A stretch of 64,000 nucleotides of DNA from a virus. The notes under the pieces were generated by a model, which saw only the letters and a list, made by a program, of their open reading frames with translations, was not told the origin of the DNA and did no database searches. Position numbers and translations under genes: made by a program. Below, in pieces: positions 1 to 64,000 of the stretch. Location of the stretch: IMG/VR virus record IMGVR_UViG_3300042542_004852, one strand, 5' to 3'. Positions within the stretch are counted from its first letter, which is position 1. The number at the start of each line of letters is the position of its first letter.

Positions 1-441
1 TTGCCAGCTTGAGCCGCGCACAAAGTTTACTGGCATAGCGTTAATAACGCCATCTTTGCGCAAGGATACCATTGTTGGCGCTGTGATGATTTCGTCCATC
101 TTGTCCTCAAGAGGAAGCAAGAAAGGCAAGAACTTCTCATCCACTGTTCCTGGCAAGCTGCCCAAGCCTTTGTCGCCGCTCTCTGCAATGCTGCGGATGT
201 ATGTTAAGTCCCAATCTCTGTTTGATGCTAAAAGATTCAACGCAGAATACACGCTCATGTAAGTTTTCGCGCTTCCTGCTGGACCTGCTATAAATACTAT
301 TTTTGTTTCGGGGTTTAAACAAATTTCGAGCAGTTGCTTTTGCTTTTCGGAAAATTTAAATTTGCGCTGTTTGAACTCGACTTTACGTTCCATTGAACCG
401 ATTTCAATAGAACCCTCTGAAGACTTTTTAGATTTGGCCAT
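1..441 (-). CDS. phoH: PhoH-family ATPase (runs off window start)
   Basis: Not in the ORF track. Manual translation from ATG at 441 gives MAKSKK...IAGPAGSAKTY (Walker A)...LGSLPGTVDEKFLPF...VNFVRGSSW, which are PhoH motifs. Confidence 0.88.
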   Translation of the reverse strand, partial: MAKSKKSSEGSIEIGSMERKVEFKQRKFKFSEKQKQLLEICLNPETKIVFIAGPAGSAKTYMSVYSALNLLASNRDWDLTYIRSIAESGDKGLGSLPGTVDEKFLPFLLPLEDKMDEIITAPTMVSLRKDGVINAMPVNFVRGSSWQ

Positions 442-458
442 TCAGATTATATTACACT

Positions 459-1367
459 TTAATAAATATTTTCTCTGATTGTTACTGAACCATTTAAAGA
501 ATTTCCTTGCTGCTGAGTGAGTGATTGACCAACGATTTTGCCGCTCACATCAATGGCAAAAACATAATCACTGCGGGGATTAAAAGAAGTTCCAGTGATA
601 AAATGCCTGAAAGGAGAAAACCTAAAACTCACAAAAGAACCATCGCCGCTGCCATTAAAATCAATAATTTGTCCCACATTTTCGCCCTCAATGGTGACTG
701 TGCGCTCAACGCTGTTTAAAAGAACTCTCTCTGGTGTTTTATAGCCAATGGTGTAAACGGGCGTGCGAGAGCAGGAAACGCTGATTTGAGCGCTCTTCTT
801 GCTTTGAGGTAGTGGCTCTAGGTTGCCAGTGATGCCCACTGCTAAAGCATGCAAAGAATCAAAATAAGCTCCTGTTCCAGCTTGCTTCAGAAGATTTGGC
901 GCATCTGCCATGCCAGTAAATGTTGTGCCCTCAATTGTGTCAACATCGTAACTATTAAAATCGGCGCTAAAAATGATTGGCTGATAGGGAGTGATTTGAA
1001 TCGAGTAAGAATTAAGGTGACAGTCTTTAAACAAGAAATTGCCCACTCTAATCTGATGTCCTGTTTCAAATTCACCAGTGAGCGCCAAAACTCCTGTTTG
1101 AGAAACGCTGCGAGAATTCGCGTTCTCCCCAATCATGGGAAACCAAGAGAAAGAAACTTTGGCAGCTAATGGTGCTGTGGGTGCAAAATCGTTTCTGATG
1201 GGAGTCTTGCCCAAATATTTTCGCGGCTCTAGAGATGAGTCAAAATTTATGCTCACTTCATTTGCAGCCATCAAGTCGCTGTTTTCGTCTCCTGTTAGAG
1301 GAGCTTGATTGACTGTGCTGAAATTTGCGAAAACGGGAACGTTTGTGTATTTAATGAATTTTGACAT
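459..1367 (-). CDS. Probable virion structural protein (tail tube-like, beta-rich)
   Basis: About 300 aa, beta-rich, with two repeated halves ending in 'SYSIQI/SVTI'. Preceded by the GTGTAA motif. Start moved to MSKFIK. Confidence 0.4.
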   Translation of the reverse strand: MSKFIKYTNVPVFANFSTVNQAPLTGDENSDLMAANEVSINFDSSLEPRKYLGKTPIRNDFAPTAPLAAKVSFSWFPMIGENANSRSVSQTGVLALTGEFETGHQIRVGNFLFKDCHLNSYSIQITPYQPIIFSADFNSYDVDTIEGTTFTGMADAPNLLKQAGTGAYFDSLHALAVGITGNLEPLPQSKKSAQISVSCSRTPVYTIGYKTPERVLLNSVERTVTIEGENVGQIIDFNGSGDGSFVSFRFSPFRHFITGTSFNPRSDYVFAIDVSGKIVGQSLTQQQGNSLNGSVTIRENIY

Positions 1368-1401
1368 TGACCTTTTCTTTTTCTTATGATAAATTACACC
1401 A

Positions 1402-1809
1402 ATGAACAAGAGTTTAGAAAAGTGCGTGGAAATAACTAAAGGACTAAAGCCTCACAAACAGAATGGCCGCAGTTTTCATGCCACTTTTATTTTTGACAAG
1501 AAGAGACTGCTCAGCATTGGCTATAACGACTATAAAAAGCATCATCCCTATCACAAGCTGGGCAAGTACATTGGCTACAAAACCAACCCTGAAAAATACC
1601 AGCCCTGCTTGCATTCTGAGATTAGTGCCTTGTTGAAACTGGGTGAAGAAGATTTGAGTCGTTGTGTTTTTGTTAATGTGAGAATAGACCAGAGAGGCGA
1701 ACTAGCCCTAGCAAAGCCTTGCCAAAATTGCGAAAGAGTTTTGCGGCAGGTTGGTTTTAAAAAGCTTTTTTATTCTTCTGAAAAAGGGTTTGTGGAAATG
1801 ATGGGTTGA
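1402..1809 (+). CDS. Zn-dependent cytidine/dCMP deaminase-family protein
   Basis: HSE...PCQNC zinc-binding deaminase motif, with SIGYN upstream. Confidence 0.8.
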   Translation: MNKSLEKCVEITKGLKPHKQNGRSFHATFIFDKKRLLSIGYNDYKKHHPYHKLGKYIGYKTNPEKYQPCLHSEISALLKLGEEDLSRCVFVNVRIDQRGELALAKPCQNCERVLRQVGFKKLFYSSEKGFVEMMG

Positions 1810-2207
1810 TTTTTTTTCTTGTTTTAATAGCACTGGGTTTTTTTAGAGGGGGGTGTTTTTTTATTAATTAGGGGGGGTAGTGAGTGCAAGATGGTGAGGA
1901 GCATGGGGGGAGATGAATGGTTGTTTTTAAGAGTGGAGATTGAGAAAACCCACCCCTGGCGCGTTTAGGAGATTTCCTTAGGTCAAATTCTTAGGAAATG
2001 GGGGTGGGTGCTTTTCTTAGTCAACACTAGGGCAGTTACCTACGCCGCCCTAATGGGGGGCAAGCTGTCAAACGAAAAAAGAAAAAACAAATAGTGGCAC
2101 TTGGCACACTAATTACCATAAAAGAAAAACACTAAAAATAAATGCACGTTGCGCTTGCAGGTCTGCGGATTTGTGGCAATATATAAACAGTTAACCAAAC
2201 GAACAAC

Positions 2208-2411
2208 ATGCAAAACGAAATCAACCTGAACGCCCTCGAAACCAAAACTCTCACCGCTCTTCAGTGGGTTATCATCCGCAACGCCTTGCAAGATAAAATG
2301 GAGGAATTCGACAGCGCTGCCAGTTGGGCAGAATCCAAGGGCTACAACAGCGAAACCTACTACCGCAACGAATACGCGAAACGCTCTCAAATCTTGAAAG
2401 CTATCGCATAA
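2208..2411 (+). CDS. Small hypothetical early protein
   Basis: ORF with C-ending codon bias, downstream of a promoter-like element. Confidence 0.65.
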   Translation: MQNEINLNALETKTLTALQWVIIRNALQDKMEEFDSAASWAESKGYNSETYYRNEYAKRSQILKAIA

Positions 2412-2451
2412 AATCGCTTGCGCGTTTAACCTTTCTCTCTACATTCTAATT

Positions 2452-2700
2452 ATGGAAACAAAACAAATGCACAAGGTCTTAGTTCTGGAACAGCACAGCG
2501 ATGCTGAAAGATTCTCCATCGCGGGATGGGAACGCAGCGCTTCGGTGCGCCGTTCATGGAATGAAATGGTTGAAAAATTCCCCGAATGCGTGCGCGAAGT
2601 GTCTGTGAACGCTTGCCCTTGCTACGGTTCCTCTCACTGGAAACAAGGCAAAGACGGACGAATTGAAATCGTCTCTTTGAACTGTGATTCAAGCGATTAA
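2452..2700 (+). CDS. Small hypothetical early protein
   Basis: ATG 6 nt after the TTGCGC-N16-TACATT promoter at 2418. Confidence 0.65.
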   Translation: METKQMHKVLVLEQHSDAERFSIAGWERSASVRRSWNEMVEKFPECVREVSVNACPCYGSSHWKQGKDGRIEIVSLNCDSSD

Positions 2701-2741
2701 TCGCTTGCGCGTCCCTCTTTCCCCTCTACTATCCTCTTGCC

Positions 2742-2954
2742 ATGAACAACGTCTCCCTTGCCACCCTTCCAGAACTTGACCTCCGCTCCATTGAACTTGA
2801 CGGCGTGGACTTTCGCGACTATCCCGACTTCTGTGATGCTTTTATCAGCTATGCGGAAGCAAAGGACGGGACACCTCTGACAAGCGAGCAACTGGAAATC
2901 TTGAATGAAGATTCCGACTTGATTCACACGCTTGCGCATGATTCCTGCCACTAA
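2742..2954 (+). CDS. Small acidic phage protein (DYPDFCDAFI family)
   Basis: Contains 'RDYPDFCDAFISYAE', a motif I recall from small phage proteins. Has its own promoter at 2705. Confidence 0.7.
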   Translation: MNNVSLATLPELDLRSIELDGVDFRDYPDFCDAFISYAEAKDGTPLTSEQLEILNEDSDLIHTLAHDSCH

Positions 2955-3017
2955 TCGCGCAAAATCGCTTGCGTTCCCCTCTTTCCCCCCTATACTCTCA
3001 GCACCCCGCCCCCCACT

Positions 3018-3239
3018 ATGAAAAGCATTCAATTCAAAACCTTCACGCTCTACATTCAATTTTCAGGCTTTAGCCAATCAAAGAAACACATTCACCTTCC
3101 CTTCTATGTCAAGGCATGGCGCAAGCATCCAGCCTATGACAAGCATCTTCAAATTGCCATCTCTAACGCTGCGGTCAGCACTGGCCTTTCTCCCTCTACT
3201 AAGCCTGTCTGTTACTCGCTACTTGCGGGAATGTGCTAA
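3018..3239 (+). CDS. Small hypothetical early protein
   Basis: Follows the promoter TTGCGT-N16-TATACT at 2969. Confidence 0.6.
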   Translation: MKSIQFKTFTLYIQFSGFSQSKKHIHLPFYVKAWRKHPAYDKHLQIAISNAAVSTGLSPSTKPVCYSLLAGMC

Positions 3240-3283
3240 AAAGCACTTGCGCCCCTCTTTCCCCTTTCTACTCTACTCCTGCC

Positions 3284-3466
3284 ATGAACGCCCCCCTCTC
3301 CAAACGTGAAAGATTCGCCCTCCGAACATCCAAGGCCAGCGGCTTGCCAAACGGCTTTGGCCCGCGCCTAGTTAACCCTGCGCCCTACGTCTGCCAGTGT
3401 GCAAGTTGCAAGGTTGAACGTGAACTCGGCCTTTCCCTTCGCACTCCAAAGCAGTGCGAAGCATAA
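3284..3466 (+). CDS. Small basic Cys-containing protein
   Basis: Start MNAPLSK follows the promoter at 3247. Contains CQCASC. Confidence 0.55.
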   Translation: MNAPLSKRERFALRTSKASGLPNGFGPRLVNPAPYVCQCASCKVERELGLSLRTPKQCEA

Positions 3467-3497
3467 GCAAACAACCTAAGCAACAACACTACCCACT

Positions 3498-3662
3498 ATG
3501 CAATTCTCACCTACTGCCGAAGACATGCATGCGCTCGCTAGCGAGCACGACGCACGCTGTGATTCACCTAATCCCGAATGGGATGATTTCCTACGGGAGC
3601 AGGAGGATAAGTTCTTAGACGCCTTCTATGAGAGGGCAGTGGAAAAGTCCTACGAACTTTGA
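3498..3662 (+). CDS. Acidic 54-aa protein, MxFSxTAEDMHA family copy 1
   Basis: Manual translation: MQFSPTAEDMHALASEHDARCDSPNPEWDDFLREQEDKFLDAFYERAVEKSYEL. Confidence 0.75.
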   Translation: MQFSPTAEDMHALASEHDARCDSPNPEWDDFLREQEDKFLDAFYERAVEKSYEL

Positions 3663-3705
3663 CTAAGCCTAGGCTAGGAAACTCTTAAGCCCCTTAAGTG
3701 GGGAG

Positions 3706-3756
3706 CCTAAGAACTTTACCTAGGCCAGGGGCCTTGGGGTAGGTAAAATTCCTAAG
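3706..3756. repeat. 51-bp palindromic inter-cassette element, copy 1
   Basis: CCTAAG-AAC-TTTACCTA-N17-TAGGTAAA-ATT-CCTAAG. Confidence 0.95.
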
Positions 3757-3933
3757 ACTCTAAGCCTAGTTCACCTAAGACAATCCCTTGCCTTTCCCTA
3801 AGACGATTCTCTTGTCAAGAGAAACAAAAGAAATCTTTTCTGCAATCTTGGCATGATAATTTCCATAAATGAAAAAGATGAAAACAAAACAAAAAAGAAT
3901 TTGCGGTTCTCTTGCCATGTGGCATAATAAGTC

Positions 3934-4212
3934 ATGGAAACGAAAACACTGCTTACAAACGAACAAGTCCTCGCCCTTCTCAACAACGTCGCCCCCCGCG
4001 CCGTGACCATCACGAAAGATGAAACTCCGCTGGAAAACATTCTCGCTTCTCTCACTTCTTTCAACTACGAGAAAGAGGACGGCGTGACTCGCGTGGAAGG
4101 CGCAACTTTCCAGCACGTTGCAATCTCAAAGAACACTGGCAAGCAGTATGCCACGTTTAAAACGTCCGATGGAAAGTTCAAGTCTTTCTTCACTGCTCAA
4201 ATTCAATTCTAA
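3934..4212 (+). CDS. Hypothetical early protein
   Basis: Leaderless start after TTGCGG-N16-CATAAT at 3901. Confidence 0.75.
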   Translation: METKTLLTNEQVLALLNNVAPRAVTITKDETPLENILASLTSFNYEKEDGVTRVEGATFQHVAISKNTGKQYATFKTSDGKFKSFFTAQIQF

Positions 4213-4249
4213 TTTGCCAAGCCAGAAAAACCCTTCACCTTCTAACCCT

Positions 4250-4492
4250 ATGAAAAACAAAATCCCCATGCAAGAAAACATCACAATCTCCCGCGAAACT
4301 TTTTCCACTCTGCTTTCTTTCGCTAAGCGCGAGCAGACAATCTGCGACAACAACGCCAGAAACGCCCTTAAGAAAGTCGAGGAACTCCCGAACGACATTT
4401 TCTGGCAGGACTCGGTAAACTTCTGGAGGCAGGAAAGCCAGAACGCCCAGAACACCTACACAAAAGCCCTAGAAGAAGCGCAGACGCTCTAA
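4250..4492 (+). CDS. Hypothetical helical early protein
   Basis: Start moved to MKNKIP. Ends just before repeat copy 2. Confidence 0.65.
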   Translation: MKNKIPMQENITISRETFSTLLSFAKREQTICDNNARNALKKVEELPNDIFWQDSVNFWRQESQNAQNTYTKALEEAQTL

Positions 4493-4500
4493 TCGGGCCT

Positions 4501-4551
4501 CCTAGGTAATTTACCTAGGGGAAGGCCCCTGGCATAGGTAAAATCCCTAAG
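4501..4551. repeat. 51-bp palindromic element, copy 2
   Basis: CCTAGG-TAA-TTTACCTA-N17-TAGGTAAA-ATC-CCTAAG. Confidence 0.95.
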
Positions 4552-4732
4552 ACTCTTACCCTAGGAGTCTTACCTAAGAAGTCTATTTACTATTAGAGCA
4601 TTTAGTATTTACTATTAGGGCGTTTCGAATTTGCAGTTTGATGAATAAAAAACATGAAAAAAAGATTTGCGCGTTCTTTGTTTTCTGTTATTCTATGCGC
4701 GTAGTCAGTTAACCATTAATATATCCTCTGTT

Positions 4733-4930
4733 ATGCAATTCTCTATCACCGCTGAAGACATGCACGCCGCCCGCCCCGCTTATGACCTTGATGAGGTCAA
4801 CGGTTTTGAGGGCGAAGAACCCTCCGACAATCAAGAGTTTGACACTCATGATGATTATGTTGAGCCGATGGAGGACCAGTGGCTTGATAGCTACTACGAA
4901 AGCCAGACCGAATGCGACTTCGGTGAATGA
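4733..4930 (+). CDS. Very acidic 65-aa protein, MxFSxTAEDMHA family copy 2
   Basis: MQFSITAEDMHAARPAYDLDE..., D/E-rich. Confidence 0.8.
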   Translation: MQFSITAEDMHAARPAYDLDEVNGFEGEEPSDNQEFDTHDDYVEPMEDQWLDSYYESQTECDFGE

Positions 4931-4936
4931 CCTACG

Positions 4937-4961
4937 AGGGCGGCGAAAGCCGCCCTTTTTT
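4937..4961 (+). terminator. Intrinsic terminator (GAAA loop)
   Basis: AGGGCGGC-GAAA-GCCGCCCT followed by a T tract. Confidence 0.9.
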
Positions 4962-4971
4962 ATATACATTG

Positions 4972-5022
4972 CCTAGGAGGTTTACCTAGGCCGCGCCCCC
5001 TGGGATAGGTAAAATCCCTAAG
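4972..5022. repeat. 51-bp palindromic element, copy 3
   Basis: CCTAGG-AGG-TTTACCTA-N17-TAGGTAAA-ATC-CCTAAG. Confidence 0.95.
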
Positions 5023-5161
5023 ATTTTCGCCTTAGGTAAGAAGTCTATTTACTATTAGGCGCTTTAGTATTTACTATTAGGAGATTTCGAGTTTGCTATT
5101 TAGGGAATAAAAAATCATTTTTTTCTTGCGCGGACGAGGTAAACCGCTATTCTATAGCCCT

Positions 5162-5293
5162 ATGAACGAAATGAACTTCTCCACTACCGCCGAAGATATG
5201 CACGCCGCCGCCGCTGAGTTCAACGAGTTTTACGACTTGTTGCGCGAGGAGGCATGGGAGCATCAAGAAGCTTCTCTCACGCAAAACAACTAA
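5162..5293 (+). CDS. Acidic 43-aa protein, MxFSxTAEDMHA family copy 3
   Basis: Manual translation: MNEMNFSTTAEDMHAAAAEFNEFYDLLREEAWEHQEASLTQNN. Promoter at 5126. Confidence 0.75.
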   Translation: MNEMNFSTTAEDMHAAAAEFNEFYDLLREEAWEHQEASLTQNN

Positions 5294-5304
5294 ACTTAAA
5301 TCTT

Positions 5305-5502
5305 ATGATGACACCCGACGAATATGATCCCCCCTCTTATGGGGGCACTCCCACGCAGGAAGCCCATGCAGAAATGACTCTTTTGTTTGGCGCGGAAAAA
5401 CCAACTCGCGCTTGGATTCTTACGGACTTTGATGTGTGGGCACCGAATCCTTTTTACTGTGGGCCTCCACAGCCTCATCCAGAAGACGATGACCATTGGT
5501 GA
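5305..5502 (+). CDS. Small Pro/acidic phage protein
   Basis: Contains 'AWILTDFDVWAPNPFYCGPPQPHPED'. Start MMTPDE. Confidence 0.7.
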   Translation: MMTPDEYDPPSYGGTPTQEAHAEMTLLFGAEKPTRAWILTDFDVWAPNPFYCGPPQPHPEDDDHW

Positions 5503-5510
5503 GCATAAGC

Positions 5511-5561
5511 CCTAGGAGAAATACCTAGGGCACGCCCCTTGGCGTAGGTAAAATCCCTAAG
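5511..5561. repeat. 51-bp palindromic element, copy 4
   Basis: CCTAGG-AGA-AATACCTA-N17-TAGGTAAA-ATC-CCTAAG. Confidence 0.95.
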
Positions 5562-5665
5562 AGAAAACAAAAAAACTTTCCTGCAATCTTGGCATGCTAA
5601 TTACTAGAATAAAAACAAGTTAAAAAAGGCATTGCGCGAATCTCTTTTTCTGTTATCTTGTGGCC

Positions 5666-5794
5666 ATGAAGAAAATCACATTTCGCAAGCCAAAAATCCT
5701 CTCCTTCCGCCTCTCCACTCGCAAAGTCGGCGGCATTCGTTTCGTGCGCGTGGGAAAACTTGTCTTTTCTTTCTGCGTGTCAAAAAAGGCTTGA
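5666..5794 (+). CDS. 42-aa basic peptide
   Basis: MKKITFRKPK...VSKKA, leaderless after the promoter at 5632. Confidence 0.6.
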   Translation: MKKITFRKPKILSFRLSTRKVGGIRFVRVGKLVFSFCVSKKA

Positions 5795-6013
5795 CTTCTC
5801 TCCTTTCTCGCTTATCTTATCCCCATGAACGAAGAAATCTTCACCACAATCTTTATCTCACTTACGCAACGCTTTGACCTTGCCTGCAAAGAAGTTGCCG
5901 AGTCGAAAAATGAAAAACTCAAAGACTACTGGCGGGAAGAAGCGGACAAAGCTCTTCAAGCTCGTCGATATATTGTAGAAAAGATTTGACTTCTCTCCTT
6001 TCTCGCTTATCTT
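5791..6013 (+). promoter_or_regulatory. Two identical 28-bp promoters (5791-5818 and 5986-6013)
   Basis: TTGACTTCTCTCCTTTCTCGCTTATCTT occurs twice. Each -35 box overlaps the TGA stop of the preceding ORF. Confidence 0.85.
5825..5989 (+). CDS. 54-aa hypothetical protein
   Basis: MNEEIFTTIFISLTQRFDLACKEV..., leaderless. Confidence 0.65.
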   Translation: MNEEIFTTIFISLTQRFDLACKEVAESKNEKLKDYWREEADKALQARRYIVEKI

Positions 6014-6036
6014 TAACCCGTAACCAAAACAACACT

Positions 6037-6321
6037 ATGAAAGACCTCATCACCAAAGAAAACCTCGTCGCCCTTCTTCGTTCTAAGAAAGAAGCAGTCA
6101 TTGAAGCCCTGAACGGCAAAAATGTCGTTTACCTGAACGAAGGAGAAAGCAAAGTCAAATCCAACGGCGTGCGAAACTTCAAGATTCTGGACATCGAACA
6201 CGTTGGAACTGGCAAAGCTGGCCGAACATTCATCACGGCCAAAGTCGAGGACTTGAACGACAACAGCGAAATCAAGTATCGGAATCTTCACATCGCGGGC
6301 CTTGAACTGGCTTGGGAATAG
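6037..6321 (+). CDS. Hypothetical early protein
   Basis: Start MKDLIT, strong C-ending codon bias. Confidence 0.75.
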   Translation: MKDLITKENLVALLRSKKEAVIEALNGKNVVYLNEGESKVKSNGVRNFKILDIEHVGTGKAGRTFITAKVEDLNDNSEIKYRNLHIAGLELAWE

Positions 6322-6327
6322 TCTTTT

Positions 6328-6391
6328 GAAGAGAGACGGCAATTGGAAAATGCCCCTAATAGGCTAGTAGGTTCAAACCCTACCCTCTTCT
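6328..6391 (+). ncRNA. tRNA-like RNA with collapsed anticodon arm
   Basis: Acceptor GAAGAG/CTCTTC, D arm GGCA-ATTGGAAAA-TGCC, mini hairpin CCT-AAT-AGG, T arm GTAGG-TTCAAAC-CCTAC. Confidence 0.65.
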
Positions 6392-6399
6392 ATCAATTT

Positions 6400-6498
6400 G
6401 AGCGCGAGGCATGGTTGCCTAAGCTGGCAGGATTGTCACCCTACAGTGTAAACTCCAAATGACAATGGAAGCAGGTTCGACTCCTGCCGCGCTCATCA
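6400..6498 (+). ncRNA. tRNA-like RNA with aberrant, expanded anticodon region
   Basis: Acceptor GAGCGCG/CGCGCTC, arm AGGCA-TGGT-TGCCT, stem ATTGTCA/TGACAAT with a 21-nt loop, T arm GCAGG-TTCGACT-CCTGC. Confidence 0.7.
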
Positions 6499-6518
6499 CT
6501 TTTTAATCAATAAAAAAT

Positions 6519-6776
6519 ATGCTACGCCTAGAATCCTCCACTACTTCTGTAAATGCCGCTTGGCATTATCTCTTAGAAAACAAATGCAGCTTTAGCTCTC
6601 CTGTGCAAATGCTTTCTTCTCGCGCCTTGCAAAAGGCAAAGCTCAAACCCCTCGCGCCGATTGAAACTAAAGTAAAAATCCTCTCTAGGGCTAACGCTAA
6701 AAAGAAAGCAAAAACTTTCTTGCTTAAAGCAGAGGAAAAAATTTCAAACCTCGTAAAAAAAATCTCTAGGCGGTGA
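6519..6776 (+). CDS. Basic (Lys-rich) hypothetical protein
   Basis: ORF followed by a hairpin at 6785-6823 and repeat copy 5. Confidence 0.55.
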   Translation: MLRLESSTTSVNAAWHYLLENKCSFSSPVQMLSSRALQKAKLKPLAPIETKVKILSRANAKKKAKTFLLKAEEKISNLVKKISRR

Positions 6777-6830
6777 TAAGACAAAGGGGGTGGAGAGGTT
6801 AGTGTTGTTCCTCTCTGCCCCCTAAGTTTT

Positions 6831-6881
6831 CTTAGGTGATTTACCTAGGCCAAGCGGCCTGGGGTAGGTAAAACTCCTACG
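6831..6881. repeat. 51-bp palindromic element, copy 5
   Basis: CTTAGG-TGA-TTTACCTA-N17-TAGGTAAA-ACT-CCTACG. Confidence 0.95.
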
Positions 6882-6993
6882 CTCAAATGGCAAATTCCCT
6901 ACCGTTTCTTAAGAAAGATGCCTAAGAAGTCTATTTAAGACTTTCCTATTTAGTATTAGGGCGTTTCGAATTTGGATTTTTATCTTTTTCTAT

Positions 6994-7021
6994 TTGACAG
7001 AAGCGCTTTTGCCTCTATAGT
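6994..7021 (+). promoter_or_regulatory. Sigma70-like promoter with 16-bp spacer
   Basis: TTGACA-N16-TATAGT with ATG 6 nt downstream. Representative of about 18 plus-strand copies in 2.1-11.4 kb. Confidence 0.85.
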
Positions 7022-7027
7022 AGAAAC

Positions 7028-7243
7028 ATGAACCACACATTAGAAACCGCAGGCAACCTACTTCGTCAAATCAGTGAAGAAAGCAGAGGCGTGGCCTTGA
7101 CAAAGGAACAAGCGCACATTTTCAACGCAGTGTTCTACAGAGGCATGCTGGAAGACCTCATTGTCGGCAACGAAACAATTGCCAAACATTTTGAAGAACG
7201 CCTTGACCTTGTGCGAAAATACAATAAGCTCTCGCTTGCATGA
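7028..7243 (+). CDS. Hypothetical early protein
   Basis: Leaderless after the 6994 promoter. Confidence 0.7.
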   Translation: MNHTLETAGNLLRQISEESRGVALTKEQAHIFNAVFYRGMLEDLIVGNETIAKHFEERLDLVRKYNKLSLA

Positions 7244-7574
7244 AGAAGACCCATCACCTCGGCACAATCTCAGACCGCGAACTTAAAAAGCGCGTGCGCA
7301 AAGACCTTCCGCCGCCGCCGCAGAAACATAAAAGCGCCAAAGACTACCGCCGCAATCCCAAACACAAAAACAATGGATAGTTTCAGAGCAGAACAAAAGA
7401 AAGAATGCCTTGATAGCAGCAAAAACAAACGCGCCAAATATGGTTGCCGTTGCTGCTGCAAAATTCGAGACGTTAGCGAGCGCAAAAAATACTCTCGCGC
7501 CCTTGCGCGTGCGAGACTCAAAAATAAAGACAAAAAAGATTTGCCAGAAGAATAAAAACCAGTATCTTATCGCC

Positions 7575-7952
7575 ATGACACAATCACAATTCCACAACAA
7601 AGTTTTGACTCATTACTGGCAAGCTCGCAACAAAAAACGCTTTCATGCAATCTCTCAAACGATTGCGGAAATCGAAAGCAGAAAAAATGAAGCAGAACAA
7701 ACGATGCAAAAACTTTTGCCTAAAATGACAAAAGGAAAAGCTAAACCAATCGAATCAGTAGAATTTTATGATGCGCGTGGCGCTTCTGCTGCTCTTGTTG
7801 GCCTGCTCTCCACATTGCGAAAAGTTCGCGAAGAAATCTTTTACAGCATTGATGAAATCGCTCGCTTCACAGAACCAGAGTGGAACGGGCGCGAGCCTTT
7901 GCGCAAACCAGTGAACAGCGAAAAAATGTTTGAAATTCTAAGTGACCTATAA
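7575..7952 (+). CDS. Hypothetical coiled-coil early protein
   Basis: Start MTQSQF, 6 nt after TTGCCA-N16-TATCTT. Confidence 0.7.
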   Translation: MTQSQFHNKVLTHYWQARNKKRFHAISQTIAEIESRKNEAEQTMQKLLPKMTKGKAKPIESVEFYDARGASAALVGLLSTLRKVREEIFYSIDEIARFTEPEWNGREPLRKPVNSEKMFEILSDL

Positions 7953-8039
7953 ACTTTCTTGACTTTCTCTCGCCTAGGGGAAAAGAGGCTCCATGCCTCG
8001 ATCAACGGAGAAATCCCGCGACTTACCCTAGGTGGGGGG

Positions 8040-8090
8040 CTTAATACGTTTACCTATGCGATGCCCCCTGGGGTAGGTAAAATCCCTATG
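8040..8090. repeat. 51-bp palindromic element, copy 6 (degenerate left end)
   Basis: CTTAAT-ACG-TTTACCTA-N17-TAGGTAAA-ATC-CCTATG. Confidence 0.9.
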
Positions 8091-8230
8091 TTCTCTTAGG
8101 GAACACTCCTAGGGGATAACCTTGTCAAGCACTTTCTAAAAGCGTGCCAAGTTTACAAAAATAAAAAAGAATAAAAAACGCACAAAATGATTTGCGCTCT
8201 TTCTTTGCGTGTGCTAAGTTTACCTTGCCT

Positions 8231-8470
8231 ATGAAAAAACAAACACAAGCCATTGATGTGCTGGTCAACCTAGTTGACTGGATGATGACAAACAGCCGCG
8301 AAAACCTCGCGCCTGCTTTTGAAGCCCTGAAACTGGATGCTGACACAATCTTCTCTGCTTTCGACTTTGCTTATGGCGAAGAAGAGGAAGAAGATTCAAG
8401 CGAGCATCTTGTTCCTCGCTCGCAAGTTCGTCAAGAATTGCGTGCAATGGGAGTTGACATTGAAGACTAA
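8231..8470 (+). CDS. Acidic hypothetical early protein
   Basis: Start MKKQTQ, contains an EEEEED tract. Confidence 0.7.
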   Translation: MKKQTQAIDVLVNLVDWMMTNSRENLAPAFEALKLDADTIFSAFDFAYGEEEEEDSSEHLVPRSQVRQELRAMGVDIED

Positions 8471-8489
8471 TCCGCTAGCTTGCATTCCT

Positions 8490-9125
8490 ATGATGACACC
8501 AACACTTGCTAAAGAATTGACTGGCGGGCTTTCCAAGCCTTCTAAAATGCCAGGCTTTGCCTACTCCATCCCCGCGCAAGCGTGCGGGGTTGGTTCACGC
8601 CTTCGCACTGTGCAAGGCTCCATTTGCTCTAAGTGCTACGCTCTAAAGGGGCGTTACGTTTTCAGCAACGTGAAAAATGCCTTGTATCGTCGCCTTGCTT
8701 CCCTTGTGAATCAAGAGTGGGTTGAAGCGATGGCGTTTCAAATCAATCATGCCTCTGTGAATGTTTTCCGCTGGCATGATGCGGGCGATTTGCAATCTCT
8801 CGAACACTTGGAAAAAATCGCGGCAGTTTGCGAGGCTACGCCCGACGTGCGCCACTGGCTACCGACTAGGGAGTATGCTATCGTGACAGAATACAAGGAA
8901 AAGCATGGCGCTTTCCCCGCCAATCTTAACATTAGGCTTTCTGCCTACATGATGGATGGCCCCTTGCCTACTGGCGCTGCTGAACGCCTAGGCGTCACAG
9001 TGTCGGGCGTTACTAGCGACCCTAGTAAAGTTACCTGCCCCGCCTACAAACAAGGCGGCGTGTGCGGCAGTTGCCGCGCCTGCTGGAATAAGAATCAAGA
9101 CGTAGTAATGTATCCTAAACACTAA
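8490..9125 (+). CDS. Phage Gp88-like Cys-rich protein
   Basis: SKMPG...C...CSKCYA...FRWHDAGD...HWLPTRE...CPA...CGSCRACW pattern of the GP88 family. Confidence 0.75.
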   Translation: MMTPTLAKELTGGLSKPSKMPGFAYSIPAQACGVGSRLRTVQGSICSKCYALKGRYVFSNVKNALYRRLASLVNQEWVEAMAFQINHASVNVFRWHDAGDLQSLEHLEKIAAVCEATPDVRHWLPTREYAIVTEYKEKHGAFPANLNIRLSAYMMDGPLPTGAAERLGVTVSGVTSDPSKVTCPAYKQGGVCGSCRACWNKNQDVVMYPKH

Positions 9126-9192
9126 TGGAAATTCTAATTGTTTTTCTTATAGCGATGCTTGCCACGCTGGTCAGATCAAGGTAACTCCTACG

Positions 9193-9219
9193 AGGGGGCG
9201 GGAAACCGCCCTCTTTTTT
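9193..9219 (+). terminator. Intrinsic terminator (GGCGG-GAAA-CCGCC)
   Basis: Hairpin plus T tract, about 10 nt before repeat copy 7. Confidence 0.9.
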
Positions 9220-9229
9220 AGGCTCCATC

Positions 9230-9280
9230 CCTAGGGAATTTACCTAGGCCAGGCCGCCTGGGATAGGTAAAACTCCTATG
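9230..9280. repeat. 51-bp palindromic element, copy 7
   Basis: CCTAGG-GAA-TTTACCTA-N17-TAGGTAAA-ACT-CCTATG. Confidence 0.95.
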
Positions 9281-9457
9281 CCCACATAAGAACATACCCT
9301 AAGCATTCAATTACCGTGCCAACATCGCAAAAACTTTTGTGCAAAAAACTTTGGCCATAATGCAGAAACACGTTGTCTTTTGTTTTTGATGTGTTATCTT
9401 TATGCACGTTCAAAACAGAACGCTTCAACGAACCAAAACCAAAACACGAAAAATACT

Positions 9458-10228
9458 ATGTCACTCCTCATCGCCAAAAACAAAATCTCCTTCGAGCAAC
9501 TCGCCACTGTCGCCACTCCTGAGAAAACCGAATCTTTCCAGCCAATCGGCCACGCCTATCTGGTTGACCAGATGCGCGAGGCAATCGCCCGCGCTGGCTA
9601 CAACGTGAAAGAGGAGGAACACGCGCTCGCCCGCATGGGTCAGCGTTACTTCGGCGGCTTCGTCATTACTGGTAAAAATCTCGACGCAACTGATCGCCAG
9701 CTTGTTCTCGGCTTGCGCAACGCGCACGATAAGAGCTTCGCGGCTTCTGTGTGCATTGGCAACCGAATGATCGTTTGCGAAAACCTTTGTTTCGCCAGTG
9801 ACATTAAACTCGCCCGCAAGCATACCACGAACATCATGCGCGACATTCCCCGCGTTCTCGGCGAGGCTGTGGGTCGCCTTGTCTCTCACTTCACCGACAT
9901 GCAAAACCGCATTGAAAACTACAAGACCTTCGAGCTTGTCGAGGATGAGGCCGCTGGCTTGATCGTTAAACTTGCAGATGCCAAGGCGATTCCTGCCCGC
10001 GAGGTTTACCCCATCATGCAGCAATTCCGCACGCCTAACCATCCTGAGTTCAACGGCCATACGCTGTGGAGTCTCTACAATGGCGTGACAGAATGCCTTA
10101 AGGGCGGCGACTTGAGCAAGCTGCCCGCCCGCACCATGACCATGCAGAGTGTTTTCGATGCTCGCGTAGGTCATCGCCCCATCATCGAAGCGGAGATTGA
10201 CACCGCTGAGCTTGTGATGGAAGCGTAA
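9458..10228 (+). CDS. DUF932-family protein
   Basis: TESFQPIGH...LGLRNAHDKSF...RMIVCENLCF...KHT...TLWSLYNGVTE, a DUF932-like pattern. Confidence 0.75.
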   Translation: MSLLIAKNKISFEQLATVATPEKTESFQPIGHAYLVDQMREAIARAGYNVKEEEHALARMGQRYFGGFVITGKNLDATDRQLVLGLRNAHDKSFAASVCIGNRMIVCENLCFASDIKLARKHTTNIMRDIPRVLGEAVGRLVSHFTDMQNRIENYKTFELVEDEAAGLIVKLADAKAIPAREVYPIMQQFRTPNHPEFNGHTLWSLYNGVTECLKGGDLSKLPARTMTMQSVFDARVGHRPIIEAEIDTAELVMEA

Positions 10229-10241
10229 GCAAAACCTCTAC

Positions 10242-10265
10242 GGGGGGCGGGAAACCGCCCCCTTT
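10242..10265 (+). terminator. Intrinsic terminator (GGCGG-GAAA-CCGCC)
   Basis: Hairpin followed by a short T tract. Confidence 0.85.
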
Positions 10266-10278
10266 CTTATGCCCTACG

Positions 10279-10329
10279 CCTAGGAGTTTTACCTATGCCA
10301 GGCCGCCTGGGCTAGGTAAACTACCTAAG
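10279..10329. repeat. 51-bp palindromic element, copy 8
   Basis: CCTAGG-AGT-TTTACCTA-N17-TAGGTAAA-CTA-CCTAAG. Confidence 0.95.
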
Positions 10330-10525
10330 CAATAAAAAAGAATAAAAAAGATTTGCGGGCTTCTCTTTTTCTGCTATTCTATAGGCCATGAACCAATACG
10401 ACACACCCGCAGAAATAATCCTCATCACAGCAGCTTGGCTAGTGGGCATCATAGCCCTGTTGTCTGTATCAATCATTCTCTGGTATTGATTGACAAAAGA
10501 TAAAAAACACATTAAATTCACCACC

Positions 10526-10816
10526 ATGAACACACTGAAAGAAATCCTTCTGAACGGCGGCTACGTTACTGACGCGGCACACTCTGAACTGAAAAGCATT
10601 TTTCCAAACTTGAACGTCTGCGTCAAGTGGGGCGCTGCCCCTCGCCAATTGACCACGCTTGGCAGTCTGGAATCTGTGCTGGATGCTGGTAAACTTCGCG
10701 GCGACTATGTGCGGGAAGTTTTCGTTCCTGTCAGCGCATTCGACAAGTTGCGCGAGGCTTTCGGCATCACTGACGAAGATCAGCAGGAATACTACAAAAA
10801 CTTTTTGTCAGCTTAA
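10526..10816 (+). CDS. Hypothetical early protein
   Basis: Start MNTLKE after the TTGACA promoter at 10490. Confidence 0.7.
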   Translation: MNTLKEILLNGGYVTDAAHSELKSIFPNLNVCVKWGAAPRQLTTLGSLESVLDAGKLRGDYVREVFVPVSAFDKLREAFGITDEDQQEYYKNFLSA

Positions 10817-10828
10817 CATTGAACCACC

Positions 10829-11188
10829 ATGAAACGAGTAAAAATCTATCGCAATCTTCACAAGCAATGCCTCTCTGTGCTTCACCGCACTGAAAAAGGC
10901 TGGCGGCTTTGGAAACACGTTCCGCGCATTGAAGTTTTTAATGTAGTTTTTAAAGTGTCGCAAGCTGGGCGCGAGCGAGTGCTGAAAGAAAAGCGCAAAA
11001 ATGTTCATGCTTTCATTGAAGGTGACTACGCTGGCGTGACAAATGTGACAAGCTCTAACCTTCGCTTTATTAGATACAATCCCTATGTGGCTGGGCACTT
11101 CTTTGATCAGGATACGAAAAAAGCCGTAAAAGAATCTTCTTGGGCTTTTGTAAACGAAAAAGGCATCATGGCCATAAATGTTCTCTAG
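10829..11188 (+). CDS. Conserved phage hypothetical protein
   Basis: YRNLHK...FKVSQAGRERVLKEKRKNVHAF...YNPY, a pattern I recall from large phages. Confidence 0.75.
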   Translation: MKRVKIYRNLHKQCLSVLHRTEKGWRLWKHVPRIEVFNVVFKVSQAGRERVLKEKRKNVHAFIEGDYAGVTNVTSSNLRFIRYNPYVAGHFFDQDTKKAVKESSWAFVNEKGIMAINVL

Positions 11189-11190
11189 GC

Positions 11191-11219
11191 AAAGGGGGGC
11201 GGGAAACCGCCCCTTTTTT
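11191..11219 (+). terminator. Intrinsic terminator (GGCGG-GAAA-CCGCC)
   Basis: Hairpin plus T6. Confidence 0.9.
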
Positions 11220-11229
11220 ATGCCAATGT

Positions 11230-11280
11230 CCTAGGGAATTTACCTAGGCGAAGCCGCTTGGGATAGGTAAAACATGTAAG
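11230..11280. repeat. 51-bp palindromic element, copy 9
   Basis: CCTAGG-GAA-TTTACCTA-N17-TAGGTAAA-ACA-TGTAAG. Confidence 0.93.
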
Positions 11281-11337
11281 CAATAAAAACAGATAAAAAA
11301 AGAGTTGCGAGGTTCTCTTTTTCTGCTATCTTCTCAC

Positions 11338-11688
11338 ATGGACACGAAAAACATCACCGAACAAATCGAAACCTTCCGCGTTGCCTTGGAAAACATGCTG
11401 CTGGAATATCGCAACGCACGCTTCCCCACGCTGCCAGCGCCCACTGTGGAAATCTCCACTGGCAAACGCTTTGCGCGAATCATTAAAAAAGATGGCGGTC
11501 ATTGGGGCTGTCGGAGCACTGCCAGGACTCATTCCAGAGTTTTCGCTTATGGTTTCATTGATCTAAGCAATGGCGACTTGCTCAAAGCGGCATCATGGAA
11601 AGCGCCAGCCATGCATGCTCGCGGAAACATTTTCAATCAGGACATTCTTTCTGGTTGCGGCCCTTATGGAATGGCGTATCTTAAATAA
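11338..11688 (+). CDS. Conserved phage hypothetical protein
   Basis: GFID..GDLLKAASWKAPAMHARGNIF...YL motif, which I recall from large phages. Confidence 0.75.
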   Translation: MDTKNITEQIETFRVALENMLLEYRNARFPTLPAPTVEISTGKRFARIIKKDGGHWGCRSTARTHSRVFAYGFIDLSNGDLLKAASWKAPAMHARGNIFNQDILSGCGPYGMAYLK

Positions 11689-11693
11689 AAAAG

Positions 11694-11717
11694 AAGCGCG
11701 GGAAACCGCGCTTTTTT
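11694..11717 (+). terminator. Intrinsic terminator (GCGCGG-GAAA-CCGCGC)
   Basis: Hairpin plus T6. Confidence 0.9.
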
Positions 11718-11727
11718 ATGCCCTCTA

Positions 11728-11778
11728 CCTAGGGAATTTACCTATGGCAAGCGGCCTGGGCTAGGTAAAACCCCTACC
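11728..11778. repeat. 51-bp palindromic element, copy 10 (last)
   Basis: CCTAGG-GAA-TTTACCTA-N17-TAGGTAAA-ACC-CCTACC. Confidence 0.95.
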
Positions 11779-11814
11779 CTCACTAAGAAATTCCAGTATG
11801 TTTCCTAGGAGTCT

Positions 11815-11935
11815 TTATTACGCATTTTCTCGTTCACTTATTAGGAGTTTTCTCGTTCACTTATTACGCATTCTCTTATTTGCTATTAAGGCGTTTCGAA
11901 TTCATTATTAGGACGAATCGCATTCACTTATTAGG
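11815..11935. repeat. Degenerate 22-23 bp tandem repeat (YTATTA-anchored)
   Basis: Anchors at 11815, 11838, 11861, 11883, 11905 and 11928. The first two units are near identical. Confidence 0.8.
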
Positions 11936-11938
11936 TGG

Positions 11939-12015
11939 TGGCGCACTCGGTAGGGATCGAACCTACGACCTGAAAATTAGAAATTTCCTGCTCTTGTCCA
12001 CTGAGCTACGAGTGC
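11939..12015 (-). tRNA. tRNA-Arg(UCU)
   Basis: Canonical cloverleaf, anticodon loop TT-TCT-AA, encoded CCA. Confidence 0.93.
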
Positions 12016-12055
12016 ATTTGCCCCTCCTTTCGGAGGGGCGGCTAACGAACCACCA

Positions 12056-12964
12056 TTAACCAATTGTTTCCAAGAGACGCAAGCCTTGACTTGTGATCTG
12101 TCTTGTGCCTTCGATGCGCAGGAGATTCATCTTAAGCAAGTGAAGCTCTGCATCTTTGCGGAGAGCTTGAACGCTAAGGCCAGTGATGGCGCTGAGCATT
12201 GTGAGAGTCAAGGGGCCGCGCTCTTTGAGAGCAGAGAGAATCTGAATCTCTGTATTGGTAAGACCGCGCTTGTTGATGTTGGCTTTGTGGCATAGGCTAG
12301 TCCAATCTTCGGCGGAAAAGTCAGGGCTGTTCTTTCCTTCACAATGCCTTTCAATATCATCAGCACGCTTGACTGCGCTGCGAGCATTGCCGCGAATTGT
12401 CGTGGCGATGTCGTCAAGAACACCAGCGGCGAATTTCACAGCGGGAATGCGCTTCTTGATGATGTCCTTCACTTCGCTGTTGCTATAGGGGGTAAAATCA
12501 ATAACAGTAAGGCGATCTTTGAACGGCGCAAACAAACGATCCATTTCTGTTGTTGCGAACACGAAGTTGATCTTAGAGAAGTCGAAAACGTATTCGACAT
12601 CTTGGTGAGTGTAATGCACCACTGTTTTCTTTTCAGTGTTTAAGATGGAGAGAAAAGCGACGACAAGTTTCTTGGGCAGTTCATGAGCTTCATCCAAGAA
12701 TATCATGCACTCTGTATCTTGAATCTGCGGCATCATCTGCTCGAAGAATTGTTTTTCGTTCTTGATGCTGCTGCTATTGATTTCGTAGAAGCGTTTCTTT
12801 GATGCGGCACCGAGAGCGCGGGCGAATTCAGTTTTGCCAATGCCACGCTGACCGTTGAGCATGATGAATGGAAGAATTCCCGTGTTCTTATAAGCATCAA
12901 GATAAAAGCTGAGTTGACGCTTGATGTGTTCCTGTCCAATGATGTTTTTGAATGCTTGGTTCAT
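12056..12964 (-). CDS. ruvB: RuvB-like AAA+ Holliday junction helicase
   Basis: FKNIIGQEHIK, GQRGIGKT, FLDEAHEL, FATT, FKDR, C-terminal winged helix ending GTRQIT. Confidence 0.8.
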   Translation of the reverse strand: MNQAFKNIIGQEHIKRQLSFYLDAYKNTGILPFIMLNGQRGIGKTEFARALGAASKKRFYEINSSSIKNEKQFFEQMMPQIQDTECMIFLDEAHELPKKLVVAFLSILNTEKKTVVHYTHQDVEYVFDFSKINFVFATTEMDRLFAPFKDRLTVIDFTPYSNSEVKDIIKKRIPAVKFAAGVLDDIATTIRGNARSAVKRADDIERHCEGKNSPDFSAEDWTSLCHKANINKRGLTNTEIQILSALKERGPLTLTMLSAITGLSVQALRKDAELHLLKMNLLRIEGTRQITSQGLRLLETIG

Positions 12965-12993
12965 GGTAGTGGTGGTTCGTTGTTAAGGCTTAT

Positions 12994-13021
12994 ATTATAG
13001 CGGTTTTTTATTCCGCGTCAA
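12994..13021 (-). promoter_or_regulatory. Sigma70-like promoter with 16-bp spacer
   Basis: TTGACG-N16-TATAAT. The same geometry occurs at 13299-13326, 20492-20519, 28646-28673, 30626-30653 and others. Confidence 0.85.
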
Positions 13022-13289
13022 CAAAAATCTCTTCGGGAGGATCAGGAAGAAGTTCCTTGTCGAAGTGCGTCACAGTGAACTGGATCATGGGTTCAACCTC
13101 GCGTTCTTCTGGCGCTGCGGTGACCATGATTGGTGCTGGAGCTTGGATGCTCACGCCGTAATTGCGAAGCCAAATAGAACCAACTGGAACTGCTGTGTCA
13201 GGACCGAACAATTCGTTTAGTTGTTTAAGAGTGATGTTGACAAGGCTTTTTGCGCCTGCTGGACGACCGCGTTTAGGTTGTGTATTCAT
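13008..13289 (-). CDS. Small protein with AT-hook-like KRGRP
   Basis: PKRGRPAG at the N-terminus. Has its own promoter. Confidence 0.65.
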   Translation of the reverse strand: MNTQPKRGRPAGAKSLVNITLKQLNELFGPDTAVPVGSIWLRNYGVSIQAPAPIMVTAAPEEREVEPMIQFTVTHFDKELLPDPPEEIFVDAE

Positions 13290-13328
13290 AAGGTTATTAA
13301 TATAGGGATTTTTTATTCAGTGTCAAGG

Positions 13329-13922
13329 TTATTTTTGCTCCAGAATCCACTCGTCTTCAAGTCTATTGCTTTGCTTCATCCAAATCAACAAATCAATTTG
13401 TGCGATGCTCATGAGGGGGAATTCGCTCTGCGCCAAGTTAAGGAACACTCGCTCAAGAAACAAATACTTTTCTCCTGTTGGAGTAGCGGCTGGGGCATCA
13501 ATACCTTTGCTTCTCATCCATGCCAAGATGTGAATGTCCAGCACAGCACATTCACACTGAGGGCGAGAGTGAAGCAAAAAGAAACGTGCGGTCTTTGGCC
13601 CGCAACCAAACACATTCATCAAGTCTTCCAAAGAAGCAGTCGCGAGGTCAAGATCAAGAGACTGAACAATTGCTTTTGTTAGCCTAGAGTATTGACCAAC
13701 CTTGGCGGCGACCAGTGCGTTGTGAATGCCAGTCTCGCCAAGTTCGCGCAAGTAATCAAAAGGATTTTGTTCGTTAAGCCTTGCCTTGTGCAAGAGACGA
13801 GCCAAGCATCCAGCAGCATAGTCGCTATTCTTTCCTGCTACAAACAAAGAAAAAAGCCAAAACGATTGTAGTTCAGCATTAGTGCGGGAGAAGTTTGTGA
13901 TGTTTTTGGGATCAATGTTCAT
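13329..13922 (-). CDS. HhH-GPD DNA glycosylase-like (8-oxoG/EndoIII family)
   Basis: HhH motif FGCGPKTARFFL plus VLDIHIL with the catalytic Asp. Confidence 0.75.
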   Translation of the reverse strand: MNIDPKNITNFSRTNAELQSFWLFSLFVAGKNSDYAAGCLARLLHKARLNEQNPFDYLRELGETGIHNALVAAKVGQYSRLTKAIVQSLDLDLATASLEDLMNVFGCGPKTARFFLLHSRPQCECAVLDIHILAWMRSKGIDAPAATPTGEKYLFLERVFLNLAQSEFPLMSIAQIDLLIWMKQSNRLEDEWILEQK

Positions 13923-13942
13923 GGCAATAATATAAGGACTTT

Positions 13943-14140
13943 TTATTCAGCGTCAACGGCTTTCTCAAAGTTATTCGCGATAAAGTTGCCATGCTCGTCA
14001 GTGCTAGCAAGAAACAAATCAAAAGCTGCTTCTGCGATTTCATCAACAGTATCAGCGTTCCATTCCTTCTCGCGCTCAAGCAGGCGCAAAACATAAATAG
14101 TAAATAAGCGGCAGCGGTGTTCGTGGAGTTCTTTGTGCAT
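13943..14140 (-). CDS. Small hypothetical protein
   Basis: Leaderless after TTGACA-N16-TATATT. Confidence 0.6.
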   Translation of the reverse strand: MHKELHEHRCRLFTIYVLRLLEREKEWNADTVDEIAEAAFDLFLASTDEHGNFIANNFEKAVDAE

Positions 14141-14741
14141 GGTGATAATATATTGGTTATTTATTCGTTGTCAAGGATTAAGCTGGCTCCCATGAATCAA
14201 TGACATTAACAATAAGACAGTTAATCTCATCCTTGCTCATGCCTTTATCAAGAAGGGGCCAGATGATTTCAATAAGGTCGTTGGTGGTTTCTTCGTTCAT
14301 GGCATCCAATATAATGGAATTTAAACTACTGTCAACATGTTTCGCACTCTTTCTTAAACGCACGAAATATTTCATCTCGTTCTGAGTCAGTGCAGCCGAG
14401 GGATTTTAAATACTTTTTAATGCGCGAAACGGTGCCCAGGTCTTTTAAAACACGAAAAATACTCTTGTGGTAGTTGATCTTATTTGGCGCTGCATCGCTC
14501 ATTTTTTATTTGAACTTAAAGCGTTCATTATTACGAGAAATCGCGTTAGTAAATCTCTTCTGTATAAAACAAAAAAGGAATCAGTGTTGGATAATAAAAC
14601 TCTTCGCTGTATAAGAATTCGCAACTATGCGTGCGACAAAGAGGCTTGTTAGTAAAAAAAACTTTTATAGCTTTGGGGCGAAAAATCCAATGATATTTTG
14701 TTTTCATGTTTTGTTTATTACGAGAAATCGCGTTCATAAAT

Positions 14742-14816
14742 TGGCTCCCAAGTGTGGAGTCGAACCACATTCAACCGTTTATCAGTCGGCCCGCTCAATC
14801 GTGTGCGTTCATGGGA
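14742..14816 (-). tRNA. tRNA-Ile(GAU), atypical
   Basis: Loop CT-GAT-AA, T arm TGTGG-TTCGACT-CCACA, CCA end. Mismatches in the acceptor and anticodon stems, and no GG in the D loop. Confidence 0.7.
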
Positions 14817-14843
14817 TTATTAAGAAAAATCGCATTCGTAAAT

Positions 14844-14919
14844 TGGTTGCAGGGGAGGGATTCGAACCCTCGATCTTTTGATTATGAGCCAAACGACTTA
14901 ACCACTTGTCCACCCTGCT
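14844..14919 (-). tRNA. tRNA-Met(CAU), initiator-like
   Basis: Loop CT-CAT-AA, unpaired 1:72 position (A:A), CCA end. Confidence 0.88.
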
Positions 14920-14962
14920 ATTATTAAGAAAAATCCTGTTCGTAAATTAGATTCGGCGCGTT

Positions 14963-15367
14963 TTAATTGTTCTCTCTGTTTCCGCCGTCCCAAACTATAC
15001 CAAGCTTTCGCCGCTGGTCAACTGAAAAAGTACAGAAAGAATGCAATACACTAGCTGCCCCAAGTTTATATGCATTATTTAATGCGCTAGCCATTAGCAT
15101 TGCCTCGCTCTCAGAAGAAGCAAAAATGTTATGCTCCTCTTCTTTGTCGCTCACTATATATTTGCCGCCTTCTACTTCAAAAATTTTATACTGCTTTTCT
15201 GCAATGTAAGGTGTAAAGGTTTCTTTCTCCTCCTGTTCTTCGATTTTCTCCCACGCTAGGGACCATCCATCACCTCGCTGGTTTTTGCAGCGAGCGCATT
15301 TTTTTTCTTTTGTTACGCGGTGAGTGTATTCTGCGGGCGCTCCGCAGAGCAGTGTGTTGCATCTCAT
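14963..15367 (-). CDS. Hypothetical protein with Cys/Zn-finger-like N-terminus
   Basis: MRCNTLLCGAPA...CARC. Start uncertain. Confidence 0.5.
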   Translation of the reverse strand: MRCNTLLCGAPAEYTHRVTKEKKCARCKNQRGDGWSLAWEKIEEQEEKETFTPYIAEKQYKIFEVEGGKYIVSDKEEEHNIFASSESEAMLMASALNNAYKLGAASVLHSFCTFSVDQRRKLGIVWDGGNRENN

Positions 15368-15537
15368 ATTTGTTTCGTTTGGGTGGGAGTGTCTAGGAAT
15401 TGTTATATTTGCGCGAAAGCTGTTCAAATTTTGTGAAAGCCAAGTGTGTTATTATAAGCGAGAAAAGAAGATAGTCAAGAGGTTTTTTCATTTAACGCGC
15501 TTCATGTCATAAAAGTACCACTGTATTAGCGTTTTTT

Positions 15538-15631
15538 GTGTTTCGCCCTGTGCAAAAGCACACTTTTGGTGTTTCAGCCAGTAAAAAAGCACACTTTTTG
15601 GTGTTTTACCCTGTGCAAAAACACACTTTTG
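15538..15631. repeat. Three tandem 31-32 bp repeats
   Basis: GTGTTTcgCCcTGTgcAAAAgCACACTTTTG three times in a gene-poor T-rich stretch. Confidence 0.85.
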
Positions 15632-16433
15632 GTATTTTTGTGACTTTGCAGCGGGGTTTTAGGGGCATTTTTTAGGGGTTTTTTGGGTGAAAATTGGCAT
15701 TTTTAATACATTTAAATAGCCGCGACAGCTTTTTACCCCTATTTCTCACTATAAACACCCTTTTTCTTCTTGTTTCTTCTCTTATTATTACTATACTCTT
15801 TACTCTCTTTCTTTTGTTTGTTTTTCTCTATTGCTGGGGGTGGTTTGAGTGCCTTGCAATCCAGACGCTCACAATGCCACGTTTGTCATTGATAATCAAT
15901 GATAAAAGCGTTCTTTTTCGCCTCTAAAATCTTGTCCTTTTTCGCCTCTAAATTCAAAGTTTTTTAGCTGCAAATTTTGCGTTGTTTTTTCAACGTTTTT
16001 TGGCTCTAAAACCTCCAAACATTTTTGCAATTCTTGTTCTCTTTCTTGCTTACTAACAAACCAATAAGTTAAAAATTTACAAAGCAGCTTACCTAAGAGT
16101 TTCATTTGTGTTTAGAGTGGTTTAAAATGGCATTAAAATACTATACAATGCGGCGAAAATGTGACAATTCATTAAGAAATCATTACAAATTGCGCGAAAA
16201 TAAGTTTTTGCAGCAATCTGCCCCATTATAAATTGTTTTTTAGAGTAAAATGTTTGTGCTGTTATCTATTCTTTCCAAGATAAACTCTTCTTCTATAGGG
16301 AGTTTTTGAGGTTAGCTGCCCGCCGCCGCAAGAGTCCCCCGAAAATTTCCGAAGGCGTGTGCTCTCTTGCGCTTTTCCACCACTACTTTCTCGTCGGTCA
16401 TTACCAATCCGATTTGGCGAGGTACTTCGGCTA

Positions 16434-16704
16434 GCACAGGCACGGCGGGCGAATTTTTATTGATTATTGTTTATCGTAGCGTAGTCCTCAACAACAAGAA
16501 CTTGTCCAGGATAGAGCCACACCTCGATCTGGAGCTTTTGCCCATACGGTGATGTTCCAGAGTATTTCGCCCGCACATCCCTTCGTATCGGTGAATTGTC
16601 GATCAGTGTTGGCTGGGCGGTTGTGTTTGGTGTGCTCATGGTGGATCAAATATCTTCGGATATTGGCCTGCACAGGCAGGACGGGCGAATTTTTATTGAT
16701 TATT
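16434..16704. repeat. 35-bp direct repeats (16434-16468 and 16670-16704)
   Basis: GCACAGGCAsGrCGGGCGAATTTTTATTGATTATT with 2 mismatches. Confidence 0.85.
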
Positions 16705-18507
16705 TTTGCGGCTTTTCTTGCATGGTTTTCGCCACTTTAATCATTACTTCTGCCACAATAATTGCCATTTCTGGCGACAAATAAAGCGCTTCTGTGTTTG
16801 GGGCAAAAATTGCAACGCAGCCCATGTCATCAGGGTCTTCGCCAACAGTTAAAGAACTGTCAGTGTCATAATCAGAGATCATAAAGGATTGTTTGATTTG
16901 GTAGTTCATATTTTTTAAAGGGTTTTACCAGAGGTTGAGGGCTAGGCCGAGAGCTTCAAAACGTTGTGCTGCGGTTGCGTTGGCAAACGAAAACAAAACA
17001 ACCTCCCTATAGCTTGCTGGCGAACTTAACGGAACAAGCCCAAGAACATCGTTTAGGTGATAAACAAATTCAAACTGCTGATCATCCGTCAACTTATCTT
17101 GAAGTTCTTGCACCGCGTTGAGGTCGTTGAAGTAGTCTGGTGGATTGAGAGGGTCAGGCAAAATAAATCCGTTATTACTCCATTTGCCCGACGGCGACTC
17201 ATCCCACCCATCAGCCTTAGCCAGCTTGATTCGTTTTTGTTCTTGTGTCATTAGTTTCAAGCAGTTGGTTTATTAGTTCTTCTTTGGCGCTATGGCTTTG
17301 TATTGATGATATAAGTCCTCCATCTGAGGAGTTGCCAGAGTCGATGGCGCATGTAATGGCTGCATCAATATAATCTATTAGCGCATCAATTTGTTCTTGT
17401 GTCATATCTTTAATATAGCGAGTTTATTGATTTAGTCAAGGCTAATGTTTTCTTCCGTCATTCTTTGATAGATGAAGCCTCGCAAACTTTCGAGACTTTT
17501 GCCAGCTTCGGCGTGCAGATTATTATTGTATTTTAAATCTTGGCGAAGATTTCCAATGATTTCGTTCACAATCATGCGCCATTTCCAGCCGTCAATGGCT
17601 GTCTGGTGCTCAATGGCATCTTGGGGCAGTTCAAATTCAAGAGTCGCTTTCATCGTCAAAGGTTGTTGCGTTAAGTTGTTCGCCATTTTCACTGGAGCAA
17701 AGAATAACTTGATAAGGTGAATAATCGCTTTTTGTTTGAAAAAAACTAAGACAAAAGCGTTTTCCCGCCAAAACTGCTTGCATTTCATCTACTTGCTCTT
17801 TGTTTAGATGAAATTCGGTTCCGTCTTTGGTGAATTTGATGGTTTCGATGGTTGAATCAAATCCAACCTTGCGTTCTGCATATACTGAAAAATTCATATT
17901 TTTATTTGTTTTCTTTCCATTTAAATTCAAGTTCTTTTGTTCCAGTGATGATTTGCCACTCTGCGAAACCTTTGTCAACAATTTCTTGTCGCCAAAGATC
18001 ACAGGCTATTGCGAAACCAAAAGCAAAGCCAAAAAATACCCCAAATACAGATACAATTGCTAATAAAATATTTTCATCTTTCATTGTTTTCTTTCCATTT
18101 AAATTCGACTTCTCTTGTTCCAGCGATAATGCGCCACTCTGCGAAACCTTTATCAATAATTTCTTGATGAAAATGGTCAGCGGTTATTCCCCATCCAATA
18201 AAAGAGCCAAAAAATAACCCAAATCCAGCTCCCATTAGTAATAAAAAACTGTCGTCGTTCATTGTTTTTACTTGTTTTCTAGTTGTTTTTTAAGAGTTTT
18301 AGGCACCAAACACCAGCAACCCTGAGAGTCTTTAACAATTTTCCACTGGCAAGGCCCACCTGCGCCGAGGAAAATAGCTTTACCAGTGTATTCGCCAAAG
18401 TAACGAAGGCTAATCATGGAACCAAAAGGTGTAACTGCTGCATTAATTTCTCCCAATGAAGAACTCTCGTTCAGTTCTGCAAATGGATTGGATATTTGTT
18501 CTTTCAT
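16700..18507 (-). other. Run of small hypothetical genes (16700-16909, 16925-17260, 17217-17405, about 17432-17653, 17902-18084, 18074-18262, 18268-18507)
   Basis: Tightly packed co-oriented ORFs. The last two membrane-peptide genes before 18268 are paralogs. Confidence 0.65.
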
Positions 18508-18545
18508 GTTGTTAATATAGAGAGGTTTTTGCCCTTGTCAAATAC

Positions 18546-19187
18546 TTATGCATTAATAAGAACGCAGATTTCTCTGCCCCAAAGCGTTTTCATTTTGTCC
18601 AACACACCGCTGAGCCAATATTTATTGATGCCGCGAGGATCATTGCCTGCGCCAACTGGACAGTAGATTTGCTGGATTTTTTTAACAGTATAATTTCTGC
18701 CGCCGCAATACATTTTGCCGCCAAGAAGTTTGCCTGCATACTTCACGCACGCATCCACAGAATCAAAATAATGATATTTTCCCCGCAAATAAATACCAAA
18801 AACATTATTTCGTTCGCGAGAGAATTTACTGTTGCCGTTTGCTGATTCGTGCATGGCGATTGCTGCAAGAACAATTGGGCAAATGTCATTGTCTCGCGCC
18901 ACGTTAATGAATAAGTCTCCCTTGTCTCGCAAAACGCCTTTTAAAAACATATTTAATCGAGCACCAGTAACAACACTGTGCTGACGAGCATCGTAGCTTT
19001 CTGAAACTGCAACAAACTTGACTGGCTGAGCTTTATTCGTTGACTGCTTTATCTTTGAAACCATTCCTCTGAATGCTTCAAGCAAAGAAATCTTTTTGGG
19101 CGTTTCAGCGTCTTGTGCATGCGAAAATGAAACTGCTGCAACAATGATGCTCATGAGAGCAAAGAAGAGTATTGTGATTTTTTTCAT
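18546..19187 (-). CDS. Secreted glucosaminidase/lysozyme-like peptidoglycan hydrolase
   Basis: Signal peptide, AIAMHESANG...NNVFGI and YCP...W motifs (GH73-like). Confidence 0.7.
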   Translation of the reverse strand: MKKITILFFALMSIIVAAVSFSHAQDAETPKKISLLEAFRGMVSKIKQSTNKAQPVKFVAVSESYDARQHSVVTGARLNMFLKGVLRDKGDLFINVARDNDICPIVLAAIAMHESANGNSKFSRERNNVFGIYLRGKYHYFDSVDACVKYAGKLLGGKMYCGGRNYTVKKIQQIYCPVGAGNDPRGINKYWLSGVLDKMKTLWGREICVLINA

Positions 19188-19377
19188 GAGATGAGTTTGG
19201 TTAATGCTTTCGACGCACTAACCTAACCCAAGAAAGACCACTGTCAACTTTCTTTTCTCAACTTGCGGCGAAAATATTGAATGCTTGGATGAAACCAAGT
19301 GCAAGCATTTTTTAGGCACGCTCCGCCGTTTGAGTGATCTTTTAGCGTTGCACCGCAGTCACATTTGGTGTTTGATT

Positions 19378-19638
19378 TTAGTTTTCTGGCTTTTTTTTCC
19401 ACGACAAAAGTTTATTTAAATACTTTTTACGCTTTGAACATCCGCACTCTTTGAGATTAAACCAAGATTTAAATCTTTCTTCTGTGATTCCAAACTGTGT
19501 GAGCACAGTTTCTACCAAGTCGCCTAATCCAGCTTGATCATTTGTCTCTAAAGAAATATTTTGTTCTTCGAGGCGCTGAATAACCTCGTTCATTTCTTTT
19601 TGAATTTTTGAGTTTTCTTGTTGCTCTTCTGGAGTCAT
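19378..19638 (-). CDS. Small phage protein (GLGD...CGC..RK family)
   Basis: GLGDLVE...ECGCSKRKKYLN. Confidence 0.65.
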   Translation of the reverse strand: MTPEEQQENSKIQKEMNEVIQRLEEQNISLETNDQAGLGDLVETVLTQFGITEERFKSWFNLKECGCSKRKKYLNKLLSWKKKPEN

Positions 19639-19639
19639 A

Positions 19640-20113
19640 TTAAAGATTGTTGACGAAGAAATCGCGATAGTTTTTTATTTCGCGACTTATTAGTCTTTTG
19701 TTATCATTATAATCAGAATGCATAATAAAATCAACATCGTTTGAGTGTGGCAATGCAAAAACATGACCAAATTCATGCAGTGCAGATGATCGGAGGTCAT
19801 ATCCAACGCCAAGAAATTTGCGCCAACCACCAACATGCCACGGTTCGCGACTGTCGAAAGAGATTTCCCATTGGCGAGGATTTTTAAATGTGCGACATTC
19901 AGCGATTCTGTTGGGATGGAGTTTTTTATCAATTTTATTGTCAAAAGAGATGCGTATTTGAAGATTGCCGCTTCCTTCTTTTAACTCTACTAAGCCTTTC
20001 ATGCAAAGATTCCACTCATTCGCGGCGAGGCGAATAGCGGAAAGAATTTTTTCGTTAGAAAGGTTTTTGGGTTTCCAGATTGGTAAATAAGTCCAGTGAA
20101 CAATGTCGCTCAT
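19640..20113 (-). CDS. Matrixin-like (M10) zinc metallopeptidase
   Basis: HEFGHVFALPHS plus a Met-turn (IMH). Start MSDIVH is 8 nt after GTGTAA. Confidence 0.8.
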   Translation of the reverse strand: MSDIVHWTYLPIWKPKNLSNEKILSAIRLAANEWNLCMKGLVELKEGSGNLQIRISFDNKIDKKLHPNRIAECRTFKNPRQWEISFDSREPWHVGGWRKFLGVGYDLRSSALHEFGHVFALPHSNDVDFIMHSDYNDNKRLISREIKNYRDFFVNNL

Positions 20114-20133
20114 GAATTTATTTACACTAAAAA

Positions 20134-20222
20134 TGGTAGTTGGCGCTGGTAACGATCCAGATGGGATAAAATCCAACACGGATTATGAGTCCGCCGCTAC
20201 CGCCTGGCAGCCCCCGCCAACT
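20134..20222 (-). tRNA. Non-canonical 8/4-fold (Sec/allo-tRNA-like) tRNA with CAU anticodon
   Basis: 8-bp acceptor AGTTGGCG/CGCCAACT, 6-bp D stem with 4-nt loop, loop CT-CAT-AA, long variable arm, 4-bp T stem, ACCA end. Confidence 0.8.
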
Positions 20223-20340
20223 AAAAAATTATTAAAATTATGAAGGTTTCGGCGACTCCTACAAACGCGCTTTTATGTTTGAGCAATTTCCCTATTTGGC
20301 AGCGGGGACACAAAAGACTGAGCCAAAATTATCAAAAAGA

Positions 20341-20427
20341 TGGTACCGATAGCCAGGATCGAACTGGCAAGGAGTTTCCTCCAGCAGATTTTAAGTCTGC
20401 TGTGTTTACCTATTTCACCATATCGGC
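20341..20427 (-). tRNA. tRNA-Leu(UAA)
   Basis: Canonical class II cloverleaf, loop CT-TAA-AA, CCA end. Confidence 0.93.
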
Positions 20428-20569
20428 TTTGATTCTATTAAAGATCAAAAGTTTTCTAACTTCGGACGGCGAAGCGTCTTGGAACAACTCTATTATACTC
20501 TAGCTTTTTTGTTTGTCAAGGATTGATTATCTTTCATAATCATTGTGTATATTTAAAAAAGGAGTTTTT

Positions 20570-20992
20570 ATGATTATTCTCGTCACAGGAAAAAACGGAT
20601 CAGGAAAAAGTTATTTCTGCAAAAGGTTCTTGCAGCAATGTTATGCTGTTCATTTTAATAATGATTTTATTCGTAACCTGACCAATAATCAAGACTTTTC
20701 AATGGAAGGCCGCATTCTTGCGGCAAAAAACATGAGAAAAGCTGTTGATGAGAGCAGTGCAGTGGTCAAACTTGTTGACATGATTTGCCCAACAAAAGAA
20801 TTGCGCGAAATCATTGCTCCTGATGTTATTGTTTACATCAAGTCGGACGCTGCATCAAAACATAGTGACACTGACTCTCTTTATCAAGAGCCTACCCCTG
20901 ATGAAGCAAAATATTTCTTTAGTTGCTTCACTCGCAAAAGTGATCAGCTTGTTGATCGTGTTGTGTATTGGCTGTATAAGAATCCTCAGTAA
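20570..20992 (+). CDS. Adenylylsulfate kinase (CysC)-like P-loop kinase
   Basis: GKNGSGKS, NDFIR...DFSMEGR, ICPTKELRE, YQEP. Confidence 0.65.
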   Translation: MIILVTGKNGSGKSYFCKRFLQQCYAVHFNNDFIRNLTNNQDFSMEGRILAAKNMRKAVDESSAVVKLVDMICPTKELREIIAPDVIVYIKSDAASKHSDTDSLYQEPTPDEAKYFFSCFTRKSDQLVDRVVYWLYKNPQ

Positions 20993-21070
20993 ATTCTTCG
21001 CCGTAATCAATTTCCCATTCTCTCACAGAGAGAAGAGAGTATTCGTCGTTGGTATTTTTTTCGGTTTGAT

Positions 21071-21829
21071 TCATTGTTTTACTCTATTTTGAATTAAATT
21101 AGTTTCTGCGAGAGAAATAAGTGTGGCTTGTGCGCTTTTGTCATAATAGGCTGTTTCAAGCCATTTTTCGCGCCAAAAGATTTTGCCGCTGATTGATTTT
21201 AAATCTTTTTTAATCTCTTCGTCCGAATATCCTTTTTGTTTAAGAATTGGAGCAAGAGGCATGAAGCTTGGCGCTAGTGTTGGCGAGGGACCGCTCTCAT
21301 ATTTAAAGTTCTTGATTAAATCAAGAACCCAAGTCTTTTGAATCTTTCCGCCAGGACATGTTTTGGTTGTTTTAGGATCGTCGCGATGAAACAATACAGT
21401 TTTGTCATTCACTGGAAGCTTTAGCCAATCCAGCAACATTTTTGTTGCGGCTGCGGTTGTTTTCCAGCACTCAAAACCTCTGCCCTTTTTAGGGTCTTCA
21501 TTGTCATAGTCTCCAAGAACTTCAATCCCAATTGAGGAACGATTAAAACTAGAAGCATGAACGCCAGTTTCAGTTAGCGGAGTCATGCCCCAAACTTGAT
21601 CGTCGTCAATGAAAAGATGAGGCCCACTTTTCCATCCAAGTTGATTGGAATAAAAACTTTTTAAATTCTCAAGATGTTTGGCCAAAAAACCATCTGGTCT
21701 TTGGCTAAGTGATGGAGCAGCGCAGTGATGCAAGCACACAGCTTTTGCCCACGACGGAGCTTTAATTGAATTTAAATATTGGGAGAAACCTTCAACTGTC
21801 CAGACTTTACCAGTGTTATTAAATGACAT
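21071..21829 (-). CDS. N-acetylmuramoyl-L-alanine amidase (endolysin)
   Basis: LHH...PHLFID...GVHA...SIGIEVLG...FHRD...KTCPG zinc-amidase motifs. Confidence 0.85.
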   Translation of the reverse strand: MSFNNTGKVWTVEGFSQYLNSIKAPSWAKAVCLHHCAAPSLSQRPDGFLAKHLENLKSFYSNQLGWKSGPHLFIDDDQVWGMTPLTETGVHASSFNRSSIGIEVLGDYDNEDPKKGRGFECWKTTAAATKMLLDWLKLPVNDKTVLFHRDDPKTTKTCPGGKIQKTWVLDLIKNFKYESGPSPTLAPSFMPLAPILKQKGYSDEEIKKDLKSISGKIFWREKWLETAYYDKSAQATLISLAETNLIQNRVKQ

Positions 21830-22016
21830 ACATTAATAGTAACAAATTGGATGAAGTTTTAAACCCAAGCAATCCGTTTGCCGCACAATGCTCTCGCAGG
21901 GGCGACCTGCATCCACTTCTGTAAGAGCATTGTTAATTTCCGTCATTTGGGTAACACCCTCCCTTGCGGGAGGCAGCGCCATCGGGATTTTGCTTGTGGC
22001 AGCGCGGCAGTTCGGA

Positions 22017-22376
22017 TTACCTGCGTTCCGAATTGGAGGGTTCATCAGCAGGTGAGTCATTCCCCTCCAAAAGTTTTTTAAGATTTTCCAAGACTCGGTT
22101 TTCAGTTTTATTGCGTTGATCAAGTGTTTCAGTTTCACAAAATTCTTGAATTTTTTCGGCTAATAGATTTTGTAATCTTTTTTCTGCTTCTTGGTAAGTA
22201 TTAAAACACTGTGCTATCTCTCCCAAAAGATAACCATGATGGCTCAATCGCCACTCTGATTTTTTGTAGGTAGAGAAGTTTTTTTCAATATAAAAGTGAC
22301 AGTCACGATCTTTATGATGACTGCCGCCGATTAATTCATACCATAGTTCGAGCAGATTTTTGGTGAAGGCTTGCAT
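22017..22376 (-). CDS. Hypothetical protein
   Basis: ORF with its own N16 promoter. Contains HHKDRDCHF. Confidence 0.6.
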   Translation of the reverse strand: MQAFTKNLLELWYELIGGSHHKDRDCHFYIEKNFSTYKKSEWRLSHHGYLLGEIAQCFNTYQEAEKRLQNLLAEKIQEFCETETLDQRNKTENRVLENLKKLLEGNDSPADEPSNSERR

Positions 22377-22409
22377 GGGTGACTAATTATACCAGCAAAG
22401 CTCTTCTTG

Positions 22410-23645
22410 TCAAGCTAATAATGAAGATATTGGTTTCCCCTTGTCAGCAATCTTGAATGGTCGCCCTTCTGGAGAGATTAAAATCTGTTCAATTGGCAAA
22501 CCAGCAGCAGCCGCGATTGTAGCATTAAAATCTTGCGGCGAAACAATGCCGTCTAACACTCTCATGCCTTTCTCATCGCTCTTGCCATAGACTTGACCAC
22601 CTTTGATTCCTGCGCCAATCAAAGCACTAGAAAATGCGCCAGGATGATGATCGCGCCCATCATTAACATTAATAATTGGAGTGCGGCCAAAGTCTGTGGT
22701 GATCACAATAAGAGTTTTCTTCAACAAGCCAGAAGCTTGCAAGTCTTCAATTAGTGCAGTGAGAGCAGTGTCCAACACCATTAATTTATCTTCTAAAGCG
22801 TCAAAATTATTAACATGAGTGTCCCAGCCACCGTCTGAAACTTCGATAAACTTGCACCCACCTTGTTCAACAAGTCTCTTGGCAAGGCAAACGCCTTGAC
22901 CGAAACGATTGTTGCCATATTTTTCTCGCTTCTCTGCGGATTCTTTGGTGAGGTCAAAAACATCAAGTTCGGAAGAGTTGAGCAAACGAACAGTTTGATC
23001 GTAGAATTCTGCGTAGCTCTTCTCTGATGGATTTGCAGCCTTCATCGCATCACGTTCAATCTTCTTTAAGATTTCAATGCGCTTGCTGAATTCATCTTTG
23101 TTTTTGATTTTTGCGTTTTCCAAACCGCGAAGAGGGTCTTGGATTGGAATGGGAGAATATTTCTTAGCCATCCAACCTGCGCCAGGATGATCTGCGGGAC
23201 CACCAATTAAAACATTTTGTGGGATGTTGATTTTTTCTTCATTGTCTTGCATTCTGCACATCCAAGCTCCCATGTTTGGGTGAATGATTGTGCCAATCTT
23301 CTTGTAGCTTGTGCGCTGAAGGTATTGAGCTTGTTCATGCGCTCCTGTGTTTACCATCATGCTGCGAATTAGTGCCATTTTATCACCGTGTTTGGCGAGT
23401 TTTGGCAAGTGTTCGCTGATAGAATAGTCTGCGTTTGTATTAATAGAATTAAATTTGCCCTTCACTTCTGCATCTTTTTTAGGATCAAAAGTATCAAGAT
23501 GGCTCATTCCGCCATTCATAAACAAATAAATAATGTGTTCTGCTTTGTTGGCAGATTGCGCAGCATGGATTTCTGGTAGCACAGAAACGCCTAAACCTGC
23601 ACTGGCTAGACGAAGAACGAAGTCACGACGATGGATAGAGTTCAT
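22410..23645 (-). CDS. DUF1501 protein with Tat signal (PVC-type, alkaline phosphatase/sulfatase-like fold)
   Basis: RRDF Tat motif, IYLFMNGGMSHLDTFDPK, GWDTH, TDFGRTP, GRDHHP, GIKGGQVYGKSD. Confidence 0.92.
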   Translation of the reverse strand: MNSIHRRDFVLRLASAGLGVSVLPEIHAAQSANKAEHIIYLFMNGGMSHLDTFDPKKDAEVKGKFNSINTNADYSISEHLPKLAKHGDKMALIRSMMVNTGAHEQAQYLQRTSYKKIGTIIHPNMGAWMCRMQDNEEKINIPQNVLIGGPADHPGAGWMAKKYSPIPIQDPLRGLENAKIKNKDEFSKRIEILKKIERDAMKAANPSEKSYAEFYDQTVRLLNSSELDVFDLTKESAEKREKYGNNRFGQGVCLAKRLVEQGGCKFIEVSDGGWDTHVNNFDALEDKLMVLDTALTALIEDLQASGLLKKTLIVITTDFGRTPIINVNDGRDHHPGAFSSALIGAGIKGGQVYGKSDEKGMRVLDGIVSPQDFNATIAAAAGLPIEQILISPEGRPFKIADKGKPISSLLA

Positions 23646-23649
23646 GGGA

Positions 23650-25419
23650 TTAATTAGAGAATTTAAATTCAGTTGAATTGAGAAGTGCCCAAATAACGTC
23701 GTCGTCATTTGCGCCAAGGAATGTGGCTTTTTCAGATAGCGTTGGCTTGCGGCTCAAAATGCTTTTGTAAATAACTTCCATCTTTTCAGAGGGAGACTTG
23801 CCAACCAAAGACTTTATTAAAGTTGTTTCTTTGTTTGTGGCAACGCTGGCAAGCTGCCCATTCATGAAAGAGATGACTTGAGTCACTGAACCTTCCAAGG
23901 AAGATGTTTGAATGAGTTCTCGATCACTGCGGCCAAGCTGCGCAAGAATAGTATTTGTTTGATTGGCATCATTGATTTCAGAAGCTCTTGCAACAACAAT
24001 GTTAGTGATCTTTGGCGCAAGAGAGTATTTTTCGCGCATGATTTGATTGTATTTTTCCAGCTTCATTCTCATCTTCTCTAACGAAATGTCTTCAATGGTT
24101 GTTAGCATATTTTTTGAGTATTCAGTATGAAATTCTGTTTTATATTTTTCGGGACTCTCAACGCAAAGAGCCACAACAGAATCCCAAAGCTGTTCAGCAG
24201 AAAGCCTGCGCTTCACTGGACCAATAAAAATAAACTTTTCACTATCAGAGAAGGCTCCGCTGTATGTTTGCTGCTGAAAGAGTTTCGTGTTGCATAAAAC
24301 AAATAAAAACTTTTGGCTGTCATAGTTTAAATCAACAAAAATATTGGCTAACGTGTTCATTAGTTCGCTGTCTAAAGCGTCACTGTCATGAATGTTGTCA
24401 TACTCTGAAATGATGTATTTGCCAAAAATTAAGTTCCAGTAGCGATTCACAATGTTCTTTGTGAAGGTGGGATGGTTAGGGTTGCAGAGCCAAGCCACTG
24501 CATCTTGTCGCAAATCTTCTTTGTTTTTAATCTTTCCTTTGCCATCAAGAGTGCTTGGAGCAACAACATCGTTTGGTTTCGCGTCTTTGTATTGGTAATC
24601 GTGAGGAAGTTTTAATTCTTTTGCTGCGACAATTTCAAGATCAGATTGAGTTGCGCGAACAAAGTTATTGATTTGATTGTTTAAGCCGCGATTCTTTACA
24701 GGATCGCTCTTGATGAGAGCATCAATGGTTTCTCTCAAGGTTTTGATCTTTTCGCGTGTTTCTTTTGATTCTTTTGGACGAAGCTCAACTTGATTGAACA
24801 TTGCAGCCATTTTGTAGAACTGCATTTGCGTGAAGTCTTGGAAAGGATCATCGTGGCACTGTGCGCAGCTAATGTCTGTGCCTAAAAATACTTTGTTTGT
24901 GGCAATCAAATTATCAAGAGGCATTCCTACATCTCTGTAGTAGTAACCAGTGGCGGGACTAGAGTAGTAATTGCCAGAGCTTAAGAGTAAATCTTTAACA
25001 AATAAATCGTATGGTTTGTTTGCCGCGATGCAGTCTTTGACGTAATCAATGTAGGGACCACCATTAAAATTATTGATTGGCGAAAGCTTTTCGCGCATTC
25101 TAAGACTGTCTGCCCAAAAATTAAACATGTGCGAAACGTGGCCAGGATGTTTTAATAGGTGCTTGATTAATTGTGTCTTTTTATCACTGGCAGAAGCTTC
25201 AAAATACATTTTGTGCTCTTCAAAAGTTGGATTGCGGCCAATGATTGTCAAGTATGCTCGGCGTAAAAAAACCTCTTCGCTCACTGGGGGAAGAGGTTGG
25301 ATTTTAGAGTTTAAACATTGTTTTTCGAGCACAGCGTCAATCTTTAAAGAAGAGAGGTTCAAATCAGCGCAGAAACTCCATGACACTAGACAAAACAAGA
25401 TTAAAAGTATTTTTTTCAT
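23650..25419 (-). CDS. DUF1549/DUF1553 (PSCyt2/PSD1) protein
   Basis: FLRRAYLTIIGRNPT, FLGTDISCAQCHDDPF, IVNRYWN, RRLSAEQLWDS, WALLNSTEF. Has a signal peptide. Confidence 0.92.
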   Translation of the reverse strand: MKKILLILFCLVSWSFCADLNLSSLKIDAVLEKQCLNSKIQPLPPVSEEVFLRRAYLTIIGRNPTFEEHKMYFEASASDKKTQLIKHLLKHPGHVSHMFNFWADSLRMREKLSPINNFNGGPYIDYVKDCIAANKPYDLFVKDLLLSSGNYYSSPATGYYYRDVGMPLDNLIATNKVFLGTDISCAQCHDDPFQDFTQMQFYKMAAMFNQVELRPKESKETREKIKTLRETIDALIKSDPVKNRGLNNQINNFVRATQSDLEIVAAKELKLPHDYQYKDAKPNDVVAPSTLDGKGKIKNKEDLRQDAVAWLCNPNHPTFTKNIVNRYWNLIFGKYIISEYDNIHDSDALDSELMNTLANIFVDLNYDSQKFLFVLCNTKLFQQQTYSGAFSDSEKFIFIGPVKRRLSAEQLWDSVVALCVESPEKYKTEFHTEYSKNMLTTIEDISLEKMRMKLEKYNQIMREKYSLAPKITNIVVARASEINDANQTNTILAQLGRSDRELIQTSSLEGSVTQVISFMNGQLASVATNKETTLIKSLVGKSPSEKMEVIYKSILSRKPTLSEKATFLGANDDDVIWALLNSTEFKFSN

Positions 25420-25493
25420 AAGCCTTTAGTATTTTACACTTTTTAAAAAGGTTTTGAAGCGTGCAATCTTTCAACATAAGTGTAAAAATAATT

Positions 25494-26723
25494 ATGCCTC
25501 CAACGCCAACGCCAACGCCGCCACCTCCAACGCCACCTCCAACGCCGCCGCCGCCACCTCCAACGCCGCCGCCGCCACCTCCAACGCCGCCGCCGCCACC
25601 TCCAACGCCGCCGCCGCCACCTCCAACGCCGCCGCCGCCACCTCCAACGCCGCCAACGACATACGGTTATACTGGAACAGACTGCAATGGTGGTTCTATA
25701 ACGATTTATACTTATCAGCCTAGTTTTTCCGCTAATGATACGGCTTATTCTGATTCAGGCGGGGCATCTCCTTACAGTGGTTATTTCATTTACAACGGAA
25801 GCGTTTATTCATACACTGGTGGCACTAGCACACTAGTAACTTCTTACAGTAATAGCGTGTCAGAATGCGCTGGTGGTACAATAACGATTTATACTGCTGA
25901 AGGTCCAGCATTTAACGTTAGCTATACTGCTTACACTAATGCGTGTTTAACTACGCTTTTTAATGGAGCTATTTTTAACGGTGGAAATAATTACAAATAT
26001 TCGAGCGGCGTTGCTTCTCAGTCCTATAGTTATGTTGGAACGCTCTGCAATGGCTCTCCTGTTACGATCTATACTAGTCAATCTAGTTTTTCCACTATCA
26101 GCACTGCTTTTGCTGATGAGTGTTTAACTACGACTTACGCTGGATTTTTTATTTACGGTGGAGTTGCTTATTCTTATTCAAGCGGTAATGGTTCTCGATA
26201 TTCTTACGCTCATGTTGGAACAGATTGCAATGGCAATTCTGTGACGATTTATACAACTTCTGCTATTTGGTCCGATACTGATACTGCTTATTCTGATCAG
26301 TGTCGTACAACAACCTATAGTGGATATTTTATTGCTAGTGGAGCGGTAGCGGTTTATTCTTATTCTAGTGGCATCGCCTCTTTAAGCTCTTGCTCAACAC
26401 CGCCGCCACCACCAACGCCGCCGCCAACGCCGCCGCCGCCAACCCCAACGCCCCCTCCAAGTCCAGTACCATCTTACACCAATCCCAACATTCTAAAAGC
26501 AGACATCCATTCAAGCTACGAAACTGGCTCTGGAGCTTGGCAAACTTATAGAGCTAATGTGACTGGATTGTTTGTTTCAAATTCTGGCGCAAACAGAGCA
26601 GACTATCGCGATCACCTTATTAGAGAATTTAATCGTAAAATCAGCATTTTAAATCAGCCCACGGGATTGTTTATCAGGCCGTTTGACGATGGTTTTAGGT
26701 TTACGGGAACTTCAGTTTATTAA
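25494..26723 (+). CDS. Pro-rich repetitive probable virion protein
   Basis: (TPPPPPP)n N-terminus, four Tyr/Cys repeats of about 50 aa (GTDCNG..TIYT), a second Pro tract, and a C-terminal domain shared with the next gene. Confidence 0.7.
   Translation: MPPTPTPTPPPPTPPPTPPPPPPTPPPPPPTPPPPPPTPPPPPPTPPPPPPTPPTTYGYTGTDCNGGSITIYTYQPSFSANDTAYSDSGGASPYSGYFIYNGSVYSYTGGTSTLVTSYSNSVSECAGGTITIYTAEGPAFNVSYTAYTNACLTTLFNGAIFNGGNNYKYSSGVASQSYSYVGTLCNGSPVTIYTSQSSFSTISTAFADECLTTTYAGFFIYGGVAYSYSSGNGSRYSYAHVGTDCNGNSVTIYTTSAIWSDTDTAYSDQCRTTTYSGYFIASGAVAVYSYSSGIASLSSCSTPPPPPTPPPTPPPPTPTPPPSPVPSYTNPNILKADIHSSYETGSGAWQTYRANVTGLFVSNSGANRADYRDHLIREFNRKISILNQPTGLFIRPFDDGFRFTGTSVY
25539..25643 (+). repeat. Five perfect 21-bp tandem repeats (coding PTPPPPP)
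   Basis: CCAACGCCGCCGCCGCCACCT five times. Confidence 0.95.
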
Positions 26724-26732
26724 TTTTAAAAT

Positions 26733-27593
26733 ATGACACTTTACTATATAGATCAAGGTTCAGGGCTTTGGAATGATCCTGACAACTGGTTTCAAAACGA
26801 AGCTGGAACTATTCCTAATGGCCTTGTTCCAAGTCCACTTGATGATTGTGTAATTAATGCTGGTAATACTGCTGATGAGTTGATTGGCACACATAGTAGC
26901 GTTGTCAACAATGGCACAATCATTCAAAACTTCGATGCCATCACTATCAACAACGGCACCGTCAACTACAATGGCAGCACCGTTGAAGCCAACAATGGCA
27001 CTATTGATGCCAACGACGGAATCGTTGACACTAACGATGGCACTGTCACTGTCAATAACAACAGCGGCACCGTCATCTTCAACTACAACACTGTCGTCAA
27101 CAACAACGGTACGGTCACTTCCAACTACTACAACAGCATCCTCACCGTCAACAACAACAGCATCACCTACAACTACGGCACCGTCACGACCAACAACAGT
27201 GGCGGCACCATTGATACTAACGACGGCACTATTGACAACAACAACGGTACCGTCAATTACAACTCCAGCGAAGGCACAGTAACCAACAACTGTGGTACCA
27301 TCATTACTAATGAGGGTTTTGCTGGCCCATGTCCCACATCGTCTTATACTAATCCCAATATTTTAAAAGCTGACCTTCATGCGAGCTACGAGACTGGCCT
27401 TGGAACTTGGCAAAATTATCGCGCTAACGTGACTGGATTGTTCGCAGCGAATTCTGGAACTAATCGAAGTGATTACCGCGATCACCTTATTCGAGAATTT
27501 AATCGTAAAATTAGCGTTTTAAATCAACCAACAGGTTTGTTTATCAGACCGTTTGATGATGGTTTTAGATTTACGGGAGTTTCAATACAATAA
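26733..27593 (+). CDS. Beta-solenoid (NNGT-repeat) probable virion protein
   Basis: GLWNDPDNW...VPS..DD autotransporter-like start, NNGT(V/I) repeats, shared C-terminal domain. Confidence 0.7.
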   Translation: MTLYYIDQGSGLWNDPDNWFQNEAGTIPNGLVPSPLDDCVINAGNTADELIGTHSSVVNNGTIIQNFDAITINNGTVNYNGSTVEANNGTIDANDGIVDTNDGTVTVNNNSGTVIFNYNTVVNNNGTVTSNYYNSILTVNNNSITYNYGTVTTNNSGGTIDTNDGTIDNNNGTVNYNSSEGTVTNNCGTIITNEGFAGPCPTSSYTNPNILKADLHASYETGLGTWQNYRANVTGLFAANSGTNRSDYRDHLIREFNRKISVLNQPTGLFIRPFDDGFRFTGVSIQ

Positions 27594-27622
27594 AAAAGGG
27601 CGGGATTTCTCCCGCCCTTTTT
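27593..27622. terminator. Bidirectional terminator
   Basis: AAAAAGGGCGGGA-TTTC-TCCCGCCCTTTTT between convergent genes. Confidence 0.9.
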
Positions 27623-27637
27623 CTTAGTTCTTACTTC

Positions 27638-28636
27638 TTAGTCTTCCAAGTCAATCTCTAGTCCTTCATCTCCTTCGCTCCAGAAGTATCCAAGATCATC
27701 AAGCGCTTCCAGCACTCGATTCTTTGAAGGGTATTCAGGAGAGAAACTGTTCTGGACTTTGCGAACAGTCACAGAGGAGTAACCTTTCTTCTTTACGCCC
27801 TCAAGATACTTATCAACGCGATCCAAAAAATCACAGCGACTCTGAACAGTTTCGTTCTGCAAAGGTTCATTGCTTTCGTCAACAACAGGAGCTTTGATTT
27901 CCTGCTCAAACACAGAAACAACCTTGTAAGCTGAAACTCGGCACTTTTGGCAAGAGTAGTCCTTTGGAACGCTCACAACGTCCTTTGGATTCACCTTGAC
28001 CACCACAACAGAACCATGAGCAAAGTCGCGAGCATAGTCGAGACTGCCAACATGAAGACCAAATGAACAATGGTGATCGCGATTGTCGTCAACATCGCGA
28101 CGTTTCACTTCAATCTCTGCGCCAACAGTGTTGAGAATGCGGCCACGTTCATCTACAATGCCTTTAACAACCTTGGTTGCCTTGTTGCCACTGATGCTCC
28201 AGAAATCGTTTTCCAAGCCCTTATAAGCAAGGAAACAGCCATCCTCAGTGATGGGGAGTTCCTTGTAAGCAAGGAATTCATAGAGTTCATTCACAGAAGA
28301 GGCAGAAGGATTGTCTTGAAGGTTTTGCCAAAACTTCTCAAACAAATTGAGCGGCAAACCTTCACGATGAATGGATCGCACCTTGTCTGCAAGAGCTTTT
28401 GGAAGAGTTTCGCCCTTGTAGAGAACCTCTTCTGGAGAGATTTTAAATCCATTCTTTTCAACACGCTCAGCAGTCTTTTCGAGCGCTTTGCGAATTGCAG
28501 CTTCTTGCTGATTTTCGGGAAGGTCAAATGCCTCAATGATTTTGGCGTATTGATTGGAACCCTTCTCGAATTTGATGGGCTTGTTGTCGAGGAACAGGAC
28601 AATGCCTGCGTTGTTGATGATGTATGAGAAGTTCAT
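27638..28636 (-). CDS. rIIB: rIIB-like protein
   Basis: NPS...ELYEFL...PITEDGCFLAYK...CSFGLHVG...VKVNPKDVVSVP.DY...KCRV. Confidence 0.88.
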   Translation of the reverse strand: MNFSYIINNAGIVLFLDNKPIKFEKGSNQYAKIIEAFDLPENQQEAAIRKALEKTAERVEKNGFKISPEEVLYKGETLPKALADKVRSIHREGLPLNLFEKFWQNLQDNPSASSVNELYEFLAYKELPITEDGCFLAYKGLENDFWSISGNKATKVVKGIVDERGRILNTVGAEIEVKRRDVDDNRDHHCSFGLHVGSLDYARDFAHGSVVVVKVNPKDVVSVPKDYSCQKCRVSAYKVVSVFEQEIKAPVVDESNEPLQNETVQSRCDFLDRVDKYLEGVKKKGYSSVTVRKVQNSFSPEYPSKNRVLEALDDLGYFWSEGDEGLEIDLED

Positions 28637-28676
28637 AATTCTGTTATTATAGTTTGGGTTGTGGGTTTGTCAAGGA

Positions 28677-30617
28677 TTATTTAAGGCGAAGAATGGTGCG
28701 AAGTTCTTTGCGAGAAATGCGAGGGCTTTTCGAGTAGTAAAATGAGCCGCTATCATGCATGGTTCCCATAATTTTGCCGCGAATAGAAGTTTCTTTTCTG
28801 ATCTTATCAAATACACAGTTTGCTTTGACGCTGAATTTAGCATTGCGCTCTGCTTTTTTAGCCAAGGCATCAATGACATCAACGCTCAAAAATGGCTTTC
28901 TAAGATTGCTGATGTTTTGGGCAATGTTTCTTTTTTCATTCTCAAGTTGAGCCACTTGTTCATGCTTATTCTTATATTCTTCACTATCTGCATCAAGAAA
29001 ACCAAGGGAGATTAGGTTCTTGTACATGTTTGCACCGCGAACAACTGTAGTGGTGCAGCAAGAGTTTGAATTGGACTTTTTAACCGTAAACGCATTGAGT
29101 TTTCGCAAAGAATCAAAAGTCATTTCACTAATGTTTTGCTTAGCTTGTGCAATGTTGCTGACGGATGCCAAATTATCATGCATGCTGCAAATATTATTAT
29201 AAACGCCCAAAGCATCCAAGTGAAGGTTTCTATAGTTGCCTGATTTTTCTTTCAAGGAAACAGAGAAAGGAGTTTCCATAGATGGATTGGCTTTGGTTCT
29301 TTCAGTTTTTGGCAAACCAAAGATGCTGCTTTTCACATTGCGCGTTTCAAAGATTTCATTAATCTTTTTCGTATCGCATTCTTCCAAATCCTTTGAGCAG
29401 ATTAGGTAGTATTTTTTGCCATTTTTAATAGCGAAAGAGCTAAACTTCTCTCTCCAATATTCGAGAGTTCTGCGAGATTTGATGATGGCGCAGACTGGTT
29501 TGTTTTTGAACTTTTCAAAATCTGTTGCGCTGCCAATAACAGAAACACCTTGCACAAAAGGATAAATATCTTTATAAGCGTTCTTTTTATGAGATTGAAA
29601 ATGTTCGCTTTCAACATAAACATTGTCCCGATCTTTGATTAACTCTTCTAAAGACATTGGCTTGACAGCCTTGATTTCTTCTTGAGCAGCTTCGACAACT
29701 GCTGCTTCAATAGCGCCAATAACACGATTGTTGCTAGCAGTGTTTTCGAAATTCTCACGCGAGATTGGCAAACTCATAGTTCCAATCGGAACATCAACAC
29801 ACAACACAGTCTTTTCTTTAAGATAAGGTGTTTTCAAAATTGATGCAATGGAGCAATATTTATAAGTCACATTGCCCATCTTAATGTGAAGATTGTTTGG
29901 TTCGAAGACGTTTGCCGATATTTGGAAGAATCTGAAAGTGAAACCATTTTTTTCAATTTGCGACAGCGGCTTCATTGCTTCAATGCGCCCGTTCCAATCT
30001 TCAAAAACAATATTGGCCGAGCAGTATTCTACAAAACGAATGCCTTTTTGTTTAAAATTGTTGATGTCCGAAGAGGATTTAATTTCCAAATAAACTTCCA
30101 AGCCAGTCTCTTGAGTGGCATCTTCACTCACTTTCAAGATGTGACCAACAGGAACGCCACTGTTTCCGCCGCCCAATGCACAAGCATAGAGCGTGCAAAC
30201 GCCATTGTGGTAGCTTTTGATATAGAAAGTATCAGTGTAGCAGTGCGCTGCTTTGGAACCAATGCCAAAACCGCCGATTTGCTCATTATCGCCGCTCTTT
30301 GTGCTGCGAAAATACATGCCAAACACATTGCGAATATCATGCTCGCTCAAACCCTTGGCAAAGTCGCGAACAAAAAAGATGCTTGAGTCTCCTTCATTAC
30401 GAATACCAATCTCTACTGCTTTCTCAATCTTATGCTTTTTATGCTCGTCAAGAGCATTGCAAGCGTATTCGCGCACAACAGCTTGAACTTTGTCGCTGTA
30501 AATCTTGTCGCGAAGATAATAAGATGCCATTTCTGAACCTTTAGCGTCCATTCCCATGACGGAAGAAGACATGTTTTCAGAAGTGATGAGAGGGTTTGCA
30601 ATTGTTTGTGTTTTCAT
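28677..30617 (-). CDS. rIIA: rIIA-like protein (GHKL ATPase N-terminus)
   Basis: IYSDKVQAVVREYACNALD, DFAKGLS, STK, IGGFGIGSK, ISRE. Adjacent to rIIB. Confidence 0.88.
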   Translation of the reverse strand: MKTQTIANPLITSENMSSSVMGMDAKGSEMASYYLRDKIYSDKVQAVVREYACNALDEHKKHKIEKAVEIGIRNEGDSSIFFVRDFAKGLSEHDIRNVFGMYFRSTKSGDNEQIGGFGIGSKAAHCYTDTFYIKSYHNGVCTLYACALGGGNSGVPVGHILKVSEDATQETGLEVYLEIKSSSDINNFKQKGIRFVEYCSANIVFEDWNGRIEAMKPLSQIEKNGFTFRFFQISANVFEPNNLHIKMGNVTYKYCSIASILKTPYLKEKTVLCVDVPIGTMSLPISRENFENTASNNRVIGAIEAAVVEAAQEEIKAVKPMSLEELIKDRDNVYVESEHFQSHKKNAYKDIYPFVQGVSVIGSATDFEKFKNKPVCAIIKSRRTLEYWREKFSSFAIKNGKKYYLICSKDLEECDTKKINEIFETRNVKSSIFGLPKTERTKANPSMETPFSVSLKEKSGNYRNLHLDALGVYNNICSMHDNLASVSNIAQAKQNISEMTFDSLRKLNAFTVKKSNSNSCCTTTVVRGANMYKNLISLGFLDADSEEYKNKHEQVAQLENEKRNIAQNISNLRKPFLSVDVIDALAKKAERNAKFSVKANCVFDKIRKETSIRGKIMGTMHDSGSFYYSKSPRISRKELRTILRLK

Positions 30618-30661
30618 CGTGAGTTAATATACTGGCAAAATAGTGTTTGTCAATCAGAAAT

Positions 30662-30774
30662 TGGTAAGTGCGACAAGATTTGAACTTGCACTATACACGG
30701 TATCCTTACGGCTGGTTTGGTATAGGGAACTTGGCTCATGAAACCAAGGCGTCTTTGCATTTCGCCACGCACTT
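30662..30774 (-). tRNA. 113-nt tRNA with Leu-type body, CAU anticodon and oversized variable arm
   Basis: Acceptor AAGTGCG/CGCACTT-ACCA, D arm GCG-AAATGCAAAGA-CGC, loop TT-CAT-GA, about 40-nt variable region (CTATAC/GTATAG), T arm GCAAG-TTCAAAT-CTTGT. Confidence 0.8.
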
Positions 30775-30881
30775 TTTTATTAATTTTAATTTGGGCGGTC
30801 TGCTTTATCTCCTATCACAGTCGAGAATCACTGTATAGAATCGGAGGCTGACTCGCAATCTCGAAAATTAACTAAAGAGTT

Positions 30882-32154
30882 TTATACTACTTTAATAAGT
30901 TCGTGAATATCGTCATTGATATTCTTGACAAACTTGTAGCTGTCTTCATTCAAGAAATTAAGCATAGTGTCAAAATCAACAGGACCACCAAAATCAGAGT
31001 AAACTGTCAAACCATTAAGACCAGCAATTTGATACAGCTTGTCTGAGTAATTGCATTCAATGATTAGAACTGAATTAAATTCAGTCTGGAACACATCTCC
31101 AGTGTTAAAATGCTCGATCTTCTCATCGAAGTCTGGCTCGCTGTCAACGTTAGCATCAGTGTCTTCAATAAGGCCAAGTTGGATGAGCTTGTTGAGATTG
31201 ACTTTGTATTCTTTATTGTCTAGTGTGAGGGTTGCTTTCATGTGTTTATTGTATCAGGGTTTTAGGGATTGTCAAGGACAAAGTTGAATTTGAGTTGGTT
31301 TTTGTTTTCGGGTTCAGGTTCTTGAAGTTCTGCCGCGATTTCTGGAAAAGCGTCTGTGAGGAAACTCTCAACCAAAAGCTCTGCCATTGTTGGACCTGCG
31401 ACAACTTCTTGAAGAGTTTTAATTGAGTTTTTAATTGCCAGTTTTTGTGTTTTATTCATGATTTGATAGTATGATTTTAATTCCAAAGAAAACACCAACA
31501 ATTGCCAAAAACAACAACCAAAACAATTGAAAATCAGTTAATTGATGGGTCATCGGGTTTCTGCGCTTGCAGGATTCTTTGATTGAATAATTGGAGCAAT
31601 AATGCAAGCTGCTCGTCAGTGCAGTTGCAAATTATATCATCGCCTCTCTCAGCATGAAAACCAATCACTAAATACTTGTCAAAAATAGACTCCAAGTGAG
31701 CCTCTGCAAGAGTTTTTGCGATTTCAATTTTACTCTTGTCCATAAAGAATTTGAAAAATATCTCGATTGAGTTGGTGAGCGTCTTCTAGCCGTTGTGACA
31801 ATTCTTGCAAGCGATCTGCTGCTTCAATCAAGCAAGCATTAACAATGCCGTCTTCTGTTTCTATATCTCGCGCTAAAACTTGCAAAGCAGAGATTATGGT
31901 TGGCGTGGATGAGTTCATGGAATTTGTTTCAAGAAATTAATCATACTATTGATTGATTGTTTGTCAAGCAAAACTTGATCGCCATAGGGGATTCCTGTTT
32001 TGAGAATTTTCCAGCAGTGGCGCAAACGATGCCAAAAACTAAACCTATGTGTACCATAAGGTTCCCATATTGAAATATTTAGTTGTTCAAACTCTTCGTC
32101 CCATTCGAGATGAAGTTCTTCGCTGTGGCAGGCGCATGGTAGAGTTTTATTCAT
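30882..32154 (-). other. Small hypothetical genes
   Basis: Packed co-oriented ORFs (30882-31241, 31262-about 31459, 31534-31743, 31730-31918, 31915-about 32154). Confidence 0.6.
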
Positions 32155-32659
32155 GTTTGCAAATATAGACGTTTTTATGATTGTTTTCAAAGATTTGATG
32201 GAGAATGTCTTGCACCGTTTCCCAATCAGCACCACCTAAGCCACAGCCAATTTTATATGGAATATAAATATCTTTTAAAGTGATTGGTACGTCTTCAACG
32301 CCGAGAACACCAAAACTTACTGTCTCCATATCATTACCTAAAAAGATTCTATCTGCAATACTTGCAAACCCCCTAATTAATGCCGCATATTCTGTTTGTT
32401 GTTTTCCTGTTCCAACGCCATATTGGCCAAATAGATTAGCAACAACGACATTATGCGCAACATTCACTTCAAACACACTACCCAACAGCATAATAGGTGA
32501 CTTTTGACTTCGGACATGAGAGCGATATTCTCCTGCATTAACAGGCCATTTGCGCCCAATTGCACCAGCCAATCCACCAACTGCACCAATGCAATTAACA
32601 GAGTGAACGATAACACCTTTATCTACTGTAAGGATGTCTTTATTGATTGTTGTAATCAT
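32147..32659 (-). CDS. Macro domain (ADP-ribose binding/hydrolase) protein
   Basis: KDIL...IVHSVNCIGAVGGLAGAI...NLFGQ...PYKIGCGLGGADW. Confidence 0.88.
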   Translation of the reverse strand: MITTINKDILTVDKGVIVHSVNCIGAVGGLAGAIGRKWPVNAGEYRSHVRSQKSPIMLLGSVFEVNVAHNVVVANLFGQYGVGTGKQQTEYAALIRGFASIADRIFLGNDMETVSFGVLGVEDVPITLKDIYIPYKIGCGLGGADWETVQDILHQIFENNHKNVYICKHE

Positions 32660-33397
32660 AATTCAATTAATTTTGGAAATGGATGTTTTTCGTTGAACTC
32701 TTTTATTTTTAATACGATGTAGTTTGATGAGCCATATCGTTCTTTAATTTCTGGCAAATGCCAAGGAGTGAGACTCATGTGTTCCTCAAGTTTTTCTTGC
32801 CAAACTTTTATTTTAGCATGATACATTTGTAATTCGTTATCTGTTAATTCGAATTTCATTCTTTACTATAGAGTTTATCCCACAATTTGTCAACTTCATT
32901 TAGTGCATTTTTAGCAATGTCTGGCCACCCTGCCGCTCCATAATCCATATCAGCAATTTCTTTCAAAGCATTAAACATCACCGCCCATTGATCTTGGAAG
33001 CAATTATAATCTTTTAAATTAATTTCGCCGTATTTACAAACCACTGCTTCGCAGTTGATTGGTGGGCAGCAACCTGTTTCACCGCAGCTATTGCATTTGG
33101 CGCAGTATGGGGATTCTTCGCTATCAATTTGAGATTGAAGAGCGTCTTCTGGATAATTTTTTGGGTCGCAGATTAGCGGTTTAATTTCTTTACTATCGCT
33201 AAATTCCCCAATGATTTCACTTTCAAGAAAATAACAAATTTCAGTTGTGCTAGGAATTCTGAAACCATAAGCTAGTTCATCCACCACTTCTGTTTGACCT
33301 GTGCAAATACCTTCACCTGCATATCTGTTATAGTCGTATGGACCTTGACAGTTGAGCATGTATTTTTTGTCTTTAATTGGAATCATATTATTTTATC

Positions 33398-33754
33398 TTA
33401 AGCTTGCTCTTTTTCTTGATTTTCAAATACATTTCCGATTATTTTAACAAATCTCATATCAAGATCAGCAAATGATTCATTGCCGCATAACCAGCTACAA
33501 AATCCCCATCTTACAATCTCTTTGTCTTCATCATTGAAAATAATGTCACCTTCGTAAATGTAATTTCCGTTTTTATCCTTCAATCCAGTGTATTGCTGGA
33601 TAACATAATCATTTTCTGGCAAAACATCATCATAACCGCCATGATAAACTAGACCCACCAAAGAGATTGCTAAGCGTTTATGTGAAGCATCCCATTCATA
33701 AATCCACTTTTTATTCTGTTTATCCCAGATTCGGAATTTTAGTTGTCTATTCAT
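33398..33754 (-). CDS. YopX-family protein
   Basis: LKFRIWD...QYTGLKDKNG..IYEGDI...IIGNVFEN. Confidence 0.9.
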   Translation of the reverse strand: MNRQLKFRIWDKQNKKWIYEWDASHKRLAISLVGLVYHGGYDDVLPENDYVIQQYTGLKDKNGNYIYEGDIIFNDEDKEIVRWGFCSWLCGNESFADLDMRFVKIIGNVFENQEKEQA

Positions 33755-34128
33755 TTGTTTTTAATTAGTTCAGGGTTTTGCATGATGTTACCAATAACTT
33801 CTACATCAATCCATGATGGATCATAATCAGGTGAAAATATACAAGCGTCTTTAGGTAGAAACTCTATAAGAGGATTTGATGCTAAAGAAAAACCCCCAAT
33901 AATAAAGTCAATAGGTCCAGTCACCATTCCAGCGTTACAAATATCACCTTCGTAGATTTCTTTTCCGTTTTTATCCTTCAATCCAGTGTATTGTTGAATA
34001 GTGTATGGCTGATCTTGATACAAGTATTCAAGTTTTCCTGTTGAGTTAAAAACTTCTATACACGAAACATTGCCCCATTCTTTCGTATCGTGAAGCCAGA
34101 CTCGGAATTTTAGTTCTCTATTATTCAT
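33751..34128 (-). CDS. YopX-family protein (tandem paralog)
   Basis: LKFRVW...QYTGLKDKNGKEIYEGDI...VIGNIMQNPEL. Confidence 0.9.
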   Translation of the reverse strand: MNNRELKFRVWLHDTKEWGNVSCIEVFNSTGKLEYLYQDQPYTIQQYTGLKDKNGKEIYEGDICNAGMVTGPIDFIIGGFSLASNPLIEFLPKDACIFSPDYDPSWIDVEVIGNIMQNPELIKNK

Positions 34129-37100
34129 TTATTTCCTCCTTTATTGGCCGTTCAAACATTGAGAGGTGAAAGAAATGATCACCTTCAATTTCCTCTAACC
34201 ATACAGCACACCATGAACTGTAAACTTCGCAATTACGAACAGTATAAGTTTCGCCAACCTTTAAGTTGTCTTTGGCGAATTGAATGATGTTGATGTAGTG
34301 CGGGTAGAATATTCCTTCGGCGTTTTCAAAACGAACTTTATCGCCGACGCTAGGCCATTCCCAGCTTCGGTATTTATATCGTTTTTTAAATTCTTCTTCA
34401 TTCATCTTCCGAACGGATCAAAGTTTGACATTACATGTAGGAACAATGCTACTCCAAGTACAGTTGCTGTAAAAAAACCACCCCAATATGGACCACAAAA
34501 GAGCCAATCAGGGATTTCAATAGCTAATGCTAGTAGATTACTCATAATATTCATTTCTTTTTGGGTTTAGAGACAGTATATCCGAGGTTGCGAAGTTTTG
34601 CAACAAGAATATTTGCATCAAGACCCAGCTTTTCAACCAAAGTATCAATAGAGGTACTGTCATCTTCTCCGCTTGTATAATAGACATAATATTCAATATC
34701 CATGTCTAAAAAGTCTTGAATTTGTTCAGAAGATTCAACTTTTTCAATTTCTAATGCACCATCATCATCAAATTCATTAGAATGCACCTCATTTTTAAGC
34801 CAATCTAACACATCGTTCTGTGTATATTGTTCTTTGTCAGTATAAACAAGATATTTTAAATTGAGGTCAACTCTAAAAAGATTTTTTGTTTTTTTACTCA
34901 TAGTGTTCGTCAAGCTGATGTTCTAGTTTAGAGATTTTGCTATCCAAGAATGTAATGTATCCTCTCAGATTGTCAATAGCGTTTTTGTATTGATGTAGTT
35001 CTTCTTTGAGATGATCTATTTCACGGTCTTTTCTTTGAAGAGTCGTTTGGTGCAGGGGTTTTACCCTCAACTCTGCAAAAGCTTCTTTAGTGATTGTTTC
35101 AATGTTCGCATCCCATTTGTCTTGCTTGCTTGAGTATTCTTCAAGAGCTTTAACAACAATATCTTCTACATCTTTGTTTTTCATAAATTATTCTCTCCAA
35201 TGTTTGTTTGGAACTCCTCTTTTATCTGCTACATATTGAAGAACACCATCATATCCACTTTCCCTGTACATGTCAAATAGTTTCGCAACATCACAGCTTG
35301 GTAAACTTTCTGCATCAGAAGCAGGTGCAAAATAATCGTTGACGTTGATGTAAAGGTTTATGGTGCCATCTCCATAATCATTGCCAGAAAACAAGACGCC
35401 CTTGTCTAAGAGAAAGGCAAGCATGTCTTCTTCGTTTGGCACTTTTTCACCATTTATATCAAAATAGTAATTGCGTTCGATTGTGACTATTTCTGAATAT
35501 TCCATAATTATAGACTTTTAATTTCTGTGGAGAATGTTTCGGCCATTTTCTTGTATAGCTTTTCTTCTTCTGTTTCTAGCATGTTTGTTAGATAGCGAAG
35601 AATGTGGTATTTTTGTTCGCAGCTAAAAGGAACTGGCTCTTCGTACATAGAATGTGTTGGATAATCCAAGCGTTCCATGACTTGATTAAATAAGTATTGA
35701 GCTTCTGGAACGAGTTTCATTTATTTTTTATTTAGTTAAAAGAGCTTCAACAATCTTTTCAGCGTTTTCATGAAAAGATGGGTAATAAATTGTATTAAAT
35801 TCTTTGCCGTGTTTGTCAATAAACCACTGCCAATCCTTGCGAGCTTGTTCACTCATTGGAACTCCTTCTTTAGGCTTAGCTTCACTAGCTTCACGAATAA
35901 TATCCATAACCTCATCTTGTTTATCTTTTGCAGCAGCAAGAATTTCAGCTTTGTGGGGATAAACAATAGAACGAATTGTTTTAGAACCAGGAGCTACTTT
36001 TATAAGCCACCAGCCATCTTGCAATCCATCCAATGCCCAAGGATCGTTGTGCTCGATGTATTTTTTGCCGACTTTTTTATAGAGTTGAGTTTTGTGAGAA
36101 ATTCGTGCGAGAGCGTTCATGTGGCAAGTAATTGTTTGAGTTCTTTTATGATGTCTTCTAACTTGCTCATTTTACCCTTTTGCATGTAAAAGTCAACCTC
36201 ATTTTCAACAAATGTATAACCATCTTCCCACTCTGCCAAGTCGCCTTCGTAAGATGAAATTAGTTCTTTTAGTTTTGTTTTTAAATCCATATTTAAATCT
36301 TCCAAGTGGTTGTTGATACATAGTCTCCACATTGATTGCATGGATATTCGTCGCTTTCAAATTCATCGTATGGAAACACTTCAACCAAATCAGTAAGCGA
36401 GCGACAACCATTTTTGATTTGTTCGTTGAGCCTAAGGCATAGAAAGACAAAAATCTGTTCCTGCCCTTCTGGGGAGATTTCTTGCAAGTCTTTGCCATCA
36501 AAAGTCCAGCCATGAGATGTACAACCATCTGTTTTAATGATTTTCATAGGAGAGGTAATTGTTTTTTTTGTTTTAGAAAAAATTTTATCGTAGTTTTCCC
36601 AATAAGACGGAAGATTTGCGCCTTTGCGTAGTGTTGATCCTTTACCTGCTGACATTTTTTTTATTTATTTAACTGTTTTATAACCTTGATAGGGCTGCTG
36701 CCCAAGAACGTTGGGTGATAAGGTTTTATACCAAGAACCTCTCACGCAAACCTCGCCTTCTTCGCCAGAAACTTCGCAAGTTCTTTTGCAAAGATATTCG
36801 GCGAAACTAATCATCCCTTGGATTTCTCTGTCTCCGCCAGAAACATAGAAACGAAGTTCTGCAAATTTTTCTTTGATTTGGTCGATTTTTACTTGTGGCG
36901 GATAGATTTTTTTCCATTTTGTATATTTATTCGCTCTGCCAAAAACATTACGAAGAAGTTTACAAAATGATTTATTTAGTTCGATGTCTTTTAGCTTTGG
37001 AAAACGCTTCATGAGCCAAGGATGAATTCTACTAAGGAACAAATACAAGTAATGCCAAGTGTAGTATTTTTTAGAAATGATCTCTTTTTCTGTGCGATAT

Positions 37101-38190
37101 GTGAGGGTTAAGTAATCCTTAATTGCGCCACAAAGATCATCAACGATTTTCTCCCAGCCTTGAGGAACCCAAATTCCGCATGGGCACTCTGTTTCTCCAA
37201 GTTCGTTCTTGTAAAACAAGCTTGGGTATTTGTTCATTAAACGTGTTGAGAAATCTTCCATATTAAAGTTTGTATGAAATTAGCCGAATATAATCGCCGA
37301 GATTAATAATCTTGCGTGAGACTAGACCTAAAAAATTGCCAAAAGCTCTCTGCATTTTACCCCTAAAGGTTTTTCCAAATTTAATGGATTCTGATAATTC
37401 TTTTTGAAATTTTGCTAAGCGCTCTAATCTTTCTGCTGAATTCGTCTCTTCATATTTTACTAGAGAGGTTTTTTGCAAAACTCCATCAATAAATACAAAA
37501 TCCATTTCAATCCAAATATCAACTGTTTCGGACTGTAAAGAGTCGTAAGCATTAATTGTGCAGGTTTTATTGTATGGAATTTTTTCTTTTGAAATCGGTT
37601 CCAAGAAGCCTCCAAAAGGGCCGTTTTCCTCAACCCATCTTTTTTCGACTTTCTCCTCAAAAAGCTTACCTTCTTCAATAAAGAAATTTGACAATAAACA
37701 GTCAAAATCTTTGGTTTGCCAACCAAGTTCGTTTTCACCCAAAAGGGTTAAATATTTGTCAACTTTGGGGTCCGTTCCTTGAATAACGGATTTGTTAAAA
37801 ATGATAGTGTCAAAAAGGCCCATTTTTTTTATTAGTTAAAGTTTGGTTCACGCAGAAGATTTTCGATCTTTTTAATGTTGTCAATGATAGCATCGTCACT
37901 CATTGCAATGCGACCATAATAAATTCCTAAACAAGGAGAGTAAAATTGCTCATAGTATTCCTTTTTCTTTCTCATGATTTCGAGATCGGTTTGTAATTGA
38001 CTGATTTGGTCTTTGAGTATTTGTTCGTCCATATTAATCTATAAAATAGAAATTAGAAATTGTGACTGGAATGCTATAGCGGTCTTTTGTTCCGTCTGGA
38101 ATGAAGATTTCGTTTGTTTCATCTAGCCAACCAGTTTGGCCGTAATTAATGTCTCTTTCGTTTTTGCCAGTGTAAACAGCGCGTCTCATT
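34121..38190 (-). other. Dense run of small hypothetical genes
   Basis: About 13 abutting minus-strand ORFs, including a QIKEKFAELRFY-family gene (36665-37261) and an MGLFD-family gene (37263-37823). Confidence 0.65.
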
Positions 38191-38306
38191 TTATCGTTTA
38201 AAAATAGTTGTAAAAAATGGTTCTTTAACAGAAAGAGCAGCAATTAACATAATGATAAAACAGATGATGGTGTCCATTCTTTAATGTAGCTCTCTTTTGG
38301 AGAGAG

Positions 38307-39125
38307 TCAAATGTTTTGATAAGGTTTTTCGCGAAACCATTTTGTCAAAATAAACTTTTCGCCCTCTTCGACTGGCATGCCCCAATGCTTTGATTCGGGA
38401 ATGTTAGAACCGTCTTTGGTGTTTTGCCACAAAATCATTGTGCCAGTTTCGGGTTTTGTTTCTAAATCTATTTCTGTGAATTTAGTGTGTCCACCCTTGG
38501 GAGTGTCATTCAAGTAGATCATAGCAGTCCAAGTGCGGTTTCCATGTAGTTCCAACTCTCGTCTTTGTTGTTCTGTCAAAGGAAAGAAAGAATCAAAATG
38601 AGGTTTGAATTGCTCACCAACTTTATAATATTGGCCCTGAATTTGCTCACCGTATTTTTCTGGGATATTAATAATTTTTAAAATCTCATCTTCGATTTCA
38701 TCAATCACAGGATCAGACTTGCGAAACAAATGAGCAGTCGAGCTTGTGCGAAAGTCAGAAATTTTGTTACCACCATTGTCATAATCAATGACAGAAGATT
38801 TTTGACAGCGATTCCTGATGACTTGAATCATGCGAACGCACTGGTCTTCTGTTAGGGCGTTTTTGATTTTAAAGATATTTAATTTATCAGACAGCTTTTC
38901 TGCGCCAAATTTAGTTGTTAAATTCTCGATTTCAAGAGCAGGGGGCGCGTCTTTAATTTTTTCAAGAATGTCTGGCATGGAGAATTCTGTGATAATCAAG
39001 CTTTCATCAAAGCCTTTTTCAAGTAAAATCTGTGCTAATTCTCGTTTTTGAGAACCTCTACGAACATTATCCCAAATCCAAAACTTCCAAGAATCGTCAA
39101 AGCTAGTCTTTTTCATATTAAACAT
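38307..39125 (-). CDS. Prolyl 4-hydroxylase-like 2OG-Fe(II) oxygenase
   Basis: RTSS, QYYKVGEQFKPHFD, GNRTWTAMIYLND..KGG.TKF, H.GMPV..GEKFILTKW. Confidence 0.85.
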   Translation of the reverse strand: MFNMKKTSFDDSWKFWIWDNVRRGSQKRELAQILLEKGFDESLIITEFSMPDILEKIKDAPPALEIENLTTKFGAEKLSDKLNIFKIKNALTEDQCVRMIQVIRNRCQKSSVIDYDNGGNKISDFRTSSTAHLFRKSDPVIDEIEDEILKIINIPEKYGEQIQGQYYKVGEQFKPHFDSFFPLTEQQRRELELHGNRTWTAMIYLNDTPKGGHTKFTEIDLETKPETGTMILWQNTKDGSNIPESKHWGMPVEEGEKFILTKWFREKPYQNI

Positions 39126-39151
39126 ACGATGCTAAAGGTGTAAGTATTACT

Positions 39152-39850
39152 GTGAAAATAGATAAGAAAGCTCGCTCTATTTTAAACTCTTTTCCAAAAG
39201 ATGTTCAAGACTATTTTCAAGAAATCAGCGAAAAATGTAAAAAACACCAAGTCAAATTTCGCGTGTCAAGTGGATGCAAAGTGTATTCTGGTAGTGGAAG
39301 TTGCGGCGGTTTCTTTTCCGACTCTCATAAAGAACTTGCAATTGCAATCAACAGCCCTTTAAAATGGGTGATTGCTATTCTTGTTCATGAGGATTCTCAT
39401 TTTGACCAGTGGCTCAATCACCAATCAGATTGGCACGATCCAAAAGTTTCCCGCAATATAACTTATTTTTTTGATTGGCTATCGAAAACAAAAAATATTA
39501 AAGACCCAACAGAGAGCGTCAAATCTGTGATCTCTCTTGAGTCTGACTGCGAAAGACGGTCCATTAAAAAAATAAAAAAGAGATGGTCGCACATTATTTC
39601 GCCAGAAAATTACGCTCAGTCTGCTAATGCTTACATGTTTTCCTACTTGTATATGGCTTATTCGCGCAAGTGGATTTCTAAAAGCGTAAATATTTATAGC
39701 AAATGTTTTTACAGGAATTTCCCGCAAAAAATCCTTGGTAAGTTTGAAGGGTTATCGGAAAAATATTTCGAACTCTTTAGCAAAAATGATAAAAATGCAA
39801 GGGCGGCTCCAAATAGAGCCGCCCTGCGTCCTACAAACCGAAGTCTATAA
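39152..39850 (+). CDS. HExxH metallopeptidase-like protein
   Basis: ILVHEDSHFDQW...LESDCE. Start is 8 nt after GTGTAA. Confidence 0.55.
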   Translation: MKIDKKARSILNSFPKDVQDYFQEISEKCKKHQVKFRVSSGCKVYSGSGSCGGFFSDSHKELAIAINSPLKWVIAILVHEDSHFDQWLNHQSDWHDPKVSRNITYFFDWLSKTKNIKDPTESVKSVISLESDCERRSIKKIKKRWSHIISPENYAQSANAYMFSYLYMAYSRKWISKSVNIYSKCFYRNFPQKILGKFEGLSEKYFELFSKNDKNARAAPNRAALRPTNRSL

Positions 39851-39858
39851 GAGGGGTA

Positions 39859-40038
39859 TTATTTATCTTTGGCCTTGCCAACATTGAGAGCTAGCCAATC
39901 CACAATCTTGTAGAGTTTGCCAACCCAATTGTTGTCTTTGGGAGTAGGTGTGAGTGCAGCAATAGCGGAAGCTGCTGCGACAACAGCAGTAACAGCGTGA
40001 ACAAGATCAAGTTGATGAGTGAGAATCCAAGTAATCAT
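39859..40038 (-). CDS. Small membrane protein, holin-like (TPTPKD family)
   Basis: Manual translation: MITWILTHQLDLVHAVTAVVAAASAIAALTPTPKDNNWVGKLYKIVDWLALNVGKAKDK. Confidence 0.65.
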   Translation of the reverse strand: MITWILTHQLDLVHAVTAVVAAASAIAALTPTPKDNNWVGKLYKIVDWLALNVGKAKDK

Positions 40039-40532
40039 ACTACTCTTTACACTTTTGATCGAGCCAAAAATTTACTATTTTTAGGAATGATTTATCTGAT
40101 CTTTTTTCGCATAATTCTTTGATCTTTTTTAAGTGATCGCGTGAGCAATCTTTGAGCATCACAAAAGAAATGGGTTCATCGCCATTAATTCCAAGCGTTC
40201 CCCAGATAGAGTTTTCAGCTTGCCACTCAAAACTTTGAGTGTTTGGGAATTCTTCGGGGCTTAGAATTTTTACTTCATTATAATTCCAAACTCCGTATTT
40301 TCTTTTTTCGCCGAAATTTTCCCTCCAATCATTGTAGAGTTCTGCAAAAGTTTGTGGAACCTCAAACCAAATTTTTGCTCCCCAAAATCTACCATAAGGT
40401 TCTGAATCTCCAATATTAGGCTGACCACCATCAGCCATGATATAGTCTTCTCCCTCTCCTACTGTAATGTAGTCATAGCGAGCGACAGATGCGACAATCT
40501 GTTTGTAGTTCGTGAAGCCTTTTAGTTTCATA

Positions 40533-41177
40533 TTAATATCCAAAAGCGTCAAGTGTGTATTTGAAGGGATTGCCTTCAATGTTTTTAACGAGGTCGAGCA
40601 TATTAGCGACTAACTCTCTAGTTTCTTGTTGAGCATCTTTTTTTAGGCGAAGACTGCACAGGTGAATAAAAGCTTGTAAGCTGCCAGTCCAGATAAATTT
40701 GGTTTCTAGTGCAAGAGGAAGATGAATTCTGCATTGTTCTTTAGCGATGCCAAATTCACTCATTTCATTGTAAACTTTCTGAGCTTGTTCAATTACAGAA
40801 CGCATCTTAGAAAGAAAATATTCATTTTTATCTTCGGGAATGTCGCCAGCACTTCCTTGTTTACTGTCTTGAGATTGAAAACGAAGTTTTTCAGGAAGCC
40901 AGTAAGAGTCAGAAAAATCTACATATCTGCCGCTAATGCTATTACGCGCCCATCCAATTTGATGAGTAAATAATTGACGTTCTACAAAAATAGGACACTC
41001 AATTCTAAATTGAAGTTGTGGGTGTCTAAAAGGAGAAGTGTGCCCATGTTTGGCAAGAAAATTAATAAGCTTTGCATCTTTTTCTCCAAGCTCTGCGCTC
41101 TCTTTGTTATAGGAAACTCTAGCGATATTTGCGATCATTAGATCGCTGCCGAAATGATTAAGTAATTCTGCTTTCAT
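40533..41177 (-). CDS. thyX: FAD-dependent thymidylate synthase
   Basis: ARVSY, HTSPFRH, PIFVERQLFTH...NSISGRY, LRL...AQ.E. Confidence 0.92.
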   Translation of the reverse strand: MKAELLNHFGSDLMIANIARVSYNKESAELGEKDAKLINFLAKHGHTSPFRHPQLQFRIECPIFVERQLFTHQIGWARNSISGRYVDFSDSYWLPEKLRFQSQDSKQGSAGDIPEDKNEYFLSKMRSVIEQAQKVYNEMSEFGIAKEQCRIHLPLALETKFIWTGSLQAFIHLCSLRLKKDAQQETRELVANMLDLVKNIEGNPFKYTLDAFGY

Positions 41178-41350
41178 TTATTTTGATTTCTACAATTATT
41201 CATAATTTATTAATTCGGGATTTTGTTCCAATACTCTCGATACAAGATATACGCATTCTTGTGCGGTAAAATGTGTTTTCCAATCGCATTCATCAAGAAT
41301 TTTATCTATTTCTTGAACATAGAGTCTGTGTAGTTCTTCTTTATTGATTT

Positions 41351-41935
41351 TCATGTCCACATGTATTCGCGATAGTCAATCATTTGCTTGAGAATATTAG
41401 AGTCAGTTTCGCTAATGAGTTTCTCCATTTTATTAAGCTCTCCATAGAGTTCTTCATAGGATTTGCTTTTTTGAAGGTCTGTAAGAGGATGCGAAGGATG
41501 AAGAGTATTTGCTTGCGATTCACAGTTTGGTTTACCAACAGTAATCCAATGAGCGGAAGAATCAAGCCAGTTCTTGAATTGGCGATGTTGTGGCGTTCCA
41601 TCCCAATTAACAAAAGACTCATCAGCCTCTTTTTTAAAACTAAGAATCATCGCAAAATTAACATCAACAACAAGACTACTAATGTCAGCCCAAGTGCGGG
41701 GAATTGCTTTACGAATTTCTTGATGCTTAGGAAAGAAGAAGCATTGAATCTTATATTTGAAATCTTCGATTCTGCGCCACATGATGCTAAAATACAGGCG
41801 AACATCCTCTCGAAAGAAGTATTGGATTGGATAATCTTTCTTTGTTTGCTTTTCCCAAGCGATCCAGCCTACAGTGTCATCGCGTGGATTCCATTCGAGG
41901 CTGCGGGGCTTTTTATACCAGAGGTCTTTATTCAT
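41351..41935 (-). CDS. Conserved phage hypothetical protein
   Basis: Intact ORF ending ...YREYMWT. Confidence 0.6.
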   Translation of the reverse strand: MNKDLWYKKPRSLEWNPRDDTVGWIAWEKQTKKDYPIQYFFREDVRLYFSIMWRRIEDFKYKIQCFFFPKHQEIRKAIPRTWADISSLVVDVNFAMILSFKKEADESFVNWDGTPQHRQFKNWLDSSAHWITVGKPNCESQANTLHPSHPLTDLQKSKSYEELYGELNKMEKLISETDSNILKQMIDYREYMWT

Positions 41936-41942
41936 ATTTGAA

Positions 41943-42857
41943 TTATGCAGAGATTTTTTCCTTTGTCAACTCGCGAATGCGAAAAATAGCTTGGCATTTA
42001 TGTTTAAGCTCTACATCAAAATAAACATTTCGGCCATAGTTGTTAGGAATTGAAACTGGCATGTCAGCATGCTTGCGAGTGCCGTCAATGCCCTCGCTGT
42101 AATGGAAGATGGGTGCAACAGGCCAAGTGTCATAAGCAAGATTGAAGGCTTCTTCGGCACTCAAGTCGTCATGCAAAATACTATGATGCAATGAATCATA
42201 AGTGACAGGAATCTTGCGCGAATTATAAAAGTACTTGATAAGATTCTTGATGCCCCAAACACCTTTGGCATTGTCATTGTTTTCTAGCACAAGACGTTGA
42301 CGGATATTGTCGGGAAGAGAATCATAAACACTCAAAACTTTATCAGCGAGTTTTTGAGGCTCTGATGTTTCCTGTCTTACATGTATGTTAAGAGGTGAAC
42401 GATAGTCTTGCGGCAAATCAAGCAGGTCAAAAATCTCTGCATGCTGCTGTAGGTCAAGAATGCTGTTGTTGATGCAGTCTTGATTGCTGGAAGATAGCGT
42501 AATGTATTCGCTTGGGTGCGCTGACAAACGAATCGGATGAGAAGAGAGCAACTGCTTGATTGAATTGCATACAGCAACAATGCCTGCATAATTGGGCAAG
42601 TCTGCAATGCGAAGCAGCACATCTTTGTGCGTTAGAACTGGAGCAAGAGAAGACGAGAGACGATAGCCTTGAATATTATTCAGTTGGCAAAAACGAATAG
42701 TATTGAGTGTCATCTTGAAATTATGCAAGATTCGCTCGGAAAGCTCTTGTATAGCAACATTACGAGGCAGCTTGGCAAACTGCGTGTAAGTCATGGAGCG
42801 AAAATTCTGCCCGTTGTCAGACAGTGTTTTTGAGATGCAGCAAAGTGATAGGTTCAT
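41943..42857 (-). CDS. uvsE: UV damage endonuclease UvsE/UvdE
   Basis: LCCI, YRLSS, RLSAHP, NIHV, LENND, YDSLHH, FHYSE, KHAD, DVELKHK. Confidence 0.92.
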   Translation of the reverse strand: MNLSLCCISKTLSDNGQNFRSMTYTQFAKLPRNVAIQELSERILHNFKMTLNTIRFCQLNNIQGYRLSSSLAPVLTHKDVLLRIADLPNYAGIVAVCNSIKQLLSSHPIRLSAHPSEYITLSSSNQDCINNSILDLQQHAEIFDLLDLPQDYRSPLNIHVRQETSEPQKLADKVLSVYDSLPDNIRQRLVLENNDNAKGVWGIKNLIKYFYNSRKIPVTYDSLHHSILHDDLSAEEAFNLAYDTWPVAPIFHYSEGIDGTRKHADMPVSIPNNYGRNVYFDVELKHKCQAIFRIRELTKEKISA

Positions 42858-42898
42858 GGTTTACAATACCACTCTGCTGCTCCTTGTCAAGACAAGAT

Positions 42899-43486
42899 TT
42901 AATAATTGGGCTGCGAGCAAAGAATATGATTAATTTCTTCTTTGATTTTTTTAATAATTCTATGTTTGGCAATATAAATAGCGCTAGAATTGATCTTGTA
43001 TTTAAGCATTAGATTTTCATTTTTTAAATCATTAAAGTACAAATCATTAAAAATCATATAGTCTTTGCTTTTATGATCTCTGCCTAGATTTTCAAAAGCT
43101 TGCATGAGAAGCTCTCTCTGATAAGATTTTTCTTGCGAAGCAAGAAAATCTTGTTTTTCATCAGGATGCATTTCCATCAAAAGATCATCGCCGCTGGTGA
43201 TTCGCTTGTTTTTCCTTTGATTGCGACGAATAATATCCACCATGCGCCACTTGGCGAATGTTGTTACCCAAGAATGAATCTTGCCTTTGGCAGAGTCGAA
43301 CTTGTTTTCTTTGAAGTAGCTTGCCATTGAAACAAACACTTCTTGCACAACGTCATCAACGTCCTGTGAAGGCAGCTTATAGGAGTAAGCTAATGATCTT
43401 AGATACTCATTAAATTGAGTAAAAAAATCATTCCAACCTTGGCTGTTCCCCCAATCGGAAAGCTCTTGTTCTTTGAATTCGCTCAT
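42899..43486 (-). CDS. ECF-type sigma-70 factor (PVC-like)
   Basis: GWNDF...DVDDVVQEVF...FDSAKGKIHSW...WRMVDIIRR region 2 and IYIAKHRI region 4. Confidence 0.85.
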   Translation of the reverse strand: MSEFKEQELSDWGNSQGWNDFFTQFNEYLRSLAYSYKLPSQDVDDVVQEVFVSMASYFKENKFDSAKGKIHSWVTTFAKWRMVDIIRRNQRKNKRITSGDDLLMEMHPDEKQDFLASQEKSYQRELLMQAFENLGRDHKSKDYMIFNDLYFNDLKNENLMLKYKINSSAIYIAKHRIIKKIKEEINHILCSQPNY

Positions 43487-43964
43487 TGATTGGAATTGTG
43501 TGGTCTAAATTTAGAAATCTCGTCTTGAAGAACAGAGTATTTTTTGTGAGAATGCCAGATTTCTGTGACATCTCCACTGATGTATTTGCCTTCTGTTGTA
43601 ATCACAACAGACTTTGGGGGCAAAAATAATTCTGGAGGTTGCTGATTAAATTCCCTATCGGGAATGGGTTTTGTCTGGCAACAGCCACAAGCAAGTAGAA
43701 TAATAGTTAACTTTTTCATTTTTTGAAATCTGTTAAGAAAGAGTGCATTTTTTGCTGCTCTTCAATAATTTCTTCGTTTAGGTTGTCAGCTTTCTTTTGA
43801 GCTTGCGAGTTTGGAATATTTCTTACCTTGTCTCTCTCGCTTGAGAGCTTATCAATTCTAGAGTCAAACTTCTCTAGAACATCAAAAAGAAAAGATTTAT
43901 TACGCAGCTTGAGGTATTCGACCCCAAGCTGCAATAACAAAGGAATTGCATCCAGTATTTTCAC
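43483..43964 (-). other. Possible spanin pair (43716-43964 and lipoprotein 43483-43719)
   Basis: Overlapping genes: an N-hydrophobic coiled-coil protein followed by a lipobox-like LLACGC protein. Confidence 0.45.
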
Positions 43965-44470
43965 AAGTGCTTTTTAAGCGCGTTAAAAATAGTCTTTTCC
44001 TCTTGACCAGCCTCACACTCACAGATGTAGCCGCCAATGTGCTTAGCGCAATCCATAGCCCAAACATACGCATCAGTGAAATACTGATCGTAGGAAGCTT
44101 GATGCTCGCCTTTTTGATTATAAACTGAATACCACTTAATACCTGATTTCTTTTGCATGTTATTGTTCGTTATTGCTTGTTGCTTGTGCTCATTTTGATA
44201 AGGGAATCGTGAATCATGTGACGAGTTTCCCAGTCAATGATGCGTTCATTCTCGTCTTTTGGTAGCTCGGAAGTTACCTGCTCCAAGTTCAAGCCAAATG
44301 CTGAACAGAGAGCTTTGATCTTTCGAAGAACGCCGATTTCCTTATACTTTAAGACTGCCCAACAGAGGTCAATCTGTTCTGGCTTGCTTTTTTCAATTGC
44401 CTTGGCAAGAGTATTGCTCATAGGGATTTTTTTATTTATTTGTTTTTGTTTGTGTTTACTGTGGTGCTTA

Positions 44471-45394
44471 TTATTCTACAATAGTAAGGATTTTTGTCAA
44501 GGCTTCTTTTGATTCTTCTAGCGCTTTTTCTTTCCAACTGTTTAGACAATAGCTTTTAATTTCAGAAAGAAGGAACTGGGTTTTCCCAACTAATTCTTTT
44601 TCATTATCAATGATGCAATAAGAAGGTATGTCATAACCAGACATGGAAATGGTATTTTTACAGCTATAGTCGAATAGAGTAAGAACATTATAATTGAGAG
44701 CTTCGTAGAATCGGTTAGCCAAACCATTATAGTTGTGGTGGTTAATTTCATCCTCAATGTAGAGGCTAGTCTGGAAATTAGAGAGTCCTTCTTTTGACCA
44801 GTTGATGCGGTCAATAAATGGCCCGCTGACTCCAATTGTGTTAAATTTTTCACGATTTTTTTGATGTGTTGAAACGGTTACTTTGCCCTTTAAGTATTTA
44901 CGAAAGGACGGTTCACGATTTTTACGAAAAGAACCGTAATAAATGCAACCTTGCTTTTCGGCAATTGTTTCTTTTGGATTGAAAATCAAAGAGTTAAGAT
45001 TGACAAAATTCCAACCATTCAAGTATTTTTCAACGATTTTTGAAATACTTGGCCCATGATTAGAGATAACCTCATAGCGGCGACCTTCTTTAATTCCAAT
45101 CCAGAGTGCTCTTGGTTCTCCTAAATTATATTCGTTAGAAATATAAAAGATTTTTGCTTCTGGGCTAGCCTTTAGCCAAGCATAGTCAACATAAGAGTAG
45201 TGACTTGCATGATTGAAGATGATTCGATCATAGCCACTTTTAATGCTGTCATTAACTGTTGGGTAGCTCCAGATGAGGTCTGCCTCATGACCACTTTGAA
45301 TCAAGAAGTCTTTGATCTTTTTGGCGTTTAACCAGTGCAAGTTTTGAGGTTCTTTTATTGAACCCTTGTGAGAATCAATGATTAAGTATTTCAT
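44471..45394 (-). CDS. GT-B glycosyltransferase resembling T4 beta-glucosyltransferase
   Basis: IYYGSFRKNRE resembles T4 BGT IYGGSFR, and LANRFYEAL..VLTLFD matches the C-terminal motif pattern. Confidence 0.55.
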   Translation of the reverse strand: MKYLIIDSHKGSIKEPQNLHWLNAKKIKDFLIQSGHEADLIWSYPTVNDSIKSGYDRIIFNHASHYSYVDYAWLKASPEAKIFYISNEYNLGEPRALWIGIKEGRRYEVISNHGPSISKIVEKYLNGWNFVNLNSLIFNPKETIAEKQGCIYYGSFRKNREPSFRKYLKGKVTVSTHQKNREKFNTIGVSGPFIDRINWSKEGLSNFQTSLYIEDEINHHNYNGLANRFYEALNYNVLTLFDYSCKNTISMSGYDIPSYCIIDNEKELVGKTQFLLSEIKSYCLNSWKEKALEESKEALTKILTIVE

Positions 45395-45647
45395 TGAGGA
45401 AAGAATTCAATTGCCAAACGGCCCAAAGAATCATCAATGTGAGCATAGCCTTCAATGATAAAGCGATCCTCAATCAAGAGCGTCTTGTAAATTTCAAATG
45501 GAAATTCTCCGCGATCAGGAACTTTCACATAATGCAGGGTGTTTCCATCAAAAGAGATGCTGCAATTTTCGAATTCTTTTTCCATCCAATCCAAGTGGGA
45601 TTTGTTGTTTGCCCCAATTATTTTAATTTTTCCAGTCATTTATTATT

Positions 45648-46313
45648 TTAATATAGATATTTGAAAGTGTCAATGTCTTTTTCAAAAATTTTTTCAATTA
45701 TCTTTTTCGTGTTCGAATTGTAATAATCTTTATAATTTGATCTTTTGCTTGAGTTTTCGTGAGGAATATCTGAACTAATATGCCCGATTTCACAAGCATC
45801 TAGCATTTCTTTAAAATCATTTTTAAGATTTTCAAAACGCAAAATAAAGTTTGGCTGAAATACTCCGTTGAGCCATTCAACTTGTTGATGAATGCCAATA
45901 AAGTCTTTTGTGTTATTCGCATGATTTTCTTCCATAATTTCGCAAAAATCTTCAAAAGAAATATCGCTAGAATGATTGTATAAATCTCCAAGCTCATTTT
46001 CTTTGGCAAATTGAAACATGGACACTGCTCGATCAAAAGGATTTCTCACAACAGCAAATGACATATAATTTTTAACTAAATTGCCAAAAATACCATAAAT
46101 TTCATTTGGTTTGGCATGCGTTGGAGAAAAGCGTTTTTTATAAAGTTTATTTCTAAATAGAGCGTCATTAAAAAATTTTTCATGCTTCTTGATTAAGTTA
46201 AAATCACCAAGATGAGAATAAATGGAAGTGCTTGCGTTTTTAGGAATACGAATAAAAATTACGCTCCAAATCCATTTATGACTACATGGAGTAAACTCTA
46301 GCATTTTGGCCAA
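45648..46313 (-). CDS. Sulfotransferase family 2 protein
   Basis: 5'PSB IRIPKNASTS, 3'PB VRNPFDRAVS, FILRFENL. Confidence 0.85.
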   Translation of the reverse strand: MAKMLEFTPCSHKWIWSVIFIRIPKNASTSIYSHLGDFNLIKKHEKFFNDALFRNKLYKKRFSPTHAKPNEIYGIFGNLVKNYMSFAVVRNPFDRAVSMFQFAKENELGDLYNHSSDISFEDFCEIMEENHANNTKDFIGIHQQVEWLNGVFQPNFILRFENLKNDFKEMLDACEIGHISSDIPHENSSKRSNYKDYYNSNTKKIIEKIFEKDIDTFKYLY

Positions 46314-46816
46314 ACTTTAAATTTTAAGTTATCAAAAATATCAGAGAACTTGATGATTGAAATCTCGTCTTTGCGATCCTTGCGTTGATATATCTTATAG
46401 AGAGCGTTTTTTGACGAATCTACACGGTTATTTTGGTCAACTAACTTGAGGCAAAGCTTCCATAGGGCAGAGCGATTAACCATGATAAAATCATTCTCTC
46501 TTTCAAAAGCAATGAATTCTGCGGCCCCAATTAACCATCCAGCATTGCCTGCGACATTTAAAAACTCAACCCAAATTAAATCATCGCTTGTCTCAGAATC
46601 ACTTCTTTTGATTTTTTTTCTAGCTTTGATGTCTATTGAGTAAATTGGATAGCCCTCTTTTGAGAGGAAGACATCAATGTGAGAGAGTTGCTGCTTACGA
46701 TCTGCTTTGACAGCTTTCCAACCTTGTTTTTCCGCGATTGAAATAAATAGAGTTTCTGCATCATGCCCTTTCTCAGAACACTCTCCTGTTCTGTCAAAGC
46801 GATTACGATATTTCAT
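46298..46816 (-). CDS. PD-(D/E)xK nuclease-like protein
   Basis: AE..F...HIDVFL...IDIKA...WVE. Confidence 0.6.
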   Translation of the reverse strand: MKYRNRFDRTGECSEKGHDAETLFISIAEKQGWKAVKADRKQQLSHIDVFLSKEGYPIYSIDIKARKKIKRSDSETSDDLIWVEFLNVAGNAGWLIGAAEFIAFERENDFIMVNRSALWKLCLKLVDQNNRVDSSKNALYKIYQRKDRKDEISIIKFSDIFDNLKFKVWPKC

Positions 46817-47279
46817 GAAATGTAAAATTATTAATTACGCTGAATTTAAATATGCGCTTTATTGCTAGCATAAATTTATCTTTCTTTTTTTCTCTTACAA
46901 CAGTTCCTATTATATAATTAATATTATATTCCTTTTTGATAAATTGAATTGAATCTCTAACAATTTTTTGAGCTAAAAAGATTTTATTTGGCAATGAAGC
47001 GCCAAAAGAAAGTTCGCGAATCTGTTCTTTTTTTTCTTCGATTAGGTTTTTAAAATTTTCTGGAATGTCGATATGCGAAAAATCAGAGCCAAACGCGACA
47101 AAGCCAGAAATTTCATTATTAACTACTGCATACATAATGATAGTATTTTTAGCTAGAAAGTCAAAATGTTTTTTCATTTCCTCAAACCTTCCAGAAAAAG
47201 TTATTTCTTTTGTTGGGAGAGGAACTGAACGCAATGAAAAGTCAACATATAGTTCATATAGCTGTTCGTAAATATGGCT
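46803..47279 (-). CDS. Hypothetical protein (GNAT-like?)
   Basis: ISGFVAF strand. Start uncertain, so the end coordinate is approximate. Confidence 0.35.
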   Translation of the reverse strand, partial: SHIYEQLYELYVDFSLRSVPLPTKEITFSGRFEEMKKHFDFLAKNTIIMYAVVNNEISGFVAFGSDFSHIDIPENFKNLIEEKKEQIRELSFGASLPNKIFLAQKIVRDSIQFIKKEYNINYIIGTVVREKKKDKFMLAIKRIFKFSVINNFTFHEIS

Positions 47280-47331
47280 TTCTCCTAAAAATTTGTGTAA
47301 TTTATAGTTTAAAGTATTATTATTTTTAACC

Positions 47332-48351
47332 ATGCCAATTAACAATAAAGTTTCGAAAGATTTAATTGATTTGGAACCAACAGCAATCTTGGAGTTTTAT
47401 AGACTCTATTATGATACGTTAAATGAACCAGATTCATACTTGCCTTTTCATCCTTGTTCAAACGGATTGACTGCAAACATTATTCTTAATGGAATAGGAT
47501 ATTTGCCAATTGCTGTTGAAGTTGAAGATTTTGAGACAAACATTTTTAATAGGTTATCTCGTCCAAAAATAAGAATCAGTAATAATAATTTAGTAGTAAG
47601 TAGTGTTTTGCGTAGAAAAAATGATTTTAGAAATGCAAAAATAGAGAGAATCAAAATTTTCATTAAATATATTGATGATATTAATTTTGAAGGAGCCGTT
47701 AATCCATTTGGCGTTGCCGATCCAACTGCTGAAATTTCACGCGATTTATATATTATCTCTCAAAAACTACAAGAGAATAAGTCTTTGGTAGAGTTTGAGT
47801 TAACAGCGCCATTTGATTTAGAAAATTTCTTCATCCCTGGAAGGTTAGTTTTGGGCAGATATTGTTATTGGCAATACAGAGGAATAGGATGTAATTATTT
47901 TGGGCCTCCCGTCTCTCAAGAAAATGACGCTCAATTTACTTACATACCAACTGGCGAGTTTGATTTTCAAAGCTCATTAAATGAATGGCAATACGGAAAA
48001 TACTATTTCCCTGGTGCAATTGTTTTTATTAATACTGATAAAGACCCGTTTAGAACATGGTATATTTGTACAAGTCCTCATTTAGCGTCAGAAAATAATG
48101 CGCCAAATTTAGATGACGCTCCTTGGCAAAAAGATGGATGTGCAAAAACAATAGGAGCTTGTCGTAAAAGATTTGCTAATTCTTCCATTAATTATAGTGG
48201 AATTAGAGGCTCTTTTTTAAACCAAACCAGTCAAGTTCAAAATATTGTCCCAAGCACCATTAATGGTGACCCAGCTTCTTACTACTTACCATTTGGAGGA
48301 TTTCCAGCAACAGATAAATACGATTATGGACAAACATTCTTTAAAAAGTAA
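47332..48351 (+). CDS. Minor tail protein L (lambda gpL-like)
   Basis: RPKIRISN, VEFEL, CYWQYRG.GC.Y, DGCAK...C.KRF, LPFGGFP. Confidence 0.88.
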   Translation: MPINNKVSKDLIDLEPTAILEFYRLYYDTLNEPDSYLPFHPCSNGLTANIILNGIGYLPIAVEVEDFETNIFNRLSRPKIRISNNNLVVSSVLRRKNDFRNAKIERIKIFIKYIDDINFEGAVNPFGVADPTAEISRDLYIISQKLQENKSLVEFELTAPFDLENFFIPGRLVLGRYCYWQYRGIGCNYFGPPVSQENDAQFTYIPTGEFDFQSSLNEWQYGKYYFPGAIVFINTDKDPFRTWYICTSPHLASENNAPNLDDAPWQKDGCAKTIGACRKRFANSSINYSGIRGSFLNQTSQVQNIVPSTINGDPASYYLPFGGFPATDKYDYGQTFFKK

Positions 48352-48730
48352 AGACTTAAATGAAATTTTAAATTTCTTAAAGCAAATTTGCCAAAGATAT
48401 TTTCATATTGAGTGCTGTGCAATTATTGGAAAAAATAAAAATTATTTTGTAGCTGAGTTTATGCAAAATAGATCGCCAGAACCAAATAGTTTTTTTTGTG
48501 TCGATCCAATAGATTTTTTGAGATTTCAAAATCAAAATGAATTGATATGTATTTTTCATTCGCATCAAGAAGGAGATGAAAGCTTTTCTGATTTGGATAT
48601 TGCTAATGCAGAAGCTCTTTGTGTGCCCTCAATGGTTTATTCTTTAAAAACTGATAAATTCGCTTTTTACGAGCCAAAAGAGTGCGAAGTAAATGTAAAG
48701 ATACTAAAGAAGGTTAAAAAATATTTATGA
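48326..48730 (+). CDS. Tail assembly protein K-like (JAB/MPN domain only)
   Basis: ECCAII...FHSHQ...FSDLD JAB motif, between L and I. Confidence 0.8.
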   Translation: MDKHSLKSKDLNEILNFLKQICQRYFHIECCAIIGKNKNYFVAEFMQNRSPEPNSFFCVDPIDFLRFQNQNELICIFHSHQEGDESFSDLDIANAEALCVPSMVYSLKTDKFAFYEPKECEVNVKILKKVKKYL

Positions 48731-49350
48731 CAGAAGTGCATTTACATGGAATCTTAGGCAAGAAATATGGAAAGTTCCATAAATTTGTAATTAAAGAACC
48801 GAAAGATTTATTGCGTGCATTTGAAGCTAATTATGAAAACTTTGGTAAAGATGTTAAAGATTTATTAAATAAAAAAATTGTTTATACTATTGTAGCTGAC
48901 AATTGTTGGCTAAAAAACCAAAATATTTTTTTCGAAAAGAAAATCAAGAAGATAGATTTTATGCCAGTAATTATTGGAAGTGGCTTGGGGACAGCTATAG
49001 CTATAGTTAGCTTGGTTGTTTCAATTGCTTTTGCAGTTTATTCATATATTCAAGCTTCCAAACAGCAATATCCATCCATACCTGGAGCAGAAGCAACTTC
49101 ATCAGCTTCTAATAAATCTTTAGCATTTAGTAATCGAGAAAACATCACTGAACAAGGAAACCCAGTTCCTCTTGCTTATGGAAGACTGAGGGTAGGATCG
49201 TATGTTATTCAAAATACTGTTAAAAGTTTCCCTCTTTCGCTCACTCTTACAGACGAATTTATTAATTCAACAAATAAAAAATCCAACAATCAAACCGCAG
49301 TTATTGATGCCACAGAATCTAATTTGGCATCTGTCACTACAACTAGCTAA
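48727..49350 (+). CDS. Tail assembly protein I-like
   Basis: VHLHGILGKKYG...PVIIGSG...QGNPVPLAYGRLRVGS. Confidence 0.85.
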   Translation: MTEVHLHGILGKKYGKFHKFVIKEPKDLLRAFEANYENFGKDVKDLLNKKIVYTIVADNCWLKNQNIFFEKKIKKIDFMPVIIGSGLGTAIAIVSLVVSIAFAVYSYIQASKQQYPSIPGAEATSSASNKSLAFSNRENITEQGNPVPLAYGRLRVGSYVIQNTVKSFPLSLTLTDEFINSTNKKSNNQTAVIDATESNLASVTTTS

Positions 49351-49356
49351 TATTGC

Positions 49357-52300
49357 ATGAATCATTATATTAAAAAATATTTTCACAAGATTGCTGGTGC
49401 TGGAGGTGGTGGTGGTGGTGGTGGTTCGCCTCCACCTCCTCCGCCGCCAACATTAAAGCCGCCGAAGCTTGGAGATTTACAAGCTATATCTTCATACGAA
49501 TATATTGAAAATATTGACTTGATTTCAGACGGAGAAATTGATGGTTTTGTTAGCGAAAGAGGGGATTATGTTGAAGATACAAGGCTCTTCGAAAGTGTTT
49601 ATGTCAACGATGTTGCAGTCAGGCAACCTGTTGATATTGATGCTTCTACTGTGGCAGAAATTGATTTGAACTTTATCAAAGATGCTTTTAAACAAAAATT
49701 TTATTTAAAAGGTTATTTTTCAAAAGAATATTTTATCGAAACCTCAATTTCATCGTTAAATGGGTGGCAAATTTCAAAATCTGTTGATGGAGGAAGTTTA
49801 ACTGCCACAGTTATAAAAGGCAAAACTGAAATCGCTAATTCAATATTTAATGATATTATCTCTGTCAAATCTGCTTATAATACTTCTTCTTTTGATACAA
49901 GTAGTGCATTTTTTAAACAGTTAAGATTATTGAATTCTAAATTTAATTATTCGAATTCTAAAGAAGTTGAAGCATATCTGCTTCCATTTAGCCCAGAATT
50001 AAGAGCTGATCAGTATCCGTTTATAGCTTTAAAGCTTTCGTTAAATATAATAAGATCAGACTATCCATATTACAGTATGGATGATTTTATTTATTTAGAT
50101 TCTGATTTGAGAAATCAAATATATAACCCTCTTGAAGGAACCGAATTACAAGGAAGAGCTTGGAAAAGCCCTCCTCAAAAAATTAATTTGGCTTATTTTT
50201 ATAATTCAAATGCAGGATTCGGAATTAATGGAGTCGGAATTAATGGAAGCGTTTATATTTTCTTGTACCAAAAAGATGATTATATTCTTCAGAATGGAGT
50301 TGAAGCGGTTATTGAACATTTAAATAAAATTAAACTTATCAAGCCATTTTCTAAATATAATTATGCTAATGCCACAATCGAATTGAGAAATGGAGAAGAG
50401 CTACAAAAACCATTAAGTTTATTTAATAAAACTTACCTCGATCAGAGATACAGTTCAAAACTAAGGGGAGCCTTTATCAGGGGTAGGCCAGTATTAACTC
50501 TATTTAACAGTGATACGAGTGTATTATACACGCAATATTCTCCAAACTCTGCTTATGCTTCTTCTGGAATTCTAACTAATGAAGTTGACGAATTAATTAA
50601 TAAAAGAGAGTATAATCAATACATCGTTTACCATAACGGCCTATATAATGGTGGATCAGGTTTCGATAATTTTGTATCCGAAATTTTAAATTCTACTGGT
50701 AGTGTCAGATTGAAGTCGATTACTAAATCTTCTAACCCATCTTCAGTTAACTATCAAGCTTGGTCAAATTCAACATCTGAAACTCAAAATATTTTAACCT
50801 ATATTTTTACTGACTCTAATGGCGGACCAAATGCTGAATATTTAATTATTTTTGACCGAGCAACATCTTGTTTTAAAAGAACAATTTCAATTACTAATAC
50901 AACAAACCGCCGAAATAATAAAGCAACTACCTCTCAATCAGCTACTACTACAATAGATATTTTATCTTCTGATACTGTTTTTATTAAAGACATTGATACA
51001 GATATTATCGTTGCTTCTGCGCCGCAGCCAACACAGCCAACGACAAATACAAAAACAATTTACATCTATAATCAACAATTTCAAGTAACAAATATTAATT
51101 TAGATAAGTATTTTTGGGGAGGAATTTTAAGAGCTTGTTTAGATTTGTCATATAAAATTGATGGTAGTGATGATGTAAGATTTTTGCCAAGTGTTGAAAG
51201 TTATACTGCTTGGAACGATCAATATGTTAAATATTCGGCTGAACCAGCTTCTTCAATTACTCATGCTGTTTTAAATCCAAATGTTTCTCAAGTTTATATT
51301 ACGCTTAATGTTACTGTGTTAAGAGACATGGCTCATAGGGATATTACTTTGATTAAGAATGATGGAGCAAATCAATCAGTAGAAGCTGGCACTTTATTGC
51401 CTTCTTTAATTAGAGTAAGAATCGAAACAGGGTTTCAAAATAAAGATGGTTCGGAAGAATTAATCTCTTCTAGAGAGTATCAGATCAAAGGTTTAATTGA
51501 TTCGGCTGTAAAAATAGATATTGGTAGAGAAGAAAATAATAACGCTATAAGAGAGTATAGTAGATTCATCTTGGGTACTGAAAATGTAGCAAAACCAATT
51601 GAATTGCCTCAAGCACAATCTGATCGCGTAAGATTTGTTAGAGTTTGGAGATCAACGGCTGAAACTTATTCCTCTCTAATCAAGAGAGAAATATACTTGG
51701 AAAAAATTACTGAAATTATCAATATTCCGTTTTCATATCCTTTTTCAACGATTTGTGGTTTAAAATTGGATTCAAGAAGCTTGAATGAAATTCCTCCAAG
51801 GAGTTATGATGCAAGATTTAAAAAGGTTTTCGTACCAAGCAACTATTTCCCATTAAATTCAAATGGCACAGATAAAAGATATATTTTAGGAAAAAATCTT
51901 GGCTATTTTAATTCTCTACCATCGACTGACAATAAAAAAATAATTTACAAAGGAAATTGGGATGGTACCTTTAAATTATCTTGGACAGACAATCCAGCTT
52001 GGATCACTTTTGATCTGTTAATTAACAGAAGATATGGTTTGGGTAATTTCATCGAACCAAATCAAATAAATTATTGGGAACTATATAAAATCGGAAGATT
52101 TTGCGATGCTGTTGACGAAAATGGACTTTTCCAAGGGGTTATCGCTAACGATGGTGGATTAGAGCCTAGATATGCATTTAATGGAGTGATAGCTGACAAA
52201 ACAAATGTCTTTGACATGGTAAAGTCTATTATCTCTTCTTTTAGAGGAAACCTTTTCTATTCTAATTCAGAAATTAACTTTACGAACGATAGGTTAAAGC

Positions 52301-53589
52301 CAGTCATGTCATTTTTTAACAACTCAAATGTTAAAGATGGTGTGTTTTCTTATTCCAATGACAGAAGAGATTTGCAATACAATGTTATTGAAGTATCGTT
52401 TTTGGATAGAGAAGACTTGTTCAAGAAAAAAATTGAATATGTAGAAGACCCTGACGATATTAAAAATAGGGGAATTTTAAGAACAACAGCCGACACTTTT
52501 GGAGTTTCTAGTCGCGCACATGCAAAAAGAATTGGAGAGCACATTATTTATTCTTCTATCAATGAAGATCAAAGCGTTGTATTTATATCTTCGCTTGAAA
52601 CTTTGCTATGTAGGCCAGGAGATTTAATTGCAATCAACGATGAAGTAAAAACTTTAAAGAATCATGTCGGAAGAGTTTTGTATACTGATTTAGTATCCAA
52701 TTCTATTTATACAAACATTTCATTGTCTTCGCAAGACTTTAATCCATCTGGGTTAACTGGAGAAATATCTGTTTTAATTCCTACTGGCAAGCCTCAATCT
52801 GAAGATTTTTATGATTTAGCTAAAAGCACATCAAAAATTAATATAAGAGAAATCTATAAAACAGATGCTCCGATGAGAGTCACTTTGCAAGCTACAGGAT
52901 TAATGCTTGCAAATACTTCTCCATCTCTTGAATATGGTTCAGCTTTTTTCATTAATACTGGTTGTAGCGGGTTCCCTTTGATGTCTCAAATTTCAAACGG
53001 TGTTCCGTGTTCTATAACTCTAGCTAATACAAAACAAGAAATTTATAAAATAAATTCGATTAAAGAATTAAATTTAAACGAATACGAAGTGACCGCAGTA
53101 AAATTTGATACAGGTAAATTTGCTGAAATCGAAAAAGGAGAAACTGGATTATTACAAGACTTTTATAATTCATTTCCAAGCTCAAGAAATACCCAAGTCT
53201 CCGAAGGAAACAGTGATTTGTTGCAAAATAAATACAGATATGACCTATCATATCCAAGCATTTTGGAATTCACTACGGGTAATTATGATAGAGAAAATGA
53301 CTTTATAGATATTTCTGGACGATGGACATCTGTTGATGGGGCTAATTTATATAATGTAGAATTAATTTCTCCAACTTATAAAAGTAAAAAAACGACAACT
53401 CAAAACAACTATATTGTATTCGAAGATGAAGCTGAAATCGGAAGATACACTATAAAAGTTACTGCTAAAACAACTGGTATTTATCCAAATCCAATTTCTC
53501 CAACAGCAGTTGGTGGTTTTAAAGTTTATTCTTATGATGCTCCCGTAAGAACAAATTTAATTGTTGACTCAGTAACGATAAACAATTAA
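49357..53589 (+). CDS. Tail tip/host-specificity protein J-like
   Basis: DLISDGEIDG, YKGNWDGTFK..WTDNPAW, RYGLG, LEPRYAFN, CRPGDLI. Confidence 0.9.
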   Translation: MNHYIKKYFHKIAGAGGGGGGGGSPPPPPPPTLKPPKLGDLQAISSYEYIENIDLISDGEIDGFVSERGDYVEDTRLFESVYVNDVAVRQPVDIDASTVAEIDLNFIKDAFKQKFYLKGYFSKEYFIETSISSLNGWQISKSVDGGSLTATVIKGKTEIANSIFNDIISVKSAYNTSSFDTSSAFFKQLRLLNSKFNYSNSKEVEAYLLPFSPELRADQYPFIALKLSLNIIRSDYPYYSMDDFIYLDSDLRNQIYNPLEGTELQGRAWKSPPQKINLAYFYNSNAGFGINGVGINGSVYIFLYQKDDYILQNGVEAVIEHLNKIKLIKPFSKYNYANATIELRNGEELQKPLSLFNKTYLDQRYSSKLRGAFIRGRPVLTLFNSDTSVLYTQYSPNSAYASSGILTNEVDELINKREYNQYIVYHNGLYNGGSGFDNFVSEILNSTGSVRLKSITKSSNPSSVNYQAWSNSTSETQNILTYIFTDSNGGPNAEYLIIFDRATSCFKRTISITNTTNRRNNKATTSQSATTTIDILSSDTVFIKDIDTDIIVASAPQPTQPTTNTKTIYIYNQQFQVTNINLDKYFWGGILRACLDLSYKIDGSDDVRFLPSVESYTAWNDQYVKYSAEPASSITHAVLNPNVSQVYITLNVTVLRDMAHRDITLIKNDGANQSVEAGTLLPSLIRVRIETGFQNKDGSEELISSREYQIKGLIDSAVKIDIGREENNNAIREYSRFILGTENVAKPIELPQAQSDRVRFVRVWRSTAETYSSLIKREIYLEKITEIINIPFSYPFSTICGLKLDSRSLNEIPPRSYDARFKKVFVPSNYFPLNSNGTDKRYILGKNLGYFNSLPSTDNKKIIYKGNWDGTFKLSWTDNPAWITFDLLINRRYGLGNFIEPNQINYWELYKIGRFCDAVDENGLFQGVIANDGGLEPRYAFNGVIADKTNVFDMVKSIISSFRGNLFYSNSEINFTNDRLKPVMSFFNNSNVKDGVFSYSNDRRDLQYNVIEVSFLDREDLFKKKIEYVEDPDDIKNRGILRTTADTFGVSSRAHAKRIGEHIIYSSINEDQSVVFISSLETLLCRPGDLIAINDEVKTLKNHVGRVLYTDLVSNSIYTNISLSSQDFNPSGLTGEISVLIPTGKPQSEDFYDLAKSTSKINIREIYKTDAPMRVTLQATGLMLANTSPSLEYGSAFFINTGCSGFPLMSQISNGVPCSITLANTKQEIYKINSIKELNLNEYEVTAVKFDTGKFAEIEKGETGLLQDFYNSFPSSRNTQVSEGNSDLLQNKYRYDLSYPSILEFTTGNYDRENDFIDISGRWTSVDGANLYNVELISPTYKSKKTTTQNNYIVFEDEAEIGRYTIKVTAKTTGIYPNPISPTAVGGFKVYSYDAPVRTNLIVDSVTINN

Positions 53590-53600
53590 TAATTAATTAT

Positions 53601-56492
53601 ATGCCAGAAGAAACGACGACAACGACAACAACGTGGTACCCAACGACTACTACTACTACGACAACAACTACGACAACTACTACTACCACAACTGCATGCC
53701 CATGCTACAGCGAAAGTTGGAAATACGATTGTGAAGGTGCTGGTTCTCTTGAATTATGGCAGAGTAATGGAGTTTTTTATATTGCTTCTGGTGATTGTTG
53801 TGCAGAAATTACTGAAGGTTTAGTTAATGCGAGTTATTACACAGACCATTCGCCAAGAATACGGGTAGAATTTACAAATGGAATTCCTGACCCTCAAGAA
53901 GAATGCACAACAACTTGCGCACCATGTCAAAGCGAAACTTGGAGATTAGGTTGTACTGGTGATGCTTCCATTAATTTATGGCAGAACAGCGTTGATGGGC
54001 GCTATTATACTAATGCTGTTGGTTGTACTGGAGGTTCAAATTGCCAAGGAGAACCTTTTGACCGTGTAGGCGCAAATGGAACTGTGACTTATTATACAAA
54101 CATTGCACCACCAAGGGAACGTGTAGAATTTGTAAATGGCTCTCCTGCATTTATAGGAGATTTTTGTACAACGACAACAACGACAACAACAACTTGCACA
54201 CCATGTCAAAGCGAAACTTGGAGAGTAGATTGTACTGGTCTTTCTTACGTTAATTTATGGCAGAATAATGGACGTTATTATACTAATCCTGTTGATTGTA
54301 CTGGAGGCGCATATTGCCAAGGAAATCCTTTTGGTGAAGTTGGTGCCAATGGGCCTGTATATTATTATACAGATGGCACGCCAAGACAACTTGTGCAATT
54401 TAGCTATGGAATACCTGATCCTCAAGAATATTGCCCACTCCCTGAGTGGACATGCGATGAAGTTGGTCTATGTAGAGTAAATTTAGGTTATGGGCGACCT
54501 AAAAGATTTACTGTGCCAGAAGGTTTTAGTAATGCAGGAGAAAGAGAAACATGCTATTGTTGCGATGATGGTTCATCGAACGATGATTATCCTGACTGTG
54601 AGCAGACAACAGGATTTACACCAGCCCCATTTTCAGCAGGAACTGGACAAGCATCGTTAATATCAAATTGTATTGATTTGCCGATTAATTTTACCTATGA
54701 AGATGTTTATGGTTTTAAACTACAATCAGAAAAAGACATTGAAAACTTAAATAATCAAGAGTTCTTTACAACTATTTCAGCCTATGATAGGGATTCTGTT
54801 TTAGTTAGAGAAGATTTCTTTAGTGGAAATTTAAATCTATCATATACTTTTACGAAGGAACAAAATAAGCAAATTTTTGTCGGACCAAAATATGATCCAA
54901 ATGGAGAAAGAGAGTACATGCTGCTTTTTTCTTTTTTTAATAAAAGCCCATTTGGATTTGCAAAAAACTCTGTTGAGACGCAGCTTTGGCATCCGCCATC
55001 TAGAATTGAATCTGTAACGGTTCAAGATTATTTTACTACGCAAATAACTGGCTTAATTGATTTTCCTATTACTGAATGGACGTATAGTGGATTTAATAGA
55101 ACTTATTTTAGCGGTCTGTATAGATTAAGTGATGTTTCTGGAGCAAGTGGTATTAGTGGCTATACTGGCATTAGTGGCGGCAATTTTAGCGGACAATTTT
55201 TTAATTTAACTGGAATTGAGTATTCTGGTTTTGAAGGATTGTTTAGCGGTTTGAATGGAACAACTGGGATTAATAAATTTGAAATTACTGGCAGAGATCA
55301 ATCATTCACAACTGGTTTTATTTCTGGATTATCAACAATAAATTCTTGGTCTTATAATTCTACTGGCGACGTTTCTGGCTTTAGTATTACTGGATTTATA
55401 GATAGCGGAAATTATTATTCAGTATTTACTGGAGGTGCAAATTTAGGATTAGTTAATACTGGAAATTATGTAATTAATTTTTCAAATTCACCTCCGTTAG
55501 TCAATTTCATTTCAATTCCAAGTGGACAACAAATTGGATTAGCCACTGGTGATATTACAATAAATATCATAGAAGAAACTGGAGCAACTGGTGTTTTAAC
55601 TAATAAATATATTGCATATATTGATGGATTAGAGCAACCCACAGGTTATCCAACCTTATTTGTTGCATCTACTGGCTCAAATGAGATTGTTTTTGGAACA
55701 ACTCCACCAGATAACTCTACTGTTTTAATTAAAGAATTGTCTGGAGTTAATTCAATTTTAAATAATCCTTTAAAAAATGAAGCTATTTTTACAATTAATT
55801 TTGATCAGAATTTTGGCTCTTATTATCAAACAAGAGGAGTAGATATTTATACTGGAAGCCTTTCTGGACAAAGGCCAGACTCATTAAGTGGATTCTCCTT
55901 TCTTAAAAGGACTACATTTTTAGAAAATAAAGCAACACAGGATGTAAAAGTATTCTTTTACGAAGTTCCATCAAATACTGGTATTATTTATAAGTTTGTG
56001 CCATTTGATTGTTTTGACACTGGCTTAACTTATTATAACAATGGGTTATTTGCCTATATTTTTACAGAACCACAAATTTTTACTTTCGAAAATGGCATAC
56101 CTCCAGCTTTGTCTTTTGAACAAAGAACTGGAAATGTATTTAGTGGTAGAAATCCAGAGTTAACTCCAATCAATGTGCCTGGAAGAGATGGAAATTTAAT
56201 TTTCCAAACTGGTAATTCTGGACAGAATCTGTATTTGTTGAAATCTGGTTTGTGGAAAACTATTCTTCCTTATGAAGAATTAAGTGGTATTTTTGATCTA
56301 CGATATGTAAAAAATAGTCAAACAGGACAATTTGTATCTACGGGTTCAACTGGTAGTTTTATAAAACTTGTTCAAACTCCTCAAGTTGCAACTGCAAGCG
56401 GAAAAATTGGAGAAATAGCTTTTTCTGGAACTTATTTATATGCTGCCACTGGAACAAATCAGTGGGGAAGGGTTCAATTATCTTCTTGGTGA
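53601..56492 (+). CDS. Thr-rich/Cys-rich tail fibre-like virion protein
   Basis: Poly-Thr tracts, repeated CQSETW..CTG modules, SG/TG-rich body, C-terminal YLYAATGTNQWGRV. Confidence 0.65.
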   Translation: MPEETTTTTTTWYPTTTTTTTTTTTTTTTTTACPCYSESWKYDCEGAGSLELWQSNGVFYIASGDCCAEITEGLVNASYYTDHSPRIRVEFTNGIPDPQEECTTTCAPCQSETWRLGCTGDASINLWQNSVDGRYYTNAVGCTGGSNCQGEPFDRVGANGTVTYYTNIAPPRERVEFVNGSPAFIGDFCTTTTTTTTTCTPCQSETWRVDCTGLSYVNLWQNNGRYYTNPVDCTGGAYCQGNPFGEVGANGPVYYYTDGTPRQLVQFSYGIPDPQEYCPLPEWTCDEVGLCRVNLGYGRPKRFTVPEGFSNAGERETCYCCDDGSSNDDYPDCEQTTGFTPAPFSAGTGQASLISNCIDLPINFTYEDVYGFKLQSEKDIENLNNQEFFTTISAYDRDSVLVREDFFSGNLNLSYTFTKEQNKQIFVGPKYDPNGEREYMLLFSFFNKSPFGFAKNSVETQLWHPPSRIESVTVQDYFTTQITGLIDFPITEWTYSGFNRTYFSGLYRLSDVSGASGISGYTGISGGNFSGQFFNLTGIEYSGFEGLFSGLNGTTGINKFEITGRDQSFTTGFISGLSTINSWSYNSTGDVSGFSITGFIDSGNYYSVFTGGANLGLVNTGNYVINFSNSPPLVNFISIPSGQQIGLATGDITINIIEETGATGVLTNKYIAYIDGLEQPTGYPTLFVASTGSNEIVFGTTPPDNSTVLIKELSGVNSILNNPLKNEAIFTINFDQNFGSYYQTRGVDIYTGSLSGQRPDSLSGFSFLKRTTFLENKATQDVKVFFYEVPSNTGIIYKFVPFDCFDTGLTYYNNGLFAYIFTEPQIFTFENGIPPALSFEQRTGNVFSGRNPELTPINVPGRDGNLIFQTGNSGQNLYLLKSGLWKTILPYEELSGIFDLRYVKNSQTGQFVSTGSTGSFIKLVQTPQVATASGKIGEIAFSGTYLYAATGTNQWGRVQLSSW

Positions 56493-56645
56493 TTGAACGG
56501 CTTAAAGATCAAATAATCTGGCTGATTCTCTTTCTCTTTGTATTTATTTTTAAATACAATGACGTTTTGAGTAATAATTTCCCCATTCGGTCCCTGTAGC
56601 GTTACCTTCCCAGAAAGGTATTTATTGCCCTTGCCCTGCTTGAGC
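56474..56645 (-). CDS. DUF736-like small protein
   Basis: LGSLW...KYLSG...FKN.....QPDY. Start uncertain (somewhere upstream, up to 56719). Confidence 0.5.
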
Positions 56646-56827
56646 CATAGGCTTCCCAGATTGTTTTTCGACCAATTCGTAGAATTGTTTGGTTGCTTCG
56701 ATGAAGTCTCTTCGTGCATGATGCGGAACTTTATTATACTGCTTCTTTAAGCGCTTGTAAACTCTTTTGTTGATCGAGTTGTCTTTTGGATTGGTGATTG
56801 CTCTTAGTTGTTTTGCGATTGTTTTTC

Positions 56828-57283
56828 TCATATTTTTTTAATATACGATTCAGTATCTTTTTTAAATCCCATTTTTTGATAAATTTTCTTTAATCTTTCA
56901 GACGTTGGGTAGTTTTCAACGCAGTTCATATTAACGTATTTTATTCCTTTGCTTTTTGCAAATTTGATGGCCTGATTATATAATGCAAATGTTTTTTTAG
57001 GATTTTTACTAATCCAAAAATATTCCGTAAATATTCTTTGATTCAAGAATGGATGAATGCTATTTATAAACATAATCATGCCGTCTGCTAATCCATTTTC
57101 AAAATTTGCCCAGCAACAAATACTACTATTTAATAATGTTGAATGAGCAAAAGAATCAATAACAGACTGAGCATTGATGGGCAGATATGCATGACCATAT
57201 TTAGTATTCTCTTCTTTAAAGAGAGCTTCTAAATCTCTAAAAGCTTTTTCAAACTCTTGGCCAGATGTGACCTTTTTAATCAT
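56828..57283 (-). CDS. GNAT-fold acetyltransferase-like protein
   Basis: EYFW...AIKFAKSKG...IYQKMGF. Confidence 0.6.
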   Translation of the reverse strand: MIKKVTSGQEFEKAFRDLEALFKEENTKYGHAYLPINAQSVIDSFAHSTLLNSSICCWANFENGLADGMIMFINSIHPFLNQRIFTEYFWISKNPKKTFALYNQAIKFAKSKGIKYVNMNCVENYPTSERLKKIYQKMGFKKDTESYIKKI

Positions 57284-58014
57284 TTAGATACAATAGAAAG
57301 AAGTTTGCGGCTTTCTTTGATTGGAATATCTTCAAAAGAATTCCAATTTGCAGCTTCTTCATTTTTGTATGTTTCGTCTTTCCATAGTTTTCTCAAATGC
57401 TTTTTGAAAGCTTCGAAATCATCGCAGCCAAGGTTTTGTTTGGCAGAGTTTTTAAGAGCGCTCTGTGGTGTCAGGGATTGAACGATTGACTCGCTCTCTT
57501 CGTAAGCGACTTTATTTTTAGACTTATCAATTTCATCATCACCAACAATATGAATATTAAGATAATTGCGAACAGAGCGAACAAAAGCACGATTTTCAGC
57601 AATAGGTTCCAAAAACTTAACGCCAAATCCAGAACAATTTTCAGAAGTTGCGTTTGCTGTGCTAGTAAATGTTTGAGCATTGCCGTCGCTTTCATAATTT
57701 GGCATCCAACTAATAGAGCAAACTGCTGTGGCATAATGGGAAGAGATTGTTTCAATTTTAAATTGAACGTCAAGGAAGCCCCTGAGTCTTGCTAGTTCTT
57801 TGATGCCAGCTAGCTTAACAAGAAGCTGATGATCACCAAGACCTTCAATAGAGTCTGGCACTTGAAGTTTGCGAGTTTCAAACCAATCCTTGTTAGGGTA
57901 CAAATGCTCTGGCTTAATCATTGCTCGCCAGTTAATTGAGCCATCTTCGTTGAATTTATATTCAACCCCGTCAATGAGGCCGAGTTCGTTACGCTTATAT
58001 TTGTTAGGATTCAT
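57280..58014 (-). CDS. Rad52/Sak-like single-strand annealing protein
   Basis: ATAVCSI...STANA...IAENRAFVRSVRNYLNI...DEID pattern. Confidence 0.5.
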   Translation of the reverse strand: MNPNKYKRNELGLIDGVEYKFNEDGSINWRAMIKPEHLYPNKDWFETRKLQVPDSIEGLGDHQLLVKLAGIKELARLRGFLDVQFKIETISSHYATAVCSISWMPNYESDGNAQTFTSTANATSENCSGFGVKFLEPIAENRAFVRSVRNYLNIHIVGDDEIDKSKNKVAYEESESIVQSLTPQSALKNSAKQNLGCDDFEAFKKHLRKLWKDETYKNEEAANWNSFEDIPIKESRKLLSIVSK

Positions 58015-59167
58015 AAATAAAATAGTGATCTAGGTCTGTCCAGAAAGACTCATTATAGATCACATCAGAAGCTCTGTCAACAAAAACTTTGTCTAAATCA
58101 GCATGAGCTTTAGAAGCATAACGTTTACCGTTTGAAAAAATATCTTTTTTGGTCAAAAATTTTAAGTTCGAAATCTCGGAAAGATTTTTAATCTTTTCTT
58201 GATTTGAGGGTTCATCAAGTTCAACTCTAAAATCAAAGTAAAAATTTCTAATTTCAGAAATCTGATCTTTGTTTTTTGTGCTGCATAAAATTTCTAGCCC
58301 AAGATTTTTAATAGACTCAAGATATTCGTTACTAAAATCAGTTGTGTTTTCTAGATGAAAAGTAATTTTTTTAATATTCTTTTTACATTTAGATAAAAGT
58401 TGTATGCTAATTGGTTTTGCAGAAATAATATGGCAATCGTAATTTGAGCACCAAGCCATTAAATTATTTTCGTTATGAAAATAATCCATTCTAATATTAA
58501 TGAGCCTATTTTTTAGTTCTTCTGCAAAACCATAAAAGTTAGGAACGACTTCTATAACTCCCTGAGAGTAAGACTCTCCAATGAATTTAGTATTAATGCT
58601 TTTGGTGTATGGAATCTTTAGCAATTCACAAATATTTTTAACAATATCTTCTGGCTTAATTGTATTGATTGATTTCGGCTTTTCGTGATAGCTGTAACTT
58701 GGTTTGCGACCATTTCGATCTGCTTCTAAAATCCGAACCTTACTTGGAGTGCTCCAGTATGGATAAGCATGACTTGGATAAATGTGAGAATAAAGAACAA
58801 CAATTGGAATATCAAAAGCACTCGCTTGATGAATCGGGAAGCTGTCAATGCCCAAGTGAAGACTTGAATTTTTAACAATGTATGATGTCTGTTTCCTTGA
58901 AAAACCAAGGAAAGATTTGTCAACAAGTGGCAATTGCGGGTCTTCTCCGCCACCAATTTGATAAATTTTATATCCCAATGGGTGCAAGAGATTTTTTAAA
59001 AGCTCTATGGCTTCTGGAAAGAATTCATAAAATTTAGAATCAATTTTGTTATCAATGTGAACAGTAATATATTTGTCATCAATAACGGGAATATAATGGG
59101 TTGGAAAAATAGGTTTACCAATTTTAACGCCCAAGTTTTTAGCGTATTCTTCGACTAGATGCGACAT
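58004..59167 (-). CDS. GT9 (heptosyltransferase-like) glycosyltransferase
   Basis: YQIGG...LHLGIDSFPIHQASAFDIPIVVLY...IKPEDIV. Confidence 0.75.
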   Translation of the reverse strand: MSHLVEEYAKNLGVKIGKPIFPTHYIPVIDDKYITVHIDNKIDSKFYEFFPEAIELLKNLLHPLGYKIYQIGGGEDPQLPLVDKSFLGFSRKQTSYIVKNSSLHLGIDSFPIHQASAFDIPIVVLYSHIYPSHAYPYWSTPSKVRILEADRNGRKPSYSYHEKPKSINTIKPEDIVKNICELLKIPYTKSINTKFIGESYSQGVIEVVPNFYGFAEELKNRLINIRMDYFHNENNLMAWCSNYDCHIISAKPISIQLLSKCKKNIKKITFHLENTTDFSNEYLESIKNLGLEILCSTKNKDQISEIRNFYFDFRVELDEPSNQEKIKNLSEISNLKFLTKKDIFSNGKRYASKAHADLDKVFVDRASDVIYNESFWTDLDHYFIYES

Positions 59168-59168
59168 A

Positions 59169-61058
59169 TTATGTTAGTTGTAATTGAGACTTATCTTTGC
59201 CATTGTGTTGATAAGTGAAGTGTTTTTGAGTTGTAACGAATGGCAAAAATGCTAGTTCAAAATATCCTTTATGCTCTCCTTGTCCCTCTAGGAAAAGCAG
59301 ATTATCAAAAATTGGAGAATATGGCAGCACCCTATGAACACATGGATGTTCATCAACGATTTCAAAGAATTGCGGCAAAGTGATAAAATAGATATTATAT
59401 TCTGGATAGAGTTCTTTTAAATTTTGAAGCAGCGAATTCACCATTAAAACATCTCCTGCTGATTGAGGCATCACCACAGCAATTCTTTTGCCTTCGTCAT
59501 CTTTATCTAGAACATCTGCAATATCAATTGTCTTTGGTTCGATTGTGGCTGCTGTATTTTTAAAATGATTTAATACTTGTTCTCTATTGAGGTCTGACTT
59601 GAGCCGATCAATCCAATGCAGGCATCCTTGGTGGTTACAGTCAACCGTTTCGCCAAGAATGTTTTTATACAAGTCAATAAGCCATTCTGTATTGTCTGCA
59701 ATATTTGGAGGCTGATAGTTTGGATTTTTGACTCTTTTTTGAATGTTCCAATCCTCTACGAAAGGTGCGTTGTCAAACATTTCTTCTAGCTGCTTGCAGA
59801 CAACCTCAATTGAGCAATGATTGATTGTAAAATTCCTGGCTTTCTTGCCAATTTCTGCGCGTTTTTCAAGCTTCATGTTGTAAACTTTATCTAATTGTTT
59901 ACAAATACTGAACGCTTTAGTGGACGCTTTGATGAATTGAGTTCCTGGCTCGCGATATTCTGACCAATCAAGCGGCAAACCTCCGCTTTCATCTGTGCAA
60001 TAGTCTTCTCCGCAAGAGTAGTTTGTTACAAGAGTAATGAGTTCAGCAAGTTTGGCTTCTTGAATTGGAATTTCTTGACCACCGCTTGTGAATGGATGAC
60101 AATAAACATCCATGATGTTGTAAATCTCGTTTAATTGAGCCTCATTTACGCCATGCACAATATTTGCTGTCGAAACACTTCTTTGAGCTTTGCAATGTGA
60201 GCAGTTTAGGTCTTGACCTTGATACGATTTGATTTCATACTGGCGACAATTCTTACAAAAGTATGTTGTGAGAATGTCGGAGTTATCAATATTCTTTTCT
60301 CTGAGAAGTCTTGGGATGTCCCATCCTTCTACCCAATGAGTGTGTAGCAAGAGCTTTGGTTTTGCTTGCGGATTTTTTGCCTTGAATTCGCAGAAGCCGT
60401 CCAAAAGATTTGGAACACTCTTTCTAAGCTGATTGCGAAATACAAAACCAATAACAAATTCGTCTTTGAGATTGAATTTTTTTCTCAAATCGTTTTTGGT
60501 TTTTGAACCAAGATTATAGAACTGATTGACATCAAGAGTTCCAGGCAGGGTTTTAACATGATCGTATCCAATCTCTTTTAGAGCCTTTTCTGCGAACGAT
60601 GCCCACACAAGGTAGTTCTTGACCTTTGGCGCTGCATCAACAGCGTCAGGAAGGATTGGAAGCGAATCTAGAGTGGTCCAGATTGCAGAAGTGATGTGGT
60701 TCCACCAAGGCTTGTCCCAAAACCCATTAAAGGCCCAAATATCCTCAATGCCAAGATACACATCTGGTTTGAGTTTTTCAATGGCGCTATCAATGCCATA
60801 AGCACCATAATTGGCGGCTCTTTCTTTGTGACCGTCTCCTCTGATTTGCGCCATGACATTTGGATTTGGCATGGAGCCATAACATTGCCAAGGTTGGAAT
60901 TTGCAATCTGGCGCGTCCCAAGGCAAGCCGTTAGCGAATTCTATAAGTTCATATTTGCCAGTTTCATGAAGCTTGCGCAAAATGTTTTTATTATTTTTCC
61001 CAAATCCAGTAAATAGACGGGAAAAATTTGTATGAATTAAGATTCGCTTTTTTCTCAT
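59169..61058 (-). CDS. GT4-like glycosyltransferase fused to a GT9-like N-terminal domain
   Basis: TGFG, RNQLRK, IYNIMDVYCHP..GGQEIPIQEAK, C-terminal SAGDVLM...LKELYP. Confidence 0.8.
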   Translation of the reverse strand: MRKKRILIHTNFSRLFTGFGKNNKNILRKLHETGKYELIEFANGLPWDAPDCKFQPWQCYGSMPNPNVMAQIRGDGHKERAANYGAYGIDSAIEKLKPDVYLGIEDIWAFNGFWDKPWWNHITSAIWTTLDSLPILPDAVDAAPKVKNYLVWASFAEKALKEIGYDHVKTLPGTLDVNQFYNLGSKTKNDLRKKFNLKDEFVIGFVFRNQLRKSVPNLLDGFCEFKAKNPQAKPKLLLHTHWVEGWDIPRLLREKNIDNSDILTTYFCKNCRQYEIKSYQGQDLNCSHCKAQRSVSTANIVHGVNEAQLNEIYNIMDVYCHPFTSGGQEIPIQEAKLAELITLVTNYSCGEDYCTDESGGLPLDWSEYREPGTQFIKASTKAFSICKQLDKVYNMKLEKRAEIGKKARNFTINHCSIEVVCKQLEEMFDNAPFVEDWNIQKRVKNPNYQPPNIADNTEWLIDLYKNILGETVDCNHQGCLHWIDRLKSDLNREQVLNHFKNTAATIEPKTIDIADVLDKDDEGKRIAVVMPQSAGDVLMVNSLLQNLKELYPEYNIYFITLPQFFEIVDEHPCVHRVLPYSPIFDNLLFLEGQGEHKGYFELAFLPFVTTQKHFTYQHNGKDKSQLQLT

Positions 61059-61059
61059 G

Positions 61060-61518
61060 TTATTCTGTGGCTTGAGCTTTTGATTCAAAAATCTTGACTA
61101 AACAGGTTTCGAGAAACACTCTGAGAGTTTCAGCTTCTGCGAGTTCAACACCCATGCCAAACTTCTGATTGCCATTACGGGAAACAGAAAAAGAAAAAGC
61201 ATCAGCGCCGTCTTTTTTCTTGTATCGAGTCCAAGAGATTTGAGTCTTGTTTTCTTCAAATGAATGGAACGCTTTCCATTCGCTATAAGTGCGAATAGCA
61301 TGGATGAGTCCACCAATTTCATTTTCGTTGATCTTGATGGCAATGGTCTTCTCTGGGTTCTCGCGATTACCAGAGAATGATCCATTCTTGGTTTGTTCAT
61401 TCCAAGAGAATTGCTGAATGCCGTTGACGTAAACTGTTGGTTGTCCCTTATTAGAAAGCTGGAAAGAGAAAGCGCATCCAGTGTTTTTACTGTTTGGTTT
61501 ATAGAAGGCTAAATTCAT
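61060..61518 (-). CDS. Probable ssDNA-binding protein (Whirly/PC4-like)
   Basis: FYKPN...FSF beta-rich repeat with a C-terminal helix. Fold guess only. Confidence 0.4.
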   Translation of the reverse strand: MNLAFYKPNSKNTGCAFSFQLSNKGQPTVYVNGIQQFSWNEQTKNGSFSGNRENPEKTIAIKINENEIGGLIHAIRTYSEWKAFHSFEENKTQISWTRYKKKDGADAFSFSVSRNGNQKFGMGVELAEAETLRVFLETCLVKIFESKAQATE

Positions 61519-61599
61519 ATAGGATAGTAAAATAACACCAATTAAAGTCCATAATTTAACTTAAAAAGTTAATTCATTAATTTTTAAATATTTTTATGC

Positions 61600-62262
61600 T
61601 TATTGCAAAATAATTTTAGGAAATTTATTAATTTTGCTTTCTTTTTTAGAAGCGTTATAGACATTAATTCCTAATTTTTTAGAAATTTCTAATGCTAAAT
61701 TGAACTTTTCAATTAAATAATCTTCTCCTAGTCTAAGTGGGTCTGGCGTACCGTGGCCGTAGAAAAAATCTTCATCAAAATCTTGAAAAAATCTTTTTGA
61801 CCACTCTTCTATTGTTTCATTTTGATCTTTTAAAAAATTATTTTGAGGACTGGGCTTGTTATTTTCAAGCCATTTTTTTGTTTTATCCTTATTATAATCA
61901 TGATCGAATCCAAGTAAATATACATTAGATGGTTTTAATGCTCCAAAAATCCAATACAAACCTTGAAAAAATGTTGTATATCCAACGTAATGAAATGGAG
62001 ATTTTTGATTTAAATCAAGCTTATTATTAATTAAATCTTTAATTGTTGATTCGTATTCTAAATACGAAATTTCATTTTTAAAATTTATTTTTGATGGAAA
62101 ATTTTCTCTTGGAAAGTCCACAGGATGAATCCAATAATCAAATAATTCATTCCCATCAAAAAGTCTCCAAGCGTTATTGGCGCAAATAATTGTATATTTT
62201 TTTTTATCAATAGAATGAATTAATTTAGCAGATTGACCGCTTCCAATATAAATAATATCCAT
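61600..62262 (-). CDS. DUF115/MAF-like glycosyltransferase-associated protein
   Basis: IGSGQS...ICANNAW...VYLLGFDH...VYNAS. Confidence 0.6.
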   Translation of the reverse strand: MDIIYIGSGQSAKLIHSIDKKKYTIICANNAWRLFDGNELFDYWIHPVDFPRENFPSKINFKNEISYLEYESTIKDLINNKLDLNQKSPFHYVGYTTFFQGLYWIFGALKPSNVYLLGFDHDYNKDKTKKWLENNKPSPQNNFLKDQNETIEEWSKRFFQDFDEDFFYGHGTPDPLRLGEDYLIEKFNLALEISKKLGINVYNASKKESKINKFPKIILQ

Positions 62263-62263
62263 T

Positions 62264-63112
62264 TTAAAATAAAGATTTAATTTTTTGTTTAATAGAGTCT
62301 GTATCAATTTTTGGATATTCCTTATTAAAATATTCAATCATTGAAACAATGAATGGGTGATTTTCATCTCTATAAATTTCATACCATCCTAAAAAATAAT
62401 TCCAAACTCTATCTTCAATAATATTTTTATATGGAACGCCATTCGGTCTATCGAATCTATGCGCCCATTTTAATTGTGGTAAGCATATATTTTTGCCACC
62501 ATTAATTTTAAATTTTTCTGATATATAGCCTTCTTCGCCACCAAAACCCCTAAAATTTTGATTAATTTTTGGCCAATTTTTTCTTTCAAATGCTAAAAGA
62601 CCCATTCCTTGCATTTCTATTTCAAATGGTTCGTTTAGTTTTAATTTTTCTTCATTAGTAGCCCAAGTGCCATACATCGCTCCGCTCCATTTTGGAGCAA
62701 AATGCGTCGAAACATAATTCAATGAGTCATAAAGCAATGGCCCCTGAATTAAATCTTTACAGTCTTGATGTTCTTTAAAATAGTAAAGCAAATTATTTAT
62801 CGCATTTGGCTGCAAAATTATATGGCAATCAAGAATGAGTACATATTTGCCAGTTGCATGTTCTACAATTTTATATTTATTAAAAGATGATGTGTTCTCT
62901 GAATACTCTATGTATTTGCCTTTTACAGAATTATTAATAAATTTTTTAACGCTTTCTGCGTGTTTACCGTTTGGATTATTGTCTAATACTATAAATTCAA
63001 TATTATTTTCTAATCCAAGTAAGTGATATAATCTAAGAGCTTGTATGGTAAAATATACACCATCATAATCGTCGTATGTGGCCATTCCAATTGTTAATAA
63101 TTTTTCGCTCAT
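62264..63112 (-). CDS. GT2 glycosyltransferase
   Basis: LTIGMATY...VLDN...LILDCH...GFGGEE. Confidence 0.82.
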   Translation of the reverse strand: MSEKLLTIGMATYDDYDGVYFTIQALRLYHLLGLENNIEFIVLDNNPNGKHAESVKKFINNSVKGKYIEYSENTSSFNKYKIVEHATGKYVLILDCHIILQPNAINNLLYYFKEHQDCKDLIQGPLLYDSLNYVSTHFAPKWSGAMYGTWATNEEKLKLNEPFEIEMQGMGLLAFERKNWPKINQNFRGFGGEEGYISEKFKINGGKNICLPQLKWAHRFDRPNGVPYKNIIEDRVWNYFLGWYEIYRDENHPFIVSMIEYFNKEYPKIDTDSIKQKIKSLF

Positions 63113-63128
63113 TGTTATATTATAAACG

Positions 63129-63746
63129 CTAAAAGTTTAAGAATCTATTGTACAATTCTATAGATTTATAATGAACAGAAGCGAATTTGTCCTTCATTTC
63201 TTTAGACCAAACCTCTCCAGTATATTTTGTTGCCCAAAGTTTTTTATGTCTGTCAATTTTTAAATCGAATTGTTTTTCTACAAAATCTTGCGCCTCATGA
63301 TAACGATCATAAACAAACACTTTATCAATTGCTAGTTCGCCATTAAAGTGAGTGTATTCATATTGATTGATATAATGGTTTAAATTCTTAAATGAGTTTT
63401 TTTCATCTGATAAGATAAAATGCTCTAACGAAGGAATCTTCATGAGTATTTTCATTTGATTATATAAGCTTGTAACTTGATCAAATGGATTTCTTAATAC
63501 AGTAAATTTTAAATATGAATTAGCCTGCAAAAACTTGTAATACTCTGAAATGTAGCTGTGAGAGTGTCCGCGAGCAGTGTGTTTTTGTATTCCATCCATT
63601 GCTCCTCTAATCGTAAATAACTTATAAGAGTCTATGTCGAGATTAGAGCTTTCTGAAAGATGTTTTTTACAAATAGCGAATTCTAAACTAGAGCCTCCAG
63701 TTTTAGGAATATGCACAAAAATAGTTCTATAAACTGAAAAAAACAT
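63129..63746 (-). CDS. Sulfotransferase family 2 protein
   Basis: FVHIPKTGGSS and LRNPFDQVTSLY. Confidence 0.85.
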   Translation of the reverse strand: MFFSVYRTIFVHIPKTGGSSLEFAICKKHLSESSNLDIDSYKLFTIRGAMDGIQKHTARGHSHSYISEYYKFLQANSYLKFTVLRNPFDQVTSLYNQMKILMKIPSLEHFILSDEKNSFKNLNHYINQYEYTHFNGELAIDKVFVYDRYHEAQDFVEKQFDLKIDRHKKLWATKYTGEVWSKEMKDKFASVHYKSIELYNRFLNF

Positions 63747-64000
63747 TACTCTAAAGTAAAATGACAATACATATTTGCATAATAATTTCCGTTAAATGGT
63801 GTCTTTCGACCATGAAGACAAAGAGCAGATTCATAATAAACACATTCGCCAGCTTCGATTAGGACTTGGTGTTCGTTGCCTTCGTGATCTACAATGTCAA
63901 ACAGCCAAGGCTCACCATCCAAAGCAACGCTCATGTTAACGCTGATGTGGTGAGTATCATTTCTGTCAGTGTGCATCTTTAATGAGGCTCCATTCTTGTA
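63746..64000 (-). CDS. 2OG-Fe(II) oxygenase (truncated at window end)
   Basis: LKMHTDR...ISV...GECVYY...HGR...HF. Confidence 0.75.
   Translation of the reverse strand, partial: YKNGASLKMHTDRNDTHHISVNMSVALDGEPWLFDIVDHEGNEHQVLIEAGECVYYESALCLHGRKTPFNGNYYANMYCHFTLE

Follow-up and report, generated by a model that had tools for sequence, protein, structure and literature searches.

The window, a 64-kb stretch of DNA from an uncultured freshwater siphovirus with a genome of approximately 140 kb that is unrelated to T4, contains a rightward early block with leftward genes on either side (Table 1). The coding strands of this part of the genome are confirmed by codon-position substitution patterns. 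The early block is punctuated by ten copies of a 51-bp palindromic element, and a gene encoding a RuvB-like AAA+ protein, which is conserved in all lineages, adjoins the array. The phage encodes its own sigma-like factor at positions 42902–43486.

Table 1 Features of the early block in the 64-kb window.
Feature	Position	Strand	Description
Early block containing the array	1402..11800	+	GC content 44–50%, compared with 30–42% in most of the remaining window
Element copy 1	3706..3756	+	CCTAAG-N3-TTTACCTA-N17-TAGGTAAA-N3-CCTAAG; pattern match
Predicted promoter	3901..3928	+	TTGCGG-N16-TATTCT class
Element copy 2	4501..4551	+	GGGG/CCCC in place of inner stem; core different in every close relative
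Element copy 3	4972..5022	+	Terminator 4936–4963 upstream; missing from relative G002
Predicted promoter	5126..5153	+	TTGCGG-N16-TATTCT class
Element copy 4	5511..5561	+	Left arm is AATACCTA, two mismatches
Predicted promoter	5632..5659	+	TTGCGG-N16-TATTCT class
Element copy 5	6831..6881	+	Pattern match
Predicted promoter	6994..7021	+	TTGCGG-N16-TATTCT class
Element copy 6	8040..8090	+	Lacks the CCAGG left half-site
Element copy 7	9230..9280	+	Core GGCCAGGCCGCCTGGGA; terminator 9194–9219 upstream
Element copy 8	10279..10329	+	Terminator 10242–10263 upstream; promoter -35 box 32 nt past right arm
Representative early promoter (predicted)	10353..10380	+	TTGCGG-N16-TATTCT, 7 nt before ATG, leaderless type
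Element copy 9	11230..11280	+	Terminator 11194–11219 upstream; promoter -35 box 33 nt past right arm
Predicted promoter	11305..11332	+	TTGCGG-N16-TATTCT class
Element copy 10, last of the array	11728..11778	+	Terminator 11694–11718 upstream; followed by iteron-like repeats and strand switch
Second repeat family, CTTATTA(G/C)G	11800..11935	.	Period of about 22–23 bp; after last element

Transcription units of the early block

Each unit begins with an element, continues with one or more promoters and one to four small genes, and often ends with a terminator, which bears out the cassette architecture described in an earlier sequence-only reading of the window. The five terminators reported in that reading were also found: canonical GC hairpins followed by T-runs are located 10–14 nucleotides upstream of copies 3, 7, 8, 9 and 10. 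In a strict test of the sequences upstream of elements, 17 of 58 copies have a terminator. For approximately half of the copies, no terminator precedes the element, and these copies may therefore be transcribed.

The predicted promoters of the units are sigma70-like (TTGCGC-N16-TATCTT) and mostly leaderless, with several positioned 5–8 nucleotides before the ATG. The elements are separated from their promoters by 32–33, 76–81, 90–137 or 175 nucleotides, and the internal promoters at positions 5791 and 5986 have no element. Shorter versions of the repeat family that follows the array, two copies of TATTTACTATTAG, are located after copies 2 and 3, and related CTTATTT repeats occupy the equivalent place in distant relatives.

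Anatomy and conservation of the element

The consensus of the element is CCTAGG-N3-TTTACCTA-N17-TAGGTAAA-N3-CCTARG. A search of the window with the pattern TTTACCTA-N17-TAGGTAAA identified nine exact matches, and ten when up to three mismatches were allowed (arm starts at 3715, 4510, 4981, 5520, 6840, 8049, 9239, 10288, 11239 and 11737), compared with 0.00 exact and 0.38 relaxed matches in shuffled sequence. The ten elements of the sequence-only reading are thus confirmed at their positions. All ten are on the plus strand and form direct repeats with C[CT]TGG on the right side of the core, as had been claimed, whereas CCAGG is lost from four. The relaxed search of the rest of the 64 kb detected no further copy, in agreement with the reported confinement of the element to 3.7–11.8 kb.

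The element is composed of two 15-bp dyads, TAGG-N7-CCTA, with half-sites 11 bp apart, which corresponds to one helical turn. The centres of the two dyads are separated by 32 bp, or three turns; therefore, both dyads are on the same face of the helix. The GC-rich dyad CCAGG-N3-CCTGG is positioned between them, and additional CCTARG boxes and stand-alone TAGG-N7-CCTA dyads adjoin some copies. The sequence CCTAGG occurs 21 times in the 2–12.1-kb region and is absent from the other 52 kb of the window; of all 64 six-base palindromes, at least 14, CCTAGG included, have no copy outside the array, which retains its 21. A counterpart of this composite, geometry-locked site has not been described.

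In a set of 57 unique oriented copies from approximately 12 contigs, positions T3A4, T12–A17, G32, T35–G37, T39A40 and T48A49 are invariant, whereas the identity of the neighbouring genes is just 70–85% in these comparisons. The 17-nucleotide spacer of TACCTA-N17-TAGGTA is present in 85 of 86 copies, and in lineage L154 all 12 copies have the one base longer form CCTA-N18-TAGG. A one-base shift of the inner dyad in some copies leaves the spacer length unchanged, and such locking fits the phasing of B-DNA better than a loop. The promoter-proximal half is the better conserved one, with A41/A42 retained in 90–93% of copies compared with 66–69% for T10/T11. The per-site divergence of orthologous copies is lowest in the arms (0.011), intermediate in the flanks (0.033) and highest in the core (0.102); the arms are the most strongly constrained part. 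The core of copy 6 differs from its L040 orthologue at 7 of 17 positions, with flanks that are approximately 93% identical overall.

The same array recurs at orthologous positions in related phages from metagenomes, which represent at least eight lineages; this answers the proposal that related contigs be scanned. Distant relatives contain only the GC palindrome CCAGGG-N4-CCCTGG, a 16-bp dyad with half-site centres 10 bp apart, which occurs in 14–18 copies in either orientation and is confined to the equivalent 11–13-kb block, always upstream of a promoter region. Some of these copies have outer inverted arms TTGACA...TGTCAA. The motif CCAGG...CCTGG is retained even in lineages that share almost no early genes, and the length of the centre of the inner dyad differs among lineages (N3, N4 or N5). 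In the distant relatives, the GC palindrome precedes a covarying hairpin and T-run resembling a true terminator, and would therefore be within the transcript there.

Folding potential and cassette exchange

It had been proposed that each element could fold into a long hairpin with a 2x2 mismatch. This is the case for some copies only; the CCAGG/CCTGG inner stem is not retained in copies 2, 3, 4 and 6. The predicted folds of the single-stranded elements are modest (-5 to -11 kcal/mol, z -1.2 to -3.4), and those of native copies are no more stable than those of chimeras of left and right halves. Shuffling of arm partners revealed no covariation: standard pairs form in 83.2% of cells, compared with 84.3 ± 0.4% with shuffled partners (500 of 500 shuffles were as high), and 6 compensatory cells were observed compared with 12.6 expected. 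Single cases are a compensatory A·C to A–T change at copy 9, between the window and relative G004, and one apparent inversion of the inner 13-mer of copy 2 in G002 relative to G003 and G004. Stem mismatches on the top strand are A·C rather than G·T at approximately 3 to 1. This excess would fit folding of the bottom strand, and skewed strand composition may explain it.

Homology breakpoints are located within 30, 60 and 100 bp of elements in 10, 21 and 29% of cases, compared with 13, 21 and 30% at random, and indels between close relatives are mostly inside cassettes. The comparison of cassette order suggested by the sequence-only reading showed that the order is largely syntenic, apart from a few whole-cassette differences and one transposition. 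The cassette f1–f3 is ahead of f2/f11 in the window and behind them in lineage L020/L043; cassettes 2, 3, 8 and 9 are missing from L101; L066 contains one additional cassette; and in G002 another sequence takes the place of open reading frame f50 (11340–11681), while the promoter before it and the terminator after it are conserved. Such absence or movement of whole cassettes between lineages is as in any hyperplastic early region. Because these few differences and the transposition exist, a by-product of the repeats may be that they offer homology through which a cassette is occasionally lost or moved. The terminal overlap expected of a circle is absent from all fetched element-carrying contigs, and the two contigs with terminal overlaps are unrelated chance matches.

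The impression that the window lacks a recombinase was corroborated by searches for integrase, resolvase and HUH families, and the recombinase sought beyond the window did not appear in five related records (approximately 300 kb). No match to PF00589 (tyrosine recombinase, IntI) was found in the 114 open reading frames of the window or in the five records, and the records contain no match to PF00239 (serine recombinase) or PF01797 (RAYT, HUH Y1 transposase). An integron is not supported, given the absence of IntI from the window and the five records, arms without covariation, invariant sequence and length, and units with their own promoters. A shufflon or invertase system is not supported given that the copies are all direct and PF00589 and PF00239 have no match in these records, and REP/BIME selfish palindromes given the lack of a PF01797 match there and the confinement of the copies to orthologous positions of one block. 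The central claim of the sequence-only reading, that the elements are recombination-site hairpins by which cassettes are shuffled, is not supported, in view of the missing covariation, the equal stability of chimeras, the syntenic positions, the unenriched breakpoints and the lack of a recombinase in the window and the five records; the alternative that it mentioned, an operator array, is favoured by the evidence.

A putative operator or boundary site and its alternatives

We tentatively favour, at a little less than an even chance, the reading that the element is an operator or boundary site, composed of several boxes and recognized as double-stranded DNA by a dimeric or tetrameric, probably phage-encoded protein that would coordinate, shut off or insulate the early operons. 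The element would serve as a binding platform in duplex DNA rather than as a folded hairpin. A sequence-specific dimeric, probably tetramer-forming protein would occupy the head of every early transcription unit, just past the terminator of the previous unit and 32–175 bp before a host-sigma-type promoter, so that ten or more early operons would be handled as a single regulon. In its simplest version, binding would cause shut-off, or a roadblock or insulation, at the switch from early to middle expression. We infer the binding of such a protein, its identity and the sign of the regulation. The protein is more likely encoded by the phage than by the host, because the spacer length and the outer arms vary by phage lineage. 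Simple promoter-proximal repression cannot account for everything, because the distance between element and promoter is variable and internal promoters lack an element. HTH_3, repressor and other regulator families were sought in the window and its relatives, and none was found; an AT-hook protein encoded on the minus strand at 13011–13289 is a candidate regulator only.

The duplex-recognition evidence applies equally to a site for a host factor, such as a nucleoid protein, gyrase or a global regulator, that would insulate strongly transcribed tandem units from one another, either topologically or transcriptionally. Retention of CCAGG...CCTGG across lineages with almost no early genes in common and the failure to find a phage regulator speak for a host factor; however, the lineages differ in having TACCTA/TAGGTA with N17 or N18, TTGACA/TGTCAA, or no outer arms, and we consider this explanation unlikely. 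It is likewise improbable that the palindrome acts in RNA, where it would be part of the 3' end of the transcript of the preceding unit, or of read-through RNA, and would form a hairpin for processing or stability comparable to the RNase III sites that separate the early genes of T7. Five of the ten window copies, and approximately half of all copies, lack a canonical upstream terminator, the palindrome of distant relatives would be inside the transcript, upstream of an apparent terminator, and the centre varies in length as a loop would; such a change is tolerated more easily by a hairpin loop than by a protein dimer. However, the other five window copies follow a strong terminator, the arms do not covary, their mismatches are mainly A·C, which is unpaired in RNA, and not G·U, the arm sequence is invariant and the spacer length locked, no Rfam family matches the element, and it is followed by A-rich sequence instead of a U tract.

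The differences seen in L020/L043, L101, L066 and G002 are what would be expected if the terminator–element–promoter module were mainly homology for the shuffling of early reading frames by general recombination. This has a low probability, since breakpoints are not enriched at elements, indels of close relatives are mostly within cassettes, element-carrying contigs show no circle-type overlap, and homology alone does not account for a core that varies between arms that are invariant in sequence and fixed in spacing. It is very unlikely that the element serves some DNA transaction as a single-stranded hairpin or cruciform, be it in attC-like site-specific recombination, in nicking or priming, or as a substrate that the RuvB-like motor next to the array would process. 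The imperfect palindrome with internal mismatches, which would become G·T wobbles on the bottom strand, the conservation of the RuvB-like gene beside the array, the apparent inversion at copy 2 and the compensatory change at copy 9 are consistent with such a role. However, overall covariation is absent and the inner stem is missing from four of ten window copies, a GC-rich centre disfavours cruciform extrusion, the cores differ among copies in a manner that would block strand exchange by a tyrosine recombinase, the searches of the window and the five related records yielded no member of an integrase, resolvase or HUH family, and synteny is conserved. The narrower idea that an unrecognised enzyme, perhaps aided by the RuvB-like motor, recombines, inverts or nicks the folded bottom strand to exchange early anti-host cassettes is slightly less probable still; if true, a lytic phage would possess an integron-like system that operates without any known integrase.

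Integron attC sites are also imperfect palindromes with internal mismatches located at cassette boundaries in a single orientation. However, attC conserves structure rather than sequence or length, the IntI integrase is required, and integron cassettes are promoterless and depend on a common Pc promoter, whereas here sequence and length are conserved without structural covariation, the cassettes have their own promoters and no integrase was found. The conserved inverted repeat (CIR) operators of the temperate Streptomyces phage phiC31 are 17-bp inverted repeats bound by one known repressor, and their many copies in the early region, near early promoters and terminators, resemble the array; however, they are single dyads with a known repressor gene, unlike the four-box composite described here.

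The PeSL (promoter-early stem-loop) modules of T4-type phages consist of a promoter and a terminator hairpin only (Arbiol 2010, PMC2839356; Comeau 2014, PMC4122927). In both systems, a hyperplastic early region made up of small genes, most of them unknown, is interspersed with repeated regulatory modules, there is a strong promoter of host type as well as a terminator for each unit, and relatives differ by cassette-level indels; in the window, predicted terminators precede five of ten elements and predicted sigma70-like promoters follow them. The array differs in its extra sequence-invariant, length-locked four-box dyad between terminator and promoter, in the lack of breakpoint enrichment at the element, and in belonging to a siphovirus unrelated to T4. 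Stoperators of temperate Cluster A mycobacteriophages, recognized by the L5 gp71-type repressor, are 13-bp asymmetric sites bound by monomers and distributed genome-wide (PMC9283540, PMC6550527). Their logic, in which a single factor silences many units partly by blocking elongation, is similar to that proposed for the element. Like stoperators, which occupy short gaps between genes where operons are numerous and have a fixed orientation with respect to transcription, the element has many intergenic copies oriented with transcription, and its sequence is conserved without pairing constraint. By contrast, the element is a 51-bp dyad restricted to approximately 8 kb, and the searches of the window and its relatives yielded no HTH repressor, gp71-like or other. 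Cluster O mycobacteriophages contain more than 30 mostly intergenic copies of the 17-bp dyad TGTTCGG-N3-CCGAACA, the function of which is unknown (PMC4351075). It has the same form as the inner CCAGG-N3-CCTGG, with invariant inverted arms and a variable 3-bp centre; however, the Cluster O sites are scattered over the genome, lack outer boxes and are unrelated in sequence.

The array cautions that palindromes flanking cassettes are not all analogues of attC. Because it marks the early block, it also helps in recognizing early genes on phage contigs from metagenomes. The element provides a direct handle on the putative regulator by DNA pull-down, and its natural variants (N17 and N18 spacers, four-box sites and bare GC dyads) could be used to study the co-evolution of the site and its binding factor. 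If the element is an operator, a clade of large uncultured freshwater siphoviruses would run its host-takeover genes as one regulon.

The element and its genomic setting

The window contains ten copies of a 51-bp element organized as a four-box dyad. The pattern TTTACCTA-N17-TAGGTAAA has nine exact matches, and ten if up to three mismatches are allowed, compared to 0.00 exact and 0.38 relaxed matches in dinucleotide-preserving shuffles. The relaxed pattern scan reproduces the ten positions listed by a previous sequence-only reading, with all copies in a single orientation within 3.7–11.8 kb. A full copy including the outer boxes has the form C(C/T)TAGG-N3-(T/A)(T/A)TACCTA-N17-TAGGTAAA-N3-CCTA(N)G. 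The same reading was correct that C(C/T)TGG is present at the right of the core in all ten copies, and that GC hairpins with T-runs are positioned 10–14 nt upstream of some elements, namely copies 3, 7, 8, 9, and 10. The TAGG and CCTA half-sites are 11 bp apart inside each 15-bp dyad, and the two dyads are separated by 32 bp, which places both of them on one face of the helix. There are zero copies of CCTAGG outside the array, which is not significant alone given the general rarity of CTAG (Markov expectation 0.4). A literature search with both arm sequences provided only chance matches and no description of the motif.

The window is part of the genome of a large siphovirus with lambda-like tail genes L, I/K, and J, which also encodes rIIA, rIIB, thymidylate synthase, tRNAs, glycosyl- and sulfotransferases, and a sigma-like factor. 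The virus has no close cultured relative, and none of 50,697 phage records matched the region by megablast. The array is located in a rightward block spanning approximately 1.4–11.8 kb, flanked on both sides by leftward genes, with coding strands confirmed by third-codon-position substitution patterns. The GC content of the block is 44–50%, compared to 30–42% across most of the remaining window. Promoters of the array units belong to one sigma70-like class, TTGCG(C/G)-N16-TAT(C/T)(T/C)T, the −10 box of which is often 5–8 nt from the ATG, implying leaderless mRNAs. The genes of the array are small and mostly of unknown kind; they include three acidic paralogues, DUF932, and homologues of mycobacteriophage L5 gp82 and the Pfam GP88 family. 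These promoter and gene features indicate that the block is probably an early host-takeover region. The putative phage sigma-like factor is consistent with a switch away from early promoters recognized by the host sigma factor.

Features of the window associated with the array and its surroundings
Feature	Position	Strand	Characteristics
Element copies 1–10 (start)	3706, 4501, 4972, 5511, 6831, 8040, 9230, 10279, 11230, 11728		51-bp four-box dyad
Acidic mini-proteins	3498–3662, 4733–4930, 5162–5293		Shared N-terminal M(Q/N)FSxTAEDMHA; three different units
CTTGGCA-N3-TAATT(A/T) block	2095–2125, 3860–3890, 5585–5615		After A-rich tract, upstream of some early promoters
tRNA-like element	6391–6501		ARAGORN 'tRNA-???'; Rfam tRNA 23.5 bits, sub-threshold
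Second repeat family, (C/T)TATTA(G/C)G	11800–11935, 4576–4625, 5046–5090		Period ~22–23 bp
RuvB-like AAA+ ATPase, full-length	12059–12964	−	NCBIfam RuvB E 6e-25, far below equivalog cut-off; PDB RuvB E 7e-15
AT-hook-like protein, 93 aa	13011–13289	−	Invariant K-R-G-R-P-x-G near N-terminus
Sigma70 region 2 ORF, 195 aa	42902–43486	−	E 2e-9

Several other features of the region were observed. The acidic mini-proteins form the largest family of open reading frames in the arrays of related phages. The CTTGGCA-N3-TAATT(A/T) block, which is conserved and recurs at three positions, may be a second promoter of the extended −10 type or another protein site. The segment of approximately 110 bp with the tRNA-like element is missing from the related contigs G003, G004, and L040. 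Outside the array, at least 14 of the 64 six-base palindromes, including AGATCT, ATCGAT, CATATG, GATATC, CAGCTG, CCATGG, and CGATCG, have zero copies in the 52 kb between positions 12101 and 64000, compared to 6–17 copies of each expected from base composition, which represents strong restriction-site-like avoidance.

Hairpin, recombination site, or duplex site

The sequence-only reading proposed that the elements fold into long hairpins, which serve as recombination sites for the shuffling of cassettes. The long hairpin is not a general property of the element: the inner CCAGG/CCTGG stem is missing in copies 2, 3, 4, and 6. Predictions of single-strand folding give modest stabilities, from −5 to −11 kcal/mol with z between −1.2 and −3.4. 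In an alignment of 57 unique copies oriented with transcription, the proposed pairing produces standard pairs in 83.2% of cells, compared to 84.3 ± 0.4% after the 3′ partners were shuffled, and 500 of 500 shuffles reach or exceed the native value. Six compensatory cells were observed, compared to 12.6 expected; one clear compensatory change, at copy 9, speaks for pairing, as does the length of the GC-dyad center, which varies between lineages (N3, N4, N5). A·C mismatches in the top strand outnumber those of the G·T type approximately three to one and would be wobbles in the bottom strand; however, the excess may stem from the A+C-rich composition of the top strand. The hairpin model was rejected, since left/right chimeras of different copies fold no worse than the native elements in either strand and the covariation is negative too. 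Therefore, the symmetry of the dyad stems from the conservation of two half-sites and not from selection for pairing. It is very unlikely that the element functions in a DNA transaction involving a folded strand, and unlikely that it is an RNA element, for which an Rfam search at E ≤ 1 found no match at any of the copies.

The order of the array is mostly conserved among related phages according to a map of open reading frame families and DNA comparisons. The unit with families f1–f3 precedes that with f2/f11 in the lineage of the window and follows it in L020/L043, L101 is without units 2, 3, 8, and 9, and L066 has one additional unit. In the array of G002, copy 3 and one gene are missing, and elsewhere a different open reading frame occupies the interval from a conserved promoter to a conserved terminator. 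Many of the differences are within units, as 110–450-bp insertions or deletions at 4258, 5790, 6391–6501, and 7232. The fractions of homology breakpoints (n = 62) within 30, 60, and 100 bp of an element are 10%, 21%, and 29%, compared to 13%, 21%, and 30% for random positions. No members of the integrase, resolvase, transposase, or HUH families were found among the 114 open reading frames of the window or in five related records with a total length of approximately 300 kb. The only circle-type terminal overlaps among the fetched contigs, in L092 and L118, are unrelated chance matches. The proposal of cassette shuffling is weakened by the refutation criterion that the sequence-only reading set for it; the mostly conserved order, the breakpoints that are not enriched at elements, and the lack of a recombinase in the window and the five records speak against it. 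An integron-like interpretation is not supported, and the element does not pass the defining tests of attC sites. It is also quite improbable that the primary role of the element is that of a homology substrate, as in the promoter–stem-loop (PeSL) regions of T4-type phages.

The pattern of conservation points to a site recognized in double-stranded DNA. The 57 copies share 16 invariant columns, including TACCTA (columns 12–17) and five of the six bases of TAGGTA, with G38 conserved in 98%, and the better-conserved half of the element is promoter-proximal. In 85 of 86 copies, TACCTA and TAGGTA are separated by 17 nt. Lineage L154 has the same boxes as the window, with the CCTA-to-TAGG spacer one base longer, 18 nt, in 12 of 12 copies. 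Copies whose inner dyad is displaced by one base or centered on 4 nt retain the same spacer length, which argues for a constraint of B-DNA geometry. Orthologous copies differ by 0.011 per site in the arms, 0.033 in the flanks, and 0.102 in the core. The core was considered as a hypervariable hotspot; its 0.10 differences per site are instead read as probable relaxed constraint.

We tentatively favor a role of the element as an operator or boundary site that is recognized as duplex DNA through its several boxes. In this view, a single and probably phage-encoded factor would occupy the element ahead of every early unit and thereby coordinate, shut off, or insulate these units. The distance from element to promoter varies from 32 to 175 nt, and some internal promoters have no element, which suggests that the element acts through a roadblock, looping, or insulation and does not simply occlude the −35 box. 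There is no helical phasing between elements and promoters apart from the 32–33 nt class.

Candidate binder and evolution of the element

The AT-hook-like protein, whose motif corresponds to established AT-hooks, is present and conserved in all lineages with the GC dyad, including the distant ones. It has no match in Pfam or in a PDB profile search, and ESM Atlas look-ups of this protein and family f1 were uninformative. No HTH_3 domain was found in the window or in the relatives searched. Further candidate binders among the proteins common to all lineages are the RuvB-like ATPase and the DUF932 protein encoded at 9389–10228. The AT-hook-like protein may be the DNA binder of the array or of the adjoining iteron-like repeats; recognition of the element by a host factor is improbable. 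The RuvB-like gene is positioned directly past the array, and occupies the same place in every related lineage with 49–86% identity. RuvB homologues are unusual in phages, and no RuvA was seen. The (C/T)TATTA(G/C)G repeats are expanded at the strand switch beside the RuvB-like gene, and distant relatives have related CTTATTT repeats at the equivalent place. These repeats look like replication-origin iterons.

Pattern scans of IMG/VR and metagenome contigs identified matching arrays in G002, G003, G004, L014, L019/L020/L043/L137, L101, L066, L070, L040, L039, and L153. The flanks of individual copies are recognizably orthologous between genomes, with the order of copies retained; copy 6 is present in L040. 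Lineages L155–L158 have in common with the window only DUF932 (~62% amino acid identity), the RuvB-like gene, and a small neighboring gene. They contain zero copies of CCTAGG and 14–18 copies of CCAGGG-N4-CCCTGG, restricted to an 11–13 kb block of the 37–79 kb records. The GC dyad is followed by TGTCAAG, a covarying hairpin with a T-run, and a promoter of the class found in the window, and some copies of the dyad bear outer inverted arms TTGACA...TGTCAA. Because these distant relatives keep the GC dyad without CCTAGG, the GC dyad is the old common core of the element, and the CCTA/TAGG boxes are a lineage-specific addition. Between the GC dyad and promoter of L156/L157 (e.g., L157:5790–5830), there is a TTACG-NNN-loop-NNN-CGTAA hairpin with a T-run and clear compensatory changes, a predicted covarying terminator, unlike the dyad, which does not covary.

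Relation to other repeated sites of phages

The array has a working architecture similar to that of PeSL regions (PMC2839356, PMC4122927), to which it adds a protein-site-like dyad. In its logic, the array resembles Cluster A mycobacteriophage stoperators (PMC9283540), and the inner dyad of the element shares its form with an unexplained 17-bp repeat present in Cluster O phages (PMC4351075). None of these three classes includes the element. It is real, clade-wide, and regulatory-looking, with no earlier description found, and it can be grouped with the regulatory sites that recur in the early regions of phages.

Follow-up and report, generated by a model that had tools for sequence, protein, structure and literature searches.

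What does a palindromic element do that stands, ten times over, between the small gene units of a phage's early region? The phage is an uncultured lake siphophage with a genome of ~125–133 kb and PVC-type genes; the window analysed is a stretch of 64,000 nucleotides, and the family probably infects PVC bacteria. An earlier note had read the array as recombination sites and named an operator or DNA-entry checkpoint array as the alternative. That alternative turned out to be the better fit, because hairpin pairing, breakpoints and a recombinase search all speak against recombination sites. We propose, with a probability of about 0.6, that the element is a double-stranded protein-docking insulator in a unit resembling the promoter-early stem-loop (PeSL) cassettes.

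Ten elements of uniform geometry in the early region

The early region (3.7–11.8 kb) contains ten 51-bp elements, at exactly the positions first given for them (starts 3706–11728); they have no assigned strand:

Element 1, 3706–3756: left dyad arm, 17-bp GC core and right dyad arm
Element 2, 4501–4551: begins 8 nt past a stop codon, without a GC hairpin terminator
Element 3, 4972–5022: downstream of a terminator (4936–4957)
Element 4, 5511–5561: begins 8 nt past a stop codon
Element 5, 6831–6881
Element 6, 8040–8090
Element 7, 9230–9280: downstream of a hairpin (~9192–9213)
Element 8, 10279–10329: downstream of a terminator (10242–10263), promoter 24 bp further on
Element 9, 11230–11280: downstream of a hairpin (~11194–11213), promoter 25 bp further on
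Element 10, 11728–11778: downstream of a hairpin (11694–11713), last copy

Each copy differs from the consensus by one to three mismatches, and dinucleotide shuffles of the window gave no consensus match (0/100). Two inverted 15-bp dyads (TAGG-N7-CCTA) flank a GC-rich core; the core length is 17 bp in 10/10 copies, as the earlier note had described. Its limits for the array also stand: a loose half-site search of the whole 64 kb found no copy beyond 3.7–11.8 kb, and CCTAGG occurs 21 times, always within 2–12 kb, and never in the rest of the window. Extra half-sites concentrate near each element. Around element 1 they form a cloud of additional CCTA/TAGG motifs, and element 10 lies close to the point where two early transcription directions converge.

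Column frequencies over 93 distinct copies show dyad arms in which six TA steps never vary; two of these were not part of the search pattern. The A/T spacer of one arm swaps (TTT, AAT, GAT) while the other arm stays constant. The statement that all cores point one way, with CYTGG on the right, is true of the window but not of the family, as L134 has copies whose left half is intact and whose right half is degenerate.

The elements matched no Rfam family, the strict full-element pattern gave zero matches in 185,579 prokaryote genomes, and we found no account of the element or the phage family in the literature. The element may resemble CsoR/RcnR-type operators, with a G/C tract between TAC/GTA repeats. 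Dcm-site (CCWGG) function was rejected for the window lineage because both sites are intact in just 3/10 copies.

Elements lie between terminators and promoters

A GC hairpin with a T-tract lies 10–17 nt upstream of copies 3, 7, 8, 9 and 10 (5/10) and is missing from copies 2 and 4, and a host-type promoter follows 9/10 elements at a distance of 24–145 bp. There are accordingly five terminator–element junctions, four of them also with a downstream promoter, and nine element–promoter junctions, in agreement with the earlier description of the intervals as self-contained units. Since element and promoter do not overlap at these distances, the element is not a simple steric operator; a role as bidirectional promoter was rejected because the actual promoters were located downstream of it. 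In many units the ATG sits 6–10 nt past the −10 box, which leaves no room for a Shine–Dalgarno sequence.

The following genes lie within or beside the array:

8490–9125, + strand: GP88-family early gene (PF17338)
9458–10228, + strand: DUF932 early gene (PF06067), which served as family marker
10829–11188, + strand: L5 gp82-like gene (PF25735)
11338–11688, + strand: DUF7717 gene of cassette 9, which relatives have replaced, extended or lost
12056–12964, − strand: RuvB-like AAA+ motor with winged helix, adjoining the array in 41/50 family loci
13008–13289, − strand: small AT-hook (RGRP) protein, candidate binder, present in 34/50 family loci

A lambda-type minor tail L and Pol III alpha are also encoded; a search of ten candidates did not locate the terminase ORF. 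The model of the DUF932 protein (7-sequence alignment, pLDDT 63) is of low confidence and uninformative on fold, with no match at Z ≥8. Atlas matches in the candidate-protein search were viral clusters without names.

Each lineage has its own version of the element

The element scan across relatives that had been suggested as a check found 4–18 copies per relative at the same terminator/promoter boundaries across a large phage family, with arms and core spacing specific to each lineage. Geometry is uniform within one genome; between lineages the arm spacer is 17 or 18 and the core spacing 3–6. In L146-type phages the 14-bp core does not vary, and an unrelated dyad operator accompanies it at variable distance, either on one side or on both; L088–L091 retain the core but lack these arms. 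As judged from these sequences, core and arm are separable modules. GenBank phages queried with the RuvB-like protein included no cultured or annotated relative.

A protein-docking insulator as the proposed function

Repeat, position, modular anatomy, absence of hairpin covariation, breakpoint distribution and gene repertoire form the sequence-based part of our best reading, to which it adds a predicted bound protein, a candidate for that protein and a putative insulating effect. The two inverted dyads face each other over the G/C-rich core, itself probably a second, older site (CCAGG-N3–6-CCTGG). The element separates the end of an early unit from the strong host-type promoter that belongs to the following one. 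If a dimeric or DNA-bending protein binds there, it would most likely insulate the units as a roadblock against read-through, and bending or looping could put the early promoters under joint control. Because terminator, element and promoter recur about every kilobase, they would offer the phage's homologous recombination (UvsX/RecA, SSB, RuvB-like motor) seams for a PeSL-like gain, loss and reordering of genes and whole cassettes, and the same process would homogenise the copies inside one genome. Some observations count against an insulator: the search for a binding protein yielded no more than the AT-hook candidate, which gave a poor model (pTM 0.27, uninformative on fold) without a fold match, and equally strong promoter-plus-gene units at 2.2–3.7 and 12–15.5 kb work without elements.

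A candidate genome end beside the array

Two further features bear on what the elements may bind:

1937–2003, + strand: single-copy site of 67–68 nt, conserved in 28 family loci, candidate genome terminus/packaging site
1900–15600, no assigned strand: putative long terminal repeat of ~13.7 kb, from contig depth, a weak measure

Contig depth is about twofold across ~1.8–15.6 kb, in assembled contigs that may sum strains, which suggests a terminal repeat of ~13.7 kb with the 1937–2003 site at its left edge; the promoters at both ends of this segment face inward. This site, of fixed length in the family, contains CCCCTGG, the right half of the core, together with a degenerate arm. CCTGG lies ≤20 nt from the C-tract of such a site in 14/14 CCAGG-core loci and in 0/14 others, and lineages with a CTAAC arm have the same arm in their terminal-type site.

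These observations would fit elements that are internal docking sites for a genome-end factor (a small terminase, or a protein for end protection or staged DNA entry). The array would then prepare the terminal repeat to be packaged, duplicated or injected step by step, and the inter-unit position would do no more than spare genes. We regard this as possible, though rather unlikely. On the tree, where element types were labelled by crude pattern counts, the CCAGG-core lineages fall into a single clade, so that the CCTGG match counts as one event; moreover, the elements occupy just 3.7–11.8 kb of the putative repeat, no conserved right-end counterpart of the site was found, and the terminus itself is still a candidate. 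A bolder form, which we hold to be unlikely, makes the elements head-to-head internal copies of the genome-end signal: one phage protein, co-evolving with its sites in each lineage, would bind the candidate terminus and every inter-unit site, so that staged DNA entry, or the processing of the terminal repeat, would be coupled to a step-by-step release of the early units.

We give little credence to a decoy array, in which the first-entering DNA would titrate a protein of the host nucleoid or of host defence (in one clade an IHF-like protein, here a different factor), and the arms would follow host changes. Arms and cores do change fast between phages with near-identical RuvB, half-sites do gather around each element, and the arms of a sister clade fit the IHF consensus; the early region of its member G003 has 26 strict IHF-consensus matches in 15 kb, against 0–4 per 5 kb elsewhere. 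G002 and G003 gave no match to PF00216 (HU/IHF). A decoy, however, needs neither fixed geometry nor constant placement between terminator and promoter, and the one host-genome scan with the full strict pattern gave no match.

Cassette turnover most likely reflects ordinary recombination

The supposition that cassettes are gained, lost and shuffled was borne out, as whole units come, go and change order between relatives. The segment 4957–5286 (element 3, its promoter and a paralogous small gene) is missing from L125 and L082, cassette 9 is absent in L129, and unit order differs between L146 and L147/L150/L152. Such losses and swaps would also be expected if the elements were integron- or shufflon-like sites for a phage or host recombinase. 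A 13-7-13-like symmetry can be fitted to the element, and the 24 bp within which the L150 crossover falls include the core. Several junctions of the L146 lineage lie at the core edge, which likewise counts against an insulator.

The breakpoints, however, are not enriched at the element. Among 121 breakpoint edges, which are alignment ends and hence imprecise and non-independent, three fall in the core (2.8 expected) and 11 in the element (8 expected), whereas 36 lie ≤80 bp from it, i.e. in terminator and start codon (22 expected); the null comes from one genome, the count from the nearer of two. A single clean element-to-element loss is seen in the window lineage (L129), and its crossover lies ~10 bp upstream of the element. 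Central bases vary among copies and spacing among lineages, gene-scale blocks keep a single orientation in relatives with no inverted gene segments, and the cassettes have their own promoters.

The earlier observation that no recombinase is visible in the window extends to the remaining genome as represented by a relative: the search covered phage genes of the window and of this relative, G002, which together span the genome, and the window Pfam scan took in ATG-started ORFs of ≥65 aa other than the large structural genes. Tyrosine recombinases (PF00589) are absent from G001–G003 and G007–G009, and the Pfam matches listed for 67 window ORFs (25 of 31 families) include no integrase. Serine recombinases/resolvases (PF00239, PF07508) had no match in the phage records searched, and the Y1 HUH transposase (PF01797) is absent from five family records and from the listed window matches. 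A UvsX/RecA-like recombinase, an SSB and the RuvB-like motor are present. Genes thus most likely move, as far as sequences can tell, by ordinary recombination and not by an integron-like enzyme. Dedicated recombination sites, as first proposed, are highly improbable and already largely refuted for the window lineage.

Least probable of all is an extruded cruciform or ssDNA/RNA hairpin (a nuclease, primase or terminator signal), for although the folding energies of single copies range from −5 to −11.5 kcal/mol (z −0.3 to −3.4), core pairs 21–31 and 22–30 show some covariation and the RuvB-like gene adjoins the array, fold shape varies from copy to copy, a lineage-wide 1-bp shift (L086) can explain the core covariation, and the two halves pair less than reassorted halves do. 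Over the 51-mer, the 93 distinct copies average 16.8 Watson–Crick pairs where reassorted halves average 17.2; within genomes the two means are 16.9 and 17.7, and 999/1000 shuffles reach or exceed the observed pairing. The AAGC/GCTT change of copy 9, which had been called compensatory, is uncompensated in the close relatives L085 and L127.

Comparison with known systems

In integron attC arrays and the R64 shufflon, regularly spaced palindromic sites bound gene units, and here too evenly spaced palindromes enclose such units. In contrast to integrons, no IntI-type PF00589 was found (with G002 standing in for the genome beyond the window), column frequencies of the 93 copies contain no RYYYAAC ... 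GTTRRRY end core sites, hairpin covariation is absent, nine units have promoters of their own and breakpoints do not favour the element. Unlike in the shufflon (Rci/sfx), blocks keep one orientation and no Rci-like enzyme (PF00589) was found, and unlike in REP/RAYT systems, no Y1 HUH transposase (PF01797) was found beside the palindromes. The T5 first-step DNA and the SPO1 host-takeover module are long terminal repeats that carry early genes; like the putative terminal repeat that depth suggests here, they fill ~10–14 kb at a genome end with small genes and strong host-type promoters. T5, however, has one injection-stop region and the window phage a site between every unit.

Cluster O mycobacteriophages carry 17-bp repeats, single 7-3-7 dyads that occur genome-wide and to one third inside genes (PMC4351075). 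Both systems have many dyad copies and a predicted dimeric binder, are not tied to promoters, rarely coincide with indel edges and are of unknown function (PMC4351075), but the window elements are composite sites of 51 bp that never lie inside genes and occur in the early region alone.

Of the two precedents named at the outset, integron attC sites fail (no IntI, attC core or covariation), whereas the PeSL cassettes described in T4-like phages (PMC2839356, PMC4122927) hold for terminator/promoter units and cassette turnover. Both have repeated units of a GC stem-loop terminator and a sigma70-type promoter in a hypervariable early region, where small orphan genes are exchanged by homologous recombination with crossovers in the shared promoter/terminator sequence (PMC2839356, PMC4122927), and in the window phage's family, gene gain, loss and replacement likewise have their edges in the repeated unit. 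The window phage differs by a separate, rigid element of a core plus two dyads between terminator and promoter, by lambda/T5-type tail-tip genes without a T4 core, by the 3′ Shine–Dalgarno box of PeSLs, for which many units have no room, and by arms that turn over between lineages. PeSLs yield mini-circles during infection; the window phage is known from assembled contigs alone, and none of the 15 contig joints listed of 65 connects two cores.

The reading as a phage integron is not upheld, and the family instead offers an unusually clean natural series. Throughout this one family the architecture is constant, with a GC core set between inverted putative protein sites wherever a terminator borders on a promoter. 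The sequences themselves are replaced across the genome and range from arms of IHF consensus to several dyads that are unrelated. What dyad arrays do in the early regions of large phages thereby becomes testable: the predicted binder should have a specificity that follows the arms, and the terminal-type site, present once, allows a direct test of the link to DNA entry or packaging. PeSL-type shuffling is thus extended to an abundant aquatic phage family, probably on PVC bacteria.

Ten elements separate early transcription units

All ten copies of the 51-bp element that the earlier note had placed at 3.7-11.8 kb were confirmed (1-3 mismatches each; none in 100 shuffles), and a search of the window returned no additional copy, so that the array is indeed restricted to this region. 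Five copies are preceded by a GC hairpin and a T-tract. Two elements start 8 nt after a stop codon, and a host-type promoter lies 24-145 bp downstream of nine. These promoters follow the pattern TTGCG or TTGAC, 16-17 nt, TA..T; between 2418 and 11338 the -35 box of the early promoters is mostly TTGCG, and in many units the start codon stands just 6-10 nt past the -10 box, which suggests that many early promoters may give rise to leaderless mRNAs. The named array genes are GP88, DUF932, L5 gp82-like and DUF7717.

The anatomy of the element was read from 93 distinct copies, collected at 24 loci in the window's lineage. Both arms are 15-bp dyads of the form TAGG-N7-CCTA, in which the TA steps never vary and the A/T spacer is interchangeable. 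Apart from an A and a T placed symmetrically, the core is G/C-rich.

Some elements are followed by a second family of repeated motifs (TACTATTAG / TTATTAGG / TTATTACGC), which varies in copy number, and a dyad related to it was found downstream of the core in distant relatives:
4570-4630, second motif family
5045-5085, second motif family
6925-6965, second motif family
11810-11935, second motif family

Three paralogous small acidic genes (3498-3662, 4733-4930 and 5162-5293) share their N-terminus, suggesting unit duplication. Cassette 4 carries a tRNA-like sequence lacking a normal anticodon (6328-6500); 6391-6501 is missing from most close relatives.

Phage context

The window belongs to a large tailed phage whose tail-tip genes are of lambda/T5 type. 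Since a relative, G002, overlaps both of its ends, the two records span a genome of ~125 kb, which encodes Pol III alpha, DnaB, SSB and a UvsX/RecA-like recombinase. Two proteins form a conserved pair beside the array family-wide, the first adjoining it in 41 and the second in 34 of 50 family loci; neither RuvA nor RuvC is among the hits listed.
12056-12964, minus strand, RuvB-like motor
13008-13289, minus strand, small unnamed AT-hook protein

Matches to the phage come mostly from lake metagenomes. The best host clue, a hint read from gene content, is a PVC signature, the DUF1549/DUF1553 and DUF1501 pair, which is intact at 22410-25419, is kept in many related contigs and has its named cellular homologues in Planctomycetota. 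CCGG is absent from 1900-64000 (~45 expected) and the early region has almost no GTAC (2 vs 17), probably through restriction-site avoidance.

Turnover of cores and arms

Among ~120 family loci collected via DUF932, most lineages have 4-18 element copies at equivalent positions, with sequences differing between lineages. A CCAGG-N3..6-CCTGG core marks one clade. Within it, the window's lineage has TACCTA arms and a spacer of 17 (18 throughout L084/L087), in the L146 type the core is flanked, on one side or both, by an unrelated dyad, TTGAGAC-N3-GTCTCAA, and L088-L091 have neither. In the sister clade, IHF-consensus or CTAAC-type arms enclose other G/C cores; G003 shows 26 strict IHF-consensus matches in 15 kb of its early region vs 0-4 per 5 kb elsewhere. 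Cores and arms are therefore separable modules. Paired IHF-consensus sites surround G/C cores at equivalent positions in the sister-clade loci L108, L110, L103 and L096. The early region of a distant lineage carries, close to its left edge, a 21-bp tandem repeat that includes CCTAGG (L176:3697-3815). Core and arm type are uniform inside a genome and differ between lineages, even where RuvB differs by 1-2%. The elements evolve in concert, by gene conversion, selection by a changing binder or whole-region exchange.

A probable protein-docking site between units

Alongside the observed position, anatomy and breakpoint pattern of the element, we infer protein binding and insulation. With a probability of roughly 0.6, a protein docked on the core and both arms would sit between one transcription unit and the next, stop read-through from the very strong tandem promoters and bend or loop the early region, and homologous recombination would use the repeated terminator-element-promoter sequence as its seam. 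The variable promoter distance argues against plain steric repression.

It is less likely that the elements dock the factor that acts at the end of the genome, in DNA entry or packaging, and improbable that they are decoys for a host protein.

A terminal repeat of ~13.7 kb (~1900-15600) is suggested by contig depth, the edges in mixed contigs (near 1.76 and 15.6 kb) and promoters facing inward at both edges. Contig depth, a weak measure, is raised about twofold (51-64 at 4.3-13.1 kb vs 29 past 17.2 kb in exact-match contigs of sequencing run X3; 12.5-15, with one piece at 9.6, vs 8.6-9.5 in those of run X1), and the source sample itself may have yielded two of the runs. Three short direct repeats lie near the inferred right edge (15530-15640); distant lineages do not conserve them. 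A candidate genome terminus or packaging site lies at the early region's left edge:
1937-2003, single-copy, fixed-length site, conserved family-wide (28 loci)

CCTGG stands beside its C-tract in 14/14 loci with CCAGG-type cores (12 direct, 2 displaced) and 0/14 others, and CTAAC-arm lineages have their own arm in the corresponding site. As the CCTGG match is a single clade-level event, this correspondence is a lead only.

Gene turnover and breakpoints

The proposal that cassettes are gained, lost and shuffled held up, as both content and order vary among relatives: cassette 9 is absent from L129, the unit carrying element 3 from L125 and L082, and L131 has its cassettes in another order than the window, as does L152 relative to L146. 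The elements themselves, which had been proposed as the recombination sites, are poor candidates for site-specific exchange. Of 121 distinct junction edges, three fall in the core (2.8 expected) and 11 in the element (8 expected), and 36 lie within 80 bp of an element (22 expected), where terminators and start codons stand. Repeated promoters host many events (e.g. 5791/5986). Through the L129 loss, terminator 9 now abuts the left flank of element 10, with the junction ~10 bp before that element begins. All cores of the L146 lineage are one and the same 14-mer; several of its junctions reach the core, and the L150 loss crossed over in a stretch of 24 identical bases containing it. Sequence homology accounts for these, though a site-specific route stays conceivable there. 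Tyrosine recombinase, resolvase, large serine recombinase and Y1 transposase were not found by six-frame searches of the incomplete family records, nor among the window's listed Pfam hits.

Least probable of all is a cruciform or hairpin. Selection for a hairpin predicts better pairing within a copy than between halves of different copies; the two halves of one copy form slightly fewer pairs (16.8 vs 17.2 of 24, and 16.9 vs 17.7 when the comparison stays inside genomes), contrary to the suggested single-stranded fold, and folds of single copies are inconsistent. The element is therefore probably recognised as sequence on double-stranded DNA.

Relation to known systems

Every membership test run for integrons, shufflons and REP/RAYT came out negative for the window's array. 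Crossovers in the promoter-early stem-loop (PeSL) cassettes of T4-like phages are located in shared promoter sequence (PMC2839356), and the breakpoint distribution of the window's family is the PeSL pattern. The array behaves like a PeSL region, yet is no strict PeSL member; its added dyad array is of the kind in Cluster O mycobacteriophages (PMC4351075). A literature search found no paper on the element or the phage family. The element array itself is real.

Follow-up and report, generated by a model that had tools for sequence, protein, structure and literature searches.

Two tRNA-shaped elements without a canonical anticodon arm between two protein genes of an uncultured phage

Introduction

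The 64,000-nucleotide stretch of phage DNA analysed here (IMG/VR record IMGVR_UViG_3300042542_004852; below, the window) contains, at positions 6328–6498, two adjacent sequences that resemble tRNAs and appear unable to decode. Are they genes for RNAs in their own right, remnants of tRNA genes, or signals within a longer transcript? The original prediction was of two tRNA look-alikes with acceptor, D and T arms, and on this main point it was right: the anticodon arm is non-canonical in both elements. The tRNA-like and other stable RNAs of phages T5 and T4 have been known for decades. Searches of the literature yielded no description of the families to which elements 1 and 2 belong.

Results

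Location of the elements

The window is part of the genome of an uncultured lake phage, with a tail gene at 49–56 kb and genes for lysis enzymes, ThyX and UvdE. The nearest related record is 29 kb long and rated 21% complete, which implies a genome size of ~ 140 kb. Within this phage genome, a DUF1501 gene and PSCyt2/PSD1 (DUF1549/DUF1553) genes adjoin at 22410–25419 (minus strand). Such a pair is typical of Planctomycetes and Verrucomicrobia, and it is possibly a hint of the host or an auxiliary gene pair.

Elements 1 and 2 lie in a region of short genes on the same strand; all features described next are on the plus strand unless given without one. A promoter-like site, TTGACT-16-TATCTT (5986–6013), is found directly upstream of gene A and was recognized by its match to the consensus alone (9 of 12 positions); judged by this match, the transcript with both elements is likely to start here. 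Gene A (6037–6321; 94 amino acids, no known family) is the landmark of the site: where relatives have the elements, these always follow immediately 3′ of its stop codon. The 5′ leader of element 1, TCTTTT (6322–6327), gives U at − 1 and is followed by G at + 1. Element 1 itself (6328–6391) consists of a 63-nt tRNA-shaped body and the discriminator T, without CCA, as defined by its fold and by model R1. An 8-nt spacer, ATCAATTT (6392–6399), separates it from element 2 (6400–6495), a 95-nt tRNA-shaped body with the discriminator A, also without CCA, as defined by ARAGORN, Rfam, fold and model R2. The leader CAATTT in this spacer also precedes element 2-type genes of unrelated contigs. The 3′ trailer of element 2, TCAC-TTTTT-AATCAAT... 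(6496–6518), is T-rich, of the same kind as the sequences behind the window's true tRNAs, and runs into the start of gene B (6519–6776; 85 amino acids, no known family), the downstream gene of the gene A–element 1–element 2 unit. Neither gene A nor gene B had a Pfam or PHROG match. A strong, GC-rich hairpin of 13 bp (6786–6822) comes after gene B and is likely to be the end of the gene A–gene B transcription unit; it is followed by a palindromic CCTAGG...GGCCTGG stretch, and the next promoter-like site, a strong one, lies beyond it (6994–7021, no strand noted). The elements are situated between two protein genes and outside any tRNA gene cluster, the nearest true tRNA being 5.4 kb off on the other strand.

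Structure of the elements

The acceptor stem of element 1, GAAGAG/CTCTTC, has 6 bp (6328–6333/6385–6390) and an A.C at the seventh position. Its D arm, GGCA-ATTGGAAAA-TGCC (6338–6354), has a 4-bp stem and a 9-nt loop with GG, and its T arm is canonical (GTAGG-TTCAAAC-CCTAC, 6367–6383). A mini-hairpin with a 3-bp stem and a 3-nt loop, CCT-AAT-AGG (6355–6363), stands in the place of the anticodon arm, and the discriminator T is followed by ATC, not CCA. The letters and the fold thus bear out the description with which we started (acceptor, D-like and T arms, CCT-AAT-AGG and no CCA). The minimum-free-energy fold of element 1 is a small cloverleaf, whose energy is no better than that of shuffled sequences (z-score − 1.24). 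Position 3:70 is A-U.

Element 2 is closed by an acceptor stem of 7 bp, GAGCGCG/CGCGCTC (6400–6406/6488–6494), to which an eighth pair, U-A, could be added. The D arm, GGCA-TGGT-TGCC (6408–6419), has a 4-nt loop and is one base from the acceptor, and the T arm (GCAGG-TTCGACT-CCTGC, 6471–6487) is canonical. Between these arms lies a middle of 51 nt (6420–6470) that no relative shares; the discriminator A is followed by TCA, not CCA, and position 3:70 is G-C. The z-score of the fold is − 3.34. The favoured fold has the layout of a class II tRNA, with a short variable-arm hairpin and an imperfect anticodon-like arm that contains a mismatch, bulges and an 8-nt loop. For element 2, the original description was accurate in its acceptor, D and T arms and the missing CCA, but not in its picture of the middle as a 7-bp stem with a 21-nt loop: the 7-bp complementarity in question (ATTGTCA/TGACAAT) is present but disfavoured (− 30.8 versus − 38.4 kcal/mol for the favoured fold; pair probability 0.03).

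In the comparison with ARAGORN and Rfam proposed at the outset, element 2 was called 'tRNA-???' with an 8-nt loop by ARAGORN, and allowing introns, lowering the threshold or using the mitochondrial mode added nothing. With the Rfam tRNA model RF00005 it scored 23.5 bits, below the gathering threshold of 29, and this sub-threshold tRNA match was the only one among 4227 families at gathering and permissive thresholds. Element 1 had no match among the same 4227 families at either threshold, nor with the tRNA model at E up to 10. Compared with a canonical tRNA, the acceptor closure is present (7 bp in element 2; 6 bp and A.C in element 1), whereas the canonical anticodon arm, with its 5-bp stem, 7-nt loop, U33 and purine at 37, is absent from both elements. 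An antisense role was considered and rejected: neither element 1 nor the middle of element 2 has a complement in the window beyond 10 to 13 nt, which is chance level.

Relatives of the elements

The case for more-than-chance structure rests on homologues, that is, on compensatory changes in both families, not on the single sequences. Relatives of element 1 (family 1) are present in ~ 20 related lake-phage contigs, after the same small gene, gene A; an exact-pattern scan of IMG/VR for the family 1 frame found none outside this phage group. The frame occurs in several versions: the 63-nt form of the window, a form with a mini-arm 9 nt longer (L029), one with a 32-nt middle (L240) and a 101-nt form with a 50-nt middle (L018–L020 and L030–L032). 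No relative has a canonical anticodon arm. In model R1, built on nine distinct sequences from the same site, 98.8% of the pairs were kept, and six pairs were changed on both sides, as compared to 0 to 1 in controls in which the partner was slid by 1 to 3 columns. One D-stem pair is broken in the copy of L010. Element 1 is 94 to 98% identical in L037 and L118, whose gene A is only 73 to 76% identical at the DNA level.

Relatives of element 2 (family 2) were found in ~ 65 viral contigs and comprise 64 distinct members. A scan of IMG/VR with the T arm and 3′ acceptor strand gave 59 contigs; a second scan, with the 5′ acceptor strand together with the D arm as its pattern, gave 26 contigs, and 20 of these were in common with the 3′ scan. 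Since the sample was drawn by exact patterns of these arms, their constancy is partly built in; the exact 3′ arms are also present in 20 of the 26 genes obtained with the 5′ pattern. Across the 64 members (model R2), 99.3% of the pairs were kept, and compensatory changes were seen in 12 of 15 pairs. The acceptor and T arms are almost constant, while the class II-like D arm covaries freely. These paired mutations in relatives indicate that the tRNA shape is under selection. The covariation check suggested with the original prediction has thereby been run (six pairs compensated in family 1, 12 of 15 in family 2), and its argument that the intact stems reflect selection instead of random decay is upheld by the compensatory changes in both families and by the fact that element 1 outconserves gene A.

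The middles of family 2 are 20 to 184 nt long and mutually unrelated. L070 and L102 have a common middle of ~ 190 nt, in which six predicted pairs were changed on both sides with pairing kept; from these compensatory differences we conclude that middles are folded RNAs too. No Rfam family matched the middles of 13 family 2 loci. A canonical anticodon arm is present in a single one of the 64 members, the window's own gene at 30665–30774, and ARAGORN reported nothing in 43 of the 60 stretches cut around family 2 matches. The homologues are therefore not ordinary tRNAs, and the outcome that would have spoken against the original prediction did not occur: 63 of 64 relatives of element 2, and all relatives of element 1, are without a canonical anticodon arm.

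The score with R2 was dropped as a test of family membership because ordinary bacterial tRNA-Lys genes with the same arms reach 45 to 57 bits; the score reflects the arms, and membership rests on architecture. The 3′ pattern of family 2 finds frame RNAs in viral contigs and, in bacterial genomes, ordinary tRNAs of 72 to 74 nt, mostly Lys(UUU), fragments and chance matches. A host tRNA as the source was rejected, as these ordinary tRNAs and fragments point to no host. Six bacterial genomes (L120, L146, L174, L187, L189 and L198) hold 3′ fragments of tRNA-Lys(UUU) that run from the anticodon loop to CCA and have no 5′ half; each looks like a scar left by an integrated element at its attachment site. 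A typical member of family 2 matched the cultured phages of INPHARED in 22-nt T-arm stretches alone.

Clustering of the neighbours (1252 ORFs, 59 viral matches) gave no family present in more than 6 loci. The orientation of family 2 genes relative to the flanking ORFs is biased only ~ 2:1, and many members stand alone or belong to clusters of RNA genes rather than lying between two genes of the same direction. In L104:5008–5880, L055:2642–2892, L089 and L058, two or three family 2-type genes with differing arms are adjacent or share one locus; arrays or tandem copies of frame RNAs are common. From L241:10012 onward, a sequence that is the same as that of L245, a family 2 5′ half (acceptor strand and D arm) is followed by > 300 nt with no 3′ half in reach. 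This stretch holds a promoter-like TTGACA and a terminator-like hairpin; either the insert is very large or the copy has been disrupted.

The gene A site in relatives

Gene A is represented by 51 protein clusters in public data, and of the loci that encode it we compared 45 from metagenomes and several from IMG/VR. The spacer that follows this gene is a hot spot, at which sister genomes have 0, 1 or 2 elements. It contains no element in, for example, L003, L016, L012 and L040–L045; element 1 alone in G001, L006, L011, L014, L037, L118 and others; and an element 2-type gene alone in L015, L017, L024 and L027. The gene A of L011 is 100% identical to that of the window and element 2 is absent there, so the gain or loss of element 2 is very recent. 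Given L011 and the sister genomes with 0, 1 or 2 copies, the elements are dispensable. L240, a distant relative (69% nucleotide identity in gene A), has the same order of a family 1 and then a family 2 gene; the middles differ from those of the window, and the T stem is compensated. In the whole records of four related contigs, no further copy of family 2 was found, save in the record of L240, and the 4-kb neighbourhood had no match among the cultured phages of INPHARED.

Other structured inserts occur in the gene A spacer, namely in L033–L035, L046–L051 and L024:2783–2842. They are GC-rich hairpins or a folded stretch of ~ 100 nt, and none is tRNA-like. RNA cassettes of several kinds are accommodated at this site.

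Flanking sequences and the true tRNAs

U at − 1 with G at + 1 and a 12-layer acceptor/T stack are among the known determinants of cleavage by bacterial RNase P. Of 49 family 2 members, 44 have U at − 1, and nearly all have A or T at − 2 and − 3; at positions 5 to 7 past the discriminator, T is present in 33 to 38 of the 49, on a background of 25% T. The true tRNAs of the window have trailers similar to those of the elements. The suggestion, made at the outset, that the elements act as processing signals fits these flanks (U at − 1 in 44 of 49, G at + 1, tRNA-like trailers) and the predicted two-gene transcript. CCA is encoded by all five true tRNAs of the window and by neither element. In family 2 it is exact in 13 of 49 members and one change away in another 17, a pattern that we read, from these sequences, as probable relaxed selection on an ancestral CCA.

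The gene at 30665–30774 (minus strand) is a class II-like tRNA of 110 nt with the anticodon CAU, a variable arm of ~ 40 nt, an encoded CCA and an intact anticodon arm. It was missed by ARAGORN and scored 46.4 bits with R2 and 39.5 bits with the Rfam tRNA model; its D and T arms are of the type seen in the family of element 2. Class II tRNAs are normally those for Leu, Ser, Tyr or Sec, and the anticodon CAU is therefore unusual; it could reflect recoding, or an Ile2- or Met-like use. At 20134–20222 (minus strand), ARAGORN alone reported an 89-nt 'tRNA-Met' (CAT) without an Rfam match. This sequence has good acceptor, D and anticodon arms and encodes CCA, and no T arm is recognizable.

Comparison with known RNAs

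By analogy of architecture, the closest known things to the elements are RNA1 and RNA2 of phage T5, which are annotated as 'tRNA-like stable RNA with unknown functions' (GenBank AY543070, 30501–30644 and 32959–33083). In both, an acceptor-like stem closes the 5′ and 3′ ends, and a D arm (class II and Leu-like in RNA1) and a canonical T arm are present. Both elements follow this plan of acceptor, D and T arms with a non-decoding middle for the anticodon arm. The T5 RNAs are phage-encoded and resemble element 2 in having an enlarged folded middle in this place, and T5 RNA1 scores 24 bits with the Rfam tRNA model, element 2 23.5 bits. They differ in that they lie in a tRNA gene cluster, whereas the elements lie between two protein genes, and in that the middle of element 1 is shrunken (a 9-nt mini-hairpin) while those of T5 are enlarged. 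Moreover, the T5 RNAs are stable RNAs seen in infected cells, whereas the elements are predicted from sequence. With R2, T5 RNA1 scored 25.9 bits (E 0.004); ordinary tRNAs score as high or higher, and a score in this range makes no convincing case for homology.

The species 1 and 2 RNAs of phage T4 (rnaC and rnaD; AF158101) are small stable RNAs to which no function is assigned and which lie beside tRNA genes. Like the elements, rnaC has a canonical T arm at its end and is closed by a terminal stem; unlike them, its acceptor pairing is weak and it has no clear D arm. The predicted fold of rnaD is without a tRNA-like arm. The T4 RNAs have no sequence relation to the elements (15 bits with R2).

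YrlA-type Y RNAs of bacteria and phages (Chen et al. 2014, PMC4201824; Rfam RF02553) do not decode; they have D and T arms like those of a tRNA and a stem that resembles the acceptor. At least one of them is cut by RNase P and given CCA (PMC4201824). Their topology is opposite to that of the elements: YrlA ends in the Ro60-binding stem, on the anticodon side, whereas the ends of the elements are at the acceptor stem. YrlA also adjoins a Ro60 gene. The YrlA model had no match in the window at E up to 5, and no Ro60/TROVE domain was found among the 36 window proteins scanned. In an unrelated viral contig (L074:1048–2034), a cluster of RNA genes strings together a weak YrlA-like match that scored 32 bits, a tRNA, a full tmRNA that scored 118.7 bits and a frame RNA of family 2.

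The mascRNA of MALAT1 and the tRNA-like RNAs of murine gammaherpesvirus 68 have a reduced anticodon arm, are excised by RNase P and RNase Z, receive CCA and remain uncharged; a cut of the mascRNA type also makes the end of the neighbouring RNA. These RNAs are eukaryotic and unrelated in sequence to the elements, and they may serve as the closest working analogy for element 1. In 2007, Ponchon and Dardel reportedly designed man-made tRNA scaffolds in which a cargo RNA takes the place of the anticodon arm, so that cells process and stabilise the cargo. The layout of family 2 is exactly that of such a scaffold, although the scaffold is an engineering device and not a natural family. Identity as a tmRNA, whose hallmarks are G3.U70 in the tRNA-like domain, a reading frame for the tag and pseudoknots, was rejected, as neither ARAGORN nor Rfam found a tmRNA and 3:70 is not G3.U70. 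tRNA-Other of Bacillus cereus is described as a non-translating tRNA-like RNA that has an effect on the cell (PMC3399842); it has a chromosomal gene and retains its anticodon arm, unlike the elements. tRNA-Sec and allo-tRNA have 8/5, 8/4 or 9/3 frames, with an acceptor/T branch of 13 or 12 bp and a working anticodon arm (PMC5389517). They were rejected for element 2, which does not match the tRNA-Sec model and has no working anticodon arm.

Discussion

Elements 1 and 2 probably encode small RNAs of the T5 RNA1/RNA2 kind that have the shape of a tRNA, do not decode, are excised from the gene A–gene B transcript and are stable. What we observed is the shape, its compensatory conservation, the missing anticodon arm, flanks of the tRNA type, and gain and loss in the manner of a cassette. 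What we infer is transcription, cleavage by RNase P, stability and a binding partner, as follows. A single transcript, begun at the promoter-like site (5986–6013), would comprise gene A, both elements and gene B. RNase P would cut the 5′ end of each (U at − 1, G at + 1, 12-layer acceptor/T stack), and the usual tRNA-end enzymes would cut or trim the 3′ ends. Excision would also sever the gene A message from that of gene B, and the released RNAs would persist as stable, L-shaped molecules. Selection holds on to the upper half of the tRNA, namely the acceptor–T minihelix and the D arm, and leaves the anticodon domain free. Element 1, in which this domain is almost deleted, would be an 'empty frame', and element 2, with its unique 51-nt middle in this place, would carry a 'cargo'. 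As to role, our best guess is that the frame would provide precise excision, stability and engagement of a tRNA-binding protein of host or phage, and that the cargo, where present, would add a function specific to the member.

The D arm and middle are free to vary while the acceptor/T minihelix is nearly invariant, a contrast that hints at either a sequence-specific partner or frequent recombination; the near-constant arms of family 2 could come from such recombination rather than from a binding partner. More tentatively, the tRNA frame may be a natural vehicle for expression and stabilisation, with excision by RNase P, a long life and interchangeable cargo middles traded as cassettes, element 2 being a cargo carrier and element 1 an empty or minimal frame that acts by the frame itself. 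If the frame is such a vehicle, the cargo middles might, equally tentatively, be protein-binding or decoy modules, for example against host defences. The decoy role against defences or synthetases that was part of the original prediction is no more than a possibility. The poorly kept CCA (13 of 49) counts somewhat against roles that need an encoded CCA end.

How do other readings fare against these data? The elements could be cis-acting punctuation only, the RNase P and RNase Z signals serving to separate the messages of gene A and gene B and to set their lifetimes, with the freed RNAs as by-products. Their place in a two-gene unit directly past a stop codon, U at − 1 and G at + 1, the loss of CCA and the existence of an 'empty' frame that, like element 1, offers nothing beyond the frame are all as expected for such signals. 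RNase P, however, needs shape and not sequence, whereas family 2 has near-invariant acceptor and T arms in contigs without a common neighbour gene; the middles themselves are kept folded, many members are single or in RNA-gene clusters instead of between co-directional genes, and a tandem pair of signals would be redundant for one message. We regard punctuation only as unlikely. That the elements are functionless phage tRNA pseudogenes in decay, element 1 perhaps Arg-like and element 2 class II-like, seems still less plausible to us. Such pseudogenes would not keep four helices by compensatory changes or outconserve a neighbouring coding gene, and the architecture recurs in dozens of unrelated viral contigs, with the same tandem in the distant relative L240. 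What decay would explain is the varying presence in close relatives, the missing CCA of both elements and the likeness to intact tRNAs of the window: the T arm of element 1 is like that of its tRNA-Arg(TCT), and its class II-like tRNA(CAU) has D and T arms of the family 2 type.

We think it very improbable that the acceptor/T-arm sequence acts as DNA, whether as a site of recombination or attachment or by providing homology arms for the exchange of cassettes. The two strands of the T arm do form an inverted repeat with a spacer of 7 bp, many bacterial tRNA-Lys genes have the identical 3′ part, with fragments that are likely attachment scars, and middles have been swapped at a fixed site between constant flanks. 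But an attachment site needs the 3′ part only, whereas the 5′ acceptor strand and the covarying D arm, which are relevant to RNA alone, are kept as well. Neighbour clustering gave no recurring gene, integrase or other, Pfam identified no integrase among the window genes scanned (mostly the ORFs up to 45.4 kb), and U at − 1 and the trailer, being strand-specific, are signs of RNA processing. Finally, element 2 could be a working tRNA with an 8-nt anticodon loop and the four-base anticodon UGUC, a natural frameshift or quadruplet decoder. ARAGORN gives an 8-nt loop with 'tgtc' and a long variable arm, and the anticodon-like arm is kept in the favoured fold; this arm, however, is interrupted by a mismatch and bulges, the loop of the D arm is 4 nt long and one base joins this arm to the acceptor, the CCA that every true tRNA of this phage encodes is missing, the score with the Rfam tRNA model is sub-threshold, and 63 of 64 relatives have no anticodon arm at all. 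We give this reading hardly any credence.

The locus shows that tRNA-like stable RNAs of phages are not oddities of two laboratory phages: uncultured phages have whole families, with a constant tRNA frame and swappable middles, whose frames are under selection. In Rfam, such RNAs appear only as sub-threshold 'tRNA'. A minimal 'empty frame' of 63 nt that clearly covaries limits the tasks that fall to the frame as such. The position in a two-gene operon makes the predicted RNase P cut and its effects on the messages directly testable, and sister genomes in which the site is the same apart from holding 0, 1 or 2 elements are natural deletion controls. Should the cargo idea hold, these RNAs would form a new class of effector RNAs in phages, and the engineered tRNA scaffold would have a precedent in nature.

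Follow-up and report, generated by a model that had tools for sequence, protein, structure and literature searches.

A 64,000-nucleotide stretch of DNA from an uncultured lake phage (hereafter the window) encodes a real, intact tRNA gene, confirmed here, in which a CAU anticodon is carried on a rare selenocysteine-like body whose acceptor and T stems are split 8/4. Direct observation covers the fold of this tRNA and its conservation through compensatory changes, as well as the horizontal distribution of the gene, the polymorphism of its insertion and the layout of its operon. We read it as a functional tRNA from a small family whose members pass between freshwater phages that are not related to each other. 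Most likely the host MetRS charges it and it acts at AUG as an elongator tRNA-Met, either an additional one or a replacement; this reading as a whole is tentative, with a probability of roughly 0.45. The gene and its defining elements are:

20134..20222, minus strand: (8/4) long-arm tRNA gene with anticodon CAU, 89 nt, from ARAGORN and a manual fold
20185-20187, minus strand: CAU anticodon of the 8/4 tRNA, read from the sequence
20134-20136, minus strand: encoded CCA of the 8/4 tRNA, preceded by discriminator A73, read from the sequence

Reading of the sequence pairs nt 1-8 with nt 78-85 in an acceptor stem with 8/8 Watson-Crick pairs. A 3-nt connector (GGG) leads to a D stem of 6 bp, one of them G.U, which is closed by the 4-nt loop AGGC and followed by a single unpaired G. 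The anticodon stem has 5 bp, including one G.U, around the loop CU-CAU-AA, the variable region of 17 nt contains a 4-bp stem, and the T stem comprises 4 bp (CUGG/CCAG) with the loop AUCGUUA. All 27 pairs are intact. In place of the usual T54/A58, the T loop carries A54 with U58, or with A58 in the homologue described below. ARAGORN labels 20222..20134 as tRNA-Met(cat), and its own drawing has eight pairs in the acceptor stem and four in the T stem; it made no call on 3.84 Mb of dinucleotide-shuffled window sequence. The free energy of the cloverleaf exceeds the minimum by 0.7 kcal/mol (<1 kcal/mol in both homologues), while the single-sequence fold z-score of -1.76 is a statistic that is uninformative for tRNAs. 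Refolding the window copy as 7/5 requires a U.C pair and leaves G8 unpaired.

The shuffle null, the 8/4 drawing by ARAGORN and the fold together confirm the observation with which the preliminary description began: the 8-bp acceptor, 4-bp T stem, 6-bp D stem with 4-nt loop, long arm, ATCG T loop, CAU and ACCA that it listed are all in the sequence. Its view of the gene as a genuine 8/4 long-arm tRNA of Sec-like or allo-type with a CAU anticodon is likewise upheld by the drawing, by the 27 pairs kept in the homologue and by the mismatch in the 7/5 alternative. The Rfam models for tRNA (RF00005) and tRNA-Sec (RF01852) gave no match to it at E <= 10, with either 97 nt or 251 nt as the query. A remnant of an attP site is rejected since the gene is full length and has a perfect acceptor stem. 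An initiator tRNA is also ruled out: positions 1:72 are paired (A-U or G.U) with no 1x72 mismatch, and of the three G-C pairs of the initiator type at 29-31:39-41 the tRNA has G29-C41 and G30-C40 but A31-U39.

The tRNA belongs, as a variant, with the (8/4) allo-type tRNAs that Mukai et al. described in 2017, and has the features at the core of their definition. This likeness was judged from the structural description of allo-tRNAs in that paper (PMC5389517). As described there, the allo-tRNAs resemble the window tRNA in their 12-bp branch, divided 8/4, and in their Sec-like D arm and long variable arm; they too occur in phage tRNA regions and carry a non-Ser anticodon, and the phage (8/4) tRNAs reported were tRNA-Ser and tRNA-His (PMC5389517; review PMC7609411). 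Most allo-tRNAs have G73 or U73, a mark of Ser identity, whereas the window tRNA and its homologue have A73 (PMC5389517). The anticodon stem of allo-tRNAs is described as lengthened as in tRNA-Sec, whereas here it has 5 bp and the flanking G28/G46 cannot pair; the A54/A60 T loop is a further departure from that description. The published examples also came to light as high-scoring false positives of tRNA-Sec searches (PMC5389517), whereas the window tRNA has no detectable score against the Rfam tRNA-Sec model. Bacterial tRNA-Sec (selC, RF01852) has the same 8-bp acceptor, 6-bp D stem with 4-nt loop and long variable arm; it differs in its 5-bp T stem (a 13-bp branch, 8/5), its UCA anticodon and G73, against 4 bp (12 in the branch), CAU, A73 and no RF01852 match in the window tRNA. 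No paper on a phage CAU tRNA with an 8/4 scaffold was found in a search of paper texts; the 35 published allo-tRNA anticodons are listed in a figure.

A single homologue was found, at L042:4728-4817, on a 62-kb phage contig (genome G006) of 33% GC whose completeness is estimated at 24%. It was found with a pattern that kept the inner anticodon arm and relaxed the T loop. R1, a model for which the window copy was the sole input, scores 119.5 bits on that copy and 93.1 bits on the L042 copy, without a non-canonical pair in the latter. ARAGORN made no call on the L042 copy, and Rfam gave no match to it at E <= 1. The two phages are otherwise unlike: none of the 68 ORFs of the L042 contig shares a protein with the window by tblastn at E <= 1e-5, and blastn of contig against window aligned the tRNA alone.

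The copies are 83% identical, differing in 15/90 columns. All nine differences in stems preserve pairing, so that 54/54 cells are paired, against 30-57% in a control in which the partners were slid. Four pairs are changed on both sides, namely acceptor 7:66 (C-G to U-A), the second T-stem pair (U-A to A-U) and two in the variable arm, while 1:72 goes from A-U to G.U. Every pair of the 12-bp acceptor/T branch split 8/4 is kept in both copies, and in both the 7/5 alternative leaves a U.C mismatch and an extra T pair open. In a shuffle control, 26/500 shuffles of the two sequences reached the observed covariation values; covariation statistics are weak because the family has only two members, and the D-stem helix shows no covariation because it is invariant. 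The loop CUCAUAA, A73 and CCA are identical in the two, and the L042 copy has its own D loop (CGGC, against AGGC in the window), T loop (AUCGACA) and variable-arm stem, the variable region ranging over 17-18 nt. That a diverged copy in an unrelated phage keeps the fold marks this as a selected, mobile tRNA.

The differences are unevenly spread. Only 1/42 columns differ in the D and anticodon arms, against 14/48 elsewhere (Fisher p = 5e-4); 29% of columns differ across the acceptor, variable and T arms, and the variable arm is the least conserved part. Columns 8-49, which span the D arm, the anticodon arm and the start of the variable region, are identical save for one D-loop base. Judged from the two sequences, the conserved lower half may reflect either sequence-specific reading by some protein or recombinant genes, and the near-identical 5' half could thus be a product of recombination rather than of selection.

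In the search for further relatives, an exact 22-mer of the 8/4 tRNA gave no match. A pattern with the D, anticodon and T loops of the window copy itself returned chance matches, and no tRNA, from IMG/VR, 185k species genomes and JGI metagenomes; since the homologue has CGGC and AUCGACA this pattern was too strict, and its nulls do not establish absence from these genomes and metagenomes. A relaxed pattern recovered the L042 copy and one chance match only. BLAST against GenBank phages and PLSDB plasmids yielded anticodon-arm fragments only, and the flanks of the L042 copy had no BLAST match. R1 revealed no paralogue in the window, its sister contigs or the nearest records, and no 8/4 relative in 151 Pseudomonadota and 151 Bacteroidota genomes, where its matches were confined to canonical tRNA-Leu, tRNA-Met and one Ile2-type gene. 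The top bacterial matches were tRNA-Leu(UAA/CAA) at 31-38 bits, with the common CGGA/UCCG anticodon stem, A73 and a long arm; the others were tRNAs of the GGCGGGG...GCUACCA type and one of the GGGCCC type.

In the window, the tRNA lies between a strong promoter and a protein gene, in the following arrangement:

20492..20519, minus strand: sigma-70-type promoter TTGACA-16-TATAAT, 12/12 positions, kept in sister contigs
20341..20427, minus strand: tRNA-Leu(UAA), canonical class II, first gene of the unit (ARAGORN; Rfam RF00005, 59.1 bits)
20223..20340, minus strand: spacer of 118 nt from tRNA-Leu to the 8/4 tRNA, with no relative and no RNA family match
20130..20327, minus strand: insertion of ~198 nt (spacer and tRNA), present only in the window and lacking from L001-L003
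19640..20113, minus strand: Peptidase_M10-like gene of 157 aa, first protein gene downstream (Pfam PF00413, E = 6e-11)

The preliminary description had placed the 8/4 tRNA behind the promoter of tRNA-Leu(UAA), and this placement holds: the promoter matches at 12/12 positions (20519..20492), it is retained in the sister contigs, and the only terminator-like site between it and the 8/4 tRNA is a false one formed by the tRNA's own anticodon arm. The ATG of the peptidase gene follows the CCA by 20 nt. The spacer gave only chance words by blastn-short against all loci gathered. The same order recurs in L042 (L042:3356-4817), where an 11/12 promoter is followed by a tRNA-Leu(UAA) and, 1.25 kb downstream on the same strand, by the 8/4 tRNA. 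Both phages thus have a strong promoter, then tRNA-Leu(UAA), then the 8/4 tRNA on that strand; the tRNA-Leu(UAA) of L042 is ~70% identical to that of the window (cmscan, 54.9 bits). Three small ORFs without known function lie between the two tRNAs in L042.

Three IMG/VR sister contigs (L001-L003), whose peptidase gene is 83-84% identical, reveal that this stretch is changeable. By alignment, all three keep the promoter and a tRNA-Leu(UAA), which runs directly into the peptidase gene; L001 and L002 keep the tRNA-Leu(UAA) of the window, and L003 has a different one in the slot. Contigs from four lake metagenomes contain the insert-bearing form as a minority next to insert-less forms, at a depth of 6-14 against 12-85 for the flanks, and without sequence differences. 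A unitig with identical flanks stops precisely at 20134, the final base of the CCA, and a joint 20135->20346 in lake contigs reproduces the insert-less form. More joints were seen at 20134->20234, 20134->20492 and 20131->20438, and these suggest other cassettes in the slot. The break points fall at the ends of tRNA genes. Three forms of the slot were recorded, with tRNA-Leu alone (L001/L002), with another tRNA-Leu(UAA) (L003) and with tRNA-Leu plus the 8/4 tRNA (window). The insertion polymorphism and the varied tRNA content define the stretch from promoter to peptidase as a variable tRNA slot, in which the 8/4 tRNA behaves as an accessory gene of part of the phage population. Neither the strain-specific insertion nor the L042 homologue figured in the preliminary description.

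The sequencing runs that hold this sequence are lake-water metagenomes; among the public runs listed, none is recorded as RNA, which is neutral on expression. The window encodes tail genes and cell-wall hydrolases, together with a DUF1501/PSCyt2/PSD1 pair typical of Planctomycetes and Verrucomicrobia. It also encodes, all on the minus strand, a sigma-70 region-2 protein (42899-43486), ThyX (40533-41177) and a UvdE-type UV endonuclease (41943-42857). No synthetase, TilS, RNA-repair, toxin or nuclease gene was found within it. Besides tRNA-Leu(UAA) it has a tRNA-Arg(UCU), and all its tRNA genes encode CCA. Across the two phages, AGA accounts for 35-46% of the codons for Arg, UUA for 24-39% of those for Leu and AUA for 11-17% of those for Ile.

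Three CAU-bearing tRNA-like genes are present in the window, at 14844-14919, 20134-20222 and 30662-30774. The first (minus strand) is a canonical CAU tRNA with an A1xA72 mismatch and an A/U-rich anticodon stem, and is unlike the initiator, elongator-Met and Ile2 types of the sampled bacterial genomes. Its relatives in GenBank are annotated only as 'tRNA-Met', a label that does not separate Met from Ile2. The gene at 30662-30774 (minus strand) spans 113 nt; its loop is UUCAUGA (CAU) and its extra arm is very long. R1 does not match it, and its sequence is unrelated to the 8/4 tRNA. A further ARAGORN call at 6399-6497 (plus strand) is a 99-nt 'tRNA-???' with a four-base anticodon.

How would such a tRNA be made and used? 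The consensus promoter at 20519..20492 would transcribe tRNA-Leu(UAA), the 8/4 tRNA and the downstream peptidase operon together. Host tRNA-processing enzymes would then excise the 8/4 tRNA, whose 12-bp stack and encoded CCA are intact. The product would adopt an L-shape. Its acceptor/T helix, divided 8/4, would have the canonical 12 bp, the D stem would be Sec-like, with 6 bp closed by a tetraloop, and an extra arm would be present. Host MetRS would read CAU and A73 and charge it with Met, and its own CAU anticodon would decode, making the tRNA a cognate adaptor and no missense device. Such bodies are usable in a bacterial cell: 8/4 tRNAs in E. coli were processed, charged and used by EF-Tu and ribosomes (PMC5389517).

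Methionine is favoured in part by what MetRS reads. The enzyme needs little beyond CAU: E. coli MetRS charges tRNA-Met and a CAU-bearing tRNA-Val with equal efficiency, and it also charges tRNA-Ile2 when this is unmodified (PMC9976931). Its determinants, CAU and A73, are both in the sequence of the 8/4 tRNA (PMC9976931). Comparison with bacterial CAU tRNAs was anchored in one genome (G041) that holds all three CAU classes, an initiator (L075), a GGGCCC type (L063) and a GGCGGGG type (L058), so that by elimination the GGGCCC type is Ile2 and the GGCGGGG type elongator Met. Elongator tRNA-Met shares CAU, G2-C71 and D-stem pairs starting GCU.../...AGC with the 8/4 tRNA; in four examples from Pseudomonadota and Bacteroidota (L050, L051, L087, L089) positions 1:72 also form a weak pair, with U72, ahead of A73-CCA, and two of them (L050, L051) have an identical anticodon stem, GCGGA/UCCGU. 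Elongator tRNA-Met differs in having U32 or A32 where the 8/4 tRNA has C32. Canonical tRNA-Met is moreover a 7/5 class I molecule whose variable loop is short, whose D stem of 4 bp closes a large loop and whose T loop has T54/A58, unlike the 8/4 tRNA, which shows neither the 7/5 class-I cloverleaf nor the RF00005 match of the elongator tRNA-Met family. The other CAU-bearing genes of the window, the canonical tRNA at 14844-14919 and the tRNA-like gene at 30662-30774, count against the proposed reading, as does the unusual T loop with A54. On balance, the likeness to elongator tRNA-Met, the reading of CAU by MetRS and the weight of A73 against Ser lead us to lean towards Met, with Ile as the first rival and missense insertion unlikely.

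The Ile alternative is that the gene is equivalent to tRNA-Ile2: host TilS would make lysidine at C34, IleRS would charge the tRNA, and AUA would be read; together with Leu(UAA) and Arg(UCU), the tRNA would help with A-ending codons, which are poorly read in a host richer in GC. One point in its favour is the anticodon arm. That of a Bacteroidota Ile2-type tRNA (L088), GCGGA-CUCAUAA-UCCGC, is the same as that of the 8/4 tRNA at 16/17 positions, C32 among them; bacterial tRNA-Ile2, the class to which E. coli ileX belongs, shares the loop CUCAUAA and A73, and the Ile2-type tRNA of G041 (L063) likewise has G27.U43 and C32. With near-identical arms in both tRNA types, however, the anticodon arm leaves Met versus Ile undecided. 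The CGGA/UCCG anticodon stem is used by tRNA-Leu(UAA) of two phyla (L048, L086), by the window's own at 20341-20427, by elongator tRNA-Met and by one Ile2-type tRNA. Being common to several isotypes, the stem says little on identity, although E. coli sequences taken by themselves would indicate otherwise.

The setting also speaks for Ile. The 8/4 tRNA is linked to tRNA-Leu(UAA) in both phages and is accompanied by tRNA-Arg(UCU) in the window, and AGA, UUA and AUA are well used in the two phages; this company, with A-ending codons heavily used, is more what would be expected beside a reader of AUA than beside an additional reader of AUG. Invariant D and anticodon arms would suit readers of the lower half such as TilS CTD1 and IleRS (PMC11947777, PMC9976931). 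The acceptor and body stand on the other side. Ile2-type acceptors (L063, L088) are GGGCCC, with G1-C72, C4-G69 and C5-G68, whereas the 8/4 tRNA has A/G-GUUGG, with U4-A69, G5-C68 and a weak 1:72 pair with U72, and the acceptor pairs 3:70 to 5:68 are what type I TilS reads (PMC11947777). The tRNA-Ile2 body is canonical 7/5 class I, and that of the 8/4 tRNA is not. Of the E. coli IleRS/TilS determinants, C4-G69 and C29-G41 (minor ones for IleRS), C5-G68 and D-loop G16/D20/D21 are all absent (PMC9976931, PMC11947777), their places being taken by U4-A69, G5-C68, G29-C41 and the tetraloop. Since such determinants vary between species (PMC11947777), their absence is weak evidence. We regard an Ile2 equivalent as the less likely reading.

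A role outside decoding is somewhat less probable again, and we consider it unlikely. The tRNA might be a decoy or sponge for a tRNA nuclease or toxin, a body-swapped tRNA-Met that escapes a nuclease, or a processing signal that releases the downstream mRNA. Phage tRNAs counter tRNA-cleaving defences (PMC10264068, PMC11464382, PMC11555353), and a bacterial Schlafen nuclease cuts tRNA-Met(CAU) in the anticodon arm (PMC13056530). Like many counter-defence genes, the 8/4 tRNA is accessory and its insertion polymorphic; further tRNA-shaped RNAs occur in the same phage, and the gene lies 20 nt in front of a protein gene. A sponge or punctuation mark would not, however, need the perfect 7-nt loop (U33, CAU, A37), A73 and CCA that are identical in the homologues, and the window lacks any nuclease, toxin or RNA-repair gene that could be found. 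An escaping version that still works as tRNA-Met is no true rival of the Met reading.

A related and similarly unlikely idea starts from the body. A Sec-like body may uncouple a CAU tRNA from the handling of host tRNA-Met, with one of two outcomes. An anticodon-blind synthetase might charge it wholly or partly and so recode some AUG or AUA codons; or it might be a body-swapped tRNA-Met or tRNA-Ile2 that evades host nucleases or toxins, a counter-defence cassette of ~100 nt traded between unrelated lake phages.

The preliminary description had proposed that a residue other than Met is inserted, with SerRS or LeuRS as the charging enzyme, and this finds no support. Under that proposal the tRNA would be a deliberate missense device, charged regardless of its anticodon by SerRS (through the long arm), LeuRS (through A73) or another synthetase, and would place another residue at AUG. 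Its class II scaffold and its best bacterial R1 matches, the tRNA-Leu(UAA/CAA) genes, are in keeping with this, and in E. coli, allo-tRNAs whose anticodon is not one for Ser have been found to insert Ser or Ala (PMC5389517). In that work, however, Ser was inserted only by a G73 variant (PMC5389517), whereas the window tRNA has A73, a listed SerRS antideterminant, shown for human tRNA-Leu (PMC9976931, table 3). Any CAU tRNA would also face strong competition from MetRS (PMC9976931). The G3:U70 pair for AlaRS is lacking, the variable arm is the least conserved part of the molecule, and the 6-bp Sec-like D stem with its tetraloop is unlike that of tRNA-Leu. The D-loop features that E. coli LeuRS is reported to use for tRNA-Leu identity are missing from the Sec-like D arm. 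A missense role is accordingly improbable. The other proposals of the preliminary description, a reading of AUA after lysidine formation and a nuclease-resistant or decoy tRNA, stay among the rivals considered above. Least probable of all is a recently acquired, functionless and neutral passenger heading for decay: the gene is carried by only a minority of the population, is absent from the sister contigs and shows no sequence variation within the phage population, so that selection is unreadable there, but it is fully intact, and a diverged copy in L042 that keeps every pair by compensatory changes is not expected of a decaying sequence.

Read as a tRNA of a small mobile family, and most likely as a tRNA-Met, the gene adds a CAU tRNA to those phage tRNAs, for Ser and His, in which the 8/4 Sec-like scaffold was already known. 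The fold is kept across unrelated freshwater phages, and within one phage population the gene comes and goes as a cassette of ~100-200 nt. Since the Rfam tRNA and tRNA-Sec models miss both copies, phage tRNA inventories and analyses of codon compensation undercount such genes. Of all anticodons, CAU alone takes its meaning (Met, fMet or Ile) from the body of the tRNA; on a foreign body it offers a clean natural experiment on the features that MetRS, TilS and IleRS read. Known phage tRNAs escape host tRNA nucleases through changes in the anticodon loop; if a change of body also evades these enzymes, it would be a new route of counter-defence.
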